IMG/VR virus record: IMGVR_UViG_3300013121_000032
Location: 57,236-121,235 of that record
From: a virus
Taxonomy: Duplodnaviria; Caudoviricetes
DNA length: 64,000 nucleotides
Strand: one strand, 5' to 3'
Shown: positions 1 to 64,000 of the stretch, piece by piece
Position numbering within the stretch: the stretch's first letter is position 1
Layout of the letters: the number at the start of each line of letters is the position of its first letter
Position numbers and translations under genes: made by a program
Notes under the pieces: model-generated
Databases searched by the model: none
What the model was told of the DNA's origin: nothing
The model's input: the letters and a program-made list of their open reading frames with translations, nothing else

Positions 1-805
1 TATTCCTATACGTCTTTTAACTGATGCTACTCCACCTATTGAAGAACTTCAAATAGCCTTAAACAATCAAAATATAGAAGTGATTGGAGATGGAGAGGTT
101 TTAGATTACACACAATATCATCCTGAGAATAAAATCTATCAAGTATTAGATTCAAGTCTTTCCAAAACCTCATTATCTAAGAATGAAAAATTCTATGACA
201 TTCTAAACTTCATTGGTGAGAAATGTTTAAAGGATTTTAAACATGATAAGGTTCTTATTACTGTTTATAAATCCCATGTAGAAGAAACTAAAAACTATAT
301 GAAGGAGAAGTTTCCTTCTCTTACTGATTTAACTATTAGTACTATGCAAGTAGGAGTAAATACCTTTGCAGATCATACTGTCCAATTTATTCTTGCTTCT
401 GTATATATGAATGGAAATCAACTAGCTGAAGCTGCATATAAAATCAAGTTCATTAAAAACTTCTGGAGAAGAAGAGAAGGTTTAGCAGAGATTCCTAATC
501 GGTTTCCAGTTGAAATTTATGAAGGTAAAGTAATTGGATCTACTGTAGTTAGTACACCAGTTAGAAAAATTGAATTGGACGGAATTTTTGAATATCCAGA
601 TTTCCAATCATTTATTCCTGAATCTGATTTTGAAAACTATATTCATCAACATAATATTGGAAAGTCTCAACAATCCATGAGACTTAGATTTAAGATTAAT
701 GATCCTGTTAGAAAGATTGTTTATATATTTGGGAACTACAATTTCAAGTCATTACTAATTACTGATGTAGTTACTTTCGATTCATTAATAGAATCTTTAA
801 ATTAA
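1..805 (+). CDS. C-terminal part of a probable SF2 helicase-like protein (5' end outside window)
   Basis: Frame is open from position 2 (IPIRLLTDATPP..). LLTDAT, GVNTF and QSMRLR resemble helicase motifs III, V and VI. Lies just upstream of SSB and the polymerase. Confidence 0.4.
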   Translation, partial: IPIRLLTDATPPIEELQIALNNQNIEVIGDGEVLDYTQYHPENKIYQVLDSSLSKTSLSKNEKFYDILNFIGEKCLKDFKHDKVLITVYKSHVEETKNYMKEKFPSLTDLTISTMQVGVNTFADHTVQFILASVYMNGNQLAEAAYKIKFIKNFWRRREGLAEIPNRFPVEIYEGKVIGSTVVSTPVRKIELDGIFEYPDFQSFIPESDFENYIHQHNIGKSQQSMRLRFKINDPVRKIVYIFGNYNFKSLLITDVVTFDSLIESLN

Positions 806-860
806 TTAATGTTCAAAAGACTTGATTTTCAAATATTAAATGTGAGCATAATAGAAGCAG

Positions 861-880
861 CCCTAACTATCCCTAACTAT
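861..880. repeat. 10-bp tandem direct repeat CCCTAACTAT x2 in an AT-rich intergenic region
   Basis: Directly visible at 861-870 and 871-880. Confidence 0.8.
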
Positions 881-1169
881 TAATAATCTATATATGTAAT
901 TTTTTTAGTAGATTTTTTAAAAATTACTTAAGTCCAAAGAATTATTAAAAGAATTTAAGGTATAGGCAATTTTGCGGAAGTCCTTTAGAAATTTTAATAC
1001 CGGCTATCTTTATTGCCTAAGTAGTATTTATTGTAATAAATAGGTGAAACCCTTCGTTTAGAAAAGGGTACTATAATAGATAGTATAAAATATGTGTAGA
1101 AATATAAACAAACCATACAAATTTATGCTATAAAAGTATTAAGTAATGTTGTTTACTTGAAGGAGATAT

Positions 1170-1958
1170 ATGATTAATAAAATTCAAAAAGAATGGGCTA
1201 AAAAGTTATTTGAACAAAAACAAGAAGCCAGAAAAGAACAGGAAGAAAATAGAGAAAAAGGAAAATTACTAAAGGATAATCCCCGTAGATTTTTCCTAGT
1301 AAAAGACAAGCCATTTTATCTAAGTTTTCTACATCCGTATGAAGACTCATTAGATTTGCTTGTCCATATTTTCTATACAAGGGATAAAGAGGGCAAACTT
1401 AGAACTAAACATATTCTTTGTGAAAATAACTATATGCCACATGACCCAGTATATAAAAATTGCCCATATTGTCAAGAACCCGATGATTGGGGTGGAAAAA
1501 ATAAACCACATACATTCAAGTGTATGATTGCCTATGTCCACAATTTTGAGGGTGAAACCTTTAATAATAATCCTATCAATCCTGTAAGGATTGTAGAACT
1601 TAGATTTGGTAAAGGTGCAGCAAACATTAACTCATTGGTTGATGATGATAGAAAAGGTAAATTCCAAAAAGCTATCTTTATTCAGAAGAGAACTGGTGAA
1701 GGTAAAGATACTGTCTATGAGCCTTTGAAAGCTATTCCTAGAGATAGAGAATGGACTGGAGAGCAATTTGATCCAGAAGTTCCTAGAGAGATATTGGAAC
1801 AATATGGAGCTTATACTAGTGAACAAATAGCTACAGAAATCTTACTTAACTATGAAAATGTTAAATGGGATTTGTGGGGTATACCAGATCCTTCTATAGA
1901 AGATAGTGCTCCAGCAGTACCTATTGGAAAAAGCAAAGCTAAAGAAGTTTTGAAATGA
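1170..1958 (+). CDS. Phage single-stranded DNA-binding protein (gp32-like)
   Basis: H...C...CPYC zinc-type motif, KRTGEGKDTVY hairpin motif, position next to the DNA polymerase, AAGGAG RBS. Confidence 0.65.
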   Translation: MINKIQKEWAKKLFEQKQEARKEQEENREKGKLLKDNPRRFFLVKDKPFYLSFLHPYEDSLDLLVHIFYTRDKEGKLRTKHILCENNYMPHDPVYKNCPYCQEPDDWGGKNKPHTFKCMIAYVHNFEGETFNNNPINPVRIVELRFGKGAANINSLVDDDRKGKFQKAIFIQKRTGEGKDTVYEPLKAIPRDREWTGEQFDPEVPREILEQYGAYTSEQIATEILLNYENVKWDLWGIPDPSIEDSAPAVPIGKSKAKEVLK

Positions 1959-2218
1959 AAAAGAAATTCTCTACCTTAAGAAAGGAATTTAAAACTCTTC
2001 TTTCTAAGTTAGAGCTTACACCAGAAGAAAGAGAAGAACTAAAAGAGTACGTTGATAAAGATGGTATTCCATTTACCATTCTCCTCTTCTGGTGTACCGA
2101 TAGGATTGGACCGGATTTACTTAAACAATTGGATAAGATCATTGATAATTACCCAACAAGACGTAGAAAAAACTTACAAATACATACACGACAAACAAGA
2201 TCTCGAAGAAGCAATTGA
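1955..2218 (+). CDS. Hypothetical protein
   Basis: ATGA overlap with the SSB stop codon. Confidence 0.5.
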   Translation: MKKKFSTLRKEFKTLLSKLELTPEEREELKEYVDKDGIPFTILLFWCTDRIGPDLLKQLDKIIDNYPTRRRKNLQIHTRQTRSRRSN

Positions 2219-4289
2219 TTTTTTGACAGACTTTATTAGTAAGTCTCCTTTTATAGCTTTAGATTTAGAAACCTTTAATTACACAAACTCCTCTAATGTT
2301 CCCAGACCTATTAAGTTTAATGGGATGTTTGAAGGAGGAATTAAAACAATTCAAATTGGCTTTCCTTTAGATGTCTGTAATCTTCAATTCATTATTGATA
2401 TTGAAGAGCTATTAGCTAAAGGACTAACTCTTCAATATCTAGGAAGTAAGCTTAAGGTTTTAGAAAAGGCAACAATTCTTGGACAAAATCTAAAATATGA
2501 ATTTCAATTTTTGTCTGTTTACTTTCATATTAGATTAAGAAAATTTAGAGATGTCATGTTGATGTCTCAAGTACTTTTAGCTGGAGATAAGATTAAACAT
2601 AACTTAGCTAGTTTATATAATGAGTATATAAGCCAATCTGAGTTTAAAGCCTTAACGGGAAAAGACTTTGCTGAATATGCTGAATTTAAGGCTACTCTCC
2701 AGAAGTCAAGATGGAGAGGTACTTTAACAGCAGATCAGCTTCAGTATGCGGCTGATGATGTTAAATTAGTTTTTCCTCTTTATGATAACATTTGTGAAAG
2801 ATTAGATGAGTTTGTAGAAAAATATGAGCAAAGAGTTCGTTTAAATCAGACTATCTATAATGCTATTAAGTTAGAGTGTGACTTGATTCCTACGTATGCA
2901 ATGATGGAATTAAGGGGTATAGGATATGATAAAACTTATCACCAAACTATTGTTATTCCTTTCTTAGAAGAAAAAAGAAAAGAAGCAGAAGATCAGGTTG
3001 CTAAATACTTTGTTAGAGAAGTTATAAAATCTAATGGTTTAAGAGGAAAGGCTAGAGTTGTCTGGACAGATAAAGAAGTAATTAACTTATCATCTCCAAT
3101 TCAAATTAAAACCGCTTTAAATGGTGCTGGAGTATCTGTATCTGATTCAAGAGAAGAAACACTTAAAAAACATATTTCAGATCATCCAGCTTTACCTTGG
3201 ATTCTTCAATATAAAAAAGCTGATTCTCTATTAGATAAGTTTGGAGAGAAGATGCTAAACCTCTGCTCAAGAGATAGCATTATTCATGCTAACTGGTATC
3301 AAATAGGATCTGATGAAGGATCAATTGATACAGGTAGAAGCTCATGTCAAGGACCAAATTTACAACAAACTCCAGCAAGAGAAAATATTTTTGGTAAATC
3401 AGCAAGAGAGTTATTTAGAAAATCTTTTAAAGCTAGACCGGGATATATCTTTATTGATGTTGATTATAAACAAGTAGAGCCTAGAGTTACAGCTCAAATT
3501 TGTAATGAAAAAGCTATGCTTGAAGCATTTAATAAGGATATAGATCTTTATTCTGCTGTTGCTAAGAAATGGCTAAACCTCGATTATTTACCAGAACGAG
3601 GAGATTATAAACGGGATTTTATAGGAAAGACTGGATATTTAGCTTTATCTTATAAAGCTGGTCCAATGAAGTTAAGAGATTTCGTAGCTGAAGAATCTAA
3701 AGGAGAAATTGTTTGGACTGATTTAGAAGCAAAAGAATACTGGAATTCTTTCTTTGCAAGTTTTCCTGGAATTGCTAGAAAGCAAAATGAGATAGACCAG
3801 TTTATTAGAAAAAAGCCAGAAGGATTTTCTTCTCTTGCACCATTTAAAGGTAGGAAACCCATTACTATTCTTTTTACTGAGCTTGGTCGTCCACGTCGAT
3901 GGTGCTTAAAACCAGAACAAGAAAGAATGCTAGATGAAGATCTCCATAAGTTTGGAGAGAATCAAAGATGGAATACCTATCAGAAAAGATTAAATGAAAT
4001 CTCTAGGGAAGGCTATAACTTTATTATTCAAGGAACTGCCGCAGATATTTTAAAAGTATCACTAAAATTAATTCAAGATAGATTTGAAGCTGCTGGCTTT
4101 GATTTTGAAACTGAAGGAGTAATTGCAGTTGTACATGATGAACTTCTAATTGAGGTTAAAGAAGAGCACCAAGAAGAAGCTTCAAAAATTGTAGAGGCTT
4201 GTATGATAGAGGCTGGACAACGATTTATAGATAGACTTCCAGTTGGAATAGATTTGAAGATTGGACATAATTGGGCAGAAGTACATTAA
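2052..4289 (+). CDS. polA: Family A DNA polymerase (3'-5' exonuclease + polymerase); true start may be the TTG at 2142
   Basis: ExoI DLET, ExoII GQNLKYE, ExoIII YAADD, TGRSS..PNLQQ, motif A DYKQVEPR, motif B R..GK..YLALSY, NFIIQGTAAD, motif C VHDE. Confidence 0.95.
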   Translation: MIKMVFHLPFSSSGVPIGLDRIYLNNWIRSLIITQQDVEKTYKYIHDKQDLEEAIDFLTDFISKSPFIALDLETFNYTNSSNVPRPIKFNGMFEGGIKTIQIGFPLDVCNLQFIIDIEELLAKGLTLQYLGSKLKVLEKATILGQNLKYEFQFLSVYFHIRLRKFRDVMLMSQVLLAGDKIKHNLASLYNEYISQSEFKALTGKDFAEYAEFKATLQKSRWRGTLTADQLQYAADDVKLVFPLYDNICERLDEFVEKYEQRVRLNQTIYNAIKLECDLIPTYAMMELRGIGYDKTYHQTIVIPFLEEKRKEAEDQVAKYFVREVIKSNGLRGKARVVWTDKEVINLSSPIQIKTALNGAGVSVSDSREETLKKHISDHPALPWILQYKKADSLLDKFGEKMLNLCSRDSIIHANWYQIGSDEGSIDTGRSSCQGPNLQQTPARENIFGKSARELFRKSFKARPGYIFIDVDYKQVEPRVTAQICNEKAMLEAFNKDIDLYSAVAKKWLNLDYLPERGDYKRDFIGKTGYLALSYKAGPMKLRDFVAEESKGEIVWTDLEAKEYWNSFFASFPGIARKQNEIDQFIRKKPEGFSSLAPFKGRKPITILFTELGRPRRWCLKPEQERMLDEDLHKFGENQRWNTYQKRLNEISREGYNFIIQGTAADILKVSLKLIQDRFEAAGFDFETEGVIAVVHDELLIEVKEEHQEEASKIVEACMIEAGQRFIDRLPVGIDLKIGHNWAEVH

Positions 4290-4357
4290 AAAATGTATAT
4301 TATAGAAAATTTATGTTATACAATATGTAACAGTTTGTTTATAAAAGGAATTTATAA

Positions 4358-5869
4358 ATGTCTTTAATTGACGAAGTAAAGGAACTAGTAAAAAAAGGGT
4401 ATGGAAGAGTTATCATTGCTCGTGAATTAGGGATTAGTAGTCAGAAAGCTACAGCTTTAATTAGACAAGCTAGATTAGATGATACTTCTCTTCCTGGTCC
4501 TAATACTAACCCATTAAAAGATCTTGCGCATCAAAATAGGCAAACAGGTAAATCTCCAAAGAAGATTAAGTTTCCTAATTCTTATACTAATGAAGATAAG
4601 ATTAGATACTATGCAGATTTAGGTTATGGCAGCAGGAAGATTTCAAATATTTTAGGTCTATCTGAATATTTTGTAGATTCTAAATTAAGGAAGCTAAGAG
4701 GAAAACCTAAACGGATTACAAAACTAGAGCAACTTAAAACTAAGTTAGAGTCTGGTTTAGATAGATATGACTTGGCAAAAGACCTATGTACTACTCCTAC
4801 TGGTTTGGATTTAATGATTCAAAAGTCAGAAGGAGAATATAGTCCAGTTAAAACTTGGATTAAAAAGAATGCTAGAACTGGAATTAAGCTATCTAAATTT
4901 AAAGAAGCTTTTAAAATTTCTACAAAAGCGCGAGCACTAGAGATTTTAAAGGAAAATTTTCCTGAACATTTTATTTGTGAAACAAATATTCCAAATGATT
5001 TAATCTTAACTCCTATATTAGATAATAGTAAAAACTATGAATGGCTTGGGGGTGGTAGACCAAACCGTAGATTTAAATATTTTGTATCTGAAGAGGGTAA
5101 TTATATGTCAATTATGTTTGATGATGATTTACCAGATAATAAGATTAAGATTTATAATCTAACTGATATCCATGTAGGTTCTAAAGCATTTAGAGGAGAA
5201 CTGTTTAGGAAGCAGATTGAAAGAATTAAAAATGAACCAAATTCTTTTGCTACTATTGGTGGAGATTTAATTGAAGGTATTACTAAGGTATCTGTAGGCG
5301 ATCCTATGGAACAATACTGTTCAATTAATGAGCAGGTAGTAGAGGCTGTTAAAACTTTACTTCCAATTGCACATAAAATTATTGCAGTTGAATGGGGAAA
5401 CCATTGTGGAGGTAGAACAGAGAAAGCAGCACAGTTTGATTTAGCTAGAACAATGGCACAGATGCTTCAAGTACCTTATTTTAGAGTTAGGGTAGTAATA
5501 GATTTGAATTTTAGAGGAGTACAAAAACGGTTATCATTAACCCATAAATATGGAAAGGCATTAAAAATGCCTCAAATTATTATGGCAGTTAAAGCTTTAT
5601 CATCTCAATCTTTATATCCTACTCATTGCTGGTTTAGTGGACATAATCATGAATCTTTTGTAATCCCTATGGAGACAACAGAACTTATACCAGGTAAAGG
5701 TTTTGAGATAGTAAGATTTCATATTGCTAATGGTGGTAGTTTTGTTAGGTATACAGGAACGTATGCAGAGCAAGAACTATATGGCCATGCTCCGCAGGAT
5801 ATGGTATATTTTGAGTTTGATGAAAATGGAAACCATTTAAGTGGATCAGTTCCAATAAATTCATTGTGA
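4358..5869 (+). CDS. Multi-HTH N-terminus fused to a calcineurin-like metallophosphoesterase
   Basis: HTH-like GYGRVIIARELGIS and GYGSRKISNILGLS; phosphoesterase motifs DIHVG, GDLIEG, GNH, H, GHNH. Confidence 0.75.
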   Translation: MSLIDEVKELVKKGYGRVIIARELGISSQKATALIRQARLDDTSLPGPNTNPLKDLAHQNRQTGKSPKKIKFPNSYTNEDKIRYYADLGYGSRKISNILGLSEYFVDSKLRKLRGKPKRITKLEQLKTKLESGLDRYDLAKDLCTTPTGLDLMIQKSEGEYSPVKTWIKKNARTGIKLSKFKEAFKISTKARALEILKENFPEHFICETNIPNDLILTPILDNSKNYEWLGGGRPNRRFKYFVSEEGNYMSIMFDDDLPDNKIKIYNLTDIHVGSKAFRGELFRKQIERIKNEPNSFATIGGDLIEGITKVSVGDPMEQYCSINEQVVEAVKTLLPIAHKIIAVEWGNHCGGRTEKAAQFDLARTMAQMLQVPYFRVRVVIDLNFRGVQKRLSLTHKYGKALKMPQIIMAVKALSSQSLYPTHCWFSGHNHESFVIPMETTELIPGKGFEIVRFHIANGGSFVRYTGTYAEQELYGHAPQDMVYFEFDENGNHLSGSVPINSL

Positions 5870-6246
5870 GGTTAAATATGGATTTTGTTTTACTAAAAAA
5901 TCAATTACGAGTAGTGGCTGGAGATATTCCAGGTGGAAAATATTCTATTAATAATAATGGATTACTTTCTTTAAATGATCAAATTATTGATCTTCCTAAA
6001 TCTTTAGTAAGTGTAGAAGAACAATCCTCTACACAAGCTAAAAATTGGTTGCTTGGAGCGGCTGCTTTACCTTTTATACTGGTAGCTCCTTTATTGGCTA
6101 TTATAGCTGGATTATTAGCAGTACATATAGGAACTACTCAGAATGTATGTGCTCTATATACTTTGAAAGATGGAAAGAAATTCATTGGAATTTCTACATT
6201 AGAAACTTTTAATACTTTAAAAGCAATCAGTGGATTGACAGCTTAA
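5866..6246 (+). CDS. Hypothetical membrane protein
   Basis: Central hydrophobic segment WLLGAAALPFILVAPLLAIIAGLLAV. Confidence 0.55.
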   Translation: MRLNMDFVLLKNQLRVVAGDIPGGKYSINNNGLLSLNDQIIDLPKSLVSVEEQSSTQAKNWLLGAAALPFILVAPLLAIIAGLLAVHIGTTQNVCALYTLKDGKKFIGISTLETFNTLKAISGLTA

Positions 6247-6263
6247 TTTAAAAGCAGTAATCT
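6235..6263 (+). promoter_or_regulatory. Sigma70-type promoter upstream of the Ro60 gene
   Basis: TTGACA-17 nt-TAATCT. Confidence 0.5.
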
Positions 6264-6295
6264 AAATTATCTGGTCGTTGTGAGGCAGTATTAAA

Positions 6296-7927
6296 ATGAA
6301 TACCTATACAGAATTCTCTACATTAAAAACTCCTCAATCTCAGCCTATTCTTGGTGAGAGTATGGAGCAAAATAATGCTGGAGGATTCTCGTATACGGTA
6401 GATAAATGGCAATTACTTAAACGTTTCCTAATTCTAGGCACAGATCAAGGAACTTTCTATGCTAGACCCCAACCATTAACAATTGAGGCTGCTAAAAATA
6501 TTCTTGATTGTATTAAAGAAGATGGTAAAAGGACTGTAAATGAAATTGTTTCTATTTCGGAAAGCTATAAGGCGGCTACGAATGATCCTGCTATTTTCGC
6601 CCTTGCCCTTTGCACGTCACCTAAATATGCTTCTGAAGAAACTAGAAAATTAGCATTTTCTAAGTTGATGAAAGTATGTAGAATTCCTACTCATCTATTT
6701 AAGTTTGTAATGATTGCAGAGCAACATAGAGGTTGGGGAAGTGGTCTTAAACATGCTGTTGCTAATTGGTATAAATTAACACCTCCTAATAAATTGGTTT
6801 ATTTTCTGACAAAGTATAAGAGAAGGGGTGGCAAACAAGCTGGTTTCTCCCATAGAGATCTTTTAAAGCTTTCCCATCCTAAAAATGTCTCAACTGAAAA
6901 GAATACAATTTTTCGGTGGGCAGTTGGAAAGTTAGAATCTCTTGACAAAGCAGGAGAAACCCCTTCTCTTAATTATTTGAGGGCTGTAGAGGATGCTGCT
7001 ACTGCTCCAACTGGACACTTGGTTAATTTAATTAATACATATAAGCTACCATTGGAAGTAATTCCTAGTGAGAAACATAACCATGAAATTTATGGAGCAA
7101 TCCTTAAACATGCTGGTATTGAATTTATTCTAAGAAACTTGGGAGTAATGACGGCTAACAATACTCTAATTCATGGATTGGGAAATGTTAGTTTTGTTTA
7201 TGATAAATTCCATACCAAAGAATTTCTGGAAAAACTTCACCCCATAAAGATTTTGGCAGCTTTATTAGTATATAAAGCTGGTAGTAGTTATTCTGGAACT
7301 AAATTTAAAAAAGAGAAGGCTATTGTATGGAAGCCAATTACAGCAATTATTGATGCTTTAAATGATGCATTTAGATTGTCATTTGAAACTGTAGAGCCAT
7401 CAGGAAAGAGAATTCTTCTAGCAATAGATACTTCTGGAAGTATGAATCATGCTGTAGCTACGGATATTAGTTTTATGAATGCTTATACAGCAGCAGGAGC
7501 TATTGCTTTAATTACAGCAGCAACTGAAAAAGACCCTTTTATTATGCATTTTAATACTAAAGCATCTCCAGTTAATATTTCTGCTAAACAAAGGCTTGAT
7601 GATGTTATTGCTACATTAAAGGGTCTTGGAGGAGGAGGTACTAATTGTGCATCTCCAATTACTTATGCAACAGAGCATAAGATACCTATTGATATCTTTG
7701 TAATCTATACAGATTCAGAAACTTGGCAAGGAGACATTCATCCTACTCAAGCTTTAGATCAATATAGAAAGGTAATGGGAATTGATGCTAAGCTTGCTGT
7801 AGTAGCAATGGCTTATAATAGATTTAGTGTAGGATCTTCTGAGAATGATCCTAGAGTTCTCCAATGTGTAGGTTTATCAACAGATACTCCAGCAATCATA
7901 TCTATGTTTGCTAGAGGTGAAGTTTAA
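6296..7927 (+). CDS. rsr: Ro60/Rsr TROVE-domain RNA-binding protein with C-terminal vWA domain
   Basis: NNAGGF..RFLILGT..GTFY N-terminus; RIPTHLF, RGWG, KYKRR..SHRDLLKLSHPK, RNLG; vWA MIDAS DTSGSM, GGTNC and IYTDSETW. Confidence 0.95.
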   Translation: MNTYTEFSTLKTPQSQPILGESMEQNNAGGFSYTVDKWQLLKRFLILGTDQGTFYARPQPLTIEAAKNILDCIKEDGKRTVNEIVSISESYKAATNDPAIFALALCTSPKYASEETRKLAFSKLMKVCRIPTHLFKFVMIAEQHRGWGSGLKHAVANWYKLTPPNKLVYFLTKYKRRGGKQAGFSHRDLLKLSHPKNVSTEKNTIFRWAVGKLESLDKAGETPSLNYLRAVEDAATAPTGHLVNLINTYKLPLEVIPSEKHNHEIYGAILKHAGIEFILRNLGVMTANNTLIHGLGNVSFVYDKFHTKEFLEKLHPIKILAALLVYKAGSSYSGTKFKKEKAIVWKPITAIIDALNDAFRLSFETVEPSGKRILLAIDTSGSMNHAVATDISFMNAYTAAGAIALITAATEKDPFIMHFNTKASPVNISAKQRLDDVIATLKGLGGGGTNCASPITYATEHKIPIDIFVIYTDSETWQGDIHPTQALDQYRKVMGIDAKLAVVAMAYNRFSVGSSENDPRVLQCVGLSTDTPAIISMFARGEV

Positions 7928-7934
7928 AAAGTTT

Positions 7935-8021
7935 GCAGGCATAGAGAAACGGAAGTCTCAATGGGTTCATATCCCTTTGCTTAATAGCCTTGGTAGGTTC
8001 AACTCCTACTGCCTGCGCCCA
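7935..8021 (+). tRNA. Atypical tRNA or tRNA-like RNA, anticodon CAU, long variable arm
   Basis: Acceptor GCAGGCA/TGCCTGC; D stem GAGA/TCTC with GG in the loop; anticodon stem ATGGG/CCCTT (one mismatch), loop TTCATAT; 15-nt variable region; T arm GTAGG-TTCAACT-CCTAC; 3' GCCCA. Confidence 0.85.
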
Positions 8022-8041
8022 ATTCTAAAAAGGACAATAGT

Positions 8042-8203
8042 ATGACAGATTCGTTACTTTGTTTATTCTCATCCTTGTTTTTAATCTATTGTTCTGTTAT
8101 GTTTTTTGTATCACCAGATTCTAATGCCCATATAGCGGGATTTATATTAGGATTTGTAGCATTAGGTTATGCAATTGCCTCAATTAAATTGAGTAAACAA
8201 TAA
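8042..8203 (+). CDS. Small two-TM membrane protein (53 aa, not in ORF track)
   Basis: AAGGAC RBS; MTDSLLCLFSSLFLIYCSVMFFV..IAGFILGFVALGYAIASIKLSKQ. Confidence 0.55.
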   Translation: MTDSLLCLFSSLFLIYCSVMFFVSPDSNAHIAGFILGFVALGYAIASIKLSKQ

Positions 8204-8277
8204 AGAAATTATTCAAATAATTGAAGTTCAAGAAAAGTAGACTAAAATAAAGTCATCAGTTAACGAGGGATTTAATA

Positions 8278-9639
8278 ATGGATAATCAAGTTGCAGAAGC
8301 ACCGGCAGTAGAAGAAAAGAAAGAGATTGATTACAGAGGTGTAGTCAAGAAACTTGATGAACTTAAAGATGGTGCTGTTGTTCAACGTATTGCAAATCCG
8401 CCTAATGTTAAAATACCTAAATTTTTTATCCTTGACAAGCTTAAAAATAGCTATCAAAAAGGTGTTAAAGAAGTTGCTTTGTTTGATACTAAGAGTTTTA
8501 ATAGGCGCTCTTTGTATATTCCTGAGGGTACCGAAGTAAAAGAGCTTACTGGTCGCCAAGGAAAAGAATTCTTGGCAAGATTTTTGAACCATCAACGTTC
8601 TCAAATTTTTACAAACCTCCAATCAGTGTTTATGACAATTGGATCTGATCCTGAAATCTTTATAGAGGATGCTGGTGGAAATATTATTCCAGCTTTTACA
8701 TTCCTTAAGAGCAAAGCTGATGCTGATAAATCTCCAAAAAATGAATTGGGTGGAGATATGAAAGTTTATTGGGATGGTTTTCAAGCTGAATTTGAAACAA
8801 CTGCTCCTTTGTGTCATGCCCATCTTGCTGATTCCATTAGAACAAGTTTGAAAAATCTTTTGAGCTTGGCTAAAAAAGCTAATCCTACAGCTAGACTTTC
8901 CTCAAGAACTGTAGTTCAAATTCCAGATGCTGAATTGGATCGAGCTTCTGAAGAACATGTAACATTTGGTTGTGCCCCTTCGATGAATGTCTATGAGATT
9001 GAAGGAAAACGAGAAGATGGTAGAGTAGTTCCTTATAGGTTTGCTGGTGGACATATCCATTTGGGAATTGGAAAACGTTCTCAAAAGGAAGTAGATGAGA
9101 TTGTAAAGACTTTGGATGCCATTGTAGGTCTTGCTTCTGTATCTCTTTTTGCCAATCAAGATGATCCTATTAGAAGGGAATATTATGGATTGCCTGGAGA
9201 GTATAGACTTCCTCCACATGGTATTGAGTATAGAACTCTTTCTAACGCTTGGATGTTCCATCCAGTTATGATGAATTTGATCTTTGCTCTAACACGTAGA
9301 ACAGTTGCATTTGCAGTAGCTGGTCATAGAAGGCATATTCTGGCAACAGAACAAGAAATTGTTGAAACTATTAGAAGCTCTAATGTAGAACAAGCTAGAA
9401 AAATTATTGAGCGTAATAAGGATATCTTCTTGGGTCTACTTAAGACAGCTTTTAAGGTTGACAAAGCTGCTGAAGTTGCTTATAATGTAATCATGAAAGG
9501 AATGGAGGAAGCAGTAGAAAATCCTAATGACATAGCTAAAAATTGGAAATTGGATTCTGATTGGTTGCAACATTCTTCATCTGAAGGGTGTAATTGGAAA
9601 TCAGTTTACGAGAAAGTAGCTAAAGGTGAAAAGGTCTAG
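8278..9639 (+). CDS. phiEco32-like COOH-NH2 ligase type 2 (glutamine synthetase/glutamate-cysteine ligase fold)
   Basis: IGSDPEIF, DGFQAEF, FGCAP, RFAGGHIHLG, RREYYGLPGEYR..HGIEYRTLSN. Confidence 0.85.
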   Translation: MDNQVAEAPAVEEKKEIDYRGVVKKLDELKDGAVVQRIANPPNVKIPKFFILDKLKNSYQKGVKEVALFDTKSFNRRSLYIPEGTEVKELTGRQGKEFLARFLNHQRSQIFTNLQSVFMTIGSDPEIFIEDAGGNIIPAFTFLKSKADADKSPKNELGGDMKVYWDGFQAEFETTAPLCHAHLADSIRTSLKNLLSLAKKANPTARLSSRTVVQIPDAELDRASEEHVTFGCAPSMNVYEIEGKREDGRVVPYRFAGGHIHLGIGKRSQKEVDEIVKTLDAIVGLASVSLFANQDDPIRREYYGLPGEYRLPPHGIEYRTLSNAWMFHPVMMNLIFALTRRTVAFAVAGHRRHILATEQEIVETIRSSNVEQARKIIERNKDIFLGLLKTAFKVDKAAEVAYNVIMKGMEEAVENPNDIAKNWKLDSDWLQHSSSEGCNWKSVYEKVAKGEKV

Positions 9640-9886
9640 AGGTGGTCCATCTCCAAAAGACCTAATCAAAAAGGTAGCTTAGAGCCGGTTATAGATGTTT
9701 ATCAGCTTTTATGAAAAATACATTTATAGATTTTTGTTCCAAGCTATTTATTAAGAAAATTAATTGGAAATAGAATAATCAATAATAATTCCAGCTAAAT
9801 CTAAAAGACACGTCCCCTCAGTCTTAAACAGATCGAAGCTATAATAACAAGGTTCTAGACTAGAAGATTAATTTTCTTAAAACAAA

Positions 9887-9917
9887 TAAAAGTCCCTGGA
9901 AAAAACAGGGACTTTTA
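9887..9917. terminator. Intrinsic, possibly bidirectional, terminator
   Basis: TAAAAGTCCCTG-GAAAAAA-CAGGGACTTTTA perfect inverted repeat with A/T tracts. Confidence 0.7.
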
Positions 9918-10025
9918 CATTTTGTAATGATAGACTTTTACTATGAGAAATTTAAAAGTTTGCTAACTTTTTAGGTATAACTTTCTGGTCTTCAGAAGAT
10001 ACCTAGTTTGTAGTTTTATATATTT

Positions 10026-13000
10026 TTGGAGAAGCATATGTATTCAATTACTGATGCTAGTTTTTTGTCTGAAGAATTCTTAAATCAATATCAAGGTAAA
10101 AGACCACTACATGCTGGAGTACTATTTGATGTAGTGTATCTTAGAACTTACTCTAGATGGAGGGATGATATTCAAAGAAGGGAAACTTGGTTAGAAACAG
10201 TACAGCGGGTAGTTGAATATTCATTTAGTCTCTATACAGGGCATTATAGTAGTGATGCTTTAATTATTGAAGCTCAAAATTTATTTGATGATATCTTTAA
10301 TCTAAGAGTTTTGCCAGCAGGAAGAACTCTTTGGATTGGTGGAACTCCATCATCATATAAATTTGGTGAAAGTAATTTTAATTGCTCATTCGCAGTAATT
10401 AATTCCATTGAATCTTTTACAGATCTATTTCATTTACTATTGTGTGGTTGTGGTGTTGGTTTTAGAATTTTGGAATCTGATATTAAAACTCTTCCAAAGT
10501 TTGGTAAGGTTTCTATCAAGCATAAAGATTATTTTCCTGTTCATGAGAAGCTTAGATTTGATAGAACAACAATTGATTATGAAGATAACCAACATATCAT
10601 TGAAATTGGAGATTCAAGAGAAGGTTGGGTAGATGCTTTAAGATGTTTTTTAAATATTAGTGCCTCTAATGCAGAAGCAAAAATAGTTTTAAACTATAAC
10701 AGAATTCGCCCTGAAGGATCAAGGATCAAAACATTTGGTGGAAAGGCTCCTGGTCCAAATGGGCTTAGAGAAATGTTTTCTAATATTGGAGAAATTATTA
10801 ATTCATCTACTGGAACTTTAACTCCAGTAAATGTAATGGATATTTGTAACTTCATTGGCAAGAATGTAATTATTGGAGGTACTAGGAGATCTTCTCAGAT
10901 TGCATTAGGCTCTCCTGATGATAGTGAATTTCTAAATGCTAAATTAGATCTTTGGAAAACAAAAACTAATCTCCAAAGAACAATGTCAAATAACTCAGTT
11001 GTTTTTACTAGTAAGCCAAATAAAGAAATAATTGAAACAATTTTTAAAAATATTAAAAATAATGGAGAGCCAGGCTTTTTTAATTTAGGGGCAGCTAGAA
11101 AAAGAAGACCTAATGTACATGGTCTAAATCCTTGCAAACCATTAAAATCATTAATTTTAACAGACCAAGGATATATAACTTTTGAACAAGCATTAAAAAT
11201 GGAATCTTTGAAAGTAGTTTTAAAAGATGGTTCTATAGTTAATGCATCAAAACCATTTAAAACAGGGACAAATAGACCTGTTCATAGATTTTTACTTTCT
11301 AATGGAGCATATATTTATGCTACAGGAAATCATCTCCATAGAGCTGCTAATGGAGAATGGTTGGAAGCAGATAAATTCTATCCAGGATTAGAATTAGATT
11401 ATGGTATTCCTAAAGTTTTAGCATATGGACCTATTACAAATGAAGAGGATTATAAACAAGGAATTCTTTCTGGATGGATTCATGGAGATGGAAGCCTTTC
11501 AGAAAGAAAAGATACTAAAGGATATACTACTCAACTTTGTTTTGGCTATCATGAATTAGATGTAACTAATATATTTGAGAATATGTTTAATAAGTCATCG
11601 GTTCCCCATTTCCAAAACCCTGATACTTGTAAAGTTATAACCTCTCATAAAGTAGACATAATTAAAAAGCTAATAGATAAAGGAATGTCTCTTAATAAAG
11701 AAGATCTTTCTTGGTTGTATCTACAAAGTAGAGATTTTAAATTAGGTTTTATTAAGGCACTTTTTACAGCAGATGGATTAGTTAGAAAAAATGGATTAGT
11801 AGAGCTTTACTCATCAAGAAGAATGGCTTTAGATGTTGTTGCTAATATCTTAAGAGAATTCGGAGTTTATTGTAATATTACAACCCATAATAAGGCAAAA
11901 ACATATATTGCTAAAGATGGAAAAATTAGAAACAATAGTACCTCCTTCAAGATTACTATATATGGTGGACAGTTTAAACAAATCGGTTTTATATCTGAAT
12001 TAAAACAAGAGCTTTTAAATAGGCATGAATTTAAAGCTCCATATAGGCCATATAAACTAAAGATTAAAGAGATAGATTGGAATTATTCTATAGAGGATGT
12101 TTATGATATTACAGTTGATCATCCTGATCATTATTTTATAGATGCATCATCTATAGCACATAATTGCGCAGAGATACTTTTAGACTCTCAGGGATTCTGT
12201 AATTTATGTACTATTAATTTACATTCCTTTGTTAAAGGAACCTCTGATTTTAAACGAAAAAAATTAGCTGGAGCTATTAAAAGAGCAGTTAGGCTTGGAT
12301 TAAGAGCTACTAATATTACTGTTTCCCTTCCTGAATGGGATAAGAAACAAAAACGGGATAGGCTTTTAGGTGTTTCGTTAACTGGTGTAATGGATGCTTT
12401 TGATCATCTAGGATGGTCATATAATTCCTCAGAAGCTATCCAATTACTATGCTGGATGAGGGATATTGCTAATAAAGAAGCAAATAGGTATGCACATGAA
12501 ATGCGTGTTCCGTGTCCTTTATTAGTAACTTGTGTGAAACCTGAAGGATGTTGGACAAAGGAGTATACAAGAACCTTTGATCAAGGAATCCTATTCTTAG
12601 ATGAAATTTATAATGATATTGAGAAGCACGATGGTTTTCATAATCTTCATGTTAGAAAATTAGCTACTAGATATTCATCAAATGGTTATGGTGTTACCAA
12701 GACTTATACTAATCATATTAAACCAATTAAAAAAATAACATTAAGGAATGGAAGAGTTCTTAAAATTACAGAAGAACATCCAATGTTTATTAGAAATATT
12801 AAAAATATAAATGGCTTTGGGTCTTGGGTTAAAGCCAAAGATTTAAAGCCTGGTATGGAAATAGATAGTAGTCTTGGAAGCTATACCCGTATAATTGAAG
12901 ATAGATTATTAAATAGTTCTTTAGATGGACTTAGGGCTGATACAAAAGACTATCCAACACCTAAGGCACTTTCCCCAAATTTAGCATGGCTTATTGGCTT

Positions 13001-14234
13001 ATATTGGGGAGATGGATGCTTCACCTCAAATAATAGAATTAAATTAATTGGGGCAGAATTAGATATTCATCTAAAAGCTCAAAAGATTTGGAAAGAGCTA
13101 TTTAATGTGGAGACTACTATTAAACAATGTACAGATAGGAAGGGTTGGACTCAAGATTTTCAATCAGCTAAATTAAGGAGATGGTTCTTTGAAAATGGTT
13201 TAGATAAAGAAAGTCATACTGACTTAACAAAATTGCCAGAAAGAGTAAGAAGAAGTAGTAAAGAATCCATTATTGCTTTTATTGCAGGTTTATCAGATGC
13301 AGATGGCTGTTTTGCAAATAAAAGTTTTTGCATAGATAATAAAAGTGAATTTTTTATGAGACACCTACAAGAAGTAGGTGAAGCTGTGGGATTGTGTTTT
13401 GGATTATCTATTAATAAACAAAGATTAAATTCACATAGTAAAAAGCCTATATATAAATTACATCTTTCTAGGACTGGATCTATTAAAGAATCTATGGATT
13501 TAATCAATAAACATTCCATTAAAGGTAATTCTAAACCTATAGAATTTTCTCAAAACTCTAATAAAACATTCTACCCTTACTCTATTAAGAGTATAGAAGA
13601 GGGAGAACAAGAACAGACTTTTGATATAGAGGTTTCTGGTGTCCATTGGTACTATCAGGGTGGATTGAAAAGTCATAATACTTTATCTCAGCTTCCTACA
13701 GTAAGTAGTGGATTACATAGGGCATATGCTCCTTATTATATAAGACGAATTAGAATCTCTGCTATGGACCCTGTAGCTAAAGCCCTTCAAAAGCTTGGAT
13801 TATCATTTGAGTATGACCATGGAAAAAAAGAACGGTTGGTTTTTTCATTCCCTATTAAGACTGATGCTAAATTAGCAGCAAACAATGAGTCTGCTATAGA
13901 CCAATTTAATAGATATCTAACCTTCCAAAAGTTTTATACAGATCATAACTCTTCATGTACTTTAACTATTGGTGAAAACGAATGGGAAAGTATTGTTAAT
14001 TCTGTTTATTCTAATTGGAATGATGTTATTGCTTGTGCATTCCTACCTAAATATACAGATGCCTATCCTCAAATGCCTTATGAAGAAATCTCTAAAGAGA
14101 AATATGAGGAAATGGTAGAAAAATTTCCTAATTTAAAGAATCTTGAAGATTTGGTTAATGAAATTGAAATTCAAGAGTATGAAGATGTAGAATTAGATTC
14201 TGACTGTTCTTCTGGTGTATGCCCTATTAGATGA
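10026..14234 (+). CDS. nrdJ: Class II (B12-dependent, RTPR/NrdJ-type) ribonucleotide reductase with two inteins; likely start ATG 10038
   Basis: RTYSR..ETW, PAGRTLW, NC, GCGVGF, IGDSREGW, GGTRRSS, split NP/CAE catalytic motif, split KPEG/T, DHNSSCT, YPQMPYEEI, C-terminal CSSGVCPIR. Confidence 0.93.
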   Translation: MEKHMYSITDASFLSEEFLNQYQGKRPLHAGVLFDVVYLRTYSRWRDDIQRRETWLETVQRVVEYSFSLYTGHYSSDALIIEAQNLFDDIFNLRVLPAGRTLWIGGTPSSYKFGESNFNCSFAVINSIESFTDLFHLLLCGCGVGFRILESDIKTLPKFGKVSIKHKDYFPVHEKLRFDRTTIDYEDNQHIIEIGDSREGWVDALRCFLNISASNAEAKIVLNYNRIRPEGSRIKTFGGKAPGPNGLREMFSNIGEIINSSTGTLTPVNVMDICNFIGKNVIIGGTRRSSQIALGSPDDSEFLNAKLDLWKTKTNLQRTMSNNSVVFTSKPNKEIIETIFKNIKNNGEPGFFNLGAARKRRPNVHGLNPCKPLKSLILTDQGYITFEQALKMESLKVVLKDGSIVNASKPFKTGTNRPVHRFLLSNGAYIYATGNHLHRAANGEWLEADKFYPGLELDYGIPKVLAYGPITNEEDYKQGILSGWIHGDGSLSERKDTKGYTTQLCFGYHELDVTNIFENMFNKSSVPHFQNPDTCKVITSHKVDIIKKLIDKGMSLNKEDLSWLYLQSRDFKLGFIKALFTADGLVRKNGLVELYSSRRMALDVVANILREFGVYCNITTHNKAKTYIAKDGKIRNNSTSFKITIYGGQFKQIGFISELKQELLNRHEFKAPYRPYKLKIKEIDWNYSIEDVYDITVDHPDHYFIDASSIAHNCAEILLDSQGFCNLCTINLHSFVKGTSDFKRKKLAGAIKRAVRLGLRATNITVSLPEWDKKQKRDRLLGVSLTGVMDAFDHLGWSYNSSEAIQLLCWMRDIANKEANRYAHEMRVPCPLLVTCVKPEGCWTKEYTRTFDQGILFLDEIYNDIEKHDGFHNLHVRKLATRYSSNGYGVTKTYTNHIKPIKKITLRNGRVLKITEEHPMFIRNIKNINGFGSWVKAKDLKPGMEIDSSLGSYTRIIEDRLLNSSLDGLRADTKDYPTPKALSPNLAWLIGLYWGDGCFTSNNRIKLIGAELDIHLKAQKIWKELFNVETTIKQCTDRKGWTQDFQSAKLRRWFFENGLDKESHTDLTKLPERVRRSSKESIIAFIAGLSDADGCFANKSFCIDNKSEFFMRHLQEVGEAVGLCFGLSINKQRLNSHSKKPIYKLHLSRTGSIKESMDLINKHSIKGNSKPIEFSQNSNKTFYPYSIKSIEEGEQEQTFDIEVSGVHWYYQGGLKSHNTLSQLPTVSSGLHRAYAPYYIRRIRISAMDPVAKALQKLGLSFEYDHGKKERLVFSFPIKTDAKLAANNESAIDQFNRYLTFQKFYTDHNSSCTLTIGENEWESIVNSVYSNWNDVIACAFLPKYTDAYPQMPYEEISKEKYEEMVEKFPNLKNLEDLVNEIEIQEYEDVELDSDCSSGVCPIR
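11133..12164 (+). mobile_element. Intein 1 (344 aa) with LAGLIDADG homing endonuclease, inserted at the catalytic NP/CAE motif
   Basis: Starts C(KPLKS), block B ATGNH, LAGLIDADG-like LSGWIHGDG and FIKALFTADG, block F VYDITV, ends HN before C(AEILL). Confidence 0.92.
12549..13679 (+). mobile_element. Intein 2 (377 aa) with LAGLIDADG homing endonuclease, inserted in KPEG/T
   Basis: Starts C(WTKEY), block B ITEEHP, LIGLYWGDG and FIAGLSDADG, TFDIEV, ends SHN before T(LSQL). Confidence 0.92.
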
Positions 14235-14566
14235 GTAAATTAAAGAACATTTTGAGAAATCGCTTGGACAAATTAAGATATAGAGTTAATATACTTACTT
14301 GTGATGATTTTTTGATACTTAGACCTATGTACTCTTATGGAGCATGTTGTTTAAAATGCCATGCTGTTGATGAGGTATATCCATTTAGTCCTCAAGAAAT
14401 ACATTATCCTGGAAAAAGAAATCTAGCATTTAAATTATGTTTCTGTTTTGCAGACTGTCTCCGTAAACAAAAAAAATATACATTGACAAGAGATACATGG
14501 GCAACTATACTTAGAGGTGCTAGAAAGCATCAACAAAAGCTTAAAAGACAATGGCAAGGAGTTTAA
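14231..14566 (+). CDS. Hypothetical Cys-rich protein
   Basis: CLKC and C..C motifs; overlaps the nrdJ stop. Confidence 0.5.
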   Translation: MSKLKNILRNRLDKLRYRVNILTCDDFLILRPMYSYGACCLKCHAVDEVYPFSPQEIHYPGKRNLAFKLCFCFADCLRKQKKYTLTRDTWATILRGARKHQQKLKRQWQGV

Positions 14567-15663
14567 AAATGGTTAATGAACCAAATACTACTGTTCAAGA
14601 AACTACTACAGATAATTCAGTAGTTATTGATTCTTCAGAAAAGAAAAAGAAAAATTTGGAAATGACCTGGTATAAGATTAAGAATCTTAATGAGACATAT
14701 TATACTCCTTTCTCTAGCACTGTTAAAACTCATTTTAAAGTGATTGGTGATGGAATTAATCCTCCAACACCTAAAGAATTGGCAGAATATTTTAACACTC
14801 CTGGTAATCTTGGAGCTTATAATAAGGATTACGGACTTGTTATTGAAAATAAAAAAATGGAACCAGTTAATCCTCCGATTAAGCTTCCAGCAGGATGCTA
14901 TACCTATGCAAAGAATTGTTTGTTCCCTCTGAAACTTAGGTCAGATGCAGTATTAGAATTGTCATCTTCATATAGTCTTTTGAAGAAAGATATAGAAGAT
15001 TTTCTTGAGAATGAGGATGTATACTCTAATAATAAGCTTATACATAAGCTTGGCATTCTTTTGTATGGACATCCTGGTAATGGAAAAACTTCTAGTATCA
15101 GGGCAGTACTTAGAAATATAAAAGATGAATTAGAGCCTGTTGCTATTTTTGTAGGATCTCAATTTCCAACAGATGCCTTCATTAGAAAGATTAATTCCTC
15201 TCTTAAAAATCGTCTTAAATTCTTCATCTTTGAAGAATTAACAGAAGCCTTAAGAGAAAGTCAAGGATTCATCGGACAAATGCTTGATTTTTTAGATGGT
15301 GAAAGAAGCCCATCAAAATGTATTGTTCTTGCAACAACTAACTTTCCTCATGTATTGCCAAAATCTATTGTAGATAGACCAAGTAGATTTGATAAACTCT
15401 ATGAGTTTAAAGAGCCTGATGATGAAGAAAGAAAAGTAATCTTGAATTATTTTCTTCATAAAGATATCACTCAAGCAGAAATTAGTCTAACTAAAGGTTT
15501 AAGCATTGCTGCATTAAAAGAAGCTTGTTTGTCTGTAACAGTTGGAAAGCATACATTAGAAGAAGCTGTTAAAGCTCTTAAACATAGAACTGAGCTTTGT
15601 GAACGTGTGTTCCAAAAAGCTAAGGAATCTCATGTTGGTTTTGGATTAACTGGTAAGTCTTGA
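14551..15663 (+). CDS. AAA+ ATPase (classical clade)
   Basis: Walker A GHPGNGKT, Walker B FIFEE, LDG, sensor-1 ATTN, second region of homology DRPSRFD. Confidence 0.88.
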   Translation: MARSLKMVNEPNTTVQETTTDNSVVIDSSEKKKKNLEMTWYKIKNLNETYYTPFSSTVKTHFKVIGDGINPPTPKELAEYFNTPGNLGAYNKDYGLVIENKKMEPVNPPIKLPAGCYTYAKNCLFPLKLRSDAVLELSSSYSLLKKDIEDFLENEDVYSNNKLIHKLGILLYGHPGNGKTSSIRAVLRNIKDELEPVAIFVGSQFPTDAFIRKINSSLKNRLKFFIFEELTEALRESQGFIGQMLDFLDGERSPSKCIVLATTNFPHVLPKSIVDRPSRFDKLYEFKEPDDEERKVILNYFLHKDITQAEISLTKGLSIAALKEACLSVTVGKHTLEEAVKALKHRTELCERVFQKAKESHVGFGLTGKS

Positions 15664-15689
15664 CAAAACTAAATTAGCTAGTCTATAAT
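15660..15689 (+). promoter_or_regulatory. Sigma70-type promoter
   Basis: TTGACA-18 nt-TATAAT before the ORF at 15719. Confidence 0.6.
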
Positions 15690-15718
15690 ATAAATTGGTG
15701 TTGGTAGGGAGAAAATAA

Positions 15719-16048
15719 ATGAATAAGACACTTAAGGGAGTAGCTATTGGTATAGCAATTTCTGTGATTACTTTTGGTACTGGACTTTGTGCTAAAAATA
15801 TGACAGACTTTCCTCCATTGGAAGCATTTAATGATACTGAAACTTCTGATACAGGAATGGCAAAACTTAATAATATGGTAGTTCATATGAATGAACTTGA
15901 AAGAAAGATTGATGGACATACAGCAGCTATTAATAAGCTTTTCTCAGCAGTCAATAGTGTTGGTTCTGGACTTGTAGAAACATCTGATAAATTGGACGCT
16001 CTGATTCAAGTTCTTGCTTCTAATGCTGAAAAAGAAGGTAATAAATAA
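15719..16048 (+). CDS. Exported or membrane-anchored coiled-coil protein
   Basis: N-terminal hydrophobic segment, heptad-like C-terminus, GGGAG RBS. Confidence 0.55.
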   Translation: MNKTLKGVAIGIAISVITFGTGLCAKNMTDFPPLEAFNDTETSDTGMAKLNNMVVHMNELERKIDGHTAAINKLFSAVNSVGSGLVETSDKLDALIQVLASNAEKEGNK

Positions 16049-16809
16049 TGGTAATTGATAGTAAATTTAGACCAAGACCTCCATTTATTAACCCCCCTAA
16101 GCCACCGGAAAATCCTCCTGTAGCTGAAAAGAAACCAGTAAATTCAAAAACTAGTAAAGAATATTTGAATTTTCTAGCCTTGGTTCTAGATGAGTCTGGT
16201 TCAATGAAACGTGTACAAGACCAAATGATTTCTGGTTTTAATGAATACATTGATGAGAGAAGGAAAGAGGTTGAAGAAGGAAATAGAATTAATTTCTGGT
16301 TTACTAAATTTAGTACAAATGTACGAATTGTCCATGAAGGTTTGAACCCCAAAGAAATTCCTGATCTTGATTTGGAGCATTACAAACCATTAGGTAATAC
16401 ATCTCTATATGATGCAGTAGGCCATACTATTTTGTCTATGGATAAGGCTCTTAAAGAAGCATCTCATGCATGTGATAAATGCAAAGCTCCAGTTAAACCT
16501 AGAGTATTTGTAGTTATCATGACAGACGGTGAAGAAAATTCTTCCTCTGATTTTACCTGTAATCAAATTAAACAAATGATTTCAGAAAGAGAAGCAGAAG
16601 GAAATTGGACATTCTTATATATTGGAGCAAATCAGGATGTCTGGAGAGCTTCACGAGCTATGGGTATAGGTGGATCTAATGCTATATCATATGCAGCTGC
16701 TGCACCTAAGGGAGCTATGAGTGCTTTAAATAGAGTGCAAGCTAATATGATTCAAAGTGAGAGCTTACAATCATTAGACACCTTTAAAGGAAAGGAGAAA
16801 TTGAACTAA
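16048..16809 (+). CDS. von Willebrand factor A domain protein
   Basis: MIDAS LVLDESGSM, TSLYDA, MTDGEENSS, WTFLYIGANQD. Confidence 0.88.
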   Translation: MVIDSKFRPRPPFINPPKPPENPPVAEKKPVNSKTSKEYLNFLALVLDESGSMKRVQDQMISGFNEYIDERRKEVEEGNRINFWFTKFSTNVRIVHEGLNPKEIPDLDLEHYKPLGNTSLYDAVGHTILSMDKALKEASHACDKCKAPVKPRVFVVIMTDGEENSSSDFTCNQIKQMISEREAEGNWTFLYIGANQDVWRASRAMGIGGSNAISYAAAAPKGAMSALNRVQANMIQSESLQSLDTFKGKEKLN

Positions 16810-17057
16810 GTTTTTGCAGCTAGAATAACCCCTCCGATCAAAAGCGCTGCAAACTACATCCCTTCCGGCAGAGAAATCTTACGGAGGGGATTGTAGTAAA
16901 ATTAAATTGTGGCAAAAGGCATTACACCCATATCTAAACGTCCCTGGAACACTTGGGATGATGTATTAATTAATGGTCAGTTCTTAAAAAGAATCCGAGT
17001 AAAAGCTACTAAGGAATTCTGTGATTCATGCTTACAACAAAAAGGATCTACACATAA

Positions 17058-17591
17058 ATGGGGATGTCCAGAGGAATTAAGCCCTTGCAAGAAGTGCAAG
17101 TTTATGATAGACTGCCTCTGTCCAATCAGAGAGGGAGAGGAAGTTTGAATACATTATCAGATCAAGACACACAGAAATTCTTCCCATATGATTTTAGCTG
17201 GAAGGAATTTGATAAGCATTGGAAAGAATTAGTAAAAGATCCAGTTAGAAGTAAACAATTAACTGTAACCCACCATATGCTCGCTCAAATGATTAGGGGA
17301 AGAGATTGGAGAAAAGGATTAACACCCCCATCAAGTCGTTCTAAAATAGCTAATGGTTATATTTGGAAGCCTATTCTTGGTCTTGCAGAAATACGGGCCA
17401 GTGCTATTTCAATCACTGAGAAAAATCCTAATATTGAATTCATGATTAAAGTATTAGGCCCATTTGAAGAAGTACTACATCCTCATGCTCTACAGGAATT
17501 AGCAGCTTATTTGCCATTTATGGCAGATATAGAAGCTCTACAAAATAAATGTTATGCCTATATTAAAGTGGATGAATACGATGATGATTAA
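17058..17591 (+). CDS. Hypothetical phage protein
   Basis: Open frame; IRGRDWRKGLTP segment; true start probably downstream. Confidence 0.5.
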   Translation: MGMSRGIKPLQEVQVYDRLPLSNQRGRGSLNTLSDQDTQKFFPYDFSWKEFDKHWKELVKDPVRSKQLTVTHHMLAQMIRGRDWRKGLTPPSSRSKIANGYIWKPILGLAEIRASAISITEKNPNIEFMIKVLGPFEEVLHPHALQELAAYLPFMADIEALQNKCYAYIKVDEYDDD

Positions 17592-17988
17592 ATTTACTGA
17601 AGAAGCAAATGTTAAATATGTATATATCATTGTTAGAAATGATTTACCTACTTTAACAGATCAGGCATATCATGCTATTAAAGTAGGTATGATGGCTGCT
17701 AGGGCTTATAAGGATATTGATAATAACACTCCTGTAGTTTTCTTGGAATTTACTGAGAAGGAAATGTGGAACAAAGCTCTATTTACATTAAAGGAATTAA
17801 ATATTGACTACCAAATGATTTTTGATCGCGGAGTTGCTAAGAAAAGCCATGGCTTTGGATATACTTGTATTGCTACTGAACCTGTAGCATGGATTAAAGA
17901 TTTTGAACAATATAGGTATTGGAACAGTGGCGAACACAAAAAAGAAACAGCAGCAAAAGAAAAAAGTACAACAAAAGCAGCAAGCTAA
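17554..17988 (+). CDS. Peptidyl-tRNA hydrolase 2 (PTH2)-like protein
   Basis: YVYIIVRNDL, QAYHA, VVFL and YTCIATEP follow the PTH2 pattern. Confidence 0.55.
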   Translation: MPILKWMNTMMIKFTEEANVKYVYIIVRNDLPTLTDQAYHAIKVGMMAARAYKDIDNNTPVVFLEFTEKEMWNKALFTLKELNIDYQMIFDRGVAKKSHGFGYTCIATEPVAWIKDFEQYRYWNSGEHKKETAAKEKSTTKAAS

Positions 17989-18027
17989 AGTTGATAAGTA
18001 TGTTGATCAAAAGAAAAGGAAAGTAAA

Positions 18028-18204
18028 ATGAAAGAGCAATTGATTGCATTAGGTACATTAATGATGCTTCATTCTACTACTGGTAAAGTTGAGGCTATGC
18101 CTTCTTTAAAAGAAGTTGGTCAAGGCTTGGTTAAAGTAGTAAAAAAGGTAGTATCTGTACCTGGTAAGCTTGTTAAAAAAGTATTACCAAAGAATAATAA
18201 GTAG
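18028..18204 (+). CDS. Small secreted cationic amphipathic peptide (58 aa, not in ORF track)
   Basis: AAGGA RBS; MKEQLIALGTLMMLHSTTGKVEA-MPSLKEVGQGLVKVVKKVVSVPGKLVKKVLPKNNK. Confidence 0.6.
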   Translation: MKEQLIALGTLMMLHSTTGKVEAMPSLKEVGQGLVKVVKKVVSVPGKLVKKVLPKNNK

Positions 18205-18237
18205 AGTCCGGGCTTCAAAACCAGAAGGAGATAGACC

Positions 18238-19011
18238 ATGATTAGCTTTATATTATGGTCTATCTTTTTGTATTTATTTCATGGTATTGGAATTACGCTT
18301 GGATATCATAGAAGACTTGCCCATAAATCATTTAAAATGGCTAAATGGGTAGAGTATATATTTGTTATAGGTGGATATTTGGCAATGATGGGAGCACCTA
18401 TAAGCTGGGTAGCAATCCATAGAAGACATCATCAGGTTACAGATATAGAGGGAAAAGATCCCCATACTCCAAGAGATGGGTTTTTTCATTCTTTAGTTGC
18501 ATGGATGTTCTATGTAGATAAATATCAAACAACTCCTCAAGCACGTCTTTTAGTTCCTGATTTAATGAAGGATAAGTTTTATAGACTATTAGGAGATACA
18601 GCATTACCTTCTAAACGATGGCTTAATTTTGGAAGCTGCATTTTATTTAGATACTTAATATTGATTTTGTTTGGTAAGGAAGCTTTTTATGCTAGTCTTA
18701 TAACATGGTGGGTTGTATTTTGGAGTCCTCAATTAGTAAACTCTCTTTGCCATATACCAGCCCTTGGATATAGGAATTTTTCTACAGATGATGATAGTAC
18801 TAATGTTCCTTGGTTATTTGCTTTTGGAGAGAATTGGCATAATACTCATCACTATATTCCAAAATCAGCAAGACATGGTATTTTTGCTAATGAGTTTGAT
18901 ATTACTTGGGAAACAATTAAGCTTTTAGAAAAGCTAGGCTTGGTGTGGGAGATTAAAGATGGGACAAGTTCTCGTAGATTGGCAAATAGAGAAGGAAATA
19001 GTTCAAGGTAA
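18238..19011 (+). CDS. Membrane delta-9 type fatty acid desaturase (DesC/SCD family)
   Basis: His boxes HRRLAH, HRRHH and HNTHH; GITLGYHR, DPHTP, VNSLCH, GENWHN. Confidence 0.93.
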   Translation: MISFILWSIFLYLFHGIGITLGYHRRLAHKSFKMAKWVEYIFVIGGYLAMMGAPISWVAIHRRHHQVTDIEGKDPHTPRDGFFHSLVAWMFYVDKYQTTPQARLLVPDLMKDKFYRLLGDTALPSKRWLNFGSCILFRYLILILFGKEAFYASLITWWVVFWSPQLVNSLCHIPALGYRNFSTDDDSTNVPWLFAFGENWHNTHHYIPKSARHGIFANEFDITWETIKLLEKLGLVWEIKDGTSSRRLANREGNSSR

Positions 19012-19528
19012 TATAAAAGTTTCTCCATTTGATTCCAAATTAATTAATCCTAATTCTTTAGATGTAAGATTAGGTGGAAAATTTGGAATTGTTCTAGCTT
19101 ATGGGGATGATTTTGGTAAACCTAATCCAAAATCCATTGGTAAATATGTTAATCCTTTAGATAGTACATCCTTTAAGACGGTTTATATGGAAGAAGATAC
19201 TTATCTATTAAGACCAGGTGAGTTTATTTTAGCCCATCTTCTAGAAGATATTACTCTTCCTGATAATATTTGTGGCAAAATTATGGGTAAGTCTAGTCTT
19301 GGAAGATTAGGACTTTCTAATTCTCATGTGGCTGGTTGGGTAGATGCAGGCTGGTCTGGAGTTTTAACATTGGAGCTTTTTAATCAATCCTCCAATAAAA
19401 TTCTTCTATCTAAAGGAATGAAAATCGGGCAGATGGTATTTTATTTGACAGAAAGGGCAGCTAGACCTTATAATCAAACAGGTAGGTATAGCAATCAAGT
19501 ACCAGCTACCGGTTCATTAGGAGTTTAA
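18959..19528 (+). CDS. dcd: dCTP deaminase
   Basis: INPNSLDVRLG, GKSSLGRLGL, AGWVDAGWSGVLTLE, IGQMVF. Confidence 0.93.
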   Translation: MGQVLVDWQIEKEIVQGNIKVSPFDSKLINPNSLDVRLGGKFGIVLAYGDDFGKPNPKSIGKYVNPLDSTSFKTVYMEEDTYLLRPGEFILAHLLEDITLPDNICGKIMGKSSLGRLGLSNSHVAGWVDAGWSGVLTLELFNQSSNKILLSKGMKIGQMVFYLTERAARPYNQTGRYSNQVPATGSLGV

Positions 19529-19843
19529 TCATGCTCAAACCTGAAGAATTTTTGAAACAAGTTGGTCCAAAAAGGGCAGCCCGTATAAAGCAATTGGAAA
19601 CATCTATTGATCAGCAATTGTTAACTTTTGGTGCCCAATCCTCTACAGAAGGTGAGTTCCTAATGCCAGCACAAAATTTCTATTGCTCTTCTAAGGGAGA
19701 ATTAGAAATGATGCTAGCTCATTATAATACTATTGGATGGGCAATGAGCTATCTACCTGCTGCTGGTTATGAAGAATCTCCAGTAATTTGTGGTCAAATC
19801 CATGTGAAAATTCTTGAGGATTGATTTTTTAATCTTAAGGCAA

Positions 19844-19872
19844 TTGACAAATTAGAAAAAAAATCTTAAGAT
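19844..19872 (+). promoter_or_regulatory. Sigma70-type promoter for the XRE regulator
   Basis: TTGACA-17 nt-TAAGAT. Confidence 0.55.
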
Positions 19873-19916
19873 GAAAGAATGAAAAACCAAAGAGGAATTC
19901 CTCAAGGAGAAACTAA

Positions 19917-20123
19917 ATGACAGTAAGTGAAATGATTAGAAGCACTAGACTTGATAGAAACTTTACTCAAAAGGAACTAGCAGCTAGGGCAGAAGTCTCT
20001 AAGCGTACCATTGAGGGTTTGGAAAATGATAGTCCTGTAAGCAATAGGACACTCTATAATGTATGTACAGCTTTGGGTATTAATCTTTACTCAGTAATCA
20101 ATAGCAAATCTTTCCGCAAATAA
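19917..20123 (+). CDS. XRE-family HTH regulator
   Basis: IRSTRLDRNFTQKELAARAEVSKRTIEGLEN. Confidence 0.88.
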   Translation: MTVSEMIRSTRLDRNFTQKELAARAEVSKRTIEGLENDSPVSNRTLYNVCTALGINLYSVINSKSFRK

Positions 20124-20156
20124 GTGTTCTTCAGGTGAGTTGGATTCAGTGCGGTG

Positions 20157-20184
20157 CAAAAATAGGGAGAAATCCCTATTTTTG
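20157..20184. terminator. Intrinsic terminator hairpin
   Basis: CAAAAATAGGGA-GAAA-TCCCTATTTTTG, 12-bp stem with GNRA loop. Confidence 0.7.
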
Positions 20185-20220
20185 TTTATATAATAACTAT
20201 AGAATATAGGAGATATTTTT

Positions 20221-20691
20221 ATGGATCTAACAGCAATTCCTTTTATAGCCTCTCCAAATAAATCAGCCCGTGGTGGAATTAAGCCACAATATATTGTCAT
20301 TCATTGTCAAGAAGGTAGCCAAGATGGATCTATAGCTTGGTTTAAAAACCCTAAAAGTCAAGTATCTGCCCATTATTTAATAAGTAAAAAAGGCGATATA
20401 GTATGTATGGTTAAAACAGAAGATAAGGCTTGGCACGCTATGAATTTTAATCCCATGTCAATAGGACTTGAGTTAGAAGGAAAAGATTGTACAAAAGCAG
20501 CATGGACTACTGAAATACAATTAGAGAAAGTTGCAGAACTGACAGCAGCTTTGATGAAGAAGTATGTTATTCCACTAAATCATATAGTAGGGCATAATGA
20601 TCCACTGCTAAAGAAATATGGAAATAATCATTTTGATCCTGGCATTTTTCCATGGGATCATTTTAAGGAGTTAATTAAAAAATATCTATGA
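20221..20691 (+). CDS. N-acetylmuramoyl-L-alanine amidase (Amidase_2), candidate endolysin
   Basis: IVIH, SAHYLI, AWHA, SIGLE, GH..DPG. Confidence 0.9.
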   Translation: MDLTAIPFIASPNKSARGGIKPQYIVIHCQEGSQDGSIAWFKNPKSQVSAHYLISKKGDIVCMVKTEDKAWHAMNFNPMSIGLELEGKDCTKAAWTTEIQLEKVAELTAALMKKYVIPLNHIVGHNDPLLKKYGNNHFDPGIFPWDHFKELIKKYL

Positions 20692-21178
20692 TGAAGTTTC
20701 TTTTAATGTTTTTATTTTCTACTTTATCGGTTTTAAGTTTAGTAGCAATTTTAGGATCAATTTGGTTTAGTACTGCATTTGATGGTTACTCATTTATAAA
20801 TGAATTGGAAACAGCTATGACTAGTATAGAGTTTTATGTGGCTTTATTAGTTCCTATAGCATTAGCTGTTTTAGCTTTCTGTTGTGAAAAATATCTAAAG
20901 TGAGGATATAAAAATTATGAGTTGGGAAGAAGATCTGCTTAAATTTGCAGCAGATAATAATGCTTTTCTTTTATTAACAGATCTTTGTTTAGGATGTTAC
21001 TCAGCAGATAAACCACTTACTCGGGCTATTTCTGTTAAATTAAGAATGAAGATTAAGGATAAGGAGTATCCGGCTGTTTGTATTTTATTGTGTGATGATT
21101 GCGCTAAAGCAAAAGATTTAAATAGACTAAAAAAGAATATGCAATATTTAATCTTGGAAGGAGAGATAGATTATATAA

Positions 21179-21787
21179 ATGCCTAAGCTATCAATAATTG
21201 CTGTAACTTATGGACATACACAAGCTCAAATAGATTCATTTATTAACTCATTCCTTAGCCAGATTAATGAAGATTGGGAAATGCTAATCTGTCATGATGG
21301 GCCTAATGAAGAATTAAAAAATAAGATAGCTAATTATAAGGATGGGAGAATTAAGTGGATTGAATTCCCTATTAGGAGGGGATTTTGGGGCCATCCAATG
21401 AGAAAAGATGCTCTTAATCTTGTAACTAGTCCTTGGATTCATTGGACTAATATGGACAATACATATTGTCCCAGATTTGTAGATATTATGCTATCAGAAG
21501 CCGAAAATAATTTGGTAGATATTCAAGGATGTTGGATAGCACATAATTATGGATGCCAATCTCCAGAATCTGGAGAGCCAATGGTTCCATATTCTATTTT
21601 GAGAACTAAGTTCCATTTGAATAGAATAGATTGGTGTGGATTTATAATGAAAACAGATTTGGCTAAGAAAGTAGGATTAAATCATATTGAATTTTCTGGT
21701 CAAGATGGTATGCTAGTACAAGAAGCAGTCCAATGGGAAAACGCAAAAACAAATACATACCCTGGAATTTTAGTTATACATAATTGA
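21179..21787 (+). CDS. Glycosyltransferase family 2 (GT-A)
   Basis: LSIIAVTY, WEMLICHDG, GHPMR, NMDN in the DxD position. Confidence 0.8.
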   Translation: MPKLSIIAVTYGHTQAQIDSFINSFLSQINEDWEMLICHDGPNEELKNKIANYKDGRIKWIEFPIRRGFWGHPMRKDALNLVTSPWIHWTNMDNTYCPRFVDIMLSEAENNLVDIQGCWIAHNYGCQSPESGEPMVPYSILRTKFHLNRIDWCGFIMKTDLAKKVGLNHIEFSGQDGMLVQEAVQWENAKTNTYPGILVIHN

Positions 21788-24242
21788 TGAAAAATATGAA
21801 AATATTAGCCTTATTAGTATCCCTTTTAATTACAATTACTGGAGCTTTTGCAGATATTCCAACAGTTAAAAGCTATATGGAAACAAAGCGTTCTTATGAG
21901 CAATTAAAAGAGAGGGTAGAAGAAGCTATCAGTAGTGAATCTTTCAGTGTATTTGATATATCACGATTTCCAGAATCGTCTCAAATGAAAATCCTGGATG
22001 AGCTTAGGAAAAAGGGATGGGATGCTGAAATAATTCATTATATGGATGGTGAAGAATTGAAAATTTCAATTCCTTATTCAGAGCTTATTTAAAGTGGCTG
22101 ATACAGATCTTATTTATCAGTATTTCTTTGAAAGTTGCATGTGTAGTGCAACAATAGCAATGATTTGGATCTTTGCAATAGCTTTATTTAATAAATTTAA
22201 TGATTAAGATTAAAGTTCATTTTTATAATGGATCAAATACTTGTTATGTTGAGGACTTTGCTGAACTAAATTCAGTTGGTTTATATGAATACAATGGATA
22301 CTTGCATTTAAGATCGATGAAGATTAAAATGAAAGATGTAATTCACAAAGAGGTAGAATGGATTGATGAGTGATTTTTTACATTATCCAGGAGAAATTGT
22401 TAAAGTTTTTGGAGTAGATTCTTCTTATCATGGTATTGCAGAAATAATAGATACTGATAGAGTTTCAATTAGAACTGGAAGGGCTATAGTTCTTTCTTAT
22501 CTTATTAGGTTTGTAGATCCAGCTACAGATAATGCAAGAAATTGGAATAATGGAACTATGAGTGGAAGTTGGATTGGATTCTTTGAGAAAGCTTGTTAAT
22601 GAATAAATATTGTATAGCTAAAGATGAGGCTTTTTCTGGTTATACTTGGTGTGGTAAAAACCTTGATCAGGTTGATTGGGTACGTGGATTATATTGGGCT
22701 GATCAGTCTGATGAAGATGCTAGAATATGTAAATTATGTTTACTAGGAATGTTAAAAGTAATGAATGAGTGGAATAAACGGACATAAGATGGTAGTTAGT
22801 AATTCCTTAAGGTGTATAAATAGAAGTCTTTATGATGATCTATCCTGGTGTGGGAAATCTACCTTTTGTAAATGTCCATATACATCTATAGAATCATTGA
22901 TGGATTTCAGAGAAGATTATAGAGCTTGTCCATATTGTTTAGATGTTATTCAAAAAGCCCTATTTAAACGCCATCCTAAATATGATAAAGATAAAAAGAA
23001 ATTGATTAATTCTAGACTAGAACATGGTATTTATACATGAAGGAGGGGTAATGTTTGATTATCAGAAGCTTAAACAGAAATGGAGAACTAAAGGAACCTT
23101 AAGTAGAGAAGAATCAGAATTTTTTAAAAAAGAGCAGGATACTGTTTTAGAAAATTCTCCAACTTTAATTAAGAAATTATGGAATTTTAATCTTACTGAT
23201 TTCTATGCTATCTGTAGCCACTATCAAATTGAAACAGTAATAAATTTATTAAGGAGGTACGGATTGAATGTATCCTTAAATTGGAGAAAATGCGGAAATG
23301 AGTATACAACCTTTTCTTTTGCTTTTCATGGAGGAATGTGCTTTCCTATTGAAGATGTAACAGCTTTCTTAATGGAGCTAAGATCATTAGATAGTAAATT
23401 ACACTTTAAATTTGGAAATACTGGAACTTATTTATCAGAAACTTTGGAATTGGTAGATGGGTGGGAGCTTGATGATGGAATGTGTTAATGAGAAAACATA
23501 AGGTAATTTATCATCGTGGTCCCTATGCTGGACTCTCTGGTCCTTGGGTAGCATCTTTAATGGGATGCTCATATTATATTTTTAAGAAAAAAATAAAACA
23601 GAAATTGATAGAATTGAACCGAGAACTAATAGACTTGTCTCAGGATGAGCAAGAAAATTTAATCGGACAATTAATCTGTGAATATAGATTTAAAAAACAG
23701 GACTCTAATATTTCTGACTTCCTTACTATTATGTCACGGATGTAGTAAGAATTTAGATTGGGTTACATTCTCAGATACTATATATGATCATAGCTATACT
23801 AAAGATTATGGTATCGCTACTGGTCTTGATGGCTATTATATTATGTATGGTACTTATAAAGTTTTTGGTGAGAAACTTTATGGTGGGGAGTGTTTATTAA
23901 CCAACCCTCAGGGCCATTTTAGATTTAAGATTAAAGATGCAGTTAATAGGAATCCAGAATTAAAAGATCCTCAAGTAGATCAGGCAATAGCTAAACAAGA
24001 AAAGGAGTTTAAATTAGATGCCAACACCTCGCCTATGTAAAGAATTAATGAATATTCCTTGGGTAGTTGAAAAGCTTCAAACAATGACTCAAACAGAACT
24101 AGCTAAAGAATTAAATTGCACACAAAGCTCCGTTAGATGGGTAATTGAACGATATTTTACAGAAGAACAGAAAGCCCTTGTATCTTATGGAAGACGTAGT
24201 AAGAAAAGATCTTCCGGTAGAATTTTAGTAAAGGAAAAATAA
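21784..24242 (+). other. Run of small hypothetical genes (two Cys-rich paralogs at 22593 and 22765, lipoprotein-like 23678, HTH-like 24018)
   Basis: Overlapping start/stop packing; LLLCHGC lipobox-like motif; TQTELAKELNCTQSSVRW HTH. Confidence 0.55.
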
Positions 24243-24246
24243 TTTT

Positions 24247-24585
24247 ATGAATGAACTTTTACAACAGCTACTCCATCAGCTTATGACTAATACAGCTCTC
24301 CAAGGAGCTACATTAGCCCTTATTGTTAAGATTCTTACTACTATGGCAGAAAAAGTAGATAAGATGCCTAAAGATGCACAAGCAATTAAACTTATCCATA
24401 CAGTTTTGCTTGCCCTTTCAGCCCTTATGACTTTAGGAACTGATTATATTAATGGAACTCTTTCTTCTATTAATATAGCAGCAGCTATTCAATTTATCCA
24501 AGTCTATCTGACTAGTCTTGGTACACATACAGCTATTAAAGCCTTTCATGTGATTAGAACTGATGACAAGCTCAGGAAACAATAG
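24247..24585 (+). CDS. Multi-TM membrane protein, holin-like
   Basis: Three hydrophobic segments and a basic C-terminus. Confidence 0.4.
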   Translation: MNELLQQLLHQLMTNTALQGATLALIVKILTTMAEKVDKMPKDAQAIKLIHTVLLALSALMTLGTDYINGTLSSINIAAAIQFIQVYLTSLGTHTAIKAFHVIRTDDKLRKQ

Positions 24586-24811
24586 AGAATTCTTGGAAGA
24601 GCTTTTCCAAGATCAAAATAAAAGACTTGAAAGCTTATCTGATAAGTTAGAAGAATACCATATTGAGCATATGAGAGAGCTTCATGATATTAAAATTCAG
24701 GTAGCCTCCCATGAAAAAACTTTTAGTATGTTTAAATGGATAGCTGGATCTGGTGGAGCATTGTCTCTTTTTTCATTTATGAAAGATTGGCAGTCTTGGT
24801 TTAAACAGTAG
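24563..24811 (+). CDS. Coiled-coil protein with C-terminal TM (XhlA-like architecture)
   Basis: Heptad pattern followed by KWIAGSGGALSLFSF. Confidence 0.4.
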   Translation: MTSSGNNREFLEELFQDQNKRLESLSDKLEEYHIEHMRELHDIKIQVASHEKTFSMFKWIAGSGGALSLFSFMKDWQSWFKQ

Positions 24812-25276
24812 ATGGTTTGGAAACTTCCTGGATTAATTCTAGCTACTTTATTATGTGGTGAAGTTAGCTATTTAGAACCTATTGGTGTAATTGGAATTTA
24901 CAGGAAAGATAAAATAGAACATCATAAAGATTATGATCTTTCTTCTAAGAATCCTACTGTTAAAAAAGTATTTCCAGGCTCTCCAGCAGAAAGGGCAGGG
25001 ATTCTGGAAGGAGATTATATAGAGAATGCAGAGGATGAGCGTCATTTAACTACTAATATTGATGGAGAATCATATACAGTAGTTACATTAACTATTAAAC
25101 GGAAAATTTGTAAAGTAACAAATGAGCCAGCTTCTAGTTGCCATGGTCGTTATGGTTTACCACATATGAAACAGAATGAGATAGATGGACATTTAGTTTT
25201 TAAAATTAAACGTGAACCTGGAGTTTGTGTCTTTTATCCCGATAGCCAATCCTATTTAGAAAAAGGCTGGGAATGA
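24812..25276 (+). CDS. Exported PDZ-domain protein
   Basis: Signal-like N-terminus; GVIGI, VKKVFPGSPAERAGILEGDYI, VTLTIKR. Confidence 0.8.
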   Translation: MVWKLPGLILATLLCGEVSYLEPIGVIGIYRKDKIEHHKDYDLSSKNPTVKKVFPGSPAERAGILEGDYIENAEDERHLTTNIDGESYTVVTLTIKRKICKVTNEPASSCHGRYGLPHMKQNEIDGHLVFKIKREPGVCVFYPDSQSYLEKGWE

Positions 25277-25318
25277 TAAAATCCTTTTGATTGGTCTTTT
25301 ATTAAAAGGATTTAAAGA

Positions 25319-26068
25319 ATGAAAAGGAAATATGGACTACTTCCTCAAAAAGAGGATGTAAGAGATCGGGTTTTTAAAGCTTCTGGTCCAGTTCCAGCTA
25401 ATTTAGAAATAGATTTAAGACCTTTCTGTCCACCTGTTTATGACCAAAAAGATCTTGGAAGTTGTACTGCCAATGCTTGGGCAGGAATATATGAATTTCT
25501 TTTAATGAAAGAAAACCATTTTGTATTTAGACCCTCTAGACTTTATATTTATTATTATGAAAGAGTTTTGAATAATTCTGTTGATCAGGACTCTGGTGCA
25601 GCATTAAGAGATGGAATTAAAGTTCTCTCACAAAGAGGAACTTGTTCTGAAAAAGCATGGCCATATCTAACTAAAGCTTTTAAGATTAAACCACCTTTCT
25701 GGTGTGATAAATCAGCAGATACACATAAAGCATTACAGTATGAATATGTTCCTCAAACGGAAAATAGCATTAAAGCTGCACTTCTTAAAGGAATTCCAGT
25801 AGCAATTGGTATTAGTATTTTTGAATCATTTGAATCAAAAGAAGTAGCCATGGCTGGACAAGTTCCAATGCCTAAGGTTAGGAAAGAAGAGTTTCTTGGT
25901 GGTCATGCAGTAATGTTAGTAGGATGCTCTGATTCTAAAAAAGAATGGATTGTTAGGAATAGTTGGGGTCCAGAATGGGGTGATAAAGGTTATTTTTATC
26001 TTCCATATGAGTACCTTTTAGATAGGCAATTAGCAAGTGATTTCTGGGCAGCAGATTTTGTCCAATAA
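25319..26068 (+). CDS. Papain-family (C1A) cysteine peptidase
   Basis: DQKDLGSCTANA (oxyanion Q, catalytic C), GHAV, RNSWG..WGDKGYF. Confidence 0.93.
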   Translation: MKRKYGLLPQKEDVRDRVFKASGPVPANLEIDLRPFCPPVYDQKDLGSCTANAWAGIYEFLLMKENHFVFRPSRLYIYYYERVLNNSVDQDSGAALRDGIKVLSQRGTCSEKAWPYLTKAFKIKPPFWCDKSADTHKALQYEYVPQTENSIKAALLKGIPVAIGISIFESFESKEVAMAGQVPMPKVRKEEFLGGHAVMLVGCSDSKKEWIVRNSWGPEWGDKGYFYLPYEYLLDRQLASDFWAADFVQ

Positions 26069-26597
26069 TAGGACAGCAGTGATTGATTTAGTTAAATATA
26101 ACAGAAATAGTTTAACCAAGCATCAAAAAGAATTTTTGGAAAAGCTTATTCCTTGGGCTAGGTTTATTCAAGAACAAACTCGGATTAAGGCTAACGTTTT
26201 TAAGAAGATTAAATCTCCTCATGGAATTTTTGCTGGTCTAGTAATTGCTGATATTATTTACTACTCTAATTGGGGAGAACACCCATTAGCTCAGGAAAAA
26301 TATAGGAATAAGCTATCAAATAATCTAGCTTTATTAGAAGCTAATGATTATTGGTCTGGAAAATCTATTAAATATGAGAATCAGGATTATAAGCTTTTTA
26401 ATGATTGGGAAAACTTTTCAATACATTATAGTGATTTAATAGTATTCTCAGGATGGTATTCAGAACTTTTAAAGTGTTCAAGATTTGATGAACAAATTTT
26501 TATATTAAGCTTGATTAAGCCAAACCCAGTATATTATAATGAAACTGTTAAGAAGTTAATAGAATCATTTAATCTGGGAGAGTTTAATGGCACTTAA
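26037..26597 (+). CDS. Divergent GH73/glucosaminidase-like protein, probably inactive
   Basis: IADIIYYSNWG..SNNL..FNDWENFSIHY..NPVY mirrors the AQAILESGWG..NNLF..DPxY pattern but lacks the catalytic Glu. Confidence 0.45.
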   Translation: MISGQQILSNNRTAVIDLVKYNRNSLTKHQKEFLEKLIPWARFIQEQTRIKANVFKKIKSPHGIFAGLVIADIIYYSNWGEHPLAQEKYRNKLSNNLALLEANDYWSGKSIKYENQDYKLFNDWENFSIHYSDLIVFSGWYSELLKCSRFDEQIFILSLIKPNPVYYNETVKKLIESFNLGEFNGT

Positions 26598-27699
26598 TTT
26601 ACCAAATGCACTTGACTTATTAGAAGAAGAAAACAATTTAAGAACATTTTCAACAGGATCATTCTGGTTAGACCTTGCAATAGGTAAGATTGATCCAATT
26701 ACAGGCTTACCAGGTATTCCTGAAAAGGCCATCTGTGAATTTTTTGGGCCTAATCAAACATTTAAAACTGGAACTGTAGAGCAATTAATGAAATCTGTTT
26801 TATTTGCAGATTCCTCTAATAAGGTTCTTCTTATTGGAGCAGAGGAGCCTATCTTTTCTAGAATGGAAAGAGTATTAGGTAAAGAGAATTTAAAAAGAGT
26901 ATCAACCTGGACTTTCCATGGTGAAGATGAAGATGATGAAGAAGCAGTTAGGCTTGCTGAAGAGGCTTTAGGAATTGCTCAAGATGTTGTGTATAAAGAT
27001 AAGAACTATAAGCTTGTAATTATTGATTCTATTAAAGCATTAGTTTCCTCTAAGCAGATGTATGATAAAAAAAATTTTAGAGATATTAATGATCAGGTTA
27101 TAGCACAAAGAGCAAACTTGATGAATGATTTTGTACCTAAATTTATAGCTTGTAATAAAAGCAAAGCAATTTTATTTATGACTAATCAGATTTCAGAATC
27201 TATAGGCCCATCCTTTTTAACTGGAGAGAATATTAAATTAAAAACTTCTGGAGGAAGAGGTAAAGAACACTTTGCTACTTTAAGGGTAGATTGTGCTTCT
27301 GTCAAGATAGAAACAGAAGAACATAAATTAATGAATATTAAACAATCAATTGGGTTAAAGATTTTTTATACAATAATCAAGAATAAATATGCTAATATAT
27401 CTGGATACCGTAGAGCTATAAGTGAGTTTTCTTTTGAAGAGAATAGATTTTTAAGAGAGCGTGAAGTCCTCTCAATGGCAGAATATTTAGGCTTAGTTGA
27501 AACAGCTAGAGGTGGATGGTATACAATTGATGGACAGAAATTTCATGGTCAAGATGTAGCTGAGAGATATTTATATGAGCACGAAATCACAAGACAAAAT
27601 CTTGAAAAAGAAATTATTAAACAAAGCGATGATTTCTTTGTTAAAACCAAAGCAAATAAAACCAAAGCCAAGGACGAACTCTCTGAAATTGTCTTATAA
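26587..27699 (+). CDS. RecA/UvsX-like recombinase
   Basis: FSTGSFWLDLAIG, variant Walker A GPNQTFKT, LVIIDS, MTNQI, TSGG, IKNK, GGWY. Confidence 0.88.
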   Translation: MALNLPNALDLLEEENNLRTFSTGSFWLDLAIGKIDPITGLPGIPEKAICEFFGPNQTFKTGTVEQLMKSVLFADSSNKVLLIGAEEPIFSRMERVLGKENLKRVSTWTFHGEDEDDEEAVRLAEEALGIAQDVVYKDKNYKLVIIDSIKALVSSKQMYDKKNFRDINDQVIAQRANLMNDFVPKFIACNKSKAILFMTNQISESIGPSFLTGENIKLKTSGGRGKEHFATLRVDCASVKIETEEHKLMNIKQSIGLKIFYTIIKNKYANISGYRRAISEFSFEENRFLREREVLSMAEYLGLVETARGGWYTIDGQKFHGQDVAERYLYEHEITRQNLEKEIIKQSDDFFVKTKANKTKAKDELSEIVL

Positions 27700-27935
27700 A
27701 ACAAAGGGAGATAAAGTTATTCTTTATAGAAATAGTATTGAAGAATTAATCCTTCATACTAAAAACACTAAAGTACTTACTTCCTGGTTAAAGGATACAA
27801 TGAGGAAAGATTACTTTGAATACTTAAAGTTTTATGGTATAAAAGAACCAGTTCATTTATATACTTGGTTTATGAATGTAATCAAATTAGATTTATCTAT
27901 TAAATCCTTAATATCAAAAATAGAGATTGCAGATA

Positions 27936-28317
27936 ATGAATTTTCAAGAAGCTGAAAAACAAGTTTTAAAACTTTTGGATGATCTAGATTCTAGACCATT
28001 AGGTACTTCTACTGAGATAGGATCAAGATACCTATAGACAAGCTATTAGATTTAGATTTTCTGATGGAACCTATAGAGATTTTGAAATTGAGCAATCAGG
28101 ACATAGATCTGCATATCAATATTCAAATCCTGCTGGAGTTGAAAGATATTATAGTCCAACAGTAGCTAGACATTTTAGAACTAGGGCAGGTATTTTTCAT
28201 GCAATTAGAGCATTTATAGCTAATGACTATAGAAGAATTGGATTAAATAATACTTATCCATCTTCAGTATATGAAGATGGAATTGATTTTAAAGTTAAAA
28301 GGCATTGGAAGAAATGA
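27936..28317 (+). pseudogene. Hypothetical gene split by a +1 frameshift
   Basis: ATG 27936 frame stops after 33 codons. A start-less +1 frame runs 28021-28317 and ends in an ATGA overlap with the next gene. Confidence 0.55.
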
Positions 28318-28616
28318 CTAAGGATTTTGGAAGGGAATATGAGCGGCGAATAGCAGAGGAGGATGGAGAAAAACTTCAACCTCTTTCTGGTGCAGGAGTA
28401 CAAAAAGAAGATTCAATTGGAAAGATTTGGTTAACACAGTGTAAAAAAACAAGAAATAGTTCCTATAAACTTAATCTTAAAGACTTGATTAATCTGGAAC
28501 TAAATGCATTACAATTAAACAAATTGCCCAAGTTTAATATATGCTTTGAGCAATCAAATAAAGAATATGAATATGTAATTATTACGAGAAAACTATGGAA
28601 AAAGTTGAATCCTTAG
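28314..28616 (+). CDS. Holliday junction resolvase-like PD-(D/E)xK nuclease
   Basis: GREYERRIA, QPLSGAG..ED..QCK. Confidence 0.6.
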   Translation: MTKDFGREYERRIAEEDGEKLQPLSGAGVQKEDSIGKIWLTQCKKTRNSSYKLNLKDLINLELNALQLNKLPKFNICFEQSNKEYEYVIITRKLWKKLNP

Positions 28617-28889
28617 AAAAAGAAATCTTAGATCATTTAAATTTTTTAGATACACTTGATATCTCAACATTGCCTACTTTTCTGTCATCAGGAAGAAAAG
28701 AATTTTGTAAAGGACTAATCTCTATAGCCAGAGGAAGTAAAGCCCTATCTACTAATGATAAGATTGTGTATGTCCTAACTTTTAATTTATCAAGAACTGC
28801 CTATGCAAATATGACCCACTATCACTCCTCCAAACAGAAGCTATTTGCTGAGATTAGAGAGTTTGTATCTGGATGCAGGAGAGTAGTTA

Positions 28890-29402
28890 GTGAGTTTGAT
28901 GAATAAAAATACTTTAAAAGTTCTTACTAGCTCAGTTAAACAGGACTGGGAAACACCTCAGGATCTATTTGAAAAGTTAAATCAAGAGTTCCATTTTACT
29001 TTAGATGTATGTGCTTCTACTACAAATTTTAAGTGCTCCTCCTACTATACTGAACAGGAGGATGGATTAAAGCAAAATTGGGGAAAAGAAGCTTGTTGGA
29101 TGAATCCTCCATATGGTAGAGAGATTGGGAAATGGATGAAAAAAGCATATGAAAGTTGGCAAGCAGGAGCTACAGTAGTATGTCTAGTTCCATCTAGAAC
29201 TGGAGCTAAATGGTTCCAAGATTATGCATTAAAAGGATGTTTAAGGTTTTTACCTGGACGAATTAGGTTTGTAGGAGCTAAGCATTCAGCACCTTTTGAT
29301 TCTATATTAGTTATCTTCCATCATTTAAAAGCCGGAGATGGAAGAACTTATTATTGTACAGATACACCAAGTTCTTTGTGTGCATCTTTGGAGTTAGTTT
29401 GA
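28890..29402 (+). CDS. Phage DNA N6-adenine methyltransferase (phage Dam family)
   Basis: DWETPQ, FTLDVCA, DGL, WMNPPY, LVPSRT, GRIRF, APFDS. Confidence 0.92.
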   Translation: MSLMNKNTLKVLTSSVKQDWETPQDLFEKLNQEFHFTLDVCASTTNFKCSSYYTEQEDGLKQNWGKEACWMNPPYGREIGKWMKKAYESWQAGATVVCLVPSRTGAKWFQDYALKGCLRFLPGRIRFVGAKHSAPFDSILVIFHHLKAGDGRTYYCTDTPSSLCASLELV

Positions 29403-30169
29403 TAGATAGTTTTTATAAAGGATTACTTAAAAATAAAGAAACTCCTAATTATTTCTTTTCAGCTATTCAAAAGGAAAGGTTTAAACAGGATGAAGAAAGA
29501 AAACTGTCCTATAAATGGACAGGTAGATTAGCACCATCATCCCTATCCTTTTCTATGTGCCCCTATAAATTTATTAGAGAAGAGGTGCATAAAAGAGAAG
29601 TTGCAACATCTGAGAATAGACAGAAGATGGAACTTGGAAAAGCTTTACACGCATTATTTTCTGAGGAGGCTAAAAGAATTGAAAATTTATTATATGCCCC
29701 AAACTTACCACTAGATGCATTGACCAAATCAGAAGGACGATATCCAGAATTTGCTGTAGTTCATAGTGCATGGAAGATTTCTGGATACGTAGATCTTTGT
29801 TTAAATATAAAAGGTAAGCCGGTAATAGCTGATATGAAATTCCCACAAAAATCTGAGGAGCTGTGGGAAGCATTTTTACGAAATATTGACAAAGAAATAG
29901 AGCAGCATCTAACACAAGTTTGTATATATGCAGAGGTATGTAATGATTTAAAGTATTTTGATCAGCCTATTGAGACAGTAGCTATTTTATATAACAATCC
30001 TCTTGTCTCTAAGAACAATATCAAAGAAGTTTATAGACCATATACAAAAGAATTGCAAGAAAAAACACTATTATTATTACAACATTTATTACAGGAGCGT
30101 GAGAAATTCTTTGCTACAATTGATAGTACTTGTAAATATCCTTTATGTCATAAGCATGGTAAACAATAG
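29354..30169 (+). CDS. Cas4-like PD-(D/E)xK exonuclease
   Basis: APSSL..CP, GKALH, GYVD..IADMK, QVCIY, C-terminal CKYPLC. Confidence 0.75.
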   Translation: MYRYTKFFVCIFGVSLIDSFYKGLLKNKETPNYFFSAIQKERFKQDEERKLSYKWTGRLAPSSLSFSMCPYKFIREEVHKREVATSENRQKMELGKALHALFSEEAKRIENLLYAPNLPLDALTKSEGRYPEFAVVHSAWKISGYVDLCLNIKGKPVIADMKFPQKSEELWEAFLRNIDKEIEQHLTQVCIYAEVCNDLKYFDQPIETVAILYNNPLVSKNNIKEVYRPYTKELQEKTLLLLQHLLQEREKFFATIDSTCKYPLCHKHGKQ

Positions 30170-30724
30170 ATGGGTGTAATTCTAGGATTAGCTGGAAAAC
30201 GAGCATCTGGAAAGACAGTGCTTGCTGATATGATCATTGATCTAAATGTTAATTTTAGAAAAATTTCTTTTGCTGATGCTCTTAAGGAAATGTACTCTAA
30301 AGAAAATGGCATTGTATTATCTGAATTTCAGGATAGGAAAATAAAAGAGAAGCATCGGAAAGGGCTAATTAAATTGGCTTCCGAAATGAGGGAAAAGAAT
30401 CCTTATATTTTTGTCAATTATGTTTTTGATCAAATCCATGATGATGATTTTATAGTAATAGATGATTTAAGAACTATTGAAGAGCTTGCTGGGCTATTAA
30501 AAAGGAATGGAAAACCAATTAAAATTCAAGCAGATAACTTTGTAAGGATTAAACGTGGTTGGAAGTATGATTATGATATTGATAGCTCATATCTTGAAAC
30601 TGAATTAGCTGATTGTTGTGCAGATACTTTTAGAATTTTAGGTGGTACAACAGTATATAATAATGAGAATGAGCTAACTGCTTTAAAGAAAGAAGCATGG
30701 AAGATTTTAGCTGAGTTTTGCTAG
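30170..30724 (+). CDS. P-loop kinase of the dNMP kinase / animal-type phosphomevalonate kinase group
   Basis: GLAGKRASGKT, SFADALKE, KEKHR, IDDLR, RIKRGW..IDSSYLETEL. Confidence 0.75.
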   Translation: MGVILGLAGKRASGKTVLADMIIDLNVNFRKISFADALKEMYSKENGIVLSEFQDRKIKEKHRKGLIKLASEMREKNPYIFVNYVFDQIHDDDFIVIDDLRTIEELAGLLKRNGKPIKIQADNFVRIKRGWKYDYDIDSSYLETELADCCADTFRILGGTTVYNNENELTALKKEAWKILAEFC

Positions 30725-30741
30725 CTTGATACAGTTTTCTT

Positions 30742-31461
30742 ATGATAAGAAAACTGTTGTTATCTTTGGCTTTGGTGGTAGGACTATGTAGTCCAACTGA
30801 TGCTAAAAATGTTATAGCTGTCTTTGCTGATCCTGGTCTTGCAAGAGGATGGACTGAGCAAGACAAAAGCTATGTAGATGTTTTTTATGTAGCTCAAAAA
30901 TGGGATAATTTTGATTCATTCCTTAAAATGACACAAGCAATAGTAAAGCCTGGAGATGGACTCATAATTGAATTGAATGTCCATGGTGGTCAGGATTGTT
31001 TATATTTAGATTATTATATGTCTAAGAAGTTTAAGTACTCTTCAAGAGCATCAGAGGGGTTTATTGTCAATCATATTGAGAAAGTTTTTCTAAAGCAAGA
31101 AAAGTTAATAATCCTTCAAGACTCTTGTTTTGCTGGAAATGTTTATAAGGATTCTATTAGAAACTGTCCTAAAGAATTACCTGGTGATGAAAGAATAATC
31201 AGCATGAGACAAGATGATAGGATAGAAGATTGTGATCACATACCATTCTTTCCTATTTTTGGATCAGGTAGTGGAACATATACTTGGTCACATATGATTT
31301 TTAAACAATTTTTACTAGGTTTATTATATTATTGGGAAGATCTTAGAAGCTATGAGGTAAAAATCCCGTTTATGAGGGATTGGAATGATAGCTCTCCATT
31401 AAATATGGCAGTTTATTTTTTTAGTGAATTCTTAAATCAAAAGCTATTGACAAAAGCTTAA
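30742..31461 (+). CDS. Exported protein with a caspase-like (clan CD) His/Cys dyad
   Basis: Signal peptide MIRKLLLSLALVVGLCSPTDA; IIELNVHGG and IILQDSCFAG. Confidence 0.5.
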   Translation: MIRKLLLSLALVVGLCSPTDAKNVIAVFADPGLARGWTEQDKSYVDVFYVAQKWDNFDSFLKMTQAIVKPGDGLIIELNVHGGQDCLYLDYYMSKKFKYSSRASEGFIVNHIEKVFLKQEKLIILQDSCFAGNVYKDSIRNCPKELPGDERIISMRQDDRIEDCDHIPFFPIFGSGSGTYTWSHMIFKQFLLGLLYYWEDLRSYEVKIPFMRDWNDSSPLNMAVYFFSEFLNQKLLTKA

Positions 31462-31475
31462 ATATATTTTATATT
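31447..31475 (+). promoter_or_regulatory. Sigma70-type promoter
   Basis: TTGACA-17 nt-TATATT just before the ORF at 31483. Confidence 0.55.
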
Positions 31476-31482
31476 AAGATTT

Positions 31483-32667
31483 ATGAAACGAATAAATGCC
31501 CTTACTATTTGTTCTGATCTTGGTGGCTGTTTACAGTTCAGAACTACAGCACCATTTGAGGAACTAAAACGGTTTAATGTACACAATATTGTATATGCTT
31601 ATCTTCCAACAGAGCCTGGAAGATCTTTGGAAGATTTACTTATTGATCTAATTGAACCACATGATTTAATTATTGTTCAGAGATGCTATAAATATCCTTT
31701 AGTTAAACTAGTTAAAAAAATCTGTGATATTGTAGGAAAGAAGATGGTCTTTGAAACTGATGATGACTATCTTAATCTTCCTATTTATAATCCTTGTTCT
31801 GAAGAGCTTAAGCATCCTGAAGTTAAAGCTGGATTCATAGAAATCTTAAAGATGGCAGATCTTGTTACTGTTTCTACCCAGGAACTGAAGAATGTATATG
31901 CCTTATACTCTAAAAATATTGAAGTTCTTCCTAATAATGTCAGGAATGTTTATTATGCTAAAGATTCTGCTGTTGCAGAGCCTGATAAAGATGGAAAAGT
32001 AAACCCATATTGTGTTTTTGGTTTCCTAAATGTACCAAAGTATATTAAATTAGGGAATCAATATGTTAGAAACATCAGGATTGGATACACTGCAACTCCT
32101 ACCCATTTAGTAGATTTTAATCAGATTAAATATCATCTTTTTAAAGTCTTAAAAAGATATAAGAAAAATGTAACAATGATTTATATAGGAGATAGGCGGT
32201 TTAAAGATATCCATATGCAAGAAATGACAGGTGAATATTATAATATGATTCATCTGGATAATCAACCATATGATTTATATAACTTCAATATTAGAAACTT
32301 TGATATTGGCCTTGCTCCCTTAGTTCCTGATATCTTTAATATGAGTAAGTCTCCATTAAAGTTATTGGAATATGGCTCATGGGGAATTCCAGCAGTAGCT
32401 CCAGAATTTATTACATATAATAGAGAATTTACTAATGGAGTCAATTATCTTAGTTATTATAATCCAAAAGAGTTTGCAGATCAACTATGTGAATTGATTG
32501 AGAAGGAAGAGTTAAGAGAAAGATTAGGAAATGCAGCAAGAGAGCATGTAAAAGAAAATAGATTGGAATGGCAACATGCAGAGCATAGATTTAATATCTA
32601 TATGGATTTAATTAATAGTCAGCCAGGATTGAGGAGATTTAAACCAATTGATAAAGCCCTTACATAA
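31483..32667 (+). CDS. GT-B (GT4-like) glycosyltransferase
   Basis: IVQR, FETDD, ADLVTVST, LPN, DIGLAPL..FNMSKSPLKLLEY..GIPAVA. Confidence 0.88.
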   Translation: MKRINALTICSDLGGCLQFRTTAPFEELKRFNVHNIVYAYLPTEPGRSLEDLLIDLIEPHDLIIVQRCYKYPLVKLVKKICDIVGKKMVFETDDDYLNLPIYNPCSEELKHPEVKAGFIEILKMADLVTVSTQELKNVYALYSKNIEVLPNNVRNVYYAKDSAVAEPDKDGKVNPYCVFGFLNVPKYIKLGNQYVRNIRIGYTATPTHLVDFNQIKYHLFKVLKRYKKNVTMIYIGDRRFKDIHMQEMTGEYYNMIHLDNQPYDLYNFNIRNFDIGLAPLVPDIFNMSKSPLKLLEYGSWGIPAVAPEFITYNREFTNGVNYLSYYNPKEFADQLCELIEKEELRERLGNAAREHVKENRLEWQHAEHRFNIYMDLINSQPGLRRFKPIDKALT

Positions 32668-32929
32668 TTGGGTAGTTGTGCGTAGGCGGCAACCAGCAGA
32701 GTACTCAAGTTTAATTATTTTACCAGATGAAAAGATAGAAAAAAGCCCATGGGTAGATGTTATAGCTGTTAATAGGAAAAACAAATATAATATTAACCCT
32801 GGTGATTGCTGCTATTTGAGACAATATAGTGGTAGCTCTATCGGTGGATTAAAAGATCCTAATCTTATTATTGTTCAAGAAGAATTGCTAGAAGCAAGAC
32901 TTGAAGGAGATCATAAAAATGTACGATGA
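32648..32929 (+). CDS. GroES-like co-chaperonin
   Basis: MIKPLHNWVVVRR..IILPD..VIAV..PGD..Y pattern. Confidence 0.7.
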   Translation: MIKPLHNWVVVRRRQPAEYSSLIILPDEKIEKSPWVDVIAVNRKNKYNINPGDCCYLRQYSGSSIGGLKDPNLIIVQEELLEARLEGDHKNVR

Positions 32930-33147
32930 TTATGTAGAACATATGTATGTTATTAATAATGATGTTCCTGAGGTGTTTGATTTAACTCCTTATGAAATTA
33001 ATAACATGAACTTAACTTTGGTAAAAACTAGTGAAAATGAAGCTCCAATTATAGTATTAGGCCAGGGGTATAGGGGAGAAATTTGTCAACCTTATTCTCA
33101 TCTTACTATAAAGTATAGTGGAACTGAATGGATTGAGATTATGAAAG

Positions 33148-33510
33148 ATGAGTAGTGCTAATTGGAAAAATGCAGAACGTAAGCTTGCAGAAGAGTTACA
33201 AAAAGAAGGAATACCAGCATATAGAGTATCACGGGCTGGAGATTTTGGCAAGTCGGATACTGATGTAAAGATTGAAGGTGCTGAATTCCTACAACTTGAT
33301 AGTAAATATACAGAAGCTAAGCCATTTAGACATCATGGATTACTTAGAGTAATTAAAGATAAGTATTGTAAAAAACCAGAGGATGTTCCTATTCTCTTCA
33401 CTAAGAATTATAAAGAGCATTCTGGCTGTATTACTGTGGAAGCAAAATTTTTTGCCAAACTTCTCCAAGCCTATCTGTTATTACAAAAAAGAGATAATAA
33501 AAATGAGTGA
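33148..33510 (+). CDS. Holliday junction resolvase-like nuclease
   Basis: WKNAERKLA..RV..DV..DSKY. Confidence 0.6.
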   Translation: MSSANWKNAERKLAEELQKEGIPAYRVSRAGDFGKSDTDVKIEGAEFLQLDSKYTEAKPFRHHGLLRVIKDKYCKKPEDVPILFTKNYKEHSGCITVEAKFFAKLLQAYLLLQKRDNKNE

Positions 33511-34582
33511 GATGGAATCCATTACTAGAGATCTAGTAATTGCCTCAACATATAGAGTTCTTACTAAAAAAGAAGAGGGGGATTTAATTAGAAGTGCTCA
33601 AGCTGGTGATCAAAAAGCTCTAACACTTTTAATCAAACATAACCTCAGGCTTGTTATTTCTATTGCTAGGAGATTTCAAGGAAGGGGTGTTCCTTTAGAA
33701 GATCTAGTACAGGAAGGAAAGCTCGGATTAATGCGAGCTATTAGAGGTTTTGAATTAGATAGGAATTTAAAATTATCAACCTATGCTACACAATGGATTC
33801 GCCAATTTGTAAACAGAAGTATTGAAAATAAAGGAAAGTTAATCAGGATTCCTATTCATATGCTTTCTAAAATTACTGAAATTAAGCGGATATTTAGAAA
33901 ATATACAGAAGATAACCTTGGTGTAACTCCTTCCTCTGAGGAAATAGCTGCTCTTTATAATATGAATTTGGGGAATAAAAGAAATTTTAAACCTATTACA
34001 TATGAAGAAGCTGAAGAGCTGGGCAGATTTATGCAAGACCTTTACTCTTTAGATGATTCTACATCTGAAGACGATCATTTAACTATAATGCATTATATTG
34101 GTTCAGAGAATTCTGATGCAACTGAAGCCACACTAGATAAGGAATATCTTAAATCATTATTGACAATACTACCTGAAGAGGATAGAATCTTTCTTGAGAT
34201 AAAATATGGATTTCTGGACTGGGAAAATAAATCAGATCACCAGATGGCTGAGTTATTTCAAACAACAGTTAAAGAAATCAAGAAGAAAGAGGAGGAAATT
34301 CTTATGGTCCTCAGAGAAGCAGCAGAAAGAAATAAAGTTAATATGGAAAAAGGGATTACAACTGAAAAGTTTAATCTTGTACTTGAGAGTACATCTAATA
34401 AGCCCCTTCAAGTAAGTGAAATTCTTTATAAAGATTATAGATTTTCTAATAGTCAAATTGCCGCAGCATTAAAGTTTTTGCCTATGGTAGTAGCTTCTAA
34501 TCTGTCTTATGATGAGGCAGCAGAGGGATATAAGAAATTTAAATTGCTTGGTGCTAAAGCATCTATTATTCCAAGTAAATAG
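33503..34582 (+). CDS. Phage sigma70/RpoD-like factor with an extra C-terminal domain (probable start 33503)
   Basis: Region 2 LIKHNLRLVISIARRF..DLVQEG..GL..F..KLSTYATQWIRQ; IRIPIH; region 3 PSSEEIA; region 4-like LPEEDR..YG. Confidence 0.92.
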   Translation: MSEMESITRDLVIASTYRVLTKKEEGDLIRSAQAGDQKALTLLIKHNLRLVISIARRFQGRGVPLEDLVQEGKLGLMRAIRGFELDRNLKLSTYATQWIRQFVNRSIENKGKLIRIPIHMLSKITEIKRIFRKYTEDNLGVTPSSEEIAALYNMNLGNKRNFKPITYEEAEELGRFMQDLYSLDDSTSEDDHLTIMHYIGSENSDATEATLDKEYLKSLLTILPEEDRIFLEIKYGFLDWENKSDHQMAELFQTTVKEIKKKEEEILMVLREAAERNKVNMEKGITTEKFNLVLESTSNKPLQVSEILYKDYRFSNSQIAAALKFLPMVVASNLSYDEAAEGYKKFKLLGAKASIIPSK

Positions 34583-35038
34583 ATATGCTTTATCTGCCAG
34601 ATAAAAGTAACTTCTACTTTTTATGTAAGAAGTGTGATACAACTTATATCCCAAGGAGTTTGATTAATCCTGGATTTTGTCGGAAAAAATACTGTGTATT
34701 TGATCATAAACCCTGTATCTTATGTGGAAGCTTAACCTGTAGACGGGTTGTTCTTGATTATTTTGAGTATGATGTAACCAATTGGGTTAGTAATTGGAGT
34801 CCGCCTTCTTCACCTATAGATAAGGCTGTTATTACTTATACCACTATTAAGGATAGATATTTTTTTATAGATGATCCAGATGAAGGAGCAGTCTTTAAGC
34901 AAGTTATTTACAGTAGATATTTAATTTATATTTATAATACTGATGGTTGGATAGTAGGATTTTATGAAAATAGTACTATGCAAGGAGCATTAGAATATGC
35001 TAATCACTTACTAGAGGGAGGAAGAATTGAATTTGATT

Positions 35039-35389
35039 CTAATCCTGATCAGGCGAGACATCCACAGTTTCAGAAGCAATTAAACCACGAGCAATCCCCT
35101 CTTTTCTAAGGGCTTCCCGTTGCTTAATTAATCTAAGCTCTTCTTCTGGAGTTAGTTCAATTTTTCTATAGATAATTTCTCCATTCATATCTTTATCTAC
35201 ATGCCAAAAATTAGCCATATAATCAGTAAAATCGAAGGCAGTTTGATCAATTTGATATGAAAGATTATTGTACTTATTGACAATTTCAATAATCATATGT
35301 TCTAATTCTTGAATTCTTACCATTAACCCATGAATGAAGTGGTAAAGAATACCAGCCATTAAAGCACCTGAGAGAACTTCTAATATCAT
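35039..35389 (-). CDS. Hypothetical membrane-anchored protein
   Basis: N-terminal TM; overlaps the upstream minus-strand ORF. Confidence 0.6.
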   Translation of the reverse strand: MILEVLSGALMAGILYHFIHGLMVRIQELEHMIIEIVNKYNNLSYQIDQTAFDFTDYMANFWHVDKDMNGEIIYRKIELTPEEELRLIKQREALRKEGIARGLIASETVDVSPDQD

Positions 35390-35643
35390 TTTTCAAACCT
35401 ACCTACAAATAGCTTAGCTGTTTTAGTTTCTGGATCATAATCTTCACCATCACTTCTCTCTTGAAAAGTAACATGAAGATCATTTAATTTAATATCATCA
35501 AAAGTTCTGGAAGTAGGATCATTGATATCTTTATAATAATCAATATGCCAATGCCATCCAGAGGGGGAACACAAAGGATAAAGAGAAATTATGGTAAACA
35601 GACATAAGTTTTTAAGAATTAAACCTTTCAATTTCTCACTCAA
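35386..35643 (-). CDS. Hypothetical protein
   Basis: Fills a gap with no + strand ORF and is coupled to 35039..35389. Confidence 0.55.
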   Translation of the reverse strand: MSEKLKGLILKNLCLFTIISLYPLCSPSGWHWHIDYYKDINDPTSRTFDDIKLNDLHVTFQERSDGEDYDPETKTAKLFVGRFEK

Positions 35644-36122
35644 TCTTCTATAATAGGATTATATATTAAATGTAAAGGAAATGTAATGATTTTAAAGGAT
35701 ATTTTTCATTATCTCTCTGTTAAAGCTATCATTAAAGCTGCTAAAGAAAAAACTGGAATGGCTGCTCAAACCTTTCCTATTGTATCTGATGAAGATCAAA
35801 GAAGGATAGCAAAAGAGTTTGCTCCTTCAGAGGAACTTAAGAAAAAGGTAGAGATTGAAGCTATGAGGAAAACCCTTATGCAGAAAATGTATGATGATCC
35901 TAGAAAATTCTGGGAAGATATGAATAGATGGAGAAAAGGAAATGAGTAAGCTTACCTTTCATAAAAATGAAGTTGTTATTTTTAAAGGGACTAATCATGC
36001 TCCTGTACAAAAGGTTGTAATTTTAGAAACATTAGATTCTTTCCATCTTCCATATCTTATTGAGTCTACATGGCTTGATGGAAAAGTCCATAGGCACTGG
36101 GTTGAGGCAGCTATGTTAGAAC

Positions 36123-37895
36123 GTGGTTCTAAAATTGCTTCTAGTTGATTTTGTTGGACAAAATATAAAAGTTAAGATAATTCCTGGACCTTTGTTTAAT
36201 GAGGAAAGGGATAAGATTAAAACTATTCCAGGTAAAAAGCCTATATATGGGTTGGAAAATGGAATAGATAAGTTCCTATATTGGGAGATTCCACAGTCCT
36301 CTTTAGGATCATTTTGTGAAAAGTTTAATAAAGAAGATCTAATTCTGCAATCAAAAAAGGTAGAAGCTCTTTTTTCAGGACTTAATCTACTACTTAAGAC
36401 AGTAGAAGAGCTACCAAAAATTCAAGAAGAAGTCAAGTGGATACGCCCACCCAGATTTCCTTGCCAAGAGGATTACATTAGAATCTCTAGAGAGAAGAAT
36501 AAACTACTTTGTGCCCTATCTCCAGGATTAGGGAAGAGCTATATTAGTCTTTCTAGGGCTAATATTCTTGGATTTTCTAAACTACTTATTGTTGGACTTA
36601 AAAGTACTCTAACCAATACTTGGAAATCTGAAATTTATAAGACTTTAAATAAAGATTGTTTAATTTATCATGGAACCATAAAACAAAGAGAAAAACTAAG
36701 AACACAATTTCCTCAATATGATATTGTTGTAACTACATACTCTATGGTTGGAGAGTTACAGAAATCTGGTCAGATTTTTGATCAGATTATTATAGATGAG
36801 GCACACCTTCTTGCCCATTCAGATACTAAAATATATAAAAATGTTGAAGGATTATTTAGAAATAATCCTAATGCTGGTATTCAGCTATTATCTGGAACTC
36901 CAGTTCTGCATAAACCTTCAGACTTATGGGGGCTTGTACATCTTTTATATCCTCAGTTGGCTGGAGATTTTTATTCTTGGAAATTTAGATATGAAGAAGT
37001 TCTTAAATCTATTAATGTTAGAGGAAAATCTGGAAGATTAATTAAAATTCCTATTAAGACTAAAATTAGGAATTTGGATGATCTCCATAAGCGTATTAAA
37101 CCTTTTACAGTTAGAGTAAAAAGGGATGAGCTAGTTTCTTTTGAAGAATCAGTTGAAATTGAATATGTAGATTTAGTAGGAAAGCAAAAATCTCTTTATA
37201 ATCAACTTAAAACAGATCTCATAATTCAATTAGAAAATAAAGAGATTTCTGTACAAAACTCTCTAGCTCAACTAACCAGACTCCTCCAGGTTGCTGAAGG
37301 GGCATTTAATCTTGAAGAAAGTTGGTTAGACTCAGGAAAATTGGATTATTTAGAGGAAATATTAAAATCCTCTAATGAAAAAATTGTTGTATGGTCACGT
37401 TTTAAACCAATCATAAAAATTTTGGGGGAGAGGTTTAAAAAACGATCTGTTTTATTTAATGGTGATATTTCTTTAAATCAGAAAACCTTAGGAGTTTGGG
37501 CTTTTCAAGGTGTTGATTCTATTGCTGATGAAAAAGAATATTATAGGTTAGCTAAATTAGGCAATTGGAAACTAGAACCAGGAGAAGCACAGTATTTTTT
37601 TGGTACTATAGACCGTGGTACATCTGCTGGATTAAATTTACATGCCTCATATCGGCAATATTTTACAAGCTTTCACTGGAATGGAAATATAAATGAGCAA
37701 GCAGCTTCAAGATTAAAAAGAATAGATCAAGATGCTGATGTAGTATATACTACATTTATTGTTTCTCAACAAACTATAGAGGACTACGCATTAAAGCTAA
37801 TCTTTAATAATTTGAAGAACTGCCTTCATATTATAGATGGTGGAAATGATATATCTCTTCATCAAATTACAGACATTATAAGGAGTCTAAAATGA
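36123..37895 (+). CDS. SNF2-family helicase/translocase
   Basis: PGLGKS, TTY, IIDEAH, LSGTP, SGKL, KIVVWSRF, GLNL, QAASRLKRIDQ. Confidence 0.9.
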   Translation: MVLKLLLVDFVGQNIKVKIIPGPLFNEERDKIKTIPGKKPIYGLENGIDKFLYWEIPQSSLGSFCEKFNKEDLILQSKKVEALFSGLNLLLKTVEELPKIQEEVKWIRPPRFPCQEDYIRISREKNKLLCALSPGLGKSYISLSRANILGFSKLLIVGLKSTLTNTWKSEIYKTLNKDCLIYHGTIKQREKLRTQFPQYDIVVTTYSMVGELQKSGQIFDQIIIDEAHLLAHSDTKIYKNVEGLFRNNPNAGIQLLSGTPVLHKPSDLWGLVHLLYPQLAGDFYSWKFRYEEVLKSINVRGKSGRLIKIPIKTKIRNLDDLHKRIKPFTVRVKRDELVSFEESVEIEYVDLVGKQKSLYNQLKTDLIIQLENKEISVQNSLAQLTRLLQVAEGAFNLEESWLDSGKLDYLEEILKSSNEKIVVWSRFKPIIKILGERFKKRSVLFNGDISLNQKTLGVWAFQGVDSIADEKEYYRLAKLGNWKLEPGEAQYFFGTIDRGTSAGLNLHASYRQYFTSFHWNGNINEQAASRLKRIDQDADVVYTTFIVSQQTIEDYALKLIFNNLKNCLHIIDGGNDISLHQITDIIRSLK

Positions 37896-38494
37896 CAATA
37901 TGTGCGGCAGTTAAACGTGATGGAAAGGTTTTTGTAGGTGCAGATAGTCTAGTAGTAGCTGGTGGAGATACTAAAAGCTATACAACTAAAATAACTAAAT
38001 TAGGTTATAACATAATCCTTTATTCTGGTCTAGCTTTGGTTAAGAATATTCTTGATGAAATGGTTGATAATAAGCAGTATAAAAATCTTAATATTAACTC
38101 AGTAGCGGAAGCTAGAGATTTTGGGAAAACTGTTTTTTCAAGCTTAAAAGCAGAATTAGAAGATTCTCCATGGGGTCCACATTATACAGAAATGTCCAAG
38201 GATATTGGAGATCTTCTTATATGTACTCCTACTAAGATTTTTCAAGTTGATCCAGCTTTTAATTGTGCAGAAATCCATAATTTTATAGCTATTGGATCTG
38301 GTGCTCCGTATGCTACAGCAGTTCTAGAGTTTGGACTTAGAAATGAATATGAAGATTTGAAAGAACTTTTACATGAAGCAATTGACATTACATCTAAATA
38401 TAGTTTAGGATGTTCTTTACCAGCAGAAATTTTGGAAGTTGGAAGCAAGCCAATTAAGGTTTCTAGGAAACAAAAAAGAATACATATAAAATGA
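37892..38494 (+). CDS. HslV/proteasome-beta-like Ntn threonine peptidase
   Basis: N-terminal M-T nucleophile, GADS, K, AIGSGAPYA. Confidence 0.78.
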   Translation: MTICAAVKRDGKVFVGADSLVVAGGDTKSYTTKITKLGYNIILYSGLALVKNILDEMVDNKQYKNLNINSVAEARDFGKTVFSSLKAELEDSPWGPHYTEMSKDIGDLLICTPTKIFQVDPAFNCAEIHNFIAIGSGAPYATAVLEFGLRNEYEDLKELLHEAIDITSKYSLGCSLPAEILEVGSKPIKVSRKQKRIHIK

Positions 38495-38505
38495 TGTAGG
38501 TTTGA

Positions 38506-39315
38506 ATGAAAACAAATATAATCATTCCGGTAGCAAATACTAATGATAAATGTACTTCTTATCTATTAGGATTGATGCGATCCCTTTCATATGGTCTTTA
38601 TTTTGATAAGTCTACAGAGTGGAGTGTAACCTGTTGTTTTGATAGTTGTGATGAGGAATATATCTTCTTTTTTCAAAAAAACTATCCAGATTTTAAGATA
38701 TTAGTCAATTCTAAAAATAGGATTGGATTTACAGCTAATGTTAATCGTGGTTTAAGATATGCATTTAAAGAATATCGTGGTAATTTTCTTATCCTTAATA
38801 TGGATACAGTCCTACCTCACTCATCTTACCTTAAAGACATGGTTGTCGGAGAGGGCCTTATGGGGCCAAGGCAAGTAGATATTTTAGATAATTGTCCCTG
38901 TATTCATCATGATATTATGGCTCTAAATAGAGAGTGTGTTACTCATATTAATCCTCCTGAATATCAAGAAGTAGATCGAATTACCGGATTTTGTATGTAT
39001 ATTAATAGGGAGGTTATTGCTAAGATTGGATTTTTGGATGAATTATTTAAAGCTGGATTTGATGATGATGATTATTGTGCAAGAGCCAGATTAGCAGGAT
39101 TTCCTGTAGAGGTTGCAAATGCTGTTGCAGTTCAACATTACTTAAAAGGAAGGGAAGATGCATCTAATACTGGAGCTTATACCCTTGAAACTTTAGGTGA
39201 TTCATTAAAATCATTTAGATTAAAATGGGGAATTCCTAATAGTATTGAACATAAAGATTTCTCTAATTTTATTCACAATAATCATATTTGGAAGGATACT
39301 ATGAAATGTCACTAA
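38506..39315 (+). CDS. Glycosyltransferase family 2
   Basis: GFTANVNRG, LNMD, GFCMYI..IGFLDE..FDDDDYC.RA. Confidence 0.88.
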   Translation: MKTNIIIPVANTNDKCTSYLLGLMRSLSYGLYFDKSTEWSVTCCFDSCDEEYIFFFQKNYPDFKILVNSKNRIGFTANVNRGLRYAFKEYRGNFLILNMDTVLPHSSYLKDMVVGEGLMGPRQVDILDNCPCIHHDIMALNRECVTHINPPEYQEVDRITGFCMYINREVIAKIGFLDELFKAGFDDDDYCARARLAGFPVEVANAVAVQHYLKGREDASNTGAYTLETLGDSLKSFRLKWGIPNSIEHKDFSNFIHNNHIWKDTMKCH

Positions 39316-39736
39316 GAGGATTTCAAAAAATGGCAGAGAAAAACACTTCTAAGCAATGGCGTCTATCAGATCAAATAATTTCCTCTTTGGATGTTAGGAA
39401 AAACATTGATAGTGCATCAAAAGCTGCTTTTGAAGAAATGGCACAAGAAGAATTAGCACAACGTTGTTTTGTGCAAAACCATATTATCCAAGAAATGGAT
39501 AAAGCTTATACCTTGCTTATGAAAGAAAAAGAGGTCTTGGAAGCTGAAGCTGTTATTAATAAACGACATATGACAGAAATTAAGTCGGCTGTTAGGTTTC
39601 ATTCTCGCTACCTTTCCGAGATTACTGACCAATCTACTAAAAAAGATTTGGAACTTAAACAAAAAAGTCTCCATATTGAGAAGTTGGAAAAGGCTAAGGC
39701 AGAAGCTAAGCAAAATGAAAAGGAAAAATCAAAGGC

Positions 39737-40357
39737 ATGAGGCTGGTTTTCGTTAGTGACCTCCATTTAAAAGGGATAGATCCTCCTGAGGGGGATATCC
39801 TTTTTAATTGTGGTGATATGACCATGAATGGTCGAAATCGAGAAATAGAGTGGTATAAAGACTGGCTTATGAAGCAAAAGTCTAAGTATCAGCAAATTGT
39901 TTGGATTGCTGGAAACCATGATTATGAAGCTTCAAATTGGGGTCCAAAATTAGCAGGATATACAAATACTATTTATCTTGAAAATTCTGGATGTAAGGTG
40001 GAAGGGCTGAATATTTGGGGTAGTCCTTATACTCCTACATTTGGTTACTGGGCTTTTATGAAATCCAGAGGCAATGAAATTAGAAAGGTTTGGGATAAGA
40101 TTCCTGAAAAGCTAGATGTTTTAATTACTCATGGCCCTCCTTATACTGTATTGGATGAGATTCCATTAAGAGGAGAGCATGTTGGATGCTGGGATTTATT
40201 AGACATAGTTAAGCAAAGAAAGCCTAGAATTCATGCATTTGGTCATATACACTATTCCTATGGTAAAAGTAGGAAGTTCGATACTTTATTTATTAATGCA
40301 GCAATTTGTACTGAACAATATACGGCAGATAATGCACCAATTATTGTTGAGATATGA
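39737..40357 (+). CDS. Metallophosphoesterase
   Basis: SDLH, GD, AGNHD, THGPP, FGHIH. Confidence 0.92.
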   Translation: MRLVFVSDLHLKGIDPPEGDILFNCGDMTMNGRNREIEWYKDWLMKQKSKYQQIVWIAGNHDYEASNWGPKLAGYTNTIYLENSGCKVEGLNIWGSPYTPTFGYWAFMKSRGNEIRKVWDKIPEKLDVLITHGPPYTVLDEIPLRGEHVGCWDLLDIVKQRKPRIHAFGHIHYSYGKSRKFDTLFINAAICTEQYTADNAPIIVEI

Positions 40358-40587
40358 AAAAATTTCATATCCATATTCGTTGGATATATAGAAAAGCGAT
40401 TTGGTTTGCTCATGTAATTGAGCTAGAGGGTTGTTGTGCGGAAGCAACAACTCAAGCACAAGTTAGAGCTAAAATTAGAGATGCTATTACACTATTTTTA
40501 CCTAAAAATGAGAAGTACTTAACTATGGAAACAATAAGTGTTGACAATGGGAAAGATAAAGAAAGCTATAGCAATTTCTACTTATAA
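40354..40587 (+). CDS. HicB-like antitoxin domain protein
   Basis: AHVIELEGCCAEATTQAQVRAKIRDAI follows the HicB pattern (LPGCxxxGxTxEEAxxNxxEAI). Confidence 0.6.
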   Translation: MKKFHIHIRWIYRKAIWFAHVIELEGCCAEATTQAQVRAKIRDAITLFLPKNEKYLTMETISVDNGKDKESYSNFYL

Positions 40588-41326
40588 AAAAAATGGTGCT
40601 TTAAGAGTTTTATTAAACTCTATGCATGAGCATATGAAAGATGAATTATCTTATGTTCACATAGCAGATGATGCTAATGGAGAAGCAAAAGAAGTATTTG
40701 AGGAATTTAAGGATAAGTTTCCACTTTACTATTCCTCAGGAAATAGGTTAGGAATTGCTCAGAATAAAAATCGTGGCATTGAATTCTTCCTTAAGAAGAC
40801 AGATGCTACCCATTTAATTTTAATGGATGATGATATTGAAATTATTGCTCCAGGATTATATGATGCATTAATTAATGCAAAGCATCCTCATATTACAGGA
40901 TTTTTATCAAACTATAGAGATACTGTAGAAGGTGGAGTATTAAATTCTGAATCATTTTTTAAAGAATTTCCACCTAAAGGACAAACTGAAGATTTAGTAT
41001 TTTGTGGTGGCGCTCAGGGAGTATTATTATTTTTTGAGCGGAGGGTACTAGAGAAAGTAGGATATTTTGATACCTTTTGGAAAGGTAAATATGGATTTGA
41101 ACATTCCATATTTAGTAATAGAATTAATAGAGTTTTAGGTTATTACATTGATTGGTTTCCGATTTTTAAAAAATCGGGTAAGTATTTTAAGGATCAGGGC
41201 AATTTCCCTAACCAATATGATGCAAAACCAGAGTTAGACTTAAATAGACCACAATGGATGGAACAAAAACAAGTAATATTTGATGGACAAAGTTTAATAA
41301 ATAAGGTTCCTTATAAATGTCAGTAG
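40538..41326 (+). CDS. Glycosyltransferase family 2
   Basis: IAISTY, IADD, GIAQNKN, LMDDD, VGYFD..YGFEH. Confidence 0.85.
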   Translation: MLTMGKIKKAIAISTYKKNGALRVLLNSMHEHMKDELSYVHIADDANGEAKEVFEEFKDKFPLYYSSGNRLGIAQNKNRGIEFFLKKTDATHLILMDDDIEIIAPGLYDALINAKHPHITGFLSNYRDTVEGGVLNSESFFKEFPPKGQTEDLVFCGGAQGVLLFFERRVLEKVGYFDTFWKGKYGFEHSIFSNRINRVLGYYIDWFPIFKKSGKYFKDQGNFPNQYDAKPELDLNRPQWMEQKQVIFDGQSLINKVPYKCQ

Positions 41327-44193
41327 TAATGTATGTAAGATATATAGACGGTCCATCTAAGGGCAATTCTTCTATGATTTATGTAAATAAAGAAGTATCA
41401 GCATGGCGCCCAGAGACTTGGCAAATTGATTTTCAAGATGAAAAACATAATAATTTTAGGCTTGTCTATAAGATTCTTTGGAAATATGTTAACTGGAAAG
41501 ATCATTTAGTTCCAGCTAAGCTTATACAAAGTAAATCCTTACCTCCATCATATTTCATCCTAAGCCCCATAATGAAGGAGATTATGGGGATTGGGCAGAA
41601 GATTCCTCCGGTACACTTGAGCTAAAAATTGAGAATAATTTAATCTTTTATAAAGATTATGATTGGAAGAAAACACCACCAGAAATTTGGGTTTTAGTCG
41701 ATGGTCAGGAGAAGTGAAATGAATTTGAATTTATTGCTAGTTTTGGTGTCCTTTGTTAGTGTATGGGTATCAGGATTGATAGCTGCAATTGTACTGATTA
41801 ATCAAAATCATCCTGTATAATTCTTGGGATGATTTTAATTATTGCCGATAGGATGGAATCGTGTGGATTTAATTAAATTTCTTGATCAAAATCCAAAAAT
41901 ATTTATAACCACTAAAAATTTGAGGATGGTTGGGTATCGTGCAGTAGGTAAAAAACAATGCATTCCTGATGGATTTGAAATTATTATTCCTCCTCAAATA
42001 TTAACAAATAAAGAGGATTTATCAATTTCGGAGCAACTAGCTTTAAAATCTTGGAATAAGCGATACATAAAGCTCCCTCCAGGTTCTTATAGAGTAGAAA
42101 ATGTTGTCATATAAGTATAAAGTTGGAGATTTAGTATATATGTGCAGACAGCACAGTGTTAGTGGCCCCCATAAAATTACCAAAGTGTATAATGGAGACA
42201 ATTGTTGTGATATCTATACAGATAAATTAGCATTTTATAGTCTTGATTGCTTTGATAGCTTAGAAACTTGTGTATCAGAAGATTCCTTATTTAAGTCATC
42301 TTTAGAAGCACAGAAAGACTTGGATCATTGGAATAACCTTAGAAAAAGGTGGATTAAATGAACTCACTTCAAATTATTAAAGAGAAAATAGCAGAGGTAG
42401 AGCAATTTCTAGACTCTTCTTCAACTATCCTCTCTAATCCAGAAATGATTAAACATATTAATGTGAAATATACCTTTACACAGTATTGGAATTATCTGGA
42501 AAAGTACTATACTTTAAAAAATACATTAATGCTTGAAAGACTTTTTATTTTTGATTGAGGTTTTAAAATGCCTTGTATAGATGATTACCCAGTGCCTCCT
42601 GCCCAAAATGCTAATGAAGCAAAGAGCGAAGCAGCAATGCTAGGTGCTGTGGTATGTGGTATATATAGAAAATATCCTGAAATCCTAGATAATTTGGACT
42701 GGGAACAAATTGGAATTTCTAGAATGAGGCTTGATAAATGGTGGGAAAGCCATAAAGCAAGAGACAAAGCAAAACAAATTGCTTTGGAAAAGAAACGAAA
42801 AGTTGAAGCTGATAGGAATGCGGCTCTTGCTAAGCTCTCTGATGAAGAAAAGAAGCTTTTGGGCTTAGAAAAATACTCAAAAAGGAGTAATAAATGGACA
42901 AGCTCTACACATCCAATGCTAGCCGAATTAGCAGCCTGGCCAACAGACAGTTAAATCCACACGATTGGAGAATTTAAACAAGTGGGCATTATATTTGTAT
43001 AAGATGCTCTAAATACCGTTCTCTAATGAATAGAAAACAACTAAAACATTGCCAAGGAAGGCGCTCACTTACAAGGTCAGAAGAATATGGTCAATTTTCG
43101 TGTTCACAAACCTGATGGTTCACACCAAGATAATCCTTCTGCTGCTTGCTTTGCTGTTTTTAATAGTGAAGGTGGTAGAAAAAATATAAAAGGAATTACA
43201 TACTATCCTCAGATAAATAAAAATAATCCTGGTTACTCACTTATAAGTAAAGAAGATGTTTATGAATATGTGGGATATATGAGAGAAATTGGATTTGAAT
43301 TATCATTAGAGTGTTCTGGTGATTGCCATTCTAATATTAATGATGGTTTTTATATCCATACTGAAAAAAGGGAAATATTTAAGAATAAAGCTCCATTAAA
43401 CTGGATTATTGGTAATCTCATTGCTATGAGGTATGTAGAGGAATTCCAATCTACTGTTAAAGATTTTTTAACTCTTTGTAGAGAAAATCCTACTGAAGAT
43501 AAATGGTATCTCTTTTGGGTTGCTAACCAAGTAGCTGGAAATTGTAGTAGTCATGCGCTTTTTTATCGTGGAATGAGATTTAAACCCTTCTCTGAAGTTA
43601 TTCAGAATTTACAAAAAGATAGAGAATGGAATAGTGGTGGAGGGGGTTTTGCTATTAATGCTCATTTTGCTAATGGGTTGGATAGGGCATTACATGCTAA
43701 AGCGGCAGCATTACCTAAAACCCGTCAAGAACGTACTGCTTTAATTACCTCCTTGCGTGGAGCTTGCTGTGATGAAAGTGACTAAAGAGCAGCAAAGAAA
43801 AATGGATAGAAAAGCTCGCCGGGACATTGAAATAGAAGAAGGCAAGCGTAATTTTTCTCATATTCACAAAACTTCCAAAAAAGACAAAATGGAGAGGAAA
43901 AAGAATACAATACGTCCAGAGGAAATAGAATGAAAGATCGAGATATAGCACACGCTACATTAATGAAGAAAATACAACAACTTTCTAAATTAAGAAACTT
44001 TCTTCTCTATTTTAGCTTTATTCCTGCTATTAGACGGAATTTAAAAAAGATTGATAGTAAAATAGACAACTTATCATTAGATATTTATCATCTTTATAAC
44101 CCTTATAAAGATGATTCAATTTCTCAACTATTAAAACACGCTAATGAGTTATATGCTAAAGGCATAGCTCTTTTGGAAGAAGAAAATGATTAA
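41317..44193 (+). other. Run of small hypothetical genes, including a 232-aa ORF (43087-43785) and a basic 53-aa ORF (43772-43933)
   Basis: Tightly packed + strand ORFs with no recognisable family motifs. Confidence 0.55.
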
Positions 44194-44263
44194 AACACTA
44201 ATCTTGCTATTTTGTTTTGGATTTTTTGGTATCTATTTTTGTCTAAATCTACTAGTTTTTGGA

Positions 44264-44292
44264 TTGACAATTTTTAAACTATTGACTATATT
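44264..44292 (+). promoter_or_regulatory. Sigma70-type promoter
   Basis: TTGACA-17 nt-TATATT, followed by an AGGAG RBS and ATG 44320. Confidence 0.6.
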
Positions 44293-44319
44293 ATAACTAA
44301 AACATAGGAGTTTTAGAAC

Positions 44320-44892
44320 ATGCCTGAATCAAAAGAAGTGGAAAATGCCCTTGCAGCGTTAATTAAACCAAATACAAGGCCTAGGGAGGGTATGCTTACC
44401 TCAAAAGCTTTGGCTTTCTATGCACATAGACGGCAAAAATATGCTGGTGAATCCTCATATTATATTCATTTGGAGATTGTTGCCCAACTAGCTAAACATT
44501 TTGGATTTGATAAAACAATTCAAGAAGCTGCTTATCTTCATGATATCTTAGAAGATACTAATGTAGTAGAACAAGATTTGAAAGATGCAGGAATCTCAGA
44601 TGAGATTATCTCTATTGTTAAGGCTGTAACTGATGAGCCTGGAAAGAATAGGAAAGAGAAGAAAAAGGCTACTTATCCAAAGATTAAAGCTAATAAAGAT
44701 GCCTTGAAACTTAAGCTTTGTGATCGATTAGCTAATGTAATGGTTTCTATTATCTGTGAACCAAGTAAGTTTAAGATGTATAGAGATGAACATCAAGAAT
44801 TTCTTGACAATCTGTATGATTCAGAAGATAATAAAGACTTTGCAATTGCAAAATTGTGGAAGGTTTTAGATGCTTTGTTGGTAGGTGCTTAA
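44320..44892 (+). CDS. Stand-alone RelA/SpoT-type HD hydrolase (small alarmone hydrolase/Mesh1-like)
   Basis: AH..Q..Y..H, AAYLHDILEDT, VKAVT, KLCDRLAN. Confidence 0.85.
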   Translation: MPESKEVENALAALIKPNTRPREGMLTSKALAFYAHRRQKYAGESSYYIHLEIVAQLAKHFGFDKTIQEAAYLHDILEDTNVVEQDLKDAGISDEIISIVKAVTDEPGKNRKEKKKATYPKIKANKDALKLKLCDRLANVMVSIICEPSKFKMYRDEHQEFLDNLYDSEDNKDFAIAKLWKVLDALLVGA

Positions 44893-45644
44893 TGCAACTT
44901 TTACTGAATGTTATTATTCAGGATATTTGTTATCCAAAAGTAGGAAGTGGCGTAGATTTTGGAGAAGCAGATATTTGGTTTATTCCTTATAATCCTAAAC
45001 AACATCAATTGGATGATTATGAGTATAGGAAAGCCATTATTGTTAAAAAATCAGATGGTTTGTGTGCCTACTATTTTATTAGATTTAGAGGCAAGTATCA
45101 TCGCCTAATATTCTTAAATGGAAGTGAAGGAACTATGTGCCATATTGACGATACTAAAGGGTTTAAGGTAAACTTTCCAAATCAATTGAAAAAGATATTG
45201 AAGGAGAAGCTTCAATGAGATTAGAGGATATTCAAGCTATTTTTGAAAAGCATGGTCTTGCAAAGCCTATTGCTAAGGGGGGTGATAAGTATTATTATAA
45301 AAAACTTATTAATAATATGTATTACCTTGAAAATAAAGCAGAGGTAGATATTAAAAACTTATTTCCTCATGCTATTATTGGTGAAAAATCTGATAATTTT
45401 GAGGATGATGAGAATGCTTTTTGGGCATGTGAATTTAGCATTCCTTATAATGAAAAAACAGTTTTAACTTTCAATGGTAAGCCATTTGCTATTTGTGATT
45501 ATGAAAATAAGAAGTTTGCAAGAATTCTTTGCAGTGCTAGACAAAAGGAACAAATTGATGCATACTTAGGTCCAGCCTTCTTCAAATCAGCAGAAGTTGT
45601 TACAAATGAAGTGCTCCAAACTTTGATAAGGTAGGTATAAACTA

Positions 45645-46070
45645 ATGTCAGAAAAGACAGAAAATATGATGGAAACTCGTATTCAGCGCACTCCTAATGG
45701 AATTGCTTTGACTATTAAAAGCAAAGTTCTGGAAGATTGGATGAAAAACAATCGAATGGAAGGCTCTAATATGGAACAATCCTCTAATCCTGGCTGGAAT
45801 GGAATTAAAGGGTATAAATTGAAAGAAATTAAAGATTTTGATCTTTTCAACTATTGGGGTGGAGCATTAAATCAACCATCACCTAATTTGTCATTCTTCA
45901 GAGCAGAAGGTCTTGGAGAAGGTGTAACATTTAATCTTGAAGGAATTTATTCTAAACAAGTTCTTGATAAGTGGGTCCAAGATGCAAGAACCCATATGAT
46001 TGGTTTTTATAAGCGCTACATTAAAACCAAAGATATCACCTTAAGTGTAACCATTTCAGAGATTGAGTAA
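45645..46070 (+). CDS. Cassette 1, protein X (unknown family)
   Basis: PNLSFFRAEGLGEGVTF motif shared with 48854, 51001 and 61099; TAATG-coupled to the ligase. Confidence 0.8.
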   Translation: MSEKTENMMETRIQRTPNGIALTIKSKVLEDWMKNNRMEGSNMEQSSNPGWNGIKGYKLKEIKDFDLFNYWGGALNQPSPNLSFFRAEGLGEGVTFNLEGIYSKQVLDKWVQDARTHMIGFYKRYIKTKDITLSVTISEIE

Positions 46071-46741
46071 TGCCCAAATATATACATAAAATTGGAGTAG
46101 AGCTTGAAGGAGCTTGGCTATCCAGTAAAAATGTGGATAAAAGTTTTCATGGTGATGGATCCGTAAACATCCCTATTAATTATGATTCCAATGATAGGCC
46201 AGATCTTTTTGTTGGTGAAATTGCCTCAGATCCCATTTCTTATGAAAATGTAGAAAATTGGATTAGAGTAAATTATCCTGATAAAGTAAACCATACTTGT
46301 GGTTTTCATATTCATGTTTCATTAAAAGAAAATATGAATTATTTAAGATTAGCAACTGAAGAATTCAGTGCTTTCTTCTTTAATGCAATGACATCTTGGG
46401 GGGAATCCAATAAGCTCCATCCAGAAGATCAGTTCTGGTATAGGTTAAATGGATCTAATCATTATTGTAAAAAAGATTTTAAACCTGATGATCAGATCTA
46501 TGCAAAAACAAAAGGCGATAGCAGGTATACACAGCTTAACTTTTGCTATACCCTTCATGGAACATTGGAATGTAGGCTTTTGCCAATGTTTGGTGATGTA
46601 AACTTGACAATTAGTGCCTTTAAGGCGTATATTGATTGTATTGAAAAATTCCTAGAAGAAGCTCCAAATAATTTAACAGTTATAGAAGCCGCTATTTCAA
46701 TGGAAGATGCTAATAAGGAGGAAGAAGAATGTGTCTATTAA
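46070..46741 (+). CDS. Cassette 1, amidoligase (COOH-NH2 ligase, GS/GCS fold)
   Basis: IGVELEG, DGSV, GEIAS, CGFHIHVS, YC, RYTQLN, TLECR. Confidence 0.85.
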   Translation: MPKYIHKIGVELEGAWLSSKNVDKSFHGDGSVNIPINYDSNDRPDLFVGEIASDPISYENVENWIRVNYPDKVNHTCGFHIHVSLKENMNYLRLATEEFSAFFFNAMTSWGESNKLHPEDQFWYRLNGSNHYCKKDFKPDDQIYAKTKGDSRYTQLNFCYTLHGTLECRLLPMFGDVNLTISAFKAYIDCIEKFLEEAPNNLTVIEAAISMEDANKEEEECVY

Positions 46742-47352
46742 TTGTTGCTGAAACTGAGTTTCCTAGTGAAGCAGTTTTAAAAATAGGTGAGCAGCAAAAT
46801 GGAGATGGTGGCGGCCTTGCTTGGGTTAAAGACGGTCTTGTCCACTATAAAAAGAATGTTAAAGCAGCAGAAATGATGGAATTTGCTAAACTTGAGCCTC
46901 CGTTTATTTTCCACTTTAGAAAAGCTTCATCTGGACCTAAAAAGCCAGAATTGTGTCACCCTTTTCCAATTTCTAGAAAGAGTGAGCTTCACTTAGAGGG
47001 AACTACTAATATTGGTGTTCTTGCCCATAATGGACACTTTCCCCAATATTCAGGATTGTTGCTAAACTCTTTGTCTCCTAGAACCCCATTGCCTGAAGGT
47101 GATTGGTCAGACACTAGAGCTATGGCTTATCTTACAGCCTTGTATGGTGATTCATTTTTGAATCTTACAGATGAGAAGATAGCAATCTTGACTCCAACTG
47201 GAGTTACAGTATATGCTCCTCATAGATGGGTTACACATGGAGCTTTAAAACTTTCTAATGATCCATTTACAGGCTCAGCTACAAAATTTCCCGGAATTGA
47301 CCAAACCCGTTGGACAGATTCTAGCAAATTTGATCATGGATATTGTGATTAA
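46729..47352 (+). CDS. Cassette 1, class II (Ntn) glutamine amidotransferase
   Basis: MC N-terminus, NGDGGG, HFR, CHPFP, HNG, WSDTR. Confidence 0.88.
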   Translation: MCLLIVAETEFPSEAVLKIGEQQNGDGGGLAWVKDGLVHYKKNVKAAEMMEFAKLEPPFIFHFRKASSGPKKPELCHPFPISRKSELHLEGTTNIGVLAHNGHFPQYSGLLLNSLSPRTPLPEGDWSDTRAMAYLTALYGDSFLNLTDEKIAILTPTGVTVYAPHRWVTHGALKLSNDPFTGSATKFPGIDQTRWTDSSKFDHGYCD

Positions 47353-47357
47353 GAACT

Positions 47358-48852
47358 ATGTCAAAAAAAATTGATTTTGCTGTAGGAATGATGCATTTAA
47401 AGCCATCCCTAACAGGAACAAAAGGAGTTAAAGAAGCGGAATTTCAATATCTTATCTTTGATAGGGTATATAATCCAAATCTTTTGCCAACATTAATTAA
47501 ATATAAAGGAAAGTTCTTTAAACGCCATTCATATGATGGTAAAAAGAAAGAATGCACATTTAATGAAATAACTAAAGATGTTTATTGGAAAGACTTAGCA
47601 TCAAGTGAGTTTTGGGATCATGTCTGAAAATGCTAAACATATTACACCTGCTGACATTGAAAAGTTTTTTGAATTAGTTGTGCGTCCAGTAGATAGATGG
47701 AAAGCTCCTGATGATTGGATATTTTTTAATGGATTGAGGACAGAGATAAAAAATCTCGTTTATATGGGATTAAATCTAGTTCATGAGAATTGTATTCAAG
47801 TAGAAAAAGAAGCAATTAAAAGAAGTAATATTATTAGCAATGGAAAAAATAATTGTATTATTCCTTCTTGTAGGTTAGATTATCCACATAATTCCTATGC
47901 TCATCAGAATCAGACATCTAAAAGAACTTATGACTCAGGTAAGAGCATAGAAAAGCTTCCGGTTTTAACATCACCAGAGGGCTATCATAGAAAAGCACCA
48001 CTTTTCAAACCTATTGAACACTGTAGATCAGTAGATACTTTTAGAGGGGAGAGTACAATCTAATGCTTCCATATGGTCCTAGTTGGTTTCCAAACAAGCA
48101 TGTTGAGGACGGTACTTGTTATTATAATGTTCCAACTAATCAGGAATTTAGTGGACGTTGTGTTGCTTTAGAAATGAGAGATAAGCGATTTATGTTCACT
48201 AAAGACTATTGGAAAGCAGCACATATTAAACTTAAAAATATTACGGGTAATCATGCTTGGTTTCTGGGTCCAGCTACTCAATATTTTAAAAATAATAAAT
48301 CTTTAGGTGTATTTTCTATAGGAAATGCTGAAAGAGCTAGACCAATGACATCAGAAATTTACAATAATGGGTATTGGGAATCTAAAAGACAGTCTAATGT
48401 TGTAAACTATACTGTTTACAAAAGTACAGCCGAATATTTAAAAGAAATTTATAAAATCCAAAATAAACAACTAGTACAGTATCTAACTAAGAGGAATAAA
48501 ACCAATGAAAATGAGACAACCAAATCTGAAACGTCAACTAGTACAAGCAGCACAACTCCAACCAGTGGGAGGCTCCTTCCGATTGTTAGACCAAAGAGCT
48601 AATTTTCTAGGAATTAAGCTTCCATCTAAAGAAATGCCAACAGGTAAACGAAGTAGACGTAGCTTGCCTCCCAGAACCCAAATTAAAACATGGGAAGCAC
48701 TTAAGGACCGTGCTTTGGAAAATCTTTTGAAAGAGTTGACAAAATTGCGTGAAACTGTTAAGGTTCAAGAGAAAGAACAAAAAACTGCTACACGTTGTCC
48801 AAACAACTCCAGAATTTTAATGTTTCCTCCAGCAATGGGAAAAGTAAATTAA
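47358..48852 (+). other. Four hypothetical genes between cassettes 1 and 2
   Basis: ORFs at 47358, 47605, 48063 and 48505, closely packed or overlapping. Confidence 0.55.
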
Positions 48853-48853
48853 A

Positions 48854-49471
48854 ATGTCCTTTGATATATACACCAAACTTGAAAATGAGCTTTTTGAGAA
48901 GTTAAATAATAATATGCCTCCAAAGATTGAAATTCCAAAAACATCTAAAACACTCCTTAAAATGGAAGCCGATTGGAATGAGCATGGAGTAATAATTCAC
49001 TACCAATCTGAGGCTATTGAAAGATGGATGCAGCATGTTTCAAAACGTGGTGGAACTTTATCAAGCAATAATGTAGGATGGAAAGGTAAACAAGGATATC
49101 AAATTCCACAAGGGTTTGATATGGGAGATCCTAAAATATCTTATTTCAGGAGTTGGGGTGGTCCTTTGTTTTTTAATGGAAACAACACCCCTAACCTTTC
49201 CCCTTTATGTGCAGTTGGACTAAGTAAGGGAGTATCATTTGAATTCCAAGGACTCTATACTCCTGACACAGTTCAAAAATATATTAAAGAGACAAAAGCA
49301 ATTGTATTAGACTTACTTAAAGACTATTTTCGTAAATTTGATGTTGCTGATAATGTCTCAATGCAAGAAGCTTTTGAAGTTAAATTTAAACCAAAACTTT
49401 CTGAGGCAGAGAAAGAAGCACGTAGAATGCAAAGAAAGGCAGAAAGGTTAGCAGCTAAAAAGGTATACTAA
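48854..49471 (+). CDS. Cassette 2, protein X (with N- and C-terminal extensions)
   Basis: SEAIERWM, WGGPL, PNLSPLCAVGLSKGVSFEFQGLY. Confidence 0.8.
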   Translation: MSFDIYTKLENELFEKLNNNMPPKIEIPKTSKTLLKMEADWNEHGVIIHYQSEAIERWMQHVSKRGGTLSSNNVGWKGKQGYQIPQGFDMGDPKISYFRSWGGPLFFNGNNTPNLSPLCAVGLSKGVSFEFQGLYTPDTVQKYIKETKAIVLDLLKDYFRKFDVADNVSMQEAFEVKFKPKLSEAEKEARRMQRKAERLAAKKVY

Positions 49472-50088
49472 TGGCTAAATATATTAATTTGGTTGGCGTT
49501 GAATTAGAAGGTGGATGGATTGTTCCTCCTGTTGGTATATATCATGATGGTTCTGTATCTGGAGTAGCTGGACATAAAGGAGAATTTTCTACTAAACCTC
49601 CTGTAGAACCAGATAAGATTTCTCATTGGATAGCTCAGCATTATCCAGATTATTCTAATCAATCATGTGGATTGCACTGCCATATTTCATTAAAAAAAGT
49701 TAATGATTATATGCGCCTTATGACTCCTGAATTCCAAAAACATTTTTTACAAAAAATGGAGAAGTGGGGTAAAGATACTAAAATTCCTTCTGAACATCCA
49801 TTTTGGTCTAGATTAAAAGGGCAAAATCAATATTGTAAAAGAGATTTTATTCCTAATGATCAAGTTACTGGAGCTGGTAGCAGATATACGCAATTAAATT
49901 TTGCTTATTATAAATATAAAACCTTGGAATGTAGAATGCTTCCTATGTTTCCAGAAGGATCAAAATATGCAATTTCAGCTATTCAAACTTATTTAGATTG
50001 TGTAGAAGAATTCCTGGACAAATCTCCAAATTTGTCGTTTAATAAGATAAAAGAAGAAATTCCAATTGATGAGGATTTAGTAATCTAA
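49471..50088 (+). CDS. Cassette 2, amidoligase
   Basis: VGVELEG, HDGSV, GEFST, CGLHCHIS, YC, RYTQLN, TLECR. Confidence 0.85.
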   Translation: MAKYINLVGVELEGGWIVPPVGIYHDGSVSGVAGHKGEFSTKPPVEPDKISHWIAQHYPDYSNQSCGLHCHISLKKVNDYMRLMTPEFQKHFLQKMEKWGKDTKIPSEHPFWSRLKGQNQYCKRDFIPNDQVTGAGSRYTQLNFAYYKYKTLECRMLPMFPEGSKYAISAIQTYLDCVEEFLDKSPNLSFNKIKEEIPIDEDLVI

Positions 50089-50735
50089 TGTGTCTATTAA
50101 TTGTTGCTGAAGATAAGTTCCCTGCTTATGAGATTCTGAAAGCAGGTGAGAGCCAAAATCCAGATGGAAATGGCATTGCATATAGAAAGGCTGGAAAAGT
50201 TGAATTCCATAAAGGGATTACTTTGGATAGGATTATAGAGCTTGGTGCTAATAGTGCTCCCCCTTGGTTAATTCATTTTAGAGTTGCAACAGTAGGTCCA
50301 GCTTGTCCTGAACTTTGCCATCCTTTTCCTGTATCATTAAAAGCTCCACTTAATACTACTGGTCAAGTTAATGCAGTAGTAGCTCAAAATGGTAACTGGT
50401 TTAATTGGAGAGAAGGCCTATTCAGTGCTTCTAAATCAATGATTGGTGATAACTCACTAATTCCTAAAGATAATCTTTGGTCTGATAGTAGAGCATTAGC
50501 TTTTGTAACAGCAGTTCACGGTAAAAACTTTTTAAAAACCTTGCCTAGTGCTGGAAAACTTGCATATATGACTAATAATCTGCTTGAACGTTTTGGTTCA
50601 GGTTGGGTGGACAAAGGTGATGGAGTTTTTTGTTCCTATGATCCAGTGTATCGTTTTCAATGGTTTAATCGAGATTGGAGTGATGAAGATCTTCAAGTCT
50701 GGTGTAAAGCTAATGGATATGAAGTAGATTGGTAA
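50088..50735 (+). CDS. Cassette 2, class II glutamine amidotransferase
   Basis: MCLLIVA, NPDGNG, HFR, CHPFP, QNG, WSDSR. Confidence 0.88.
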   Translation: MCLLIVAEDKFPAYEILKAGESQNPDGNGIAYRKAGKVEFHKGITLDRIIELGANSAPPWLIHFRVATVGPACPELCHPFPVSLKAPLNTTGQVNAVVAQNGNWFNWREGLFSASKSMIGDNSLIPKDNLWSDSRALAFVTAVHGKNFLKTLPSAGKLAYMTNNLLERFGSGWVDKGDGVFCSYDPVYRFQWFNRDWSDEDLQVWCKANGYEVDW

Positions 50736-50772
50736 AAGGATCATTGAGGATCTTACGTAAATAATAATGTCT
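50735..50772. promoter_or_regulatory. Bipartite motif, copy 1: AAAGGATCAT-N12-GTAAATAATAATGTCT
   Basis: Both boxes recur identically at 60652-60689 and 60695-60732 with the same 12-nt spacer length. Confidence 0.75.
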
Positions 50773-50831
50773 AGTGTGAAACTTTTCTAACCTAGTGCTA
50801 ACTGAGCTAGTGGCCTGCCCAGTGCAAAGAT

Positions 50832-50859
50832 TAAACGGATCTCATTTGGGGTCCGTTTA
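50832..50859. other. Stem-loop in the intergenic region (terminator or processing hairpin)
   Basis: TAAACGGATCTC...GGGGTCCGTTTA inverted repeat with G-U pairs. Confidence 0.55.
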
Positions 50860-51000
50860 GCGCTAGCTGACATAAACTTATGCTAGCTCTGCTAGGAGTA
50901 AAATCGAAAGAATTTTAGGTTTTCTTCAGGTTTAACTAGCAAATAGTGTGCTAGTATTCAACCATTGAAACCCGCCAACCACCTTTAGGAGAAAAGTCTA

Positions 51001-51465
51001 ATGGCCAGTAAGAAAGTTATAGATGAGTTGACTATAGAAAGGATTCCTAATGGTATTAAGATCTTTTGTAGATCAGAAGCTATTGAGGACTTCATGAAAT
51101 CAATATCTATTAAGAATGCTGATGGAACACCAAAAACTGCATTTATTCCTAATTTTGCACAATCTCCAGCTACGAAGTTCTATCAATTAGATATTGCTGC
51201 TGATGTAGATAAAGCAATATTTGTTAGTCCTGCTGATCGAGGACTGCTTCTTAAGATAGGAACAGTATATGCTCCAAACTTGAATATTTTTAGAGCAGAG
51301 GGATTAGCTCAAGGTATTACCTTTATCTACGAGGGTCTATATCCCCAATCTCAGATTAAATTATGGCAAGAATTGACAATAGAAACTATTAAAAAATTAG
51401 CTAAGAAGTATTTTACAAATTTCAGGATTTCTCTTTCTTTGTCCTATCATGAATTGGAGGGTTAA
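51001..51465 (+). CDS. Cassette 3, protein X
   Basis: IERIPNGI, SEAIEDFM, PNLNIFRAEGLAQGITFIYEGLY; AGGAG RBS. Confidence 0.8.
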   Translation: MASKKVIDELTIERIPNGIKIFCRSEAIEDFMKSISIKNADGTPKTAFIPNFAQSPATKFYQLDIAADVDKAIFVSPADRGLLLKIGTVYAPNLNIFRAEGLAQGITFIYEGLYPQSQIKLWQELTIETIKKLAKKYFTNFRISLSLSYHELEG

Positions 51466-51468
51466 AAA

Positions 51469-52113
51469 ATGGCATGGCAATTTATCAATAGAGTAGGTCT
51501 TGAAATGGAAGGTAATTGGAAGTTAGATGCGCTTCCAGCCGGATTAGGTACTGATCAATCAGTAAGGTGTCCTAGAGAATATCAACGTACCCATAAGCCT
51601 GGTGAGATCAGATCTCCCCTTTTGGATCAGAAAGATATTGAGCCTTGGATTATGTCTAATTTTCCGCATATTACCCATCCTTCATGTGGATTTCATGTCC
51701 ATGTATCTTTTAAGGATGTTAAACATTATCTCCTTTTAATGGAAAAAGGTTTTTGGAGATACTATCGATCAGAAATGAGGAAATTCGGACATAGGATGAA
51801 ATGTAATGATTCAGATAGATTGTTATTTTTTGATCGCTATGATGGAACTAATCAGTTTTGTAAACCTAATTTTATGCCAGATGAGCAAATAGCGAATGTA
51901 AATAGCAATCGTTATACACAATTGAATTTCAATGCTTGGCATAGACATAAAACTCTTGAAAACAGACTATTTCCAATGTTCTCAGATCCCAAAATCGCTA
52001 CCTTAGCTGTATTAAATTATTTAAATATAATTGAGGGTTACTTGACAAAAACAACACCAATAGAAGATAAGATGACTACATCATTAGAGGTTGATCTAGA
52101 TGAAACGGATTAA
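51469..52113 (+). CDS. Cassette 3, amidoligase
   Basis: VGLEMEG, DQSV, GEIRS, CGFHVHVS, FC, RYTQLN, TLENR. Confidence 0.85.
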   Translation: MAWQFINRVGLEMEGNWKLDALPAGLGTDQSVRCPREYQRTHKPGEIRSPLLDQKDIEPWIMSNFPHITHPSCGFHVHVSFKDVKHYLLLMEKGFWRYYRSEMRKFGHRMKCNDSDRLLFFDRYDGTNQFCKPNFMPDEQIANVNSNRYTQLNFNAWHRHKTLENRLFPMFSDPKIATLAVLNYLNIIEGYLTKTTPIEDKMTTSLEVDLDETD

Positions 52114-52321
52114 AACTGATTCAAATACAATTCCTGAATTAGGATATGATGGAGATACAAAGCTATTAGAGATTAAGCTACATACAGGAGCTATTTATCA
52201 TTATAGAGAAGTTGATCAAGTAGATATAGATAAGCTTGCAATCTTCGATTCTGTAGGTAAGTGGTTTAATCAAACTATCAGAACAAAATATGAAGGAATC
52301 CTTATAGGATCTGAACCTTAA
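52100..52321 (+). CDS. KTSC-domain protein
   Basis: IPELGYD..LEIKL.TG.IYHY..V..SVGKWFNQTIR..Y. Confidence 0.8.
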   Translation: MKRIKTDSNTIPELGYDGDTKLLEIKLHTGAIYHYREVDQVDIDKLAIFDSVGKWFNQTIRTKYEGILIGSEP

Positions 52322-52375
52322 ACCAAATTGCAGTATTATAATGGCATCGCAACCAACCAAAGAGGGCTTTAGAAT

Positions 52376-53155
52376 ATGTGTTTGTTAATCGTTGCACCTG
52401 AACAATTTCCAGATGATGAAGTACTGGCTAAGGGAGAGGAAAAATTTGGATGGGATGGAATTGGTGTAGCCTGGCGTCAAAATGGTCTTGTCCATTGGCG
52501 TAAGGGTATTACACTTGAACAACTAAAAGCAATAGGTAAGGATACTAAAGGTCCATGGCTTATTCACTTTAGACAGTCTACAGTAGGAAAAGCTATGCCT
52601 GAACTTTGTCATCCTTTTCCAGTTAACAAAGACGTATCCTTGAAATTGGAAGGTAAGGCTATGAGTGTTTTGGCTCATAACGGTCACTGGAATAATTGGG
52701 CTAATCGTCTTTTGAATTCCTTAGGAAAACATGAACTTCCTGATGGTCCTTGGTCAGACACTAGAGCTATGGCTTTCTTAACTGCAATTCATGGACGTGA
52801 GTATATGAAATTGGTGGATCATGCCGAAACTGGGGATTTTGGTAGAATTGCAATCCTCTCTAACACTGGACCAGTGTTTATGATGGGTAGGAATTGGTCT
52901 AAATATAAAGATCTCCATGTAAGTGTTGATATTGGATGGTACATGAAGAAAAAATCATCTAATAAAACCACTAGTCCTTGGAAAGATAACTTGAAAGAAG
53001 GTTTGGCTAATTGGTCTATTACTGCTGGTAAGCAAAGAGCACTTCAAACTAATCCAGTACATGCACAATCAGCATTTAGCGCTGAAATACAATCCGAGCA
53101 TCATATACAAGTAGCTGAATGTCTGGAAGATATGGGAATTATTGAGGAGGATTAA
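52376..53155 (+). CDS. Cassette 3, class II glutamine amidotransferase
   Basis: MCLLIVA, DGIG, HFR, CHPFP, HNG, WSDTR. Confidence 0.88.
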   Translation: MCLLIVAPEQFPDDEVLAKGEEKFGWDGIGVAWRQNGLVHWRKGITLEQLKAIGKDTKGPWLIHFRQSTVGKAMPELCHPFPVNKDVSLKLEGKAMSVLAHNGHWNNWANRLLNSLGKHELPDGPWSDTRAMAFLTAIHGREYMKLVDHAETGDFGRIAILSNTGPVFMMGRNWSKYKDLHVSVDIGWYMKKKSSNKTTSPWKDNLKEGLANWSITAGKQRALQTNPVHAQSAFSAEIQSEHHIQVAECLEDMGIIEED

Positions 53156-53563
53156 AAAAATGTCATTAGTTAAAACTGAACCAAAGCTTGGGAAAGGAAC
53201 AGTAATTAGACCGTGTTCATGTAAGTCAAAATTTCAAGATGAGGTATATGGAAAAGGTCTTAGGGTTAAAAATTGCTGCCCTAAATCTGATAAAAACTCA
53301 TCTTCTGAACCAAGATGTACAGTTTGTGGAACACGTTAAATAAAACTAATCGAGCTGGGCATCTCGCTTAAAACTGCTATGAATTTTGATATTTCATGGG
53401 TACTTGTTTTTACTGGAAAGTCATATCTCATCATTAGAGCTAGCTTATTTGAGCAGCTAGTTAATCATCCTACCTTTTTTCGTAGTCCTCCTACTGGAGT
53501 AATTCGCTTTGCTCCTGGTGTATCATTTGCGCTTGTCCAAAAGCTTGCTAGAGGGGTAATGGA

Positions 53564-54214
53564 ATGTTAGAGGCAATTACTTTTAACAAGGATTGGCGGA
53601 ATTGGAAGAAAGGTGAAACTGTTGAATTTAGACCTGATATTAATCTCTTGGTTGGTGATCAAGGATCAGGAAAATCTTCTCTAATTCAGGCAATTTGTGA
53701 ATTCAGAGAAAAGCAATCTGAATATGCTCGTAGAATAAAGTTTTATATTTCAGATATTGAAAGAAGTATTAAACAAAAATCTACTACTAAACCAAAAATG
53801 GATGAAACCATTTTAACAATCAAAACAACTGATGATAAAGGCATCAATATTGGAGTGTACGATTTTGAGAAAGATAATCTAAGGACATTAAGCTATTTTA
53901 AGGAAGGTTGTACTGGTGTTCAAATTGCTATGAAATTCATGTCTCATGGTCAGGCTAATATGAGTATGTTAGAAAAACTTCATCAAAGTGATATTGGACT
54001 CTATATCATGGATGAGCCTGATACAGCCCTCTCTATCAAAAGTATTTACAAATTGATAGATATCTTAAAGAAAACTCAAAATCAATTGATTTTGGCAGTA
54101 CATAATCCTATACTGATTTCATCAGTTAATGAGGTCTATAGTGTTGAGCATAGACAATGGATGAAATCAGAAAATTTTATTAAGGAGTGTGAAAAATGCT
54201 TAGACAAAAATTAG
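53564..54214 (+). CDS. Stand-alone ABC-type ATPase
   Basis: INLLVGDQGSGKS, signature MSHGQ, Walker B/D-loop IMDEPDTALS, H-switch AVHN. Confidence 0.85.
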   Translation: MLEAITFNKDWRNWKKGETVEFRPDINLLVGDQGSGKSSLIQAICEFREKQSEYARRIKFYISDIERSIKQKSTTKPKMDETILTIKTTDDKGINIGVYDFEKDNLRTLSYFKEGCTGVQIAMKFMSHGQANMSMLEKLHQSDIGLYIMDEPDTALSIKSIYKLIDILKKTQNQLILAVHNPILISSVNEVYSVEHRQWMKSENFIKECEKCLDKN

Positions 54215-54531
54215 CTGCATTTTTGATTAATGAAAGAGCTTCATTATCATACAAACACTATGCTGCACTTTCAGAAATGCTTGAAGTATCTGCCTCTCTT
54301 ATTTCTCAATCAGAAACAGCTAAAGCAAATTTGGTTGCCATGCGTAATCAAGCAATTCAACACTATAATTTAGGCGAAATTACAGGACTTTCATTAAATG
54401 AGTTGGCTTATAAAATGGTTAATACCCATCCAACAACTAATAAAATTCAATTTCTAAAAGATCTCCGAGTTTTAACTGATTGTGGATTAAAAGAAGCTAA
54501 AGATGCTATTGATGCTCAATTTGGAGTATGA
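54196..54531 (+). CDS. Protein with a ribosomal L7/L12 C-terminal-like motif
   Basis: NKIQFLKDLRVLTDCGLKEAKDAID. Confidence 0.7.
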   Translation: MLRQKLAAFLINERASLSYKHYAALSEMLEVSASLISQSETAKANLVAMRNQAIQHYNLGEITGLSLNELAYKMVNTHPTTNKIQFLKDLRVLTDCGLKEAKDAIDAQFGV

Positions 54532-54810
54532 GTAGACGAATGGCAGAGGTTTTATTTATGTCATGGAGAGAGCATATTAGAACCAAGAATAAACTCAATT
54601 TAATGTCTTTTCCGCAAGAAGATCTTAAATTGATCATAAGTATTTTGGAGGAAAAGGCTTTTATGCTTGATGATCAATGCACATGGCAAAAACAAAAAAT
54701 GAGAGATCAGATCCGCAAAATTTTAAATAAGCTCTATGATGGAGTGGAGGGACATTAAAAATGGTTAATATGGGCATTGATGATTATGGGATTAAAGTGA
54801 GGGCTGAGTA

Positions 54811-55470
54811 ATGGCATCTAGATTGCCAGTTGTGGCAGCTATTGGAGTTGAGCTAGAGGGTGGATATACAAATGCTCGACATGAAAAGCTTGTAATGTTA
54901 TCCCAAAAAATTCCTCATTTAAAAGTTGGAACTGACGGAAGTATTGAAGTTCCTGATAGGTTTGTAGATGCTGAAATTCGGCTAGGTCCATTAGCTCCTA
55001 ATATTTTGCTTTCAAAACTAAAAGATTATTATCCATCTATAGGTAATAAAAGTTGTGGACTGCATGTTCATATGTCTTTTATGGAGGAGGATTATTATAA
55101 CCTTTTAATGGATAAAAGGCTTTGGATAGATTACATCTATCCACGAATGAGAGAATTTGGTATTGATTGTGGAATTCCAAAAAATCATCCATTTTGGGCT
55201 AGATTAAATGGACGTAATCAATATTGTAAGGATCATTGGCAACCAGAAATAGCAAATAAAAATCTTAAGCTCTATGGGTATAACCAAGAATACTGGCTTA
55301 GAAATGCAGATCGCTATGCTAGGGTTAATTTTAGATCTACTTATGAGCATAAAACAGTTGAGTTTAGATTTCTTCCTTACTTTGAAAACCCTTCATTAGC
55401 TAAAGCAGCAATTAAGGAGCTAGTTGATATTGTAGAAAGCTTTATTAGAGAGAATAGAAAGAAAGCATAA
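54811..55470 (+). CDS. Orphan amidoligase (4th paralog)
   Basis: IGVELEG, DGSI, AEIR, CGLHVHMS, HPFWARLNG.NQYC, RYARVN, TVEFR. Confidence 0.85.
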   Translation: MASRLPVVAAIGVELEGGYTNARHEKLVMLSQKIPHLKVGTDGSIEVPDRFVDAEIRLGPLAPNILLSKLKDYYPSIGNKSCGLHVHMSFMEEDYYNLLMDKRLWIDYIYPRMREFGIDCGIPKNHPFWARLNGRNQYCKDHWQPEIANKNLKLYGYNQEYWLRNADRYARVNFRSTYEHKTVEFRFLPYFENPSLAKAAIKELVDIVESFIRENRKKA

Positions 55471-55507
55471 ACTTTACTTGCAATTCGGAAAACTTGAACT
55501 AGTATAA

Positions 55508-56125
55508 ATGCATCGACACCGGGAGGGGATGCAGATGATTACTCAAGAACAATTCCAACTGCAAGCACTTATTAGAGATGGAAAAATTCCAGCTAAGTCA
55601 ATTCAATTTGCTTCTGATATAGCCTCTAAATCGCTCACAAGCTATAAACAAAGAGAGTGGGTGACTAAGCTAGTTCGTCAGTATTCTCAAGAGAAACTAG
55701 ACCTTAATTTGTCTAATGTTGTGGAAATGATGGAAAATGCAAAACGCCATCTAAAGTATCCAAAAATCAATCTGCAATTCGCAGACGGGAAAACATTTAG
55801 GCTTAAAGCCTCATCTAAGCATACTGGAGTATATATTGATGGTGGATCATTCCAGTCTGAGTATTTTGAGTATTTTGGAAAAATTACACCAGAAGGAAAG
55901 GCCTATCTCCAACAATCTGAATATAAAGATGAATTGGAGTTAATCTTGAACGCATTCAGCCAAGATCTCACCAAAAGTGCTAGAGATTATGGGCTTCTAA
56001 CAGGAAATTGCTGCTTTTGCCTCTCACCTTTGAGTGATGAGAGATCTACAGAAATGGGCTATGGTCCTATATGTGCTGATCATTATAATCTGAACTGGGG
56101 AAATAAAATTAGAAGGAGTTCATAA
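55508..56125 (+). CDS. Phage protein with a C-terminal zinc-binding DUF6011-like motif
   Basis: CCFCLSPLSDERSTEMGYGPICA. Confidence 0.7.
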   Translation: MHRHREGMQMITQEQFQLQALIRDGKIPAKSIQFASDIASKSLTSYKQREWVTKLVRQYSQEKLDLNLSNVVEMMENAKRHLKYPKINLQFADGKTFRLKASSKHTGVYIDGGSFQSEYFEYFGKITPEGKAYLQQSEYKDELELILNAFSQDLTKSARDYGLLTGNCCFCLSPLSDERSTEMGYGPICADHYNLNWGNKIRRSS

Positions 56126-57751
56126 TTATGGCAAAGCTTCATTACAATGTCAGAGATTGTGGAGACGGTTCAGTTAGTGTTAGATTGGGTCTTTTATTAT
56201 TGTATTAACCCTAATAATACTTGCATCCTTCAAGATTCATGCAGATTAAGGGAGAGTTTTTAAATGAAATCTGAAGAAATAGATCGGCTTGAATGGCTTC
56301 AATCTAATAATTTTAAATTTAATTTCTATACAGAAAGACATCTTTTTACTGAAGAAAATAATCTTGTTAAGAAATTTCTCCAGGAATACCCACAATTAAA
56401 TCTTTATATTAACACTATTTGTAATGTTGAGCAGTCATACACTTTCCAAATACGTGGTAATGTTGGTATTAATGAATTTGAATTAATTCAAACAGCACTT
56501 ACAGAGATTGATTTTCTATATGAGTTGAGATTTAGAGGACGATCAACCAAATATAAAACTTCAAATGAGATAACTATTAAATTTCCATCATGTAGAGCTG
56601 AAATTGTTAAGTTCTATAAAGCATTAAAGTTTTTGGTTAACAATTTTGATGTAGAGTTTAGCAATTATGATGGTTCAGCAATCATAAATAAAAATACTTT
56701 AGAAGCAGAATACTTTGCCTGCGGGAGTTAAGAAAAAATGCTAATTGAGATGTTTACTGAATTAACTAAGCGATACCTTATGAAATATGGAATTTCTAGT
56801 CTGATCAATCGAATTTTGTCTATTATTAGGGAATATGATACCGAGCTAAGAACAGAGGCAGCAATTCTTGGGAAATTTGATGAATCAATTAATGAAAATT
56901 GTTTAACAATTTCTGAATTTGCTCAACAAGTAACCGCACTTGCTTCCCAAACTTATATGGACTAAGAAAAATGAAAGTTAAAGAATTAATTGAAACTCTT
57001 CAAGGTTTTGATCCAAATGCTATAGTAGTATATAAAGATGATGGTGGAGATGCTCATGATGTAGATCGAGTTCATGGATTCAAACCTAAACAAATTATAA
57101 TCGCTTCACAAGAACATCAACAAATAGCTATAGATAATGATTGCCATGAAGGAGATCCAGAACAATGGTGCATTGATCAATTTGAAAATGTTTTTGATAT
57201 CAATCGTAATAGTAGTATTAAAGGAAAAACTGTAGTAGTCTTTGCTCCACAATTTTAGAGAGGAAGTACAATGAATCTAAATCATCAATGTTGTCAATGT
57301 GGAAATAAAAATCCTCATACTAATATTTGCCCTAAACATGGCAAGCATTGTATGCATCAAATGTCTAATGTATGCCCTCCTACATGCCCTATAAACCCGT
57401 TTGGATTGTGTAAGGAGCATTCACCCATTGAAAAGATTCTAGAGAGCTTTGAAGTGCTTACAGCCTTGGGTTTGGAAAACTTTTCTGATGCTTTGGGAGG
57501 ATAATGAATTGATGGATAAATTAATTAATCTTGGTGGTGGATTACGTATTAAAGTTCCATTTGTTAATGAAGAAATATTTAAGTTAATGAATATTTGTGA
57601 TATTTGCCAAAATGTTGGTGAAATTTATTACAATCTTATTTGGAATGGAAAACAGGTAATTTGCCGAGGTTGTGATCGTAGAATTAAATGGAATTAATTA
57701 GACTTGATAGGCTAAATCCCATATAATTGCAATGTAATGGAGGGATGCTAA

Positions 57752-57952
57752 ATGTCATTTAGTACTATCAAGTCAATGAAATTGAGAGAAGTTATTAGCT
57801 TTCTAAAGGCTAATGGATTTGAGCAGGTGGAATCAGGAAAACACCTGAAATTTAAAAACTCTGTTAATCAACAGATTTTGATTCCTCATCATGGTAAGGA
57901 TGTTTCAAAACGGATCTTGAAGGATCTTTACTTGATATTGGGGGGAAAGTGA
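57752..57952 (+). CDS. HicA-family mRNA interferase-like protein
   Basis: EVISFLKANGFEQVESGKHLKFKN..ILIPHHGKDVSKRILKDL. Confidence 0.8.
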   Translation: MSFSTIKSMKLREVISFLKANGFEQVESGKHLKFKNSVNQQILIPHHGKDVSKRILKDLYLILGGK

Positions 57953-58042
57953 AAGAGTTTGATATTTGCCAAATTTGAGCTTCTTTCAAAATTGCTTGAC
58001 AATTAGAGACTTATACTCAATAAAGTTCAGCGAGGGGTTATC

Positions 58043-58294
58043 ATGGACAAGCTTATCAATAAAATAGGATCTAACCAATTGGAAATCCCAACTAGTGAGG
58101 GAAAATTTCTTTTTTCTTATGAAACTCCTGTAGCATATGAAACTGCTGATGGGAAGGTTTATGTTACTCAAAAGAAATATTCTTTGACTACTACAAAGCA
58201 TATTAATCGTTGGCTACAACAAAAGCAAAATCCGGTATATGTGCCGCAAGAGGCAATTACAGCCACTTTTACAGGCGCTGGTTTGTTTTCTTAA
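58043..58294 (+). CDS. Small phage protein
   Basis: FSYETPVA..YSLTTTKHINRWL, a pattern I recognise from phage early regions. Confidence 0.6.
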   Translation: MDKLINKIGSNQLEIPTSEGKFLFSYETPVAYETADGKVYVTQKKYSLTTTKHINRWLQQKQNPVYVPQEAITATFTGAGLFS

Positions 58295-58661
58295 GGAGAT
58301 CTGATGACAGTACAGGAGCTTATTCAAGAATTACAGCAGATTGCAGTATGATCATAGTCGCTTAGAAACTGGAGGAATTGGAGTGGAATTTTGGGAGAAA
58401 GGTTATTCTAAAGATAATCTAAACGATGACAAAGTTGTTATTACTGTTCCTTGGTGTTAAAATGAAAGCTTATAAAATTATTAGCTATGTGTTGGATTTT
58501 GAAAATCATGGTCCTGCTGAAATAGAAGTTGAGTTTCAAAATTCTAATTTACATATCAATATTACAGAAATTTCAGAGGCAGAAATAGGAGAATGGAGTG
58601 ATGATCATCCATTAAATTCCTCTAATGCAAAGCTTGATGACTATAAATGGAGTAGACTAAA

Positions 58662-59279
58662 ATGATTACATTTAATATATCTGACCAGCTTCTTGATATT
58701 AGAAGAAAAAATAATTGGACTCAGAAACATTTGGCTAGAATTCTGAAAACTGACATTAACAATATTTCAGCTATGGAAAGAGGAAAGCCAGTTTCAGAAC
58801 CGCTAATTGCTTACTATAATAAACAATCACTTGATATCAATTTGGAGAGTAGAAATCCCATGTCAACAACATCAACACTTTATGAGAATAAATTTAGAGC
58901 TACTACAGCTAAGCCTGTTCTTGATTTCTCTGTTATCTCTGCTGCATCTAAATATTTCTCACCTGAAAAGGGTGGCAGCTATAAGATTAAATCAATAGCT
59001 GATGATTTGACGCTAACAGGCGCTGAAATGATGAAATTGCTTAATACCAATGGAATAGGCACCTATTGTAGAGATCAATATTTTCCTCCTAAATCAGAAG
59101 AACATAGGAAGCTATTTGCTGAGCTTCTGAACATCCTAATGCTTTCTCAGGTGGTATTCAAGGGTAAGGATGCAGAAAGGCGTTTGTGGCTCCGTCTACC
59201 TAACGCAGATTTTGAATATCAAGCGCCAGTCCTTGCTAATCGGCAAAAAGTGATTGACTACCTTAAGAGGCTTGCTTAA
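58662..59279 (+). CDS. XRE HTH fused to an Xre/MbcA/ParS-like antitoxin C-terminal domain
   Basis: RRKNNWTQKHLARIL..ISAMERG; C-terminal VF..RLWLRLPNADFEYQAP..V..YL. Confidence 0.65.
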   Translation: MITFNISDQLLDIRRKNNWTQKHLARILKTDINNISAMERGKPVSEPLIAYYNKQSLDINLESRNPMSTTSTLYENKFRATTAKPVLDFSVISAASKYFSPEKGGSYKIKSIADDLTLTGAEMMKLLNTNGIGTYCRDQYFPPKSEEHRKLFAELLNILMLSQVVFKGKDAERRLWLRLPNADFEYQAPVLANRQKVIDYLKRLA

Positions 59280-60651
59280 AAAAATGTTAGATTTTACACA
59301 GATTAAAGACTCATTTAGGGCTATACTAAAAGGAGTATTAATTTGCATTATTTCCATACTGGTAATTGCTGGACCTATCAAACTAATACAAGACAGAACC
59401 AATTATGAGATAAAGTTCATAAAACATTGTGAAGATCTTTATGAACAGGGAAAGCTTAAACGATTTGCTATGGAAACTAGATTAAATGAGGATGGAGAAC
59501 TGCAAGCAATTTGGGGTTATTGTTTACCTGATGGAACACTAATTGATAATATCCATATTTATTTATCTGGAAAACCATGGCGAAAATACCAACCTTAAAA
59601 TTCTCTAATGTTACTTTGAGAAAGAAAGATAATAAAAAATGGGTAATTAGCCTATGTCCACTTGGTATTCTTGATTCTATAGTATTAAGCTTTCTTATGG
59701 TTTTAGAGGGATTAATTGGACTTCTATCATTTGGGCTTTTAAGATGGGAAATATCGACCTTTTATCGTTTTTGGAATAAAGAAGGAATTTATTAAGATAT
59801 GAATAATCTTTTTGCTAGTAAGCCGGGATTGCGTCTATTTGCTATTGGAATAGCCTCAGCATGTATTGCTATATTCTCTTTGATTATTTTTGCAATTCTT
59901 ATGTGTCAAATACTTATGAGTATTAATGCTACTCCATTTATGTGGGGATTGTTTTGGGTGTATATGTTTGGTGGTGTAGCTCTTCAAGTTCTTATATTAG
60001 CCATTAGAAGGGAATCTGAAGCACTTACTGATGAGGCTAAAGCGGCTATTAAAGCTCTTGATAAGAATTAGTTAATTTGCCTTATGAGTGTTTTTGCCTT
60101 ATGATTAAATGAGTGAGAGGGGCGATTTTTAAGTCGCTTAAACCACGAGGAAAAAGAGTATTAAAAATGTTGGACCTATTTTATAGCAGCAACCCAGACA
60201 AATAACACCCTATTAATTTTAGGGAAAATAGTCAAGGCCTGTACTCCTAACCCTCCCACATAATTTTAAGGTGAACAAAGATGAATAGAATTAGAGCATT
60301 AAAGGCAGCTATTGAATATGCACTCTATGATCAAGATGAAAATTTCTCTTACTTCTGTCATAAGGATTTAGGATTAAATTCTGAAGAAGTTTTGAAAGAA
60401 TTAAATACTTGGCTTTACAATATTGAAAAAATAAGGAAAAATATAAGGATCTACAATAAATGAATCTAACTGAAGAAAAAATTAAGGATTTGGAATACAA
60501 TTTCCAACAAGCAAAAAATCAATTAACTGGCAATAAGCCATCATCTGTATCTAAACAACAAGAGCAAAACTATGGAAGGGCATATCAGGCTTTATATAAA
60601 GCTGGACTACGCCCAAAACTCAAAAAGAAATATCATATAGGCTGCTAAATG

Positions 60652-60732
60652 AAAGGATCATTCTATATTAGACGTAAATAATAATGTCTGAGAAAAAGGA
60701 TCATGGGCTTTTCGTGGTAAATAATAATGTCT
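60652..60732. promoter_or_regulatory. Bipartite motif, copies 2 and 3 in tandem
   Basis: AAAGGATCAT-TCTATATTAGAC-GTAAATAATAATGTCT and AAAGGATCAT-GGGCTTTTCGTG-GTAAATAATAATGTCT. Confidence 0.8.
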
Positions 60733-60777
60733 GAAAATCAGCCTTAAATCCTCCTACCAGGGTTAGTAGAGAGCTAA

Positions 60778-60835
60778 TAGACCGGTCATCTAGCTTCTTG
60801 CTATTGTAGACCGGTCATCTAGCTTCTTGCTATTG
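60778..60835. repeat. Perfect 29-bp tandem repeat TAGACCGGTCATCTAGCTTCTTGCTATTG x2
   Basis: 60778-60806 and 60807-60835 are identical. Confidence 0.92.
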
Positions 60836-61098
60836 CCTGTAACATTAAGTGGATTTAATCTCAACTTAACATCTAGTGCAGCTAGCACATTAGAGCAAAT
60901 TAATGTGTAACGTTAACTCAATCTCATAATTTGTGTGGCAATTTCGTGACATGGGGAAATATTAAATGCAATTAGACCGGTCGGTCTAAAATCGCTTAAA
61001 AATTTTAATAATTGGTGCCATAAATTTGCCACATTTGGCGCATTAAGATCCAAATAACCCGCGCGGAATGTTCCGCCGGATTTGGAGAAAACAAAATT

Positions 61099-61782
61099 AT
61101 GCCAAACTTTGAAAGCGCCTATTTCCGTGCTGGTCGTGTTGGTTCGTCCATTACATGTCCGCCATGTGGTAACCAACAAGAATTAGATACCAATTCAGCT
61201 TACATATTTGCACCAATAGAACATATTTCACTTACCGAATTATTTGGATCTACTCATGCGGATGTCAGGCAGAATTGGACTTGTAATTCATGCTCACAAG
61301 AAGCATGGCGAGAGCCGGTGAATCGACAAGAAGAGGTAGTTGCGGATTGTCCAATTGCACCTATTTCAGGCGAGTTTATTGAATTCGGATACATCTATCA
61401 GCCACATACTGGAAAGGTTACTTTCAAGGCAAAATCCAAGCACTTAGAAGATCTTTTCAAGCGTCAAGGTAATAACAGAAAAGTAACCCATGGTGGCAAG
61501 GAATACTGGTACATTCCTGACTCACTCAATTCTGGAATTGTAGACTCTATAAACTTGGGTATTAATACCGCCGGTTACAAGAACTATGGCGACTGGAATT
61601 TAGGCCATATTTTGAGATTACCTGGCTTGTCAGAAGGAATTGAAGTGGAGTACCCATGCTCTAATCCAAACGAATTGGATCTACTTGGTCCATTGTTCGC
61701 CAAACTGATGAAAGCTATTTATTCCAAATATCTTAAAACCAAAGAATACAGAGTAACCATGTCAATTGTTGATTGCCAATAA
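61099..61782 (+). CDS. Cassette 5, protein X with an N-terminal zinc ribbon
   Basis: CPPC..CNSC; SKHLEDLF; WNLGHILRLPGLSEGIEVEY; YSKYLK; GGAG RBS. Confidence 0.72.
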   Translation: MPNFESAYFRAGRVGSSITCPPCGNQQELDTNSAYIFAPIEHISLTELFGSTHADVRQNWTCNSCSQEAWREPVNRQEEVVADCPIAPISGEFIEFGYIYQPHTGKVTFKAKSKHLEDLFKRQGNNRKVTHGGKEYWYIPDSLNSGIVDSINLGINTAGYKNYGDWNLGHILRLPGLSEGIEVEYPCSNPNELDLLGPLFAKLMKAIYSKYLKTKEYRVTMSIVDCQ

Positions 61783-62578
61783 GGGAGGTGAAACTATGAC
61801 AATTATTGGAAATTGCCAGAATTGCAACGGGAATCATCTGTTTGGTTCGCCTTGCCAAACTATTGCGCCACCAAATTTGGTGGCACCAGCAATTAGTGAT
61901 AAGCGCTGGAAAGTAATAGCTGCAATTGGTTTAGAATTGGAGGGAGGCTGGCAAAATCTTAGTCAATTGAAATCTGACTATCAGAATGTACCGTCAATTC
62001 AATTCCATGCTGATAGTTCAATTGATGCGGTATCTGGTTCAGCACATGAGATTTGTATTGGACCACTTAGTCCGAGTCGGGCGTTTGACATGATCTTAGA
62101 ACATGGGATCTATCCTGATTCTGTTAATCAATCATGTGGTCTACATATGCATGTATCTTTTCTCAAGAAGGCGCATTACACCTTAGTTTCAAGCCATAAG
62201 ACTGAATTGTGGAATGACTATTTGTTGCCGACATACAAAGCATTTGAAGCCTGGCTACCTCAAAGGGACTTCAAGCGCCTATGGCAGCGAATAGACCCCG
62301 CAAATCATGAAAGATGCTCTCCGAGTCGCCATGAGGGAATCAATGGCGCTTATTGTTGTCCAGTCCAATCAGCTAATCGGTATGCTGCTATAAATCTGGA
62401 AGCATTGTCAGAACACAAGACAATTGAATTACGTGCCACTGGTGCTATTGAATCGCCTGCTAATGCAGTCAAGGCGCTTGGCTTGTTATTAGATTCAATT
62501 CAGAAATTTCTGAATGAATACAAACCAGCGCCTAAGACCTACTCGATTTCCCTCTCTTGTGCTGAATTGGGGGTTTGA
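61766..62578 (+). CDS. Cassette 5, amidoligase (probable start 61796) with an N-terminal Cys/His motif
   Basis: IGLELEG, HADSSI, HEI, CGLHMHVS, YC, RYAAIN, TIELR; GGAGGTG RBS before MTIIG. Confidence 0.82.
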   Translation: MLIANKGGETMTIIGNCQNCNGNHLFGSPCQTIAPPNLVAPAISDKRWKVIAAIGLELEGGWQNLSQLKSDYQNVPSIQFHADSSIDAVSGSAHEICIGPLSPSRAFDMILEHGIYPDSVNQSCGLHMHVSFLKKAHYTLVSSHKTELWNDYLLPTYKAFEAWLPQRDFKRLWQRIDPANHERCSPSRHEGINGAYCCPVQSANRYAAINLEALSEHKTIELRATGAIESPANAVKALGLLLDSIQKFLNEYKPAPKTYSISLSCAELGV

Positions 62579-62581
62579 TAA

Positions 62582-62866
62582 ATGTCAGCAATTCTTGCCG
62601 AACTAAAGGAAATCCCACACATGATTCCACTTCAGAATAGAGAGACAAGCACTATGCACAAGATGACATTCAAACCAGCACCTAAACCCTTTGCCTTACT
62701 TCAGCCTATGCCAATTGAGCGGGAAATCAGTACTGCAAATTTCCGGCTTCTGGTCGGAAATCAGAATCAGGAAATCCCTCTGTATGTGCCATACGGCAAT
62801 GATCCCTATCAGTTCGCAATCACCATATATGGTGGCATGTATAACATCAGCATGTTTCAATACTAG
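62582..62866 (+). CDS. Hypothetical protein
   Basis: Directly follows the ligase and is followed by a terminator. Confidence 0.55.
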   Translation: MSAILAELKEIPHMIPLQNRETSTMHKMTFKPAPKPFALLQPMPIEREISTANFRLLVGNQNQEIPLYVPYGNDPYQFAITIYGGMYNISMFQY

Positions 62867-62874
62867 GAAAAAGG

Positions 62875-62900
62875 AGGGAGGCAATTTGCCTCCCTTTCTT
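62875..62900 (+). terminator. Intrinsic terminator ending the + strand gene block
   Basis: AGGGAGGCA-ATT-TGCCTCCCT-TTCTT. Confidence 0.75.
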
Positions 62901-63538
62901 ATAGACATACCTACTTACATATATAGTAAGCATTTGGCAAGCATGGCGGGAAAGGAAAGGGGATGACAGGTGCCGGAAATCGTTTTAAACGAATGATTAC
63001 TACTAATCAGGTGTCATTACACCATGTCAGCAACCAAGCGCCGGGAATCGCGCGGAAAAACATATGTTCATCTATATCCAATAGTAAGAAAAGGTAGTAA
63101 CGTGTTACATACATATGTATGTTCCAAGTTGTTCCAAGAGTGTGCCATAGGCATATCTCTAATACTTTGTCAAGCTCCATGGGGGGATATTTCTGGTATC
63201 TGTTTTAAATTTAATGTTTACATTACTATACAGAAAAGTGAAATTAATATAAAGGGGGAATATTAACTCCACTTAATGATAGAACTAACTAACTGGATAG
63301 TCAGTTCTTCATTTAATGTAACGTGCCACGAATTTGACACAAAGTTATGCTCCATTATAAGCAATCGTACTATAGCATGTAGTAGGAACACCCGGTTTTT
63401 TTATTTCAACTATATAGTGTAGTAGCGTGAGACCCTTACTAACCTGGAGGGAAAATTAAGTAAGCTTCATCTGTTTTTAGGTAATATTTTGATTACCTTG
63501 CGTCTCCTCCTAGCATTTTTCAATTGTTGATATAAACA

Positions 63539-63700
63539 TTATCTGTTATAAAATTGTCTTAACTCTTCTGAAAATATTGATTTACATAAATAGCATTTTC
63601 TACAAGGAATATCTTGTTTTATACATCCCATATCTCTATCTCTTAAATCTCTTATGATAAAAAAAATGATTATAAGTAGTGCTATAAGGAAAACTATCAT
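63539..63700 (-). CDS. Small membrane-anchored Cys-rich protein (53 aa, not in ORF track)
   Basis: MIVFLIALLIIIFFII..C..CRKCYLC; ATGA-coupled to 63697..63828. Confidence 0.45.
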   Translation of the reverse strand: MIVFLIALLIIIFFIIRDLRDRDMGCIKQDIPCRKCYLCKSIFSEELRQFYNR

Positions 63701-63828
63701 TTTTGTAATCTTTTAAGTTTCTTCCTGAGTTTTGTCCAAGACCACCCTTTTGGTGGTGCCCATCTATCTCTATAACCTATTCTAAACGAAATTAGTTCCA
63801 TTAGTAGTTTCTTTTCTTTTTTATTCAT
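63697..63828 (-). CDS. Small basic protein (43 aa, not in ORF track)
   Basis: MNKKEKKLLMELISFRIGYRDRWAPPKGWSWTKLRKKLKRLQK. Confidence 0.45.
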   Translation of the reverse strand: MNKKEKKLLMELISFRIGYRDRWAPPKGWSWTKLRKKLKRLQK

Positions 63829-64000
63829 GATTATGGTTTTTTATTCTTAAATCCCAAAAAGCTGGAGTTATCGATTTGGACTTGCTCGCTGCCTCGACTT
63901 GCGAACTTGCTGACCTTGTTTTCGAACGGGCATTCTCTTTGTCCGACAACTGGCGTTGGTTTTTGTCTCGCGAGAACCAAACAGCGGTCCCGGGTGGTAC

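Follow-up and report, generated by a model that had tools for sequence, protein, structure and literature searches.

In the present study, three copies of a three-gene unit, consisting of an unnamed gene (X), a short amidoligase (L) and a class II glutamine amidotransferase (GATase)-type gene (G), were observed, along with an X-ligase pair and a ligase on its own. All have intact motifs and lie in the window, which comprises the 64 kb at the right-hand end of one phage contig of 121,235 bases. The genome, obtained from activated sludge, is rated 100% complete. Judged from sequence comparison, this array is a derived, amplified piece of the phiEco32-type amidoligase cassette, and X as a family, the triad as a minimal unit that can detach, and the repeated amplification of this triad appear to be new. 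Herein, we tentatively propose, with slightly less than even confidence, that each triad would be a three-subunit glutamine- and ATP-dependent amidotransferase in which X serves as the accessory, non-catalytic subunit of the ligase.

The repeated units in the phage genome

All 13 open reading frames (ORFs) named in a first-pass annotation of this DNA are present on the + strand, at the coordinates that it gave and in the recurring X-ligase-GATase order that it reported, and the gene junctions within units overlap or abut, as it had also noted. The features are as follows.

45645..46070, +, X1, unnamed family, 141 aa (ORF; model pLDDT 93.7; best fold match Z 4.6)
46070..46741, +, L1, predicted minimal GS/GCS-fold amidoligase, 223 aa (25/26 conserved columns)
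46729..47352, +, G1, class II (Ntn) glutamine amidotransferase-type protein, 207 aa (motifs, profiles)
48854..49471, +, X2, 205 aa, extended at both ends (paralogue and profile comparison)
49471..50088, +, L2, 205 aa, the modelled copy (pLDDT 93.5; GS/GCS matches; 26/26 columns)
50088..50735, +, G2, 215 aa (alignment, conserved columns)
50735..50771, +, bipartite promoter-like motif, copy 1, ~230 nt upstream of X3 (putative function)
51001..51465, +, X3, 154 aa (paralogue and profile comparison)
51469..52113, +, L3, 214 aa (only copy passing the PF12224 cut-off, 23 vs 22 bits)
52100..52321, +, KTSC-domain gene inside triad 3 (PF13619, E 7e-13)
52376..53155, +, G3, 259 aa (Cys2, HFR, HNG and Asp retained; Asn24 replaced)
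54811..55470, +, L4, lone ligase, 219 aa (catalytic set intact; phrog_2443, E 2e-6)
60652..60731, +, bipartite motif, two tandem copies, ~370 nt upstream of X4 (putative function)
61099..61782, +, X4, 227 aa, divergent, with an N-terminal CxxC...CxxC extension (6/10 columns; member by profile)
61796..62578, +, L5, ligase with an N-terminal Cys/His zinc-knuckle-like segment (ORF open from 61766; no GATase after it)
8278..9639, +, phiEco32-type COOH-NH2 ligase type 2 (PF14395; E 6e-12, above cut-off)

For L5, the probable start codon is the ATG at 61796, where a good ribosome-binding site is present. The bipartite motif occurs in three copies in the sequence and in none of 100 shuffles. The first-pass annotation was right about the KTSC insertion in triad 3; this gene is not a recurrent neighbour in related loci. 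No additional copy of X, this ligase or the GATase was found across the 121,235-base genome, and PADLOC gave no match for any part. The joined triads of the window are 36-38% identical to each other, similarity between the copies at the DNA level is left only in motif patches, and nearly all conserved columns are kept, which bears out the view that the duplications are old and motif-intact. An assembly artefact had been doubted, and contigs from a public run cover 28 of 30 bins of the sequence with zero differences; since this run is probably the same sample as the source, the match shows only the absence of a mis-join.

The three protein families

The five ligases share 21-45% identity in alignments or BLAST, find each other by phmmer at E 1e-12 to 1e-52, and each keep 23-26 of the 26 columns that are conserved in >=90% of 139 family members, in agreement with the motif conservation reported before; L4 is without the acidic C-terminal tail of L1-L3. 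The metal and nucleotide ligand pattern of ExE, an acidic residue, HxH, Arg and ExR is kept in all five copies, and its equivalence to numbered GS residues is an assumption rather than the outcome of a residue-level superposition. When the AlphaFold model of L2 was searched against 48,161 chains, the best 19 matches all belonged to the GS, GCL, PafA or Dop families (Z 6.5-9.8, 146-168 residues aligned), the best one with Z 9.8 and an rmsd of 3.0 over 160 aligned residues, so that the GS/GCS fold suspected earlier is found in the model. On this basis, the ligase is predicted to be a bare GS/GCS catalytic core of ~190 aa, without the N-terminal domain of GS. The PF12224 profile matches 17 of 36 relatives and is borderline in the window, and hhalign gave 91.9% against PA11 gp007 (PF12224-type) and 99.7% against longer PF12224-like forms; the ligase is thus placed by profile as a fringe member of PF12224, related to PA11 gp007.

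The GATases G2 and G3 are 37-42% identical to G1, and each of the three keeps 23 of 24 family columns, with the correction to the first-pass motif list that Phe replaces the conserved Asn24 in G3. Conservation of Cys2, HFR, HPF, HNG and Asp extends over 23 relatives. Their assignment to class II was upheld by the N-terminal Cys, the oxyanion Asn-Gly, the substrate-binding Arg and Asp, the Pfam match to GATase_6/GATase_4, and an Atlas fold search with TM 0.74-0.84 to clusters, some of which carry GATase_6/GATase_4.

X was said to be an uncharacterised family bound up with the ligase, and this description holds. X1-X3 are clear paralogues (E 1e-8 to 1e-17), and X4, for which pairwise comparisons with the others are not significant (E 0.06-0.8), is a member by profile (E 1e-16). 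The profile search recovered 573 clusters at 50% identity, and no Pfam family was found among 129 X proteins. The model of X1 is confident, and its fold searches in the PDB, BFVD and ESM Atlas gave no convincing match, which does not prove a new fold. The conserved residues of X (Ser, Tyr, Asn, Gly and Gly) are structural, and an invariant catalytic set was not found. The C-terminal 15 residues form a conserved amphipathic strand of alternating hydrophobic residues, unpaired in the monomer model, and the last residue is not conserved over 150 X proteins (Leu 20, Glu 16, Val 16, Ile 15); together, these features suit a partner-binding strand and not a Pup-like tag. Acidic termini are frequent in X proteins. 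Within the searches made, X occurs only in uncultured phages, and tblastn with X1 and L1 against 50,697 GenBank phage records gave no match. No similarity was found between X and the longer amidoligases, the PF14395 ligases or other cassette genes, and the X-L-G triad or its multi-copy form was not found described in the literature, of which the supplement of the 2009 cassette description may list X.

Linkage, the phiEco32-type cassette and amplification

Related loci were gathered by ligase patterns, and the counts that follow are samples among the matches listed, not a census; the linkage set comprised 91 non-redundant ligases, with two multi-copy genomes left out. Among the matches listed, X lies directly upstream of L in 61 of the 69 loci with enough flank and G is adjacent to L in 69 of 76, and the co-occurrence proposed for checking with an X profile was found as a whole triad in 49 of 62 unrelated loci. 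The exceptions are mostly fusions or local rearrangements, and of four X homologues selected irrespective of L, all four are directly followed by L. Natural fusions were also observed: P0241 is an X-L fusion (hhalign 98.4%) in which the C-terminus of X is joined to L, and weaker signals in L081, L032 and P0233 suggest that these are likely three further ones. A search for long X fusions by shared words (399-2000 aa) found none and missed the known P0241. In L024-L028, another class II GATase takes the place of G after X and L, and X was not detected beside longer amidoligases (290-390 aa) that pair with the same GATase; X therefore tracks the short ligase more than G. Covariation in 62 paired triads, a shallow set, was not above shuffled pairings for X-L and marginal for X-G and L-G. 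Fusion and gene order would agree no less well with X being a structural ligase partner than with its being a specificity factor. Incomplete units, namely the lone L4, X4-L5 without G, six lone ligases in the phage G001 and an X-G pair without L in the phage L154, indicate that the three genes are not strictly obligate neighbours. A scan of cellular genomes found one locus, in a MAG contig, without X or L.

The amidoligase cassette of phiEco32, LUZ24, PA11 and RIO-1 was described in 2009 (Iyer et al. 2009, as cited in PMC5498523 and PMC3890496); for it, peptidoglycan modification (unusual linkages) and superinfection exclusion are hypotheses only. Like the triad, this cassette combines a PF12224-type amidoligase with a class II GATase that comes after it; a small gene lies immediately before the amidoligase, and a PF14395 ligase precedes the small gene. 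Many related loci have this arrangement with X as the small gene. In EP335, PA11, LAh_8 and UFV-P2, a 175-200-aa gene occupies the slot of X between the PF14395 ligase and the amidoligase. At the profile level, the canonical small gene (phrog_4877, phrog_11055; PaP3 p47 / PA11 gp006 type) and X gave no similarity (hhalign 0.4%); a remote kinship may still exist. The two systems differ in that the phiEco32-type ligase has 315-385 aa and the GATase 440-610 aa vs ~190-220 aa for L and ~190 aa for G, and in that the triad is often alone and amplified.

The first-pass annotation had set the unit apart from the phiEco32 system, and this separation did not stand. Among the matches listed, 35 of 106 locus groups had an ATP-grasp gene as a clustered neighbour and 34 had a PF14395 ligase; GGCT (gamma-glutamyl cyclotransferase) and GNAT-like genes also recurred near related loci. 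The usual order in cassette loci is GGCT, PF14395, X, L, G, an unknown gene and ATP-grasp. In 19 of 36 long loci among the matches listed, PF14395, ATP-grasp or GGCT genes are found no more than 8 kb from the triad, and in 17 of 36 they are not. The genome studied here does lack both an ATP-grasp enzyme and GGCT, as had been observed; two complete triad-bearing genomes are likewise without any ATP-grasp. It has, however, kept a sixth COOH-NH2 ligase, of the PF14395 type, which was missed earlier. This gene lies 36 kb from the triads rather than clustered with them, and it shares 39% identity with the PF14395 ligase next to the triads of L154, a 140-kb syntenic relative (shared helicase, glycosyltransferase and two more genes) that carries three X, two L and four G genes beside the PF14395 ligase, GNAT-like genes and GGCT. 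The embedded relatives, the layout of L154 and the retained PF14395 ligase point to derivation of the array from the phiEco32-type cassette, of which this ligase would be a displaced member.

Amplification was also observed in G001, a 150-kb unrelated phage with only four other proteins in common, which carries eight ligases, two GATases and two to three X genes; in three of its six lone ligases the motifs are eroded (17-18 of 26 columns). A single-copy triad was found in four of five genomes checked. Lone ligases are common in amplified genomes, and partial units occur in all three multi-copy genomes; the lone ligases might borrow X and G in trans. In the tree, the window and L154 triads group together at 90/90, and the two triads of G001 make up a clade of their own at 100/100. 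A quick tree gave 93 for monophyly of the window's three triads by themselves and a careful one 46/31, and for this reason only two independent amplifications are claimed; the whole unit was thus amplified independently at least twice. Duplication of whole units that were kept intact in at least two lineages suggests that the copies may now differ in substrate or host, to the presumable benefit of the phage.

Proposed reaction and alternative readings

In the proposed amidotransferase, G would hydrolyse glutamine at its N-terminal Cys, and L would activate a carboxylate as an acyl phosphate and join the released ammonia to it, the carboxylate most likely being a glutamyl group carried by a peptide, a protein or a precursor of the cell wall. 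X would be bound to L, completing or coupling the complex in the manner of GatC or PurS, by analogy and not homology. In GatCAB and PurLQS, a glutaminase and an ATP-dependent synthetase work with a small non-catalytic subunit, the same three-part layout as proposed for X-L-G, and GatB belongs to the wider GS/guanido-kinase fold group. The likeness has limits: GatC and PurS were not listed in the fold search of X, the glutaminases of these systems are of the amidase type or class I vs the Ntn class in the triad, and L is without a tRNA-binding domain. Within a large uncultured lineage of phages, the triad would then represent the core that can detach from the phiEco32-type cassette.

Several other readings, of which some are not fully exclusive of the amidotransferase or of each other, have to be weighed against it. 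In the main one, less probable than the amidotransferase, L writes a modification by adding glutamate through its gamma-carboxyl to an amine (of a small molecule, peptide or lysine) and G later erases it, X still being the partner of L. The structural neighbours of L2 do include gamma-glutamyl-amine ligases (naphthylamine GS, GmaS, GCL and PafA), the nearest profile family of G, GATase_4, includes gamma-glutamyl hydrolases, and the best PDB profile match of G is, weakly, the YafJ-like protein 1te5 (E 0.23); GGCT, which also removes gamma-glutamyl groups, recurs in the cassette form. A precedent exists in ergothioneine synthesis, where a GCS-fold ligase, EgtA, is likewise combined with a class II amidotransferase-type enzyme, EgtC, which removes the glutamate (PMC5790434). 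However, that pair brackets other enzymes, and here there is no EgtB, D or E and X has no Egt equivalent; about half of the long loci are without any other pathway enzyme that could act on a protected intermediate, and a tightly coupled 1:1 pair alone risks a futile cycle. The motifs of G, which bind a glutamyl group, fit glutamine and gamma-glutamyl amides equally well.

Other readings turn on X or on the number of copies. The first-pass annotation saw in X a variable adaptor aiming L and G at host targets, with the copies as a panel for takeover or counter-defence. X is the fastest-changing of the three proteins (mean identity 21% vs 34% and 35%), some forms have gained N-terminal parts (X4 and a 620-aa form in L005), amplification recurs, and the repeated promoter-like motif precedes two units; we nevertheless regard this as unlikely, since fast evolution is also typical of small non-enzymatic subunits, no target-binding domain was identified in X, and single-copy triads are the norm in the genomes checked. 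A less unlikely, still weakly favoured form would be a self-contained enzyme with an undescribed fold in X, acting on host macromolecules by amidation or glutamylation, whose copies were amplified and diversified as effectors, each against a different host target or defence. That the extra copies reflect dosage or drift of one and the same reaction, with partial copies heading to loss, would explain the partial units and the eroded G001 ligases; this is improbable, as the divergence of the window triads with their conserved columns kept needs long purifying selection on each copy. It is very hard to credit, finally, that X is a Pup-like tag deamidated by G and ligated to targets by L: PafA and Dop share the fold of L and the termini of X are often acidic, but X is a folded domain without a fixed C-terminal Gln or Glu, and natural fusions join its C-terminus to L.

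That the phage amidoligase cassette has been hard to assign a product since 2009 is owed partly to its seven or more genes, and the triad now shows which three of them can travel alone. X represents a large unnamed family without a recognised fold, and repeated amplification, with up to eight ligases in one genome, hints at a possible role in conflict with the host. With small (140-220 aa), well-folded proteins, natural paralogues and natural fusions, the triad is suited to swap experiments.

Genes around the triads and a displaced ligase

Window 7934-8021: tRNA-Met(CAT), the sole tRNA gene of the window
Window 8278-9639: phiEco32-type COOH-NH2 ligase (PF14395)

The PF14395 ligase is isolated, being flanked by a tRNA gene and ribonucleotide reductase and separated by 36 kb from the triads of small protein X, minimal amidoligase L and class II GATase G. 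A TROVE/Ro60-type RNA-binding protein (phrog_850) directly precedes the tRNA-Met gene, both within 6296-8021. Closer to the triads, a stand-alone HD_4 gene (SpoT/Mesh1-like hydrolase, 44320-44892) was observed a short way upstream of triad 1, and a stand-alone ABC/SMC-type ATPase (53564-54214) separates triad 3 from the lone ligase L4. Just 5' of L4 sits a small protein (54196-54531) resembling the ribosomal L7/L12 C-terminal part, over the Pfam cut-off (E 2e-6). In addition, a proteasome/HslV-type Ntn subunit (37892-38494; PF00227, E 2e-8) is common to the window and its syntenic relative L154.

Repeated motifs and intergenic DNA

Window 33383-34582: phage sigma factor gene
Window 50735-50771, 60652-60688 and 60695-60731: bipartite motif copies

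Three exact copies of the bipartite motif AAAGGATCAT-N13-TAAATAATAATGTC were observed in the window, and the motif was absent from shuffled sequence and from IMG/VR. It is possibly a promoter read by the phage-encoded sigma factor. The intergenic stretch upstream of X4 also contains a perfect 29-nt tandem repeat (60778-60835) and additional GACCGGTC palindromes around 60975-60990, which may represent an origin or operator.

Related loci and ligase branches

G001, 93320-126953: ligase region (loci L137-L139)

In G001 (IMGVR_UViG_3300029922_000015), a 150-kb phage unrelated to this one, the ligase is amplified as well: of the eight copies observed, six stand alone amid small genes and three have eroded motifs. 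Repeated cassette parts were likewise found in further phages, at L130:5214-19692 (several PF14395 ligases and GATases) and L064:1-9720 (two copies each of X and the ligase, along with three GATases). Moreover, an unnamed and often repeated family of small proteins, which bear a CCG motif and faintly resemble GNAT, recurs in cassette-embedded loci (35 proteins in 19 locus groups, e.g. L008:13603-14319), and an unnamed Cys-rich gene of 250-390 aa lies downstream of G in 25 locus groups.

L5, the ligase paired with X4, carries a zinc-knuckle-like CxxCxxxHxxxxC segment N-terminal to its ligase part (window 61796-61870), and three longer relatives (P0245, P0251 and P0252) likewise have this segment ahead of the ligase. 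This sequence feature suggests nucleic-acid or protein binding in some ligase branches.

Follow-up and report, generated by a model that had tools for sequence, protein, structure and literature searches.

What is the function of the small protein encoded immediately ahead of phage amidoligase genes? In the window, the 64,000-nucleotide stretch of phage DNA analysed here, an earlier note made from the sequence had pointed to four open reading frames in this position and proposed that they form an unrecognised family, here called X. It suggested that X either supplies a subdomain missing from an unusually short ligase or acts as a swappable substrate adaptor. To our knowledge, the substrate of the phage amidoligase and glutamine-amidotransferase genes, annotated in many phages since 2009, has never been identified. 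We examined the X family, its two neighbours and the linkage between them.

Four X genes in one phage genome

All four X ORFs are present on the plus strand, as are the genes around them, and each abuts or overlaps the start of a ligase gene as the earlier note described (gaps of -1, -1, +3 and -17 nt). X copy 1 (45645..46070, 141 aa) is the minimal form of the family, and its stop codon overlaps by 1 nt the ATG of a compact GS-fold amidoligase (ligase 1, 46070..46741, 223 aa), which is followed by a class-II (N-terminal Cys) glutaminase-type protein (46729..47352, 207 aa). The same triad recurs with X copy 2 (48854..49471, 205 aa), ligase 2 (49471..50088, 205 aa) and glutaminase-type protein 2 (50088..50735, 215 aa), and again with X copy 3 (51001..51465, 154 aa), ligase 3 (51469..52113, 214 aa) and glutaminase-type protein 3 (52376..53155, 259 aa). 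Ligase 4 (54811..55470, 219 aa) stands alone as an orphan, since its upstream neighbour is not X and no glutaminase follows it. X copy 5 (61099..61782, 227 aa) precedes ligase 5 (61766..62578), which measures 270 aa from a TTG, with an ATG 30 nt downstream, carries a Cys-rich N-terminal extension and has no glutaminase behind it. The whole genome holds exactly four X genes and five compact ligases, plus three glutaminases.

X is a fast-evolving family with a conserved centre

Sequence and profile comparisons upheld the homology of the four X ORFs. BLASTP relates copy 1 to copy 2 (E 6e-20) and to copy 3 (E 2e-17), and copy 2 scores 8.7e-45 in hmmsearch. Copy 5 is weak in pairwise comparison (E 0.005, over the C-terminal 24 residues alone); by hhalign against a 62-sequence family profile it aligns over 127 columns, residues 90-223, with 94.5% probability and E 7.8e-8, in line with hmmsearch (1.7e-8) and a search of the genome (E 2.2e-8). 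The family comprises at least 473 clusters at 50% identity (E<=1e-3; 108 at E<=1e-10), all from uncultured phages, and tblastn found neither X nor the compact ligase among 50,697 cultured or deposited phage records. No model in Pfam-A, PHROGs v4, NCBIfam 20 or PADLOC 2 covers any of the four window copies, and no curated family is common to the 62 X homologs. X is thus a real family of small phage proteins without an earlier name, missed by the annotation libraries that we tried.

The motifs that had been aligned by eye proved to be the most conserved columns of the family: S26 (91%, with Ala in 5%), E30 (84%), N81 (91%), G89 (89%), G93 (97%) and Tyr or Phe at 125 (81%). Conservation is strongest in the central Gly/Asn motif, not at a terminus, and carboxylate, Lys and Ser residues are nowhere fully invariant, with E30, S26 and K25 (69%) coming closest. 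The C-terminus varies in length and residue. A Glu lies two to four residues from the end in 48% of all sequences (67% of those aligned at that column), and by our own count from the listed sequences the chain ends in E, D or Q for about one-fifth of 150 homologs. Across 60 distinct triads, X proteins share a median pairwise identity of 19.5%, whereas the ligases reach 33.2% and the glutaminases 33.3%, and in 98% of pairs the X value lies below that of the partner.

X is a candidate new fold with variable ends

AF2 models X copy 1 as a 140-aa folded domain (pLDDT 93.1, pTM 0.82). The model has no Foldseek match in the PDB at E<=1e-3 and none in BFVD, its best VIA-align score against 48,161 chains is Z 4.2, to an unrelated protein, and the best E against PDB sequence profiles is 0.9. 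X may accordingly represent a new fold. The idea that it completes a GCS or PafA fold found no support in the model of X alone, which matched no GS, GCS or PafA chain and no GS-family accessory domain. The last ~13 aligned positions (profile columns 142-153) alternate hydrophobic and polar residues in a beta-strand-like manner; DSSP assigns no strand there in the monomer model.

The additions that the earlier note saw in single copies are confirmed. Copy 2 carries ~25 additional residues ahead of its X domain and, behind it, a helical tail rich in basic residues (~173-205, nt 49370-49468), and runs 33 residues beyond the conserved Glu. Copy 5 joins an N-terminal CxxC...CxxC zinc ribbon (C20, C23, C62, C65; nt 61156-61293) to its divergent X domain (nt 61366-61767). 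Across the family, the end domains include a zinc ribbon, a basic helix, and SH3-like and bL12-like extensions, and at one locus (L020) X forms the end of a 620-aa Cys-rich ORF. Among the triad proteins, such variable accretions are confined to X.

The compact ligase resembles a bare glutamine-synthetase-fold core

The compact ligases, at ~205-270 aa, are not truncated when set beside Pfam Amidoligase_2 (PF12224), a model of 245 positions. Ligase 3 passes the cut-off of this model (22 bits) with 23.0 bits, and the others fall below it, at 15-21.5 bits. The AF2 model of ligase 1 is confident and compact without X (pLDDT 89, pTM 0.85). Its residues 1-200 align with YbdK, GS, GCS, PafA and Dop, which fill all of the top 19 VIA rows (Z 9.6-6.8), including 1tt4 (the YbdK/GCS2 comparison; 9.6), human GS (9.6), PafA (7.9) and Dop (7.8); the Foldseek list names mostly the same families at weak E. 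These alignments cover 147-180 residues at 10-16% identity. Eight candidate catalytic residues (E11, E13, E50, H80, H82, R152, E167 and R169) are invariant in 34 homologs and are consistent with ATP-dependent carboxylate-amine ligation. On this modelling the ligase appears to be a complete, minimal glutamine-synthetase-fold core, and none of the GS-fold enzymes that it resembles in structure is as short. The fold is common to YbdK/GCS2, glutamine synthetase and PafA/Dop, which, unlike the compact ligase, are enzymes of 350-700 aa with accessory domains; a bare core of ~200 aa would lack the additional regions by which these relatives form their substrate sites. We know of no member of these families that needs a separately encoded 140-aa partner of the X kind.

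The suggestion of a missing subdomain had come from a comparison with the 453-aa ligase at 8278..9639 (+ strand), which is not like-for-like because that protein is a phiEco32-type COOH-NH2 ligase of another family (PF14395, E 6.4e-12), in which we detected no X-like region and no alignment to the compact ligases.

The third triad gene is predicted to encode a class-II (Ntn) glutamine amidotransferase domain. Its M1-C2 start is near-invariant in 25 members (the window copies all begin MCLLIVA, the first MCLLIVAE), and the family profile matches the PurF glutaminase domain (1ao0, 1gph) at E 1.2e-5, with weaker matches to GFAT1, GlmS, 1te5 and 3mdn. The HFR, HNG and SD motifs align with HVR, HNG and SD of PurF. 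Single-sequence Pfam matches fall below threshold.

X travels with the ligase

Beyond the window, X abuts the ligase at 24 of 31 IMG/VR ligase loci and at 49 of 60 metagenomic ligase loci with room upstream (54 of 60 within 1.2 kb), and a class-II glutaminase lies downstream of the ligase in 55 of the 60 metagenomic loci. Seen from X, a ligase was found within the next two genes in all six informative look-ups, so X homologs do co-occur with the enzyme. Over 72 distinct X genes, the median gap to the ligase is 3 nt, and it is at most 30 nt in 56. The full triad clearly predominates among the arrangements (39 of 72 ligases counted), and where the sequence extends far enough to either side of the ligase, X and glutaminase are both absent from only 5 of 50.

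The claim that X always stands directly upstream of a ligase comes close to the truth. Intact compact ligases occur without X in the window (54811) and at two other loci (L021b, L038), and ligase-glutaminase pairs without X occur at four (L018, L084, L088, L108). Conversely, X-ligase pairs exist without a glutaminase (window copy 5 and L076), which indicates that X tracks the ligase rather than the glutaminase. Several triads may share a genome, with three at L007, and two alongside two orphan ligases on the L021/L038 contig. At L023 and L035, a PF14395 ligase lies directly upstream of the compact ligase, in the place of X, much as LUZ24 gp16 lies near gp18.

Discussion

We propose, with a probability of roughly 0.4, that X is a non-catalytic partner or specificity subunit of a minimal GS-fold carboxylate-amine ligase. 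The coupling of the X and ligase genes, the gap in evolutionary rate, the restriction of accretions to X, the bare ligase core, the lack of an invariant acceptor residue and the recurrence of the triads all favour a partner subunit. Against it speak the orphan ligases, which show that the enzyme can occur without an X encoded in cis, and the fact that co-inheritance of neighbouring genes is enough to explain their correlated divergence. The swappable adaptor of the earlier note is compatible with all of these findings and is our best guess. Translational coupling of their genes would have X and ligase made side by side and assembled into a complex, with the ligase docking on a conserved central surface of X (R15, G19, K25-S26, E30, Y57 and the N81-L-S-F-L-R-x-x-G-L-x-x-G-V motif). 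The fast-evolving remainder of X and its variable end domains would then choose or present the target, and the glutaminase may feed ammonia to a carboxylate activated by the ligase to yield a carboxamide, following the logic of asparagine synthetase or GatCAB, or may instead remove gamma-glutamyl groups. Each paralogous triad in one phage would have a separate target. The data establish the family, its gene order, the folds of ligase and glutaminase and the difference in rate, from which the complex, the adaptor role, the chemistry and the target are inferred. The same features admit other interpretations, as the Gly/Asn-rich motif might just as well bind a small molecule or serve as a modification loop, and a fast-evolving, accreting small protein also fits a substrate or decoy.

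The main competitor, to which we assign a rather low probability, holds that X is the covalent substrate or carrier of the ligase, comparable to the pairs LysX-LysW, PafA-Pup and RimK-S6. The ligase would activate a carboxylate of X, either E30 or the near-C-terminal Glu, for amidation or extension, with the glutaminase as ammonia source or as the enzyme that trims the product. Genes for GS-fold and ATP-grasp ligases often neighbour those of their protein substrates, LysW and X copy 5 both bear a zinc ribbon, and PafA, the GS-fold ligase that binds Pup, is among the structural neighbours of the compact ligase; many X proteins do carry the near-terminal Glu. In LysW and Pup, however, attachment is through a C-terminal Glu or Gln that is essentially invariant, and X has no such residue. 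X is also larger and stably folded by its model, its conservation peaks centrally, its tail varies in length and seldom ends in E, D or Q, and copy 2 continues well past the conserved Glu. The narrower version, in which X is a Pup- or LysW-like tag with an invariant C-terminal Glu or Gln, does not fit the frequency of the near-terminal Glu or the variable tails.

It is improbable that X is a regulator of a harmful ligase, such as an inhibitor, chaperone or antitoxin-like protein, or a small enzyme or ligand-binder that makes or delivers a small-molecule substrate. The upstream, overlapping position of its gene recalls antitoxin-toxin pairs, and R15, S26, E30, Y57, N81 and the Gly-rich loop could line a ligand site, but X resembles no enzyme or ligand-binding fold searched, and several intact paralogous triads in one genome would be unusual for toxin-antitoxin systems. 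A slightly poorer prospect is a GatC-like scaffold that joins ligase and glutaminase for ammonia channelling and has no role in specificity. The gatCAB order of small protein, activating enzyme and glutaminase resembles the triad, and the predominance of complete triads agrees with such a role. GatCAB and MurT/GatD likewise pair an ATP-dependent carboxylate activator with a separate glutaminase, and GatCAB adds a small non-catalytic subunit, although this is an analogy only, since none of the three components shares a fold with its counterpart and we found no sequence or fold similarity between X and GatC. Pairs lacking either X or the glutaminase argue against a scaffold, and zinc ribbons or other target-binding accretions, together with evolution faster than both partners, are rare in scaffolds.

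The least probable of these readings, in our judgement, is the split enzyme, in which X would supply a structural piece missing from the short ligase, in the way that GS active sites are completed by an N-terminal domain from the adjacent subunit. The brevity of the ligase and the strand-like end of X, which could add to a partner's sheet, would suit it. Against it stand the complete core in the ligase model, the candidate catalytic residues that even orphan ligases keep, the failure of X to match any GS-fold chain, its far faster evolution, and the PF14395 ligase in its place at L023 and L035. Natural X-ligase fusions are likewise absent from the best 150 of 473 X matches (all <=275 aa), from a search for longer proteins and from the 72 + 31 ligase loci.

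The nearest described system is the phiEco32/LUZ24-type phage amidoligase cassette (Iyer, Abhiman, Burroughs & Aravind 2009, PMID 20023723; PMC3890496; PMC10580990). A relationship between LUZ24 gp18 and the compact ligases is seen by hhalign (87%, E 3.6e-6), and both systems are phage-borne and place a class-II glutamine amidotransferase directly downstream of an Amidoligase_2-type GS-fold ligase. They differ in that the phiEco32/LUZ24-type ligase has 385-391 aa and its glutaminase ~490-510 aa, whereas the triad glutaminase is a bare domain of ~200 aa, and in that the X triad is repeated three to five times per genome. We detected no X counterpart in the phiEco32/LUZ24 cassette, LUZ24 gp17 not being X-like. 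A full cassette of that type is absent here, as the PF14395 ligase lies 37 kb away and searches of the genome, with positive controls, gave neither a RimK-type ATP-grasp nor a GGACT/GGCT gene.

The role of these enzymes is still the subject of guesses that include cell-wall modification, superinfection exclusion and nitrogen metabolism (PMC10580990, PMC11706807, PMC10945688). The X triad is the smallest version of the phage amidoligase system, in which the ligase is no more than a core, the glutaminase no more than a single domain, and X the one extra protein. It is also multiplied within single genomes, and so offers a tractable three-protein set for learning what the enzymes do. If X is a specificity subunit, material bound to X would name the target directly. 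An unlikely but more far-reaching form of the partner-subunit proposal is that X, with a new fold, serves as an exchangeable targeting subunit and makes of ligase and glutaminase a programmable enzyme that amidates or gamma-glutamylates macromolecules such as host or phage proteins or nucleic acids. The three to five diverged triads of large phages would then each modify a different infection target, as a modular, virus-only family of post-translational or post-synthetic 'writers'.

Two smaller features of the window concern individual loci. A 73-aa KTSC-domain ORF (52100..52321, + strand; Pfam KTSC E 7.3e-13) lies between ligase 3 and glutaminase-type protein 3, and the orphan ligase 4 is the sister of ligase 5 in the ligase tree (98/94).

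X, a protein family linked to a compact ligase and a glutaminase

All four open reading frames (ORFs) that an earlier note grouped as X, a family of small phage proteins (copies 1, 2, 3 and 5 at 45645, 48854, 51001 and 61099), are present as described. Copies 1–3 are homologous over nearly their full length (BLASTP 6e-20 and 2e-17; 29% identity). Copy 5 is barely detectable in pairwise comparison and marginal against a three-sequence profile; a 62-sequence family profile recovers it with 94.5% probability (E 7.8e-8, 127 columns) across residues 90-223, which follow an N-terminal CxxC...CxxC extension. The motifs that the note had aligned by eye prove to be the most conserved columns among 174 family members, with R15 kept in 83%, G19 in 89%, S26 in 91%, E30 in 84%, Y57 in 80%, N81 in 91%, G89 in 89% and G93 in 97%. 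When the three-copy profile was run exhaustively with HMMER against 1.84 billion representative proteins, 473 X clusters passed E<=1e-3 and 108 passed <=1e-10, and in almost all of them the homologs are free-standing proteins of 135-175 aa. Neither Pfam-A, PHROGs, NCBIfam nor PADLOC holds a model for X, and the source names retrieved, from metagenomes, read only 'hypothetical protein'. The clusters and the missing models bear out the suggestion that the family was unrecognised, and X is a real family that lacks annotation. Profile searches of the whole genome find exactly four X genes and exactly five compact ligases, all inside the window.

Each locus retrieved was scanned with purpose-built HMMs for X, for the ligase and for the third gene, a class-II glutaminase-type protein; loci were gathered mainly via the ligase, since searches from X either met alignments too divergent for search patterns or yielded no relatives. 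X abuts the ligase upstream in 24 of 31 ligase-centred IMG/VR loci and, among 72 distinct metagenomic ligase genes, in 49 of the 60 with upstream room; in a further 5 of these 60, an inserted ORF separates the two and X lies 0.4-1.1 kb upstream. The third gene follows the ligase in 55 of 60 loci with downstream room, and every X-centred contig with downstream DNA carries both partners. The median gap between X and ligase is 3 nt, and in window copies 1 and 2 the stop codon of X and the ATG of the ligase overlap. The claimed linkage thus holds, while the claim that X is always immediately upstream does not extend to the remaining, non-abutting loci. Gene order can be elaborated: one 45-kb contig (L007) carries three consecutive triads, and another locus (L014) reads X, glutaminase, ligase, glutaminase. 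Trees of X and ligase are poorly resolved and too weak for a one-to-one orthology test of triads between phages. Within the window, triad 3 is the only one with an internal gene, a 73-aa KTSC-domain ORF between ligase 3 and glutaminase 3 (52100-52321, +; Pfam E 7.3e-13); a 68-aa ORF that separates X from ligase on L007 is unrelated to it.

Predicted activities of the partner proteins

The compact ligases (205-270 aa; 46070, 49471, 51469, 54811 and 61766) match Pfam Amidoligase_2 weakly, one of them over threshold. Residues 1-200 of the AlphaFold2 model of ligase 1 (pLDDT 89, pTM 0.85) align with YbdK-like 1tt4, glutamine synthetases, GshF, PafA, Dop and glutamate-cysteine ligases. These GS-fold enzymes fill all top 19 rows (Z 9.6-6.8), and the rows below are unrelated. 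Thirteen columns are invariant in 34 ligase homologs, including two Glu of the first strand, a C-G-x-H-x-H-x-S motif and T-x-E-x-R. On the strength of this alignment and these columns, the compact ligase is predicted to be a complete, if minimal, GS-fold core. Ligase 5 has a Cys-rich N-terminal extension of its own (C-x2-C ... H ... C; 61766-61860, +), so that this extension and the zinc ribbon of X copy 5 share one cassette; its TTG start is uncertain, with an ATG 30 nt downstream.

Nearly all of 25 aligned third-gene members start with Met-Cys. Their profile matches the B. subtilis PurF glutaminase domain (E 1.2e-5) and, more weakly, GFAT1 (E 0.002) and the free-standing class-II domains 1te5 (0.002) and 3mdn (0.015); the values for GlmS (0.2-0.5) are not significant. 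The HFR, HNG and SD motifs line up with PurF's Arg, Asn-Gly and Asp positions, which in class-II amidotransferases are responsible for glutamine binding and for the oxyanion hole.

The role of X

The AlphaFold2 model of X, built from the 62-sequence alignment, is a confident alpha+beta structure (pLDDT 93.1, pTM 0.82). Foldseek returned no match at E<=1e-3 in the PDB or BFVD, and the best Z against 48,161 PDB representatives was 4.2; the predicted fold is therefore unmatched by these tools, which leaves its novelty unproven. We saw no resemblance to a GS N-domain or to ACP-like, GatC-like or Tad-like proteins; the Foldseek row for Tad1 (TM 0.15) is noise. The ESM Atlas gave no usable feature match for X, and its structural neighbours there are meaningless because the Atlas's own model is poor (pLDDT 0.46).

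Across 60 distinct triads, pairwise identity has a median of 19.5% among X proteins, against 33.2% among the ligases and 33.3% among the glutaminases, and X identity falls below ligase identity in 98% of pairs: X diverges much faster than the genes beside it. Extra pieces accumulate on X alone: zinc ribbons in copy 5 and several homologs, a basic helix in copy 2, and beta-rich or helical N-terminal extensions elsewhere, one of which, in homolog P0051, is weakly bL12-like (a sub-threshold Ribosomal_L12 match, E 0.027). On a high-GC phage contig (L020:2146-4008), a Cys-rich ORF of 620 aa carries the X domain at residues 426-592; this ORF has several CxxC pairs, Pro-rich linkers, an uncertain start codon and no Pfam family match. 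A small set of central residues of X is fixed, but no carboxylate, lysine or serine is invariant. Its C-terminus differs between members in both length and last residue.

A non-catalytic subunit that docks through one conserved surface and turns a variable side towards its target would be expected to show the fast rate, the accretions and the fixed central residues. We propose, with a probability of about 40%, that X is a specificity subunit of the ligase. That X is instead a covalent substrate or carrier ranks second and we consider it unlikely, as rate, accretions and the lack of an invariant acceptor residue fit a covalent substrate less well than a non-catalytic subunit; a Pup-like version was rejected because E, D and Q are not over-represented as the C-terminal residue. 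Roles as a scaffold or a regulator trail both readings.

Also trailing is the split enzyme, which the earlier note offered alongside a swappable adaptor and in which X would supply a piece absent from the short ligase, as judged by its length against the 453-aa ligase at 8278. Five results speak against it. The ligase alone folds confidently in prediction with its conserved residues retained; compact ligases exist that lack both X and glutaminase, namely the fourth, orphan ligase of the window (54811-55470, +), whose sister in the tree is ligase 5, and two more on a 150-kb phage contig (L021b, L038); natural X-ligase fusions, proposed as a check, appeared in no search, and in long ligase ORFs the catalytic domain begins at residue 13-30; X is unlike any accessory domain of the GS superfamily; and the length contrast itself compared different families, as the 453-aa protein is a phiEco32-type COOH-NH2 ligase (PF14395) that aligns with the compact ligases nowhere beyond the G-x-H-x-H motif and has no X-like region, its N-terminal half included. 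The earlier interpretation was thus half right, sound on family and linkage and unsupported on the split enzyme.

Relation to known cassettes and distribution

These ligase families were reportedly defined by Iyer et al. in 2009, and the X triad offers a minimal, experimentally tractable route into a question open since then. We found no paper that mentions X, although the 2009 family-defining paper may do so. X adds a new accessory family to a kind of phage system that is known but unsolved, the pairing of ligase and glutaminase in phages being known from comparative genomics and uncharacterised (PMC3890496, PMC10580990, PMC11706807). LUZ24 gp18 is a distant relative of the compact ligase, whereas gp17, upstream of the LUZ24 amidoligase, is not X-like. 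The classical phiEco32/LUZ24 cassette has RimK-type ATP-grasp and GGCT-like genes, both lacking from the genome studied here. At two loci of IMG/VR phages (L023:2785-3948 and L035:2940-3926; E 2.5e-10 and 1.1e-8), a PF14395 ligase abuts the compact ligase in the position of X, which ties the triad to that cassette; the ORFs replacing X at these loci and at L018 are not X-like.

Among 185,579 prokaryotic species genomes, ligase patterns found a single locus (L048), an intact X-ligase-glutaminase triad on JAHYJJ010000001.1 (45.8 kb, coverage 368), a contig that was assigned to a Methanosarcinaceae MAG bin and is probably viral. With X or ligase 1 as the query, tblastn matched nothing in the 50,697 deposited phage records; megablast of the window region found nothing there either, and the glutaminase gave weak partial matches only. 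With one MAG-binned locus and no tblastn match in deposited phages, the triad has so far been seen in uncultured viruses only.

Genome setting

The window covers the rightmost 64 kb of an IMG/VR phage record of 121,235 bp, a record judged complete by CheckV; all of the window's genes are on the + strand, and its GC content is ~33%. It encodes DNA polymerase A, a Ro60 homolog, RecA, a sigma-70 factor, an SNF2 helicase and a 1402-aa class-II (B12-type) ribonucleotide reductase (10026-14234, +) interrupted by intein and LAGLIDADG homing-endonuclease domains. A DNA-hypermodification reading was rejected because the genome has neither a thymidylate-synthase-like nor a TGT/DpdA-like gene. Near the orphan ligase, a 216-aa SMC_N/AAA_21-type ATPase (53564-54214, +) lies upstream of a 111-aa ORF (54196-54531, +) whose C-terminus resembles the C-terminal domain of ribosomal protein L7/L12 (Pfam E 2.2e-6, 28.3 bits, over cut-off). 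This bL12-like ORF stands two genes upstream of the orphan ligase, and a DUF6011 protein (55508-56125, +; E 8.9e-12) directly follows that ligase.
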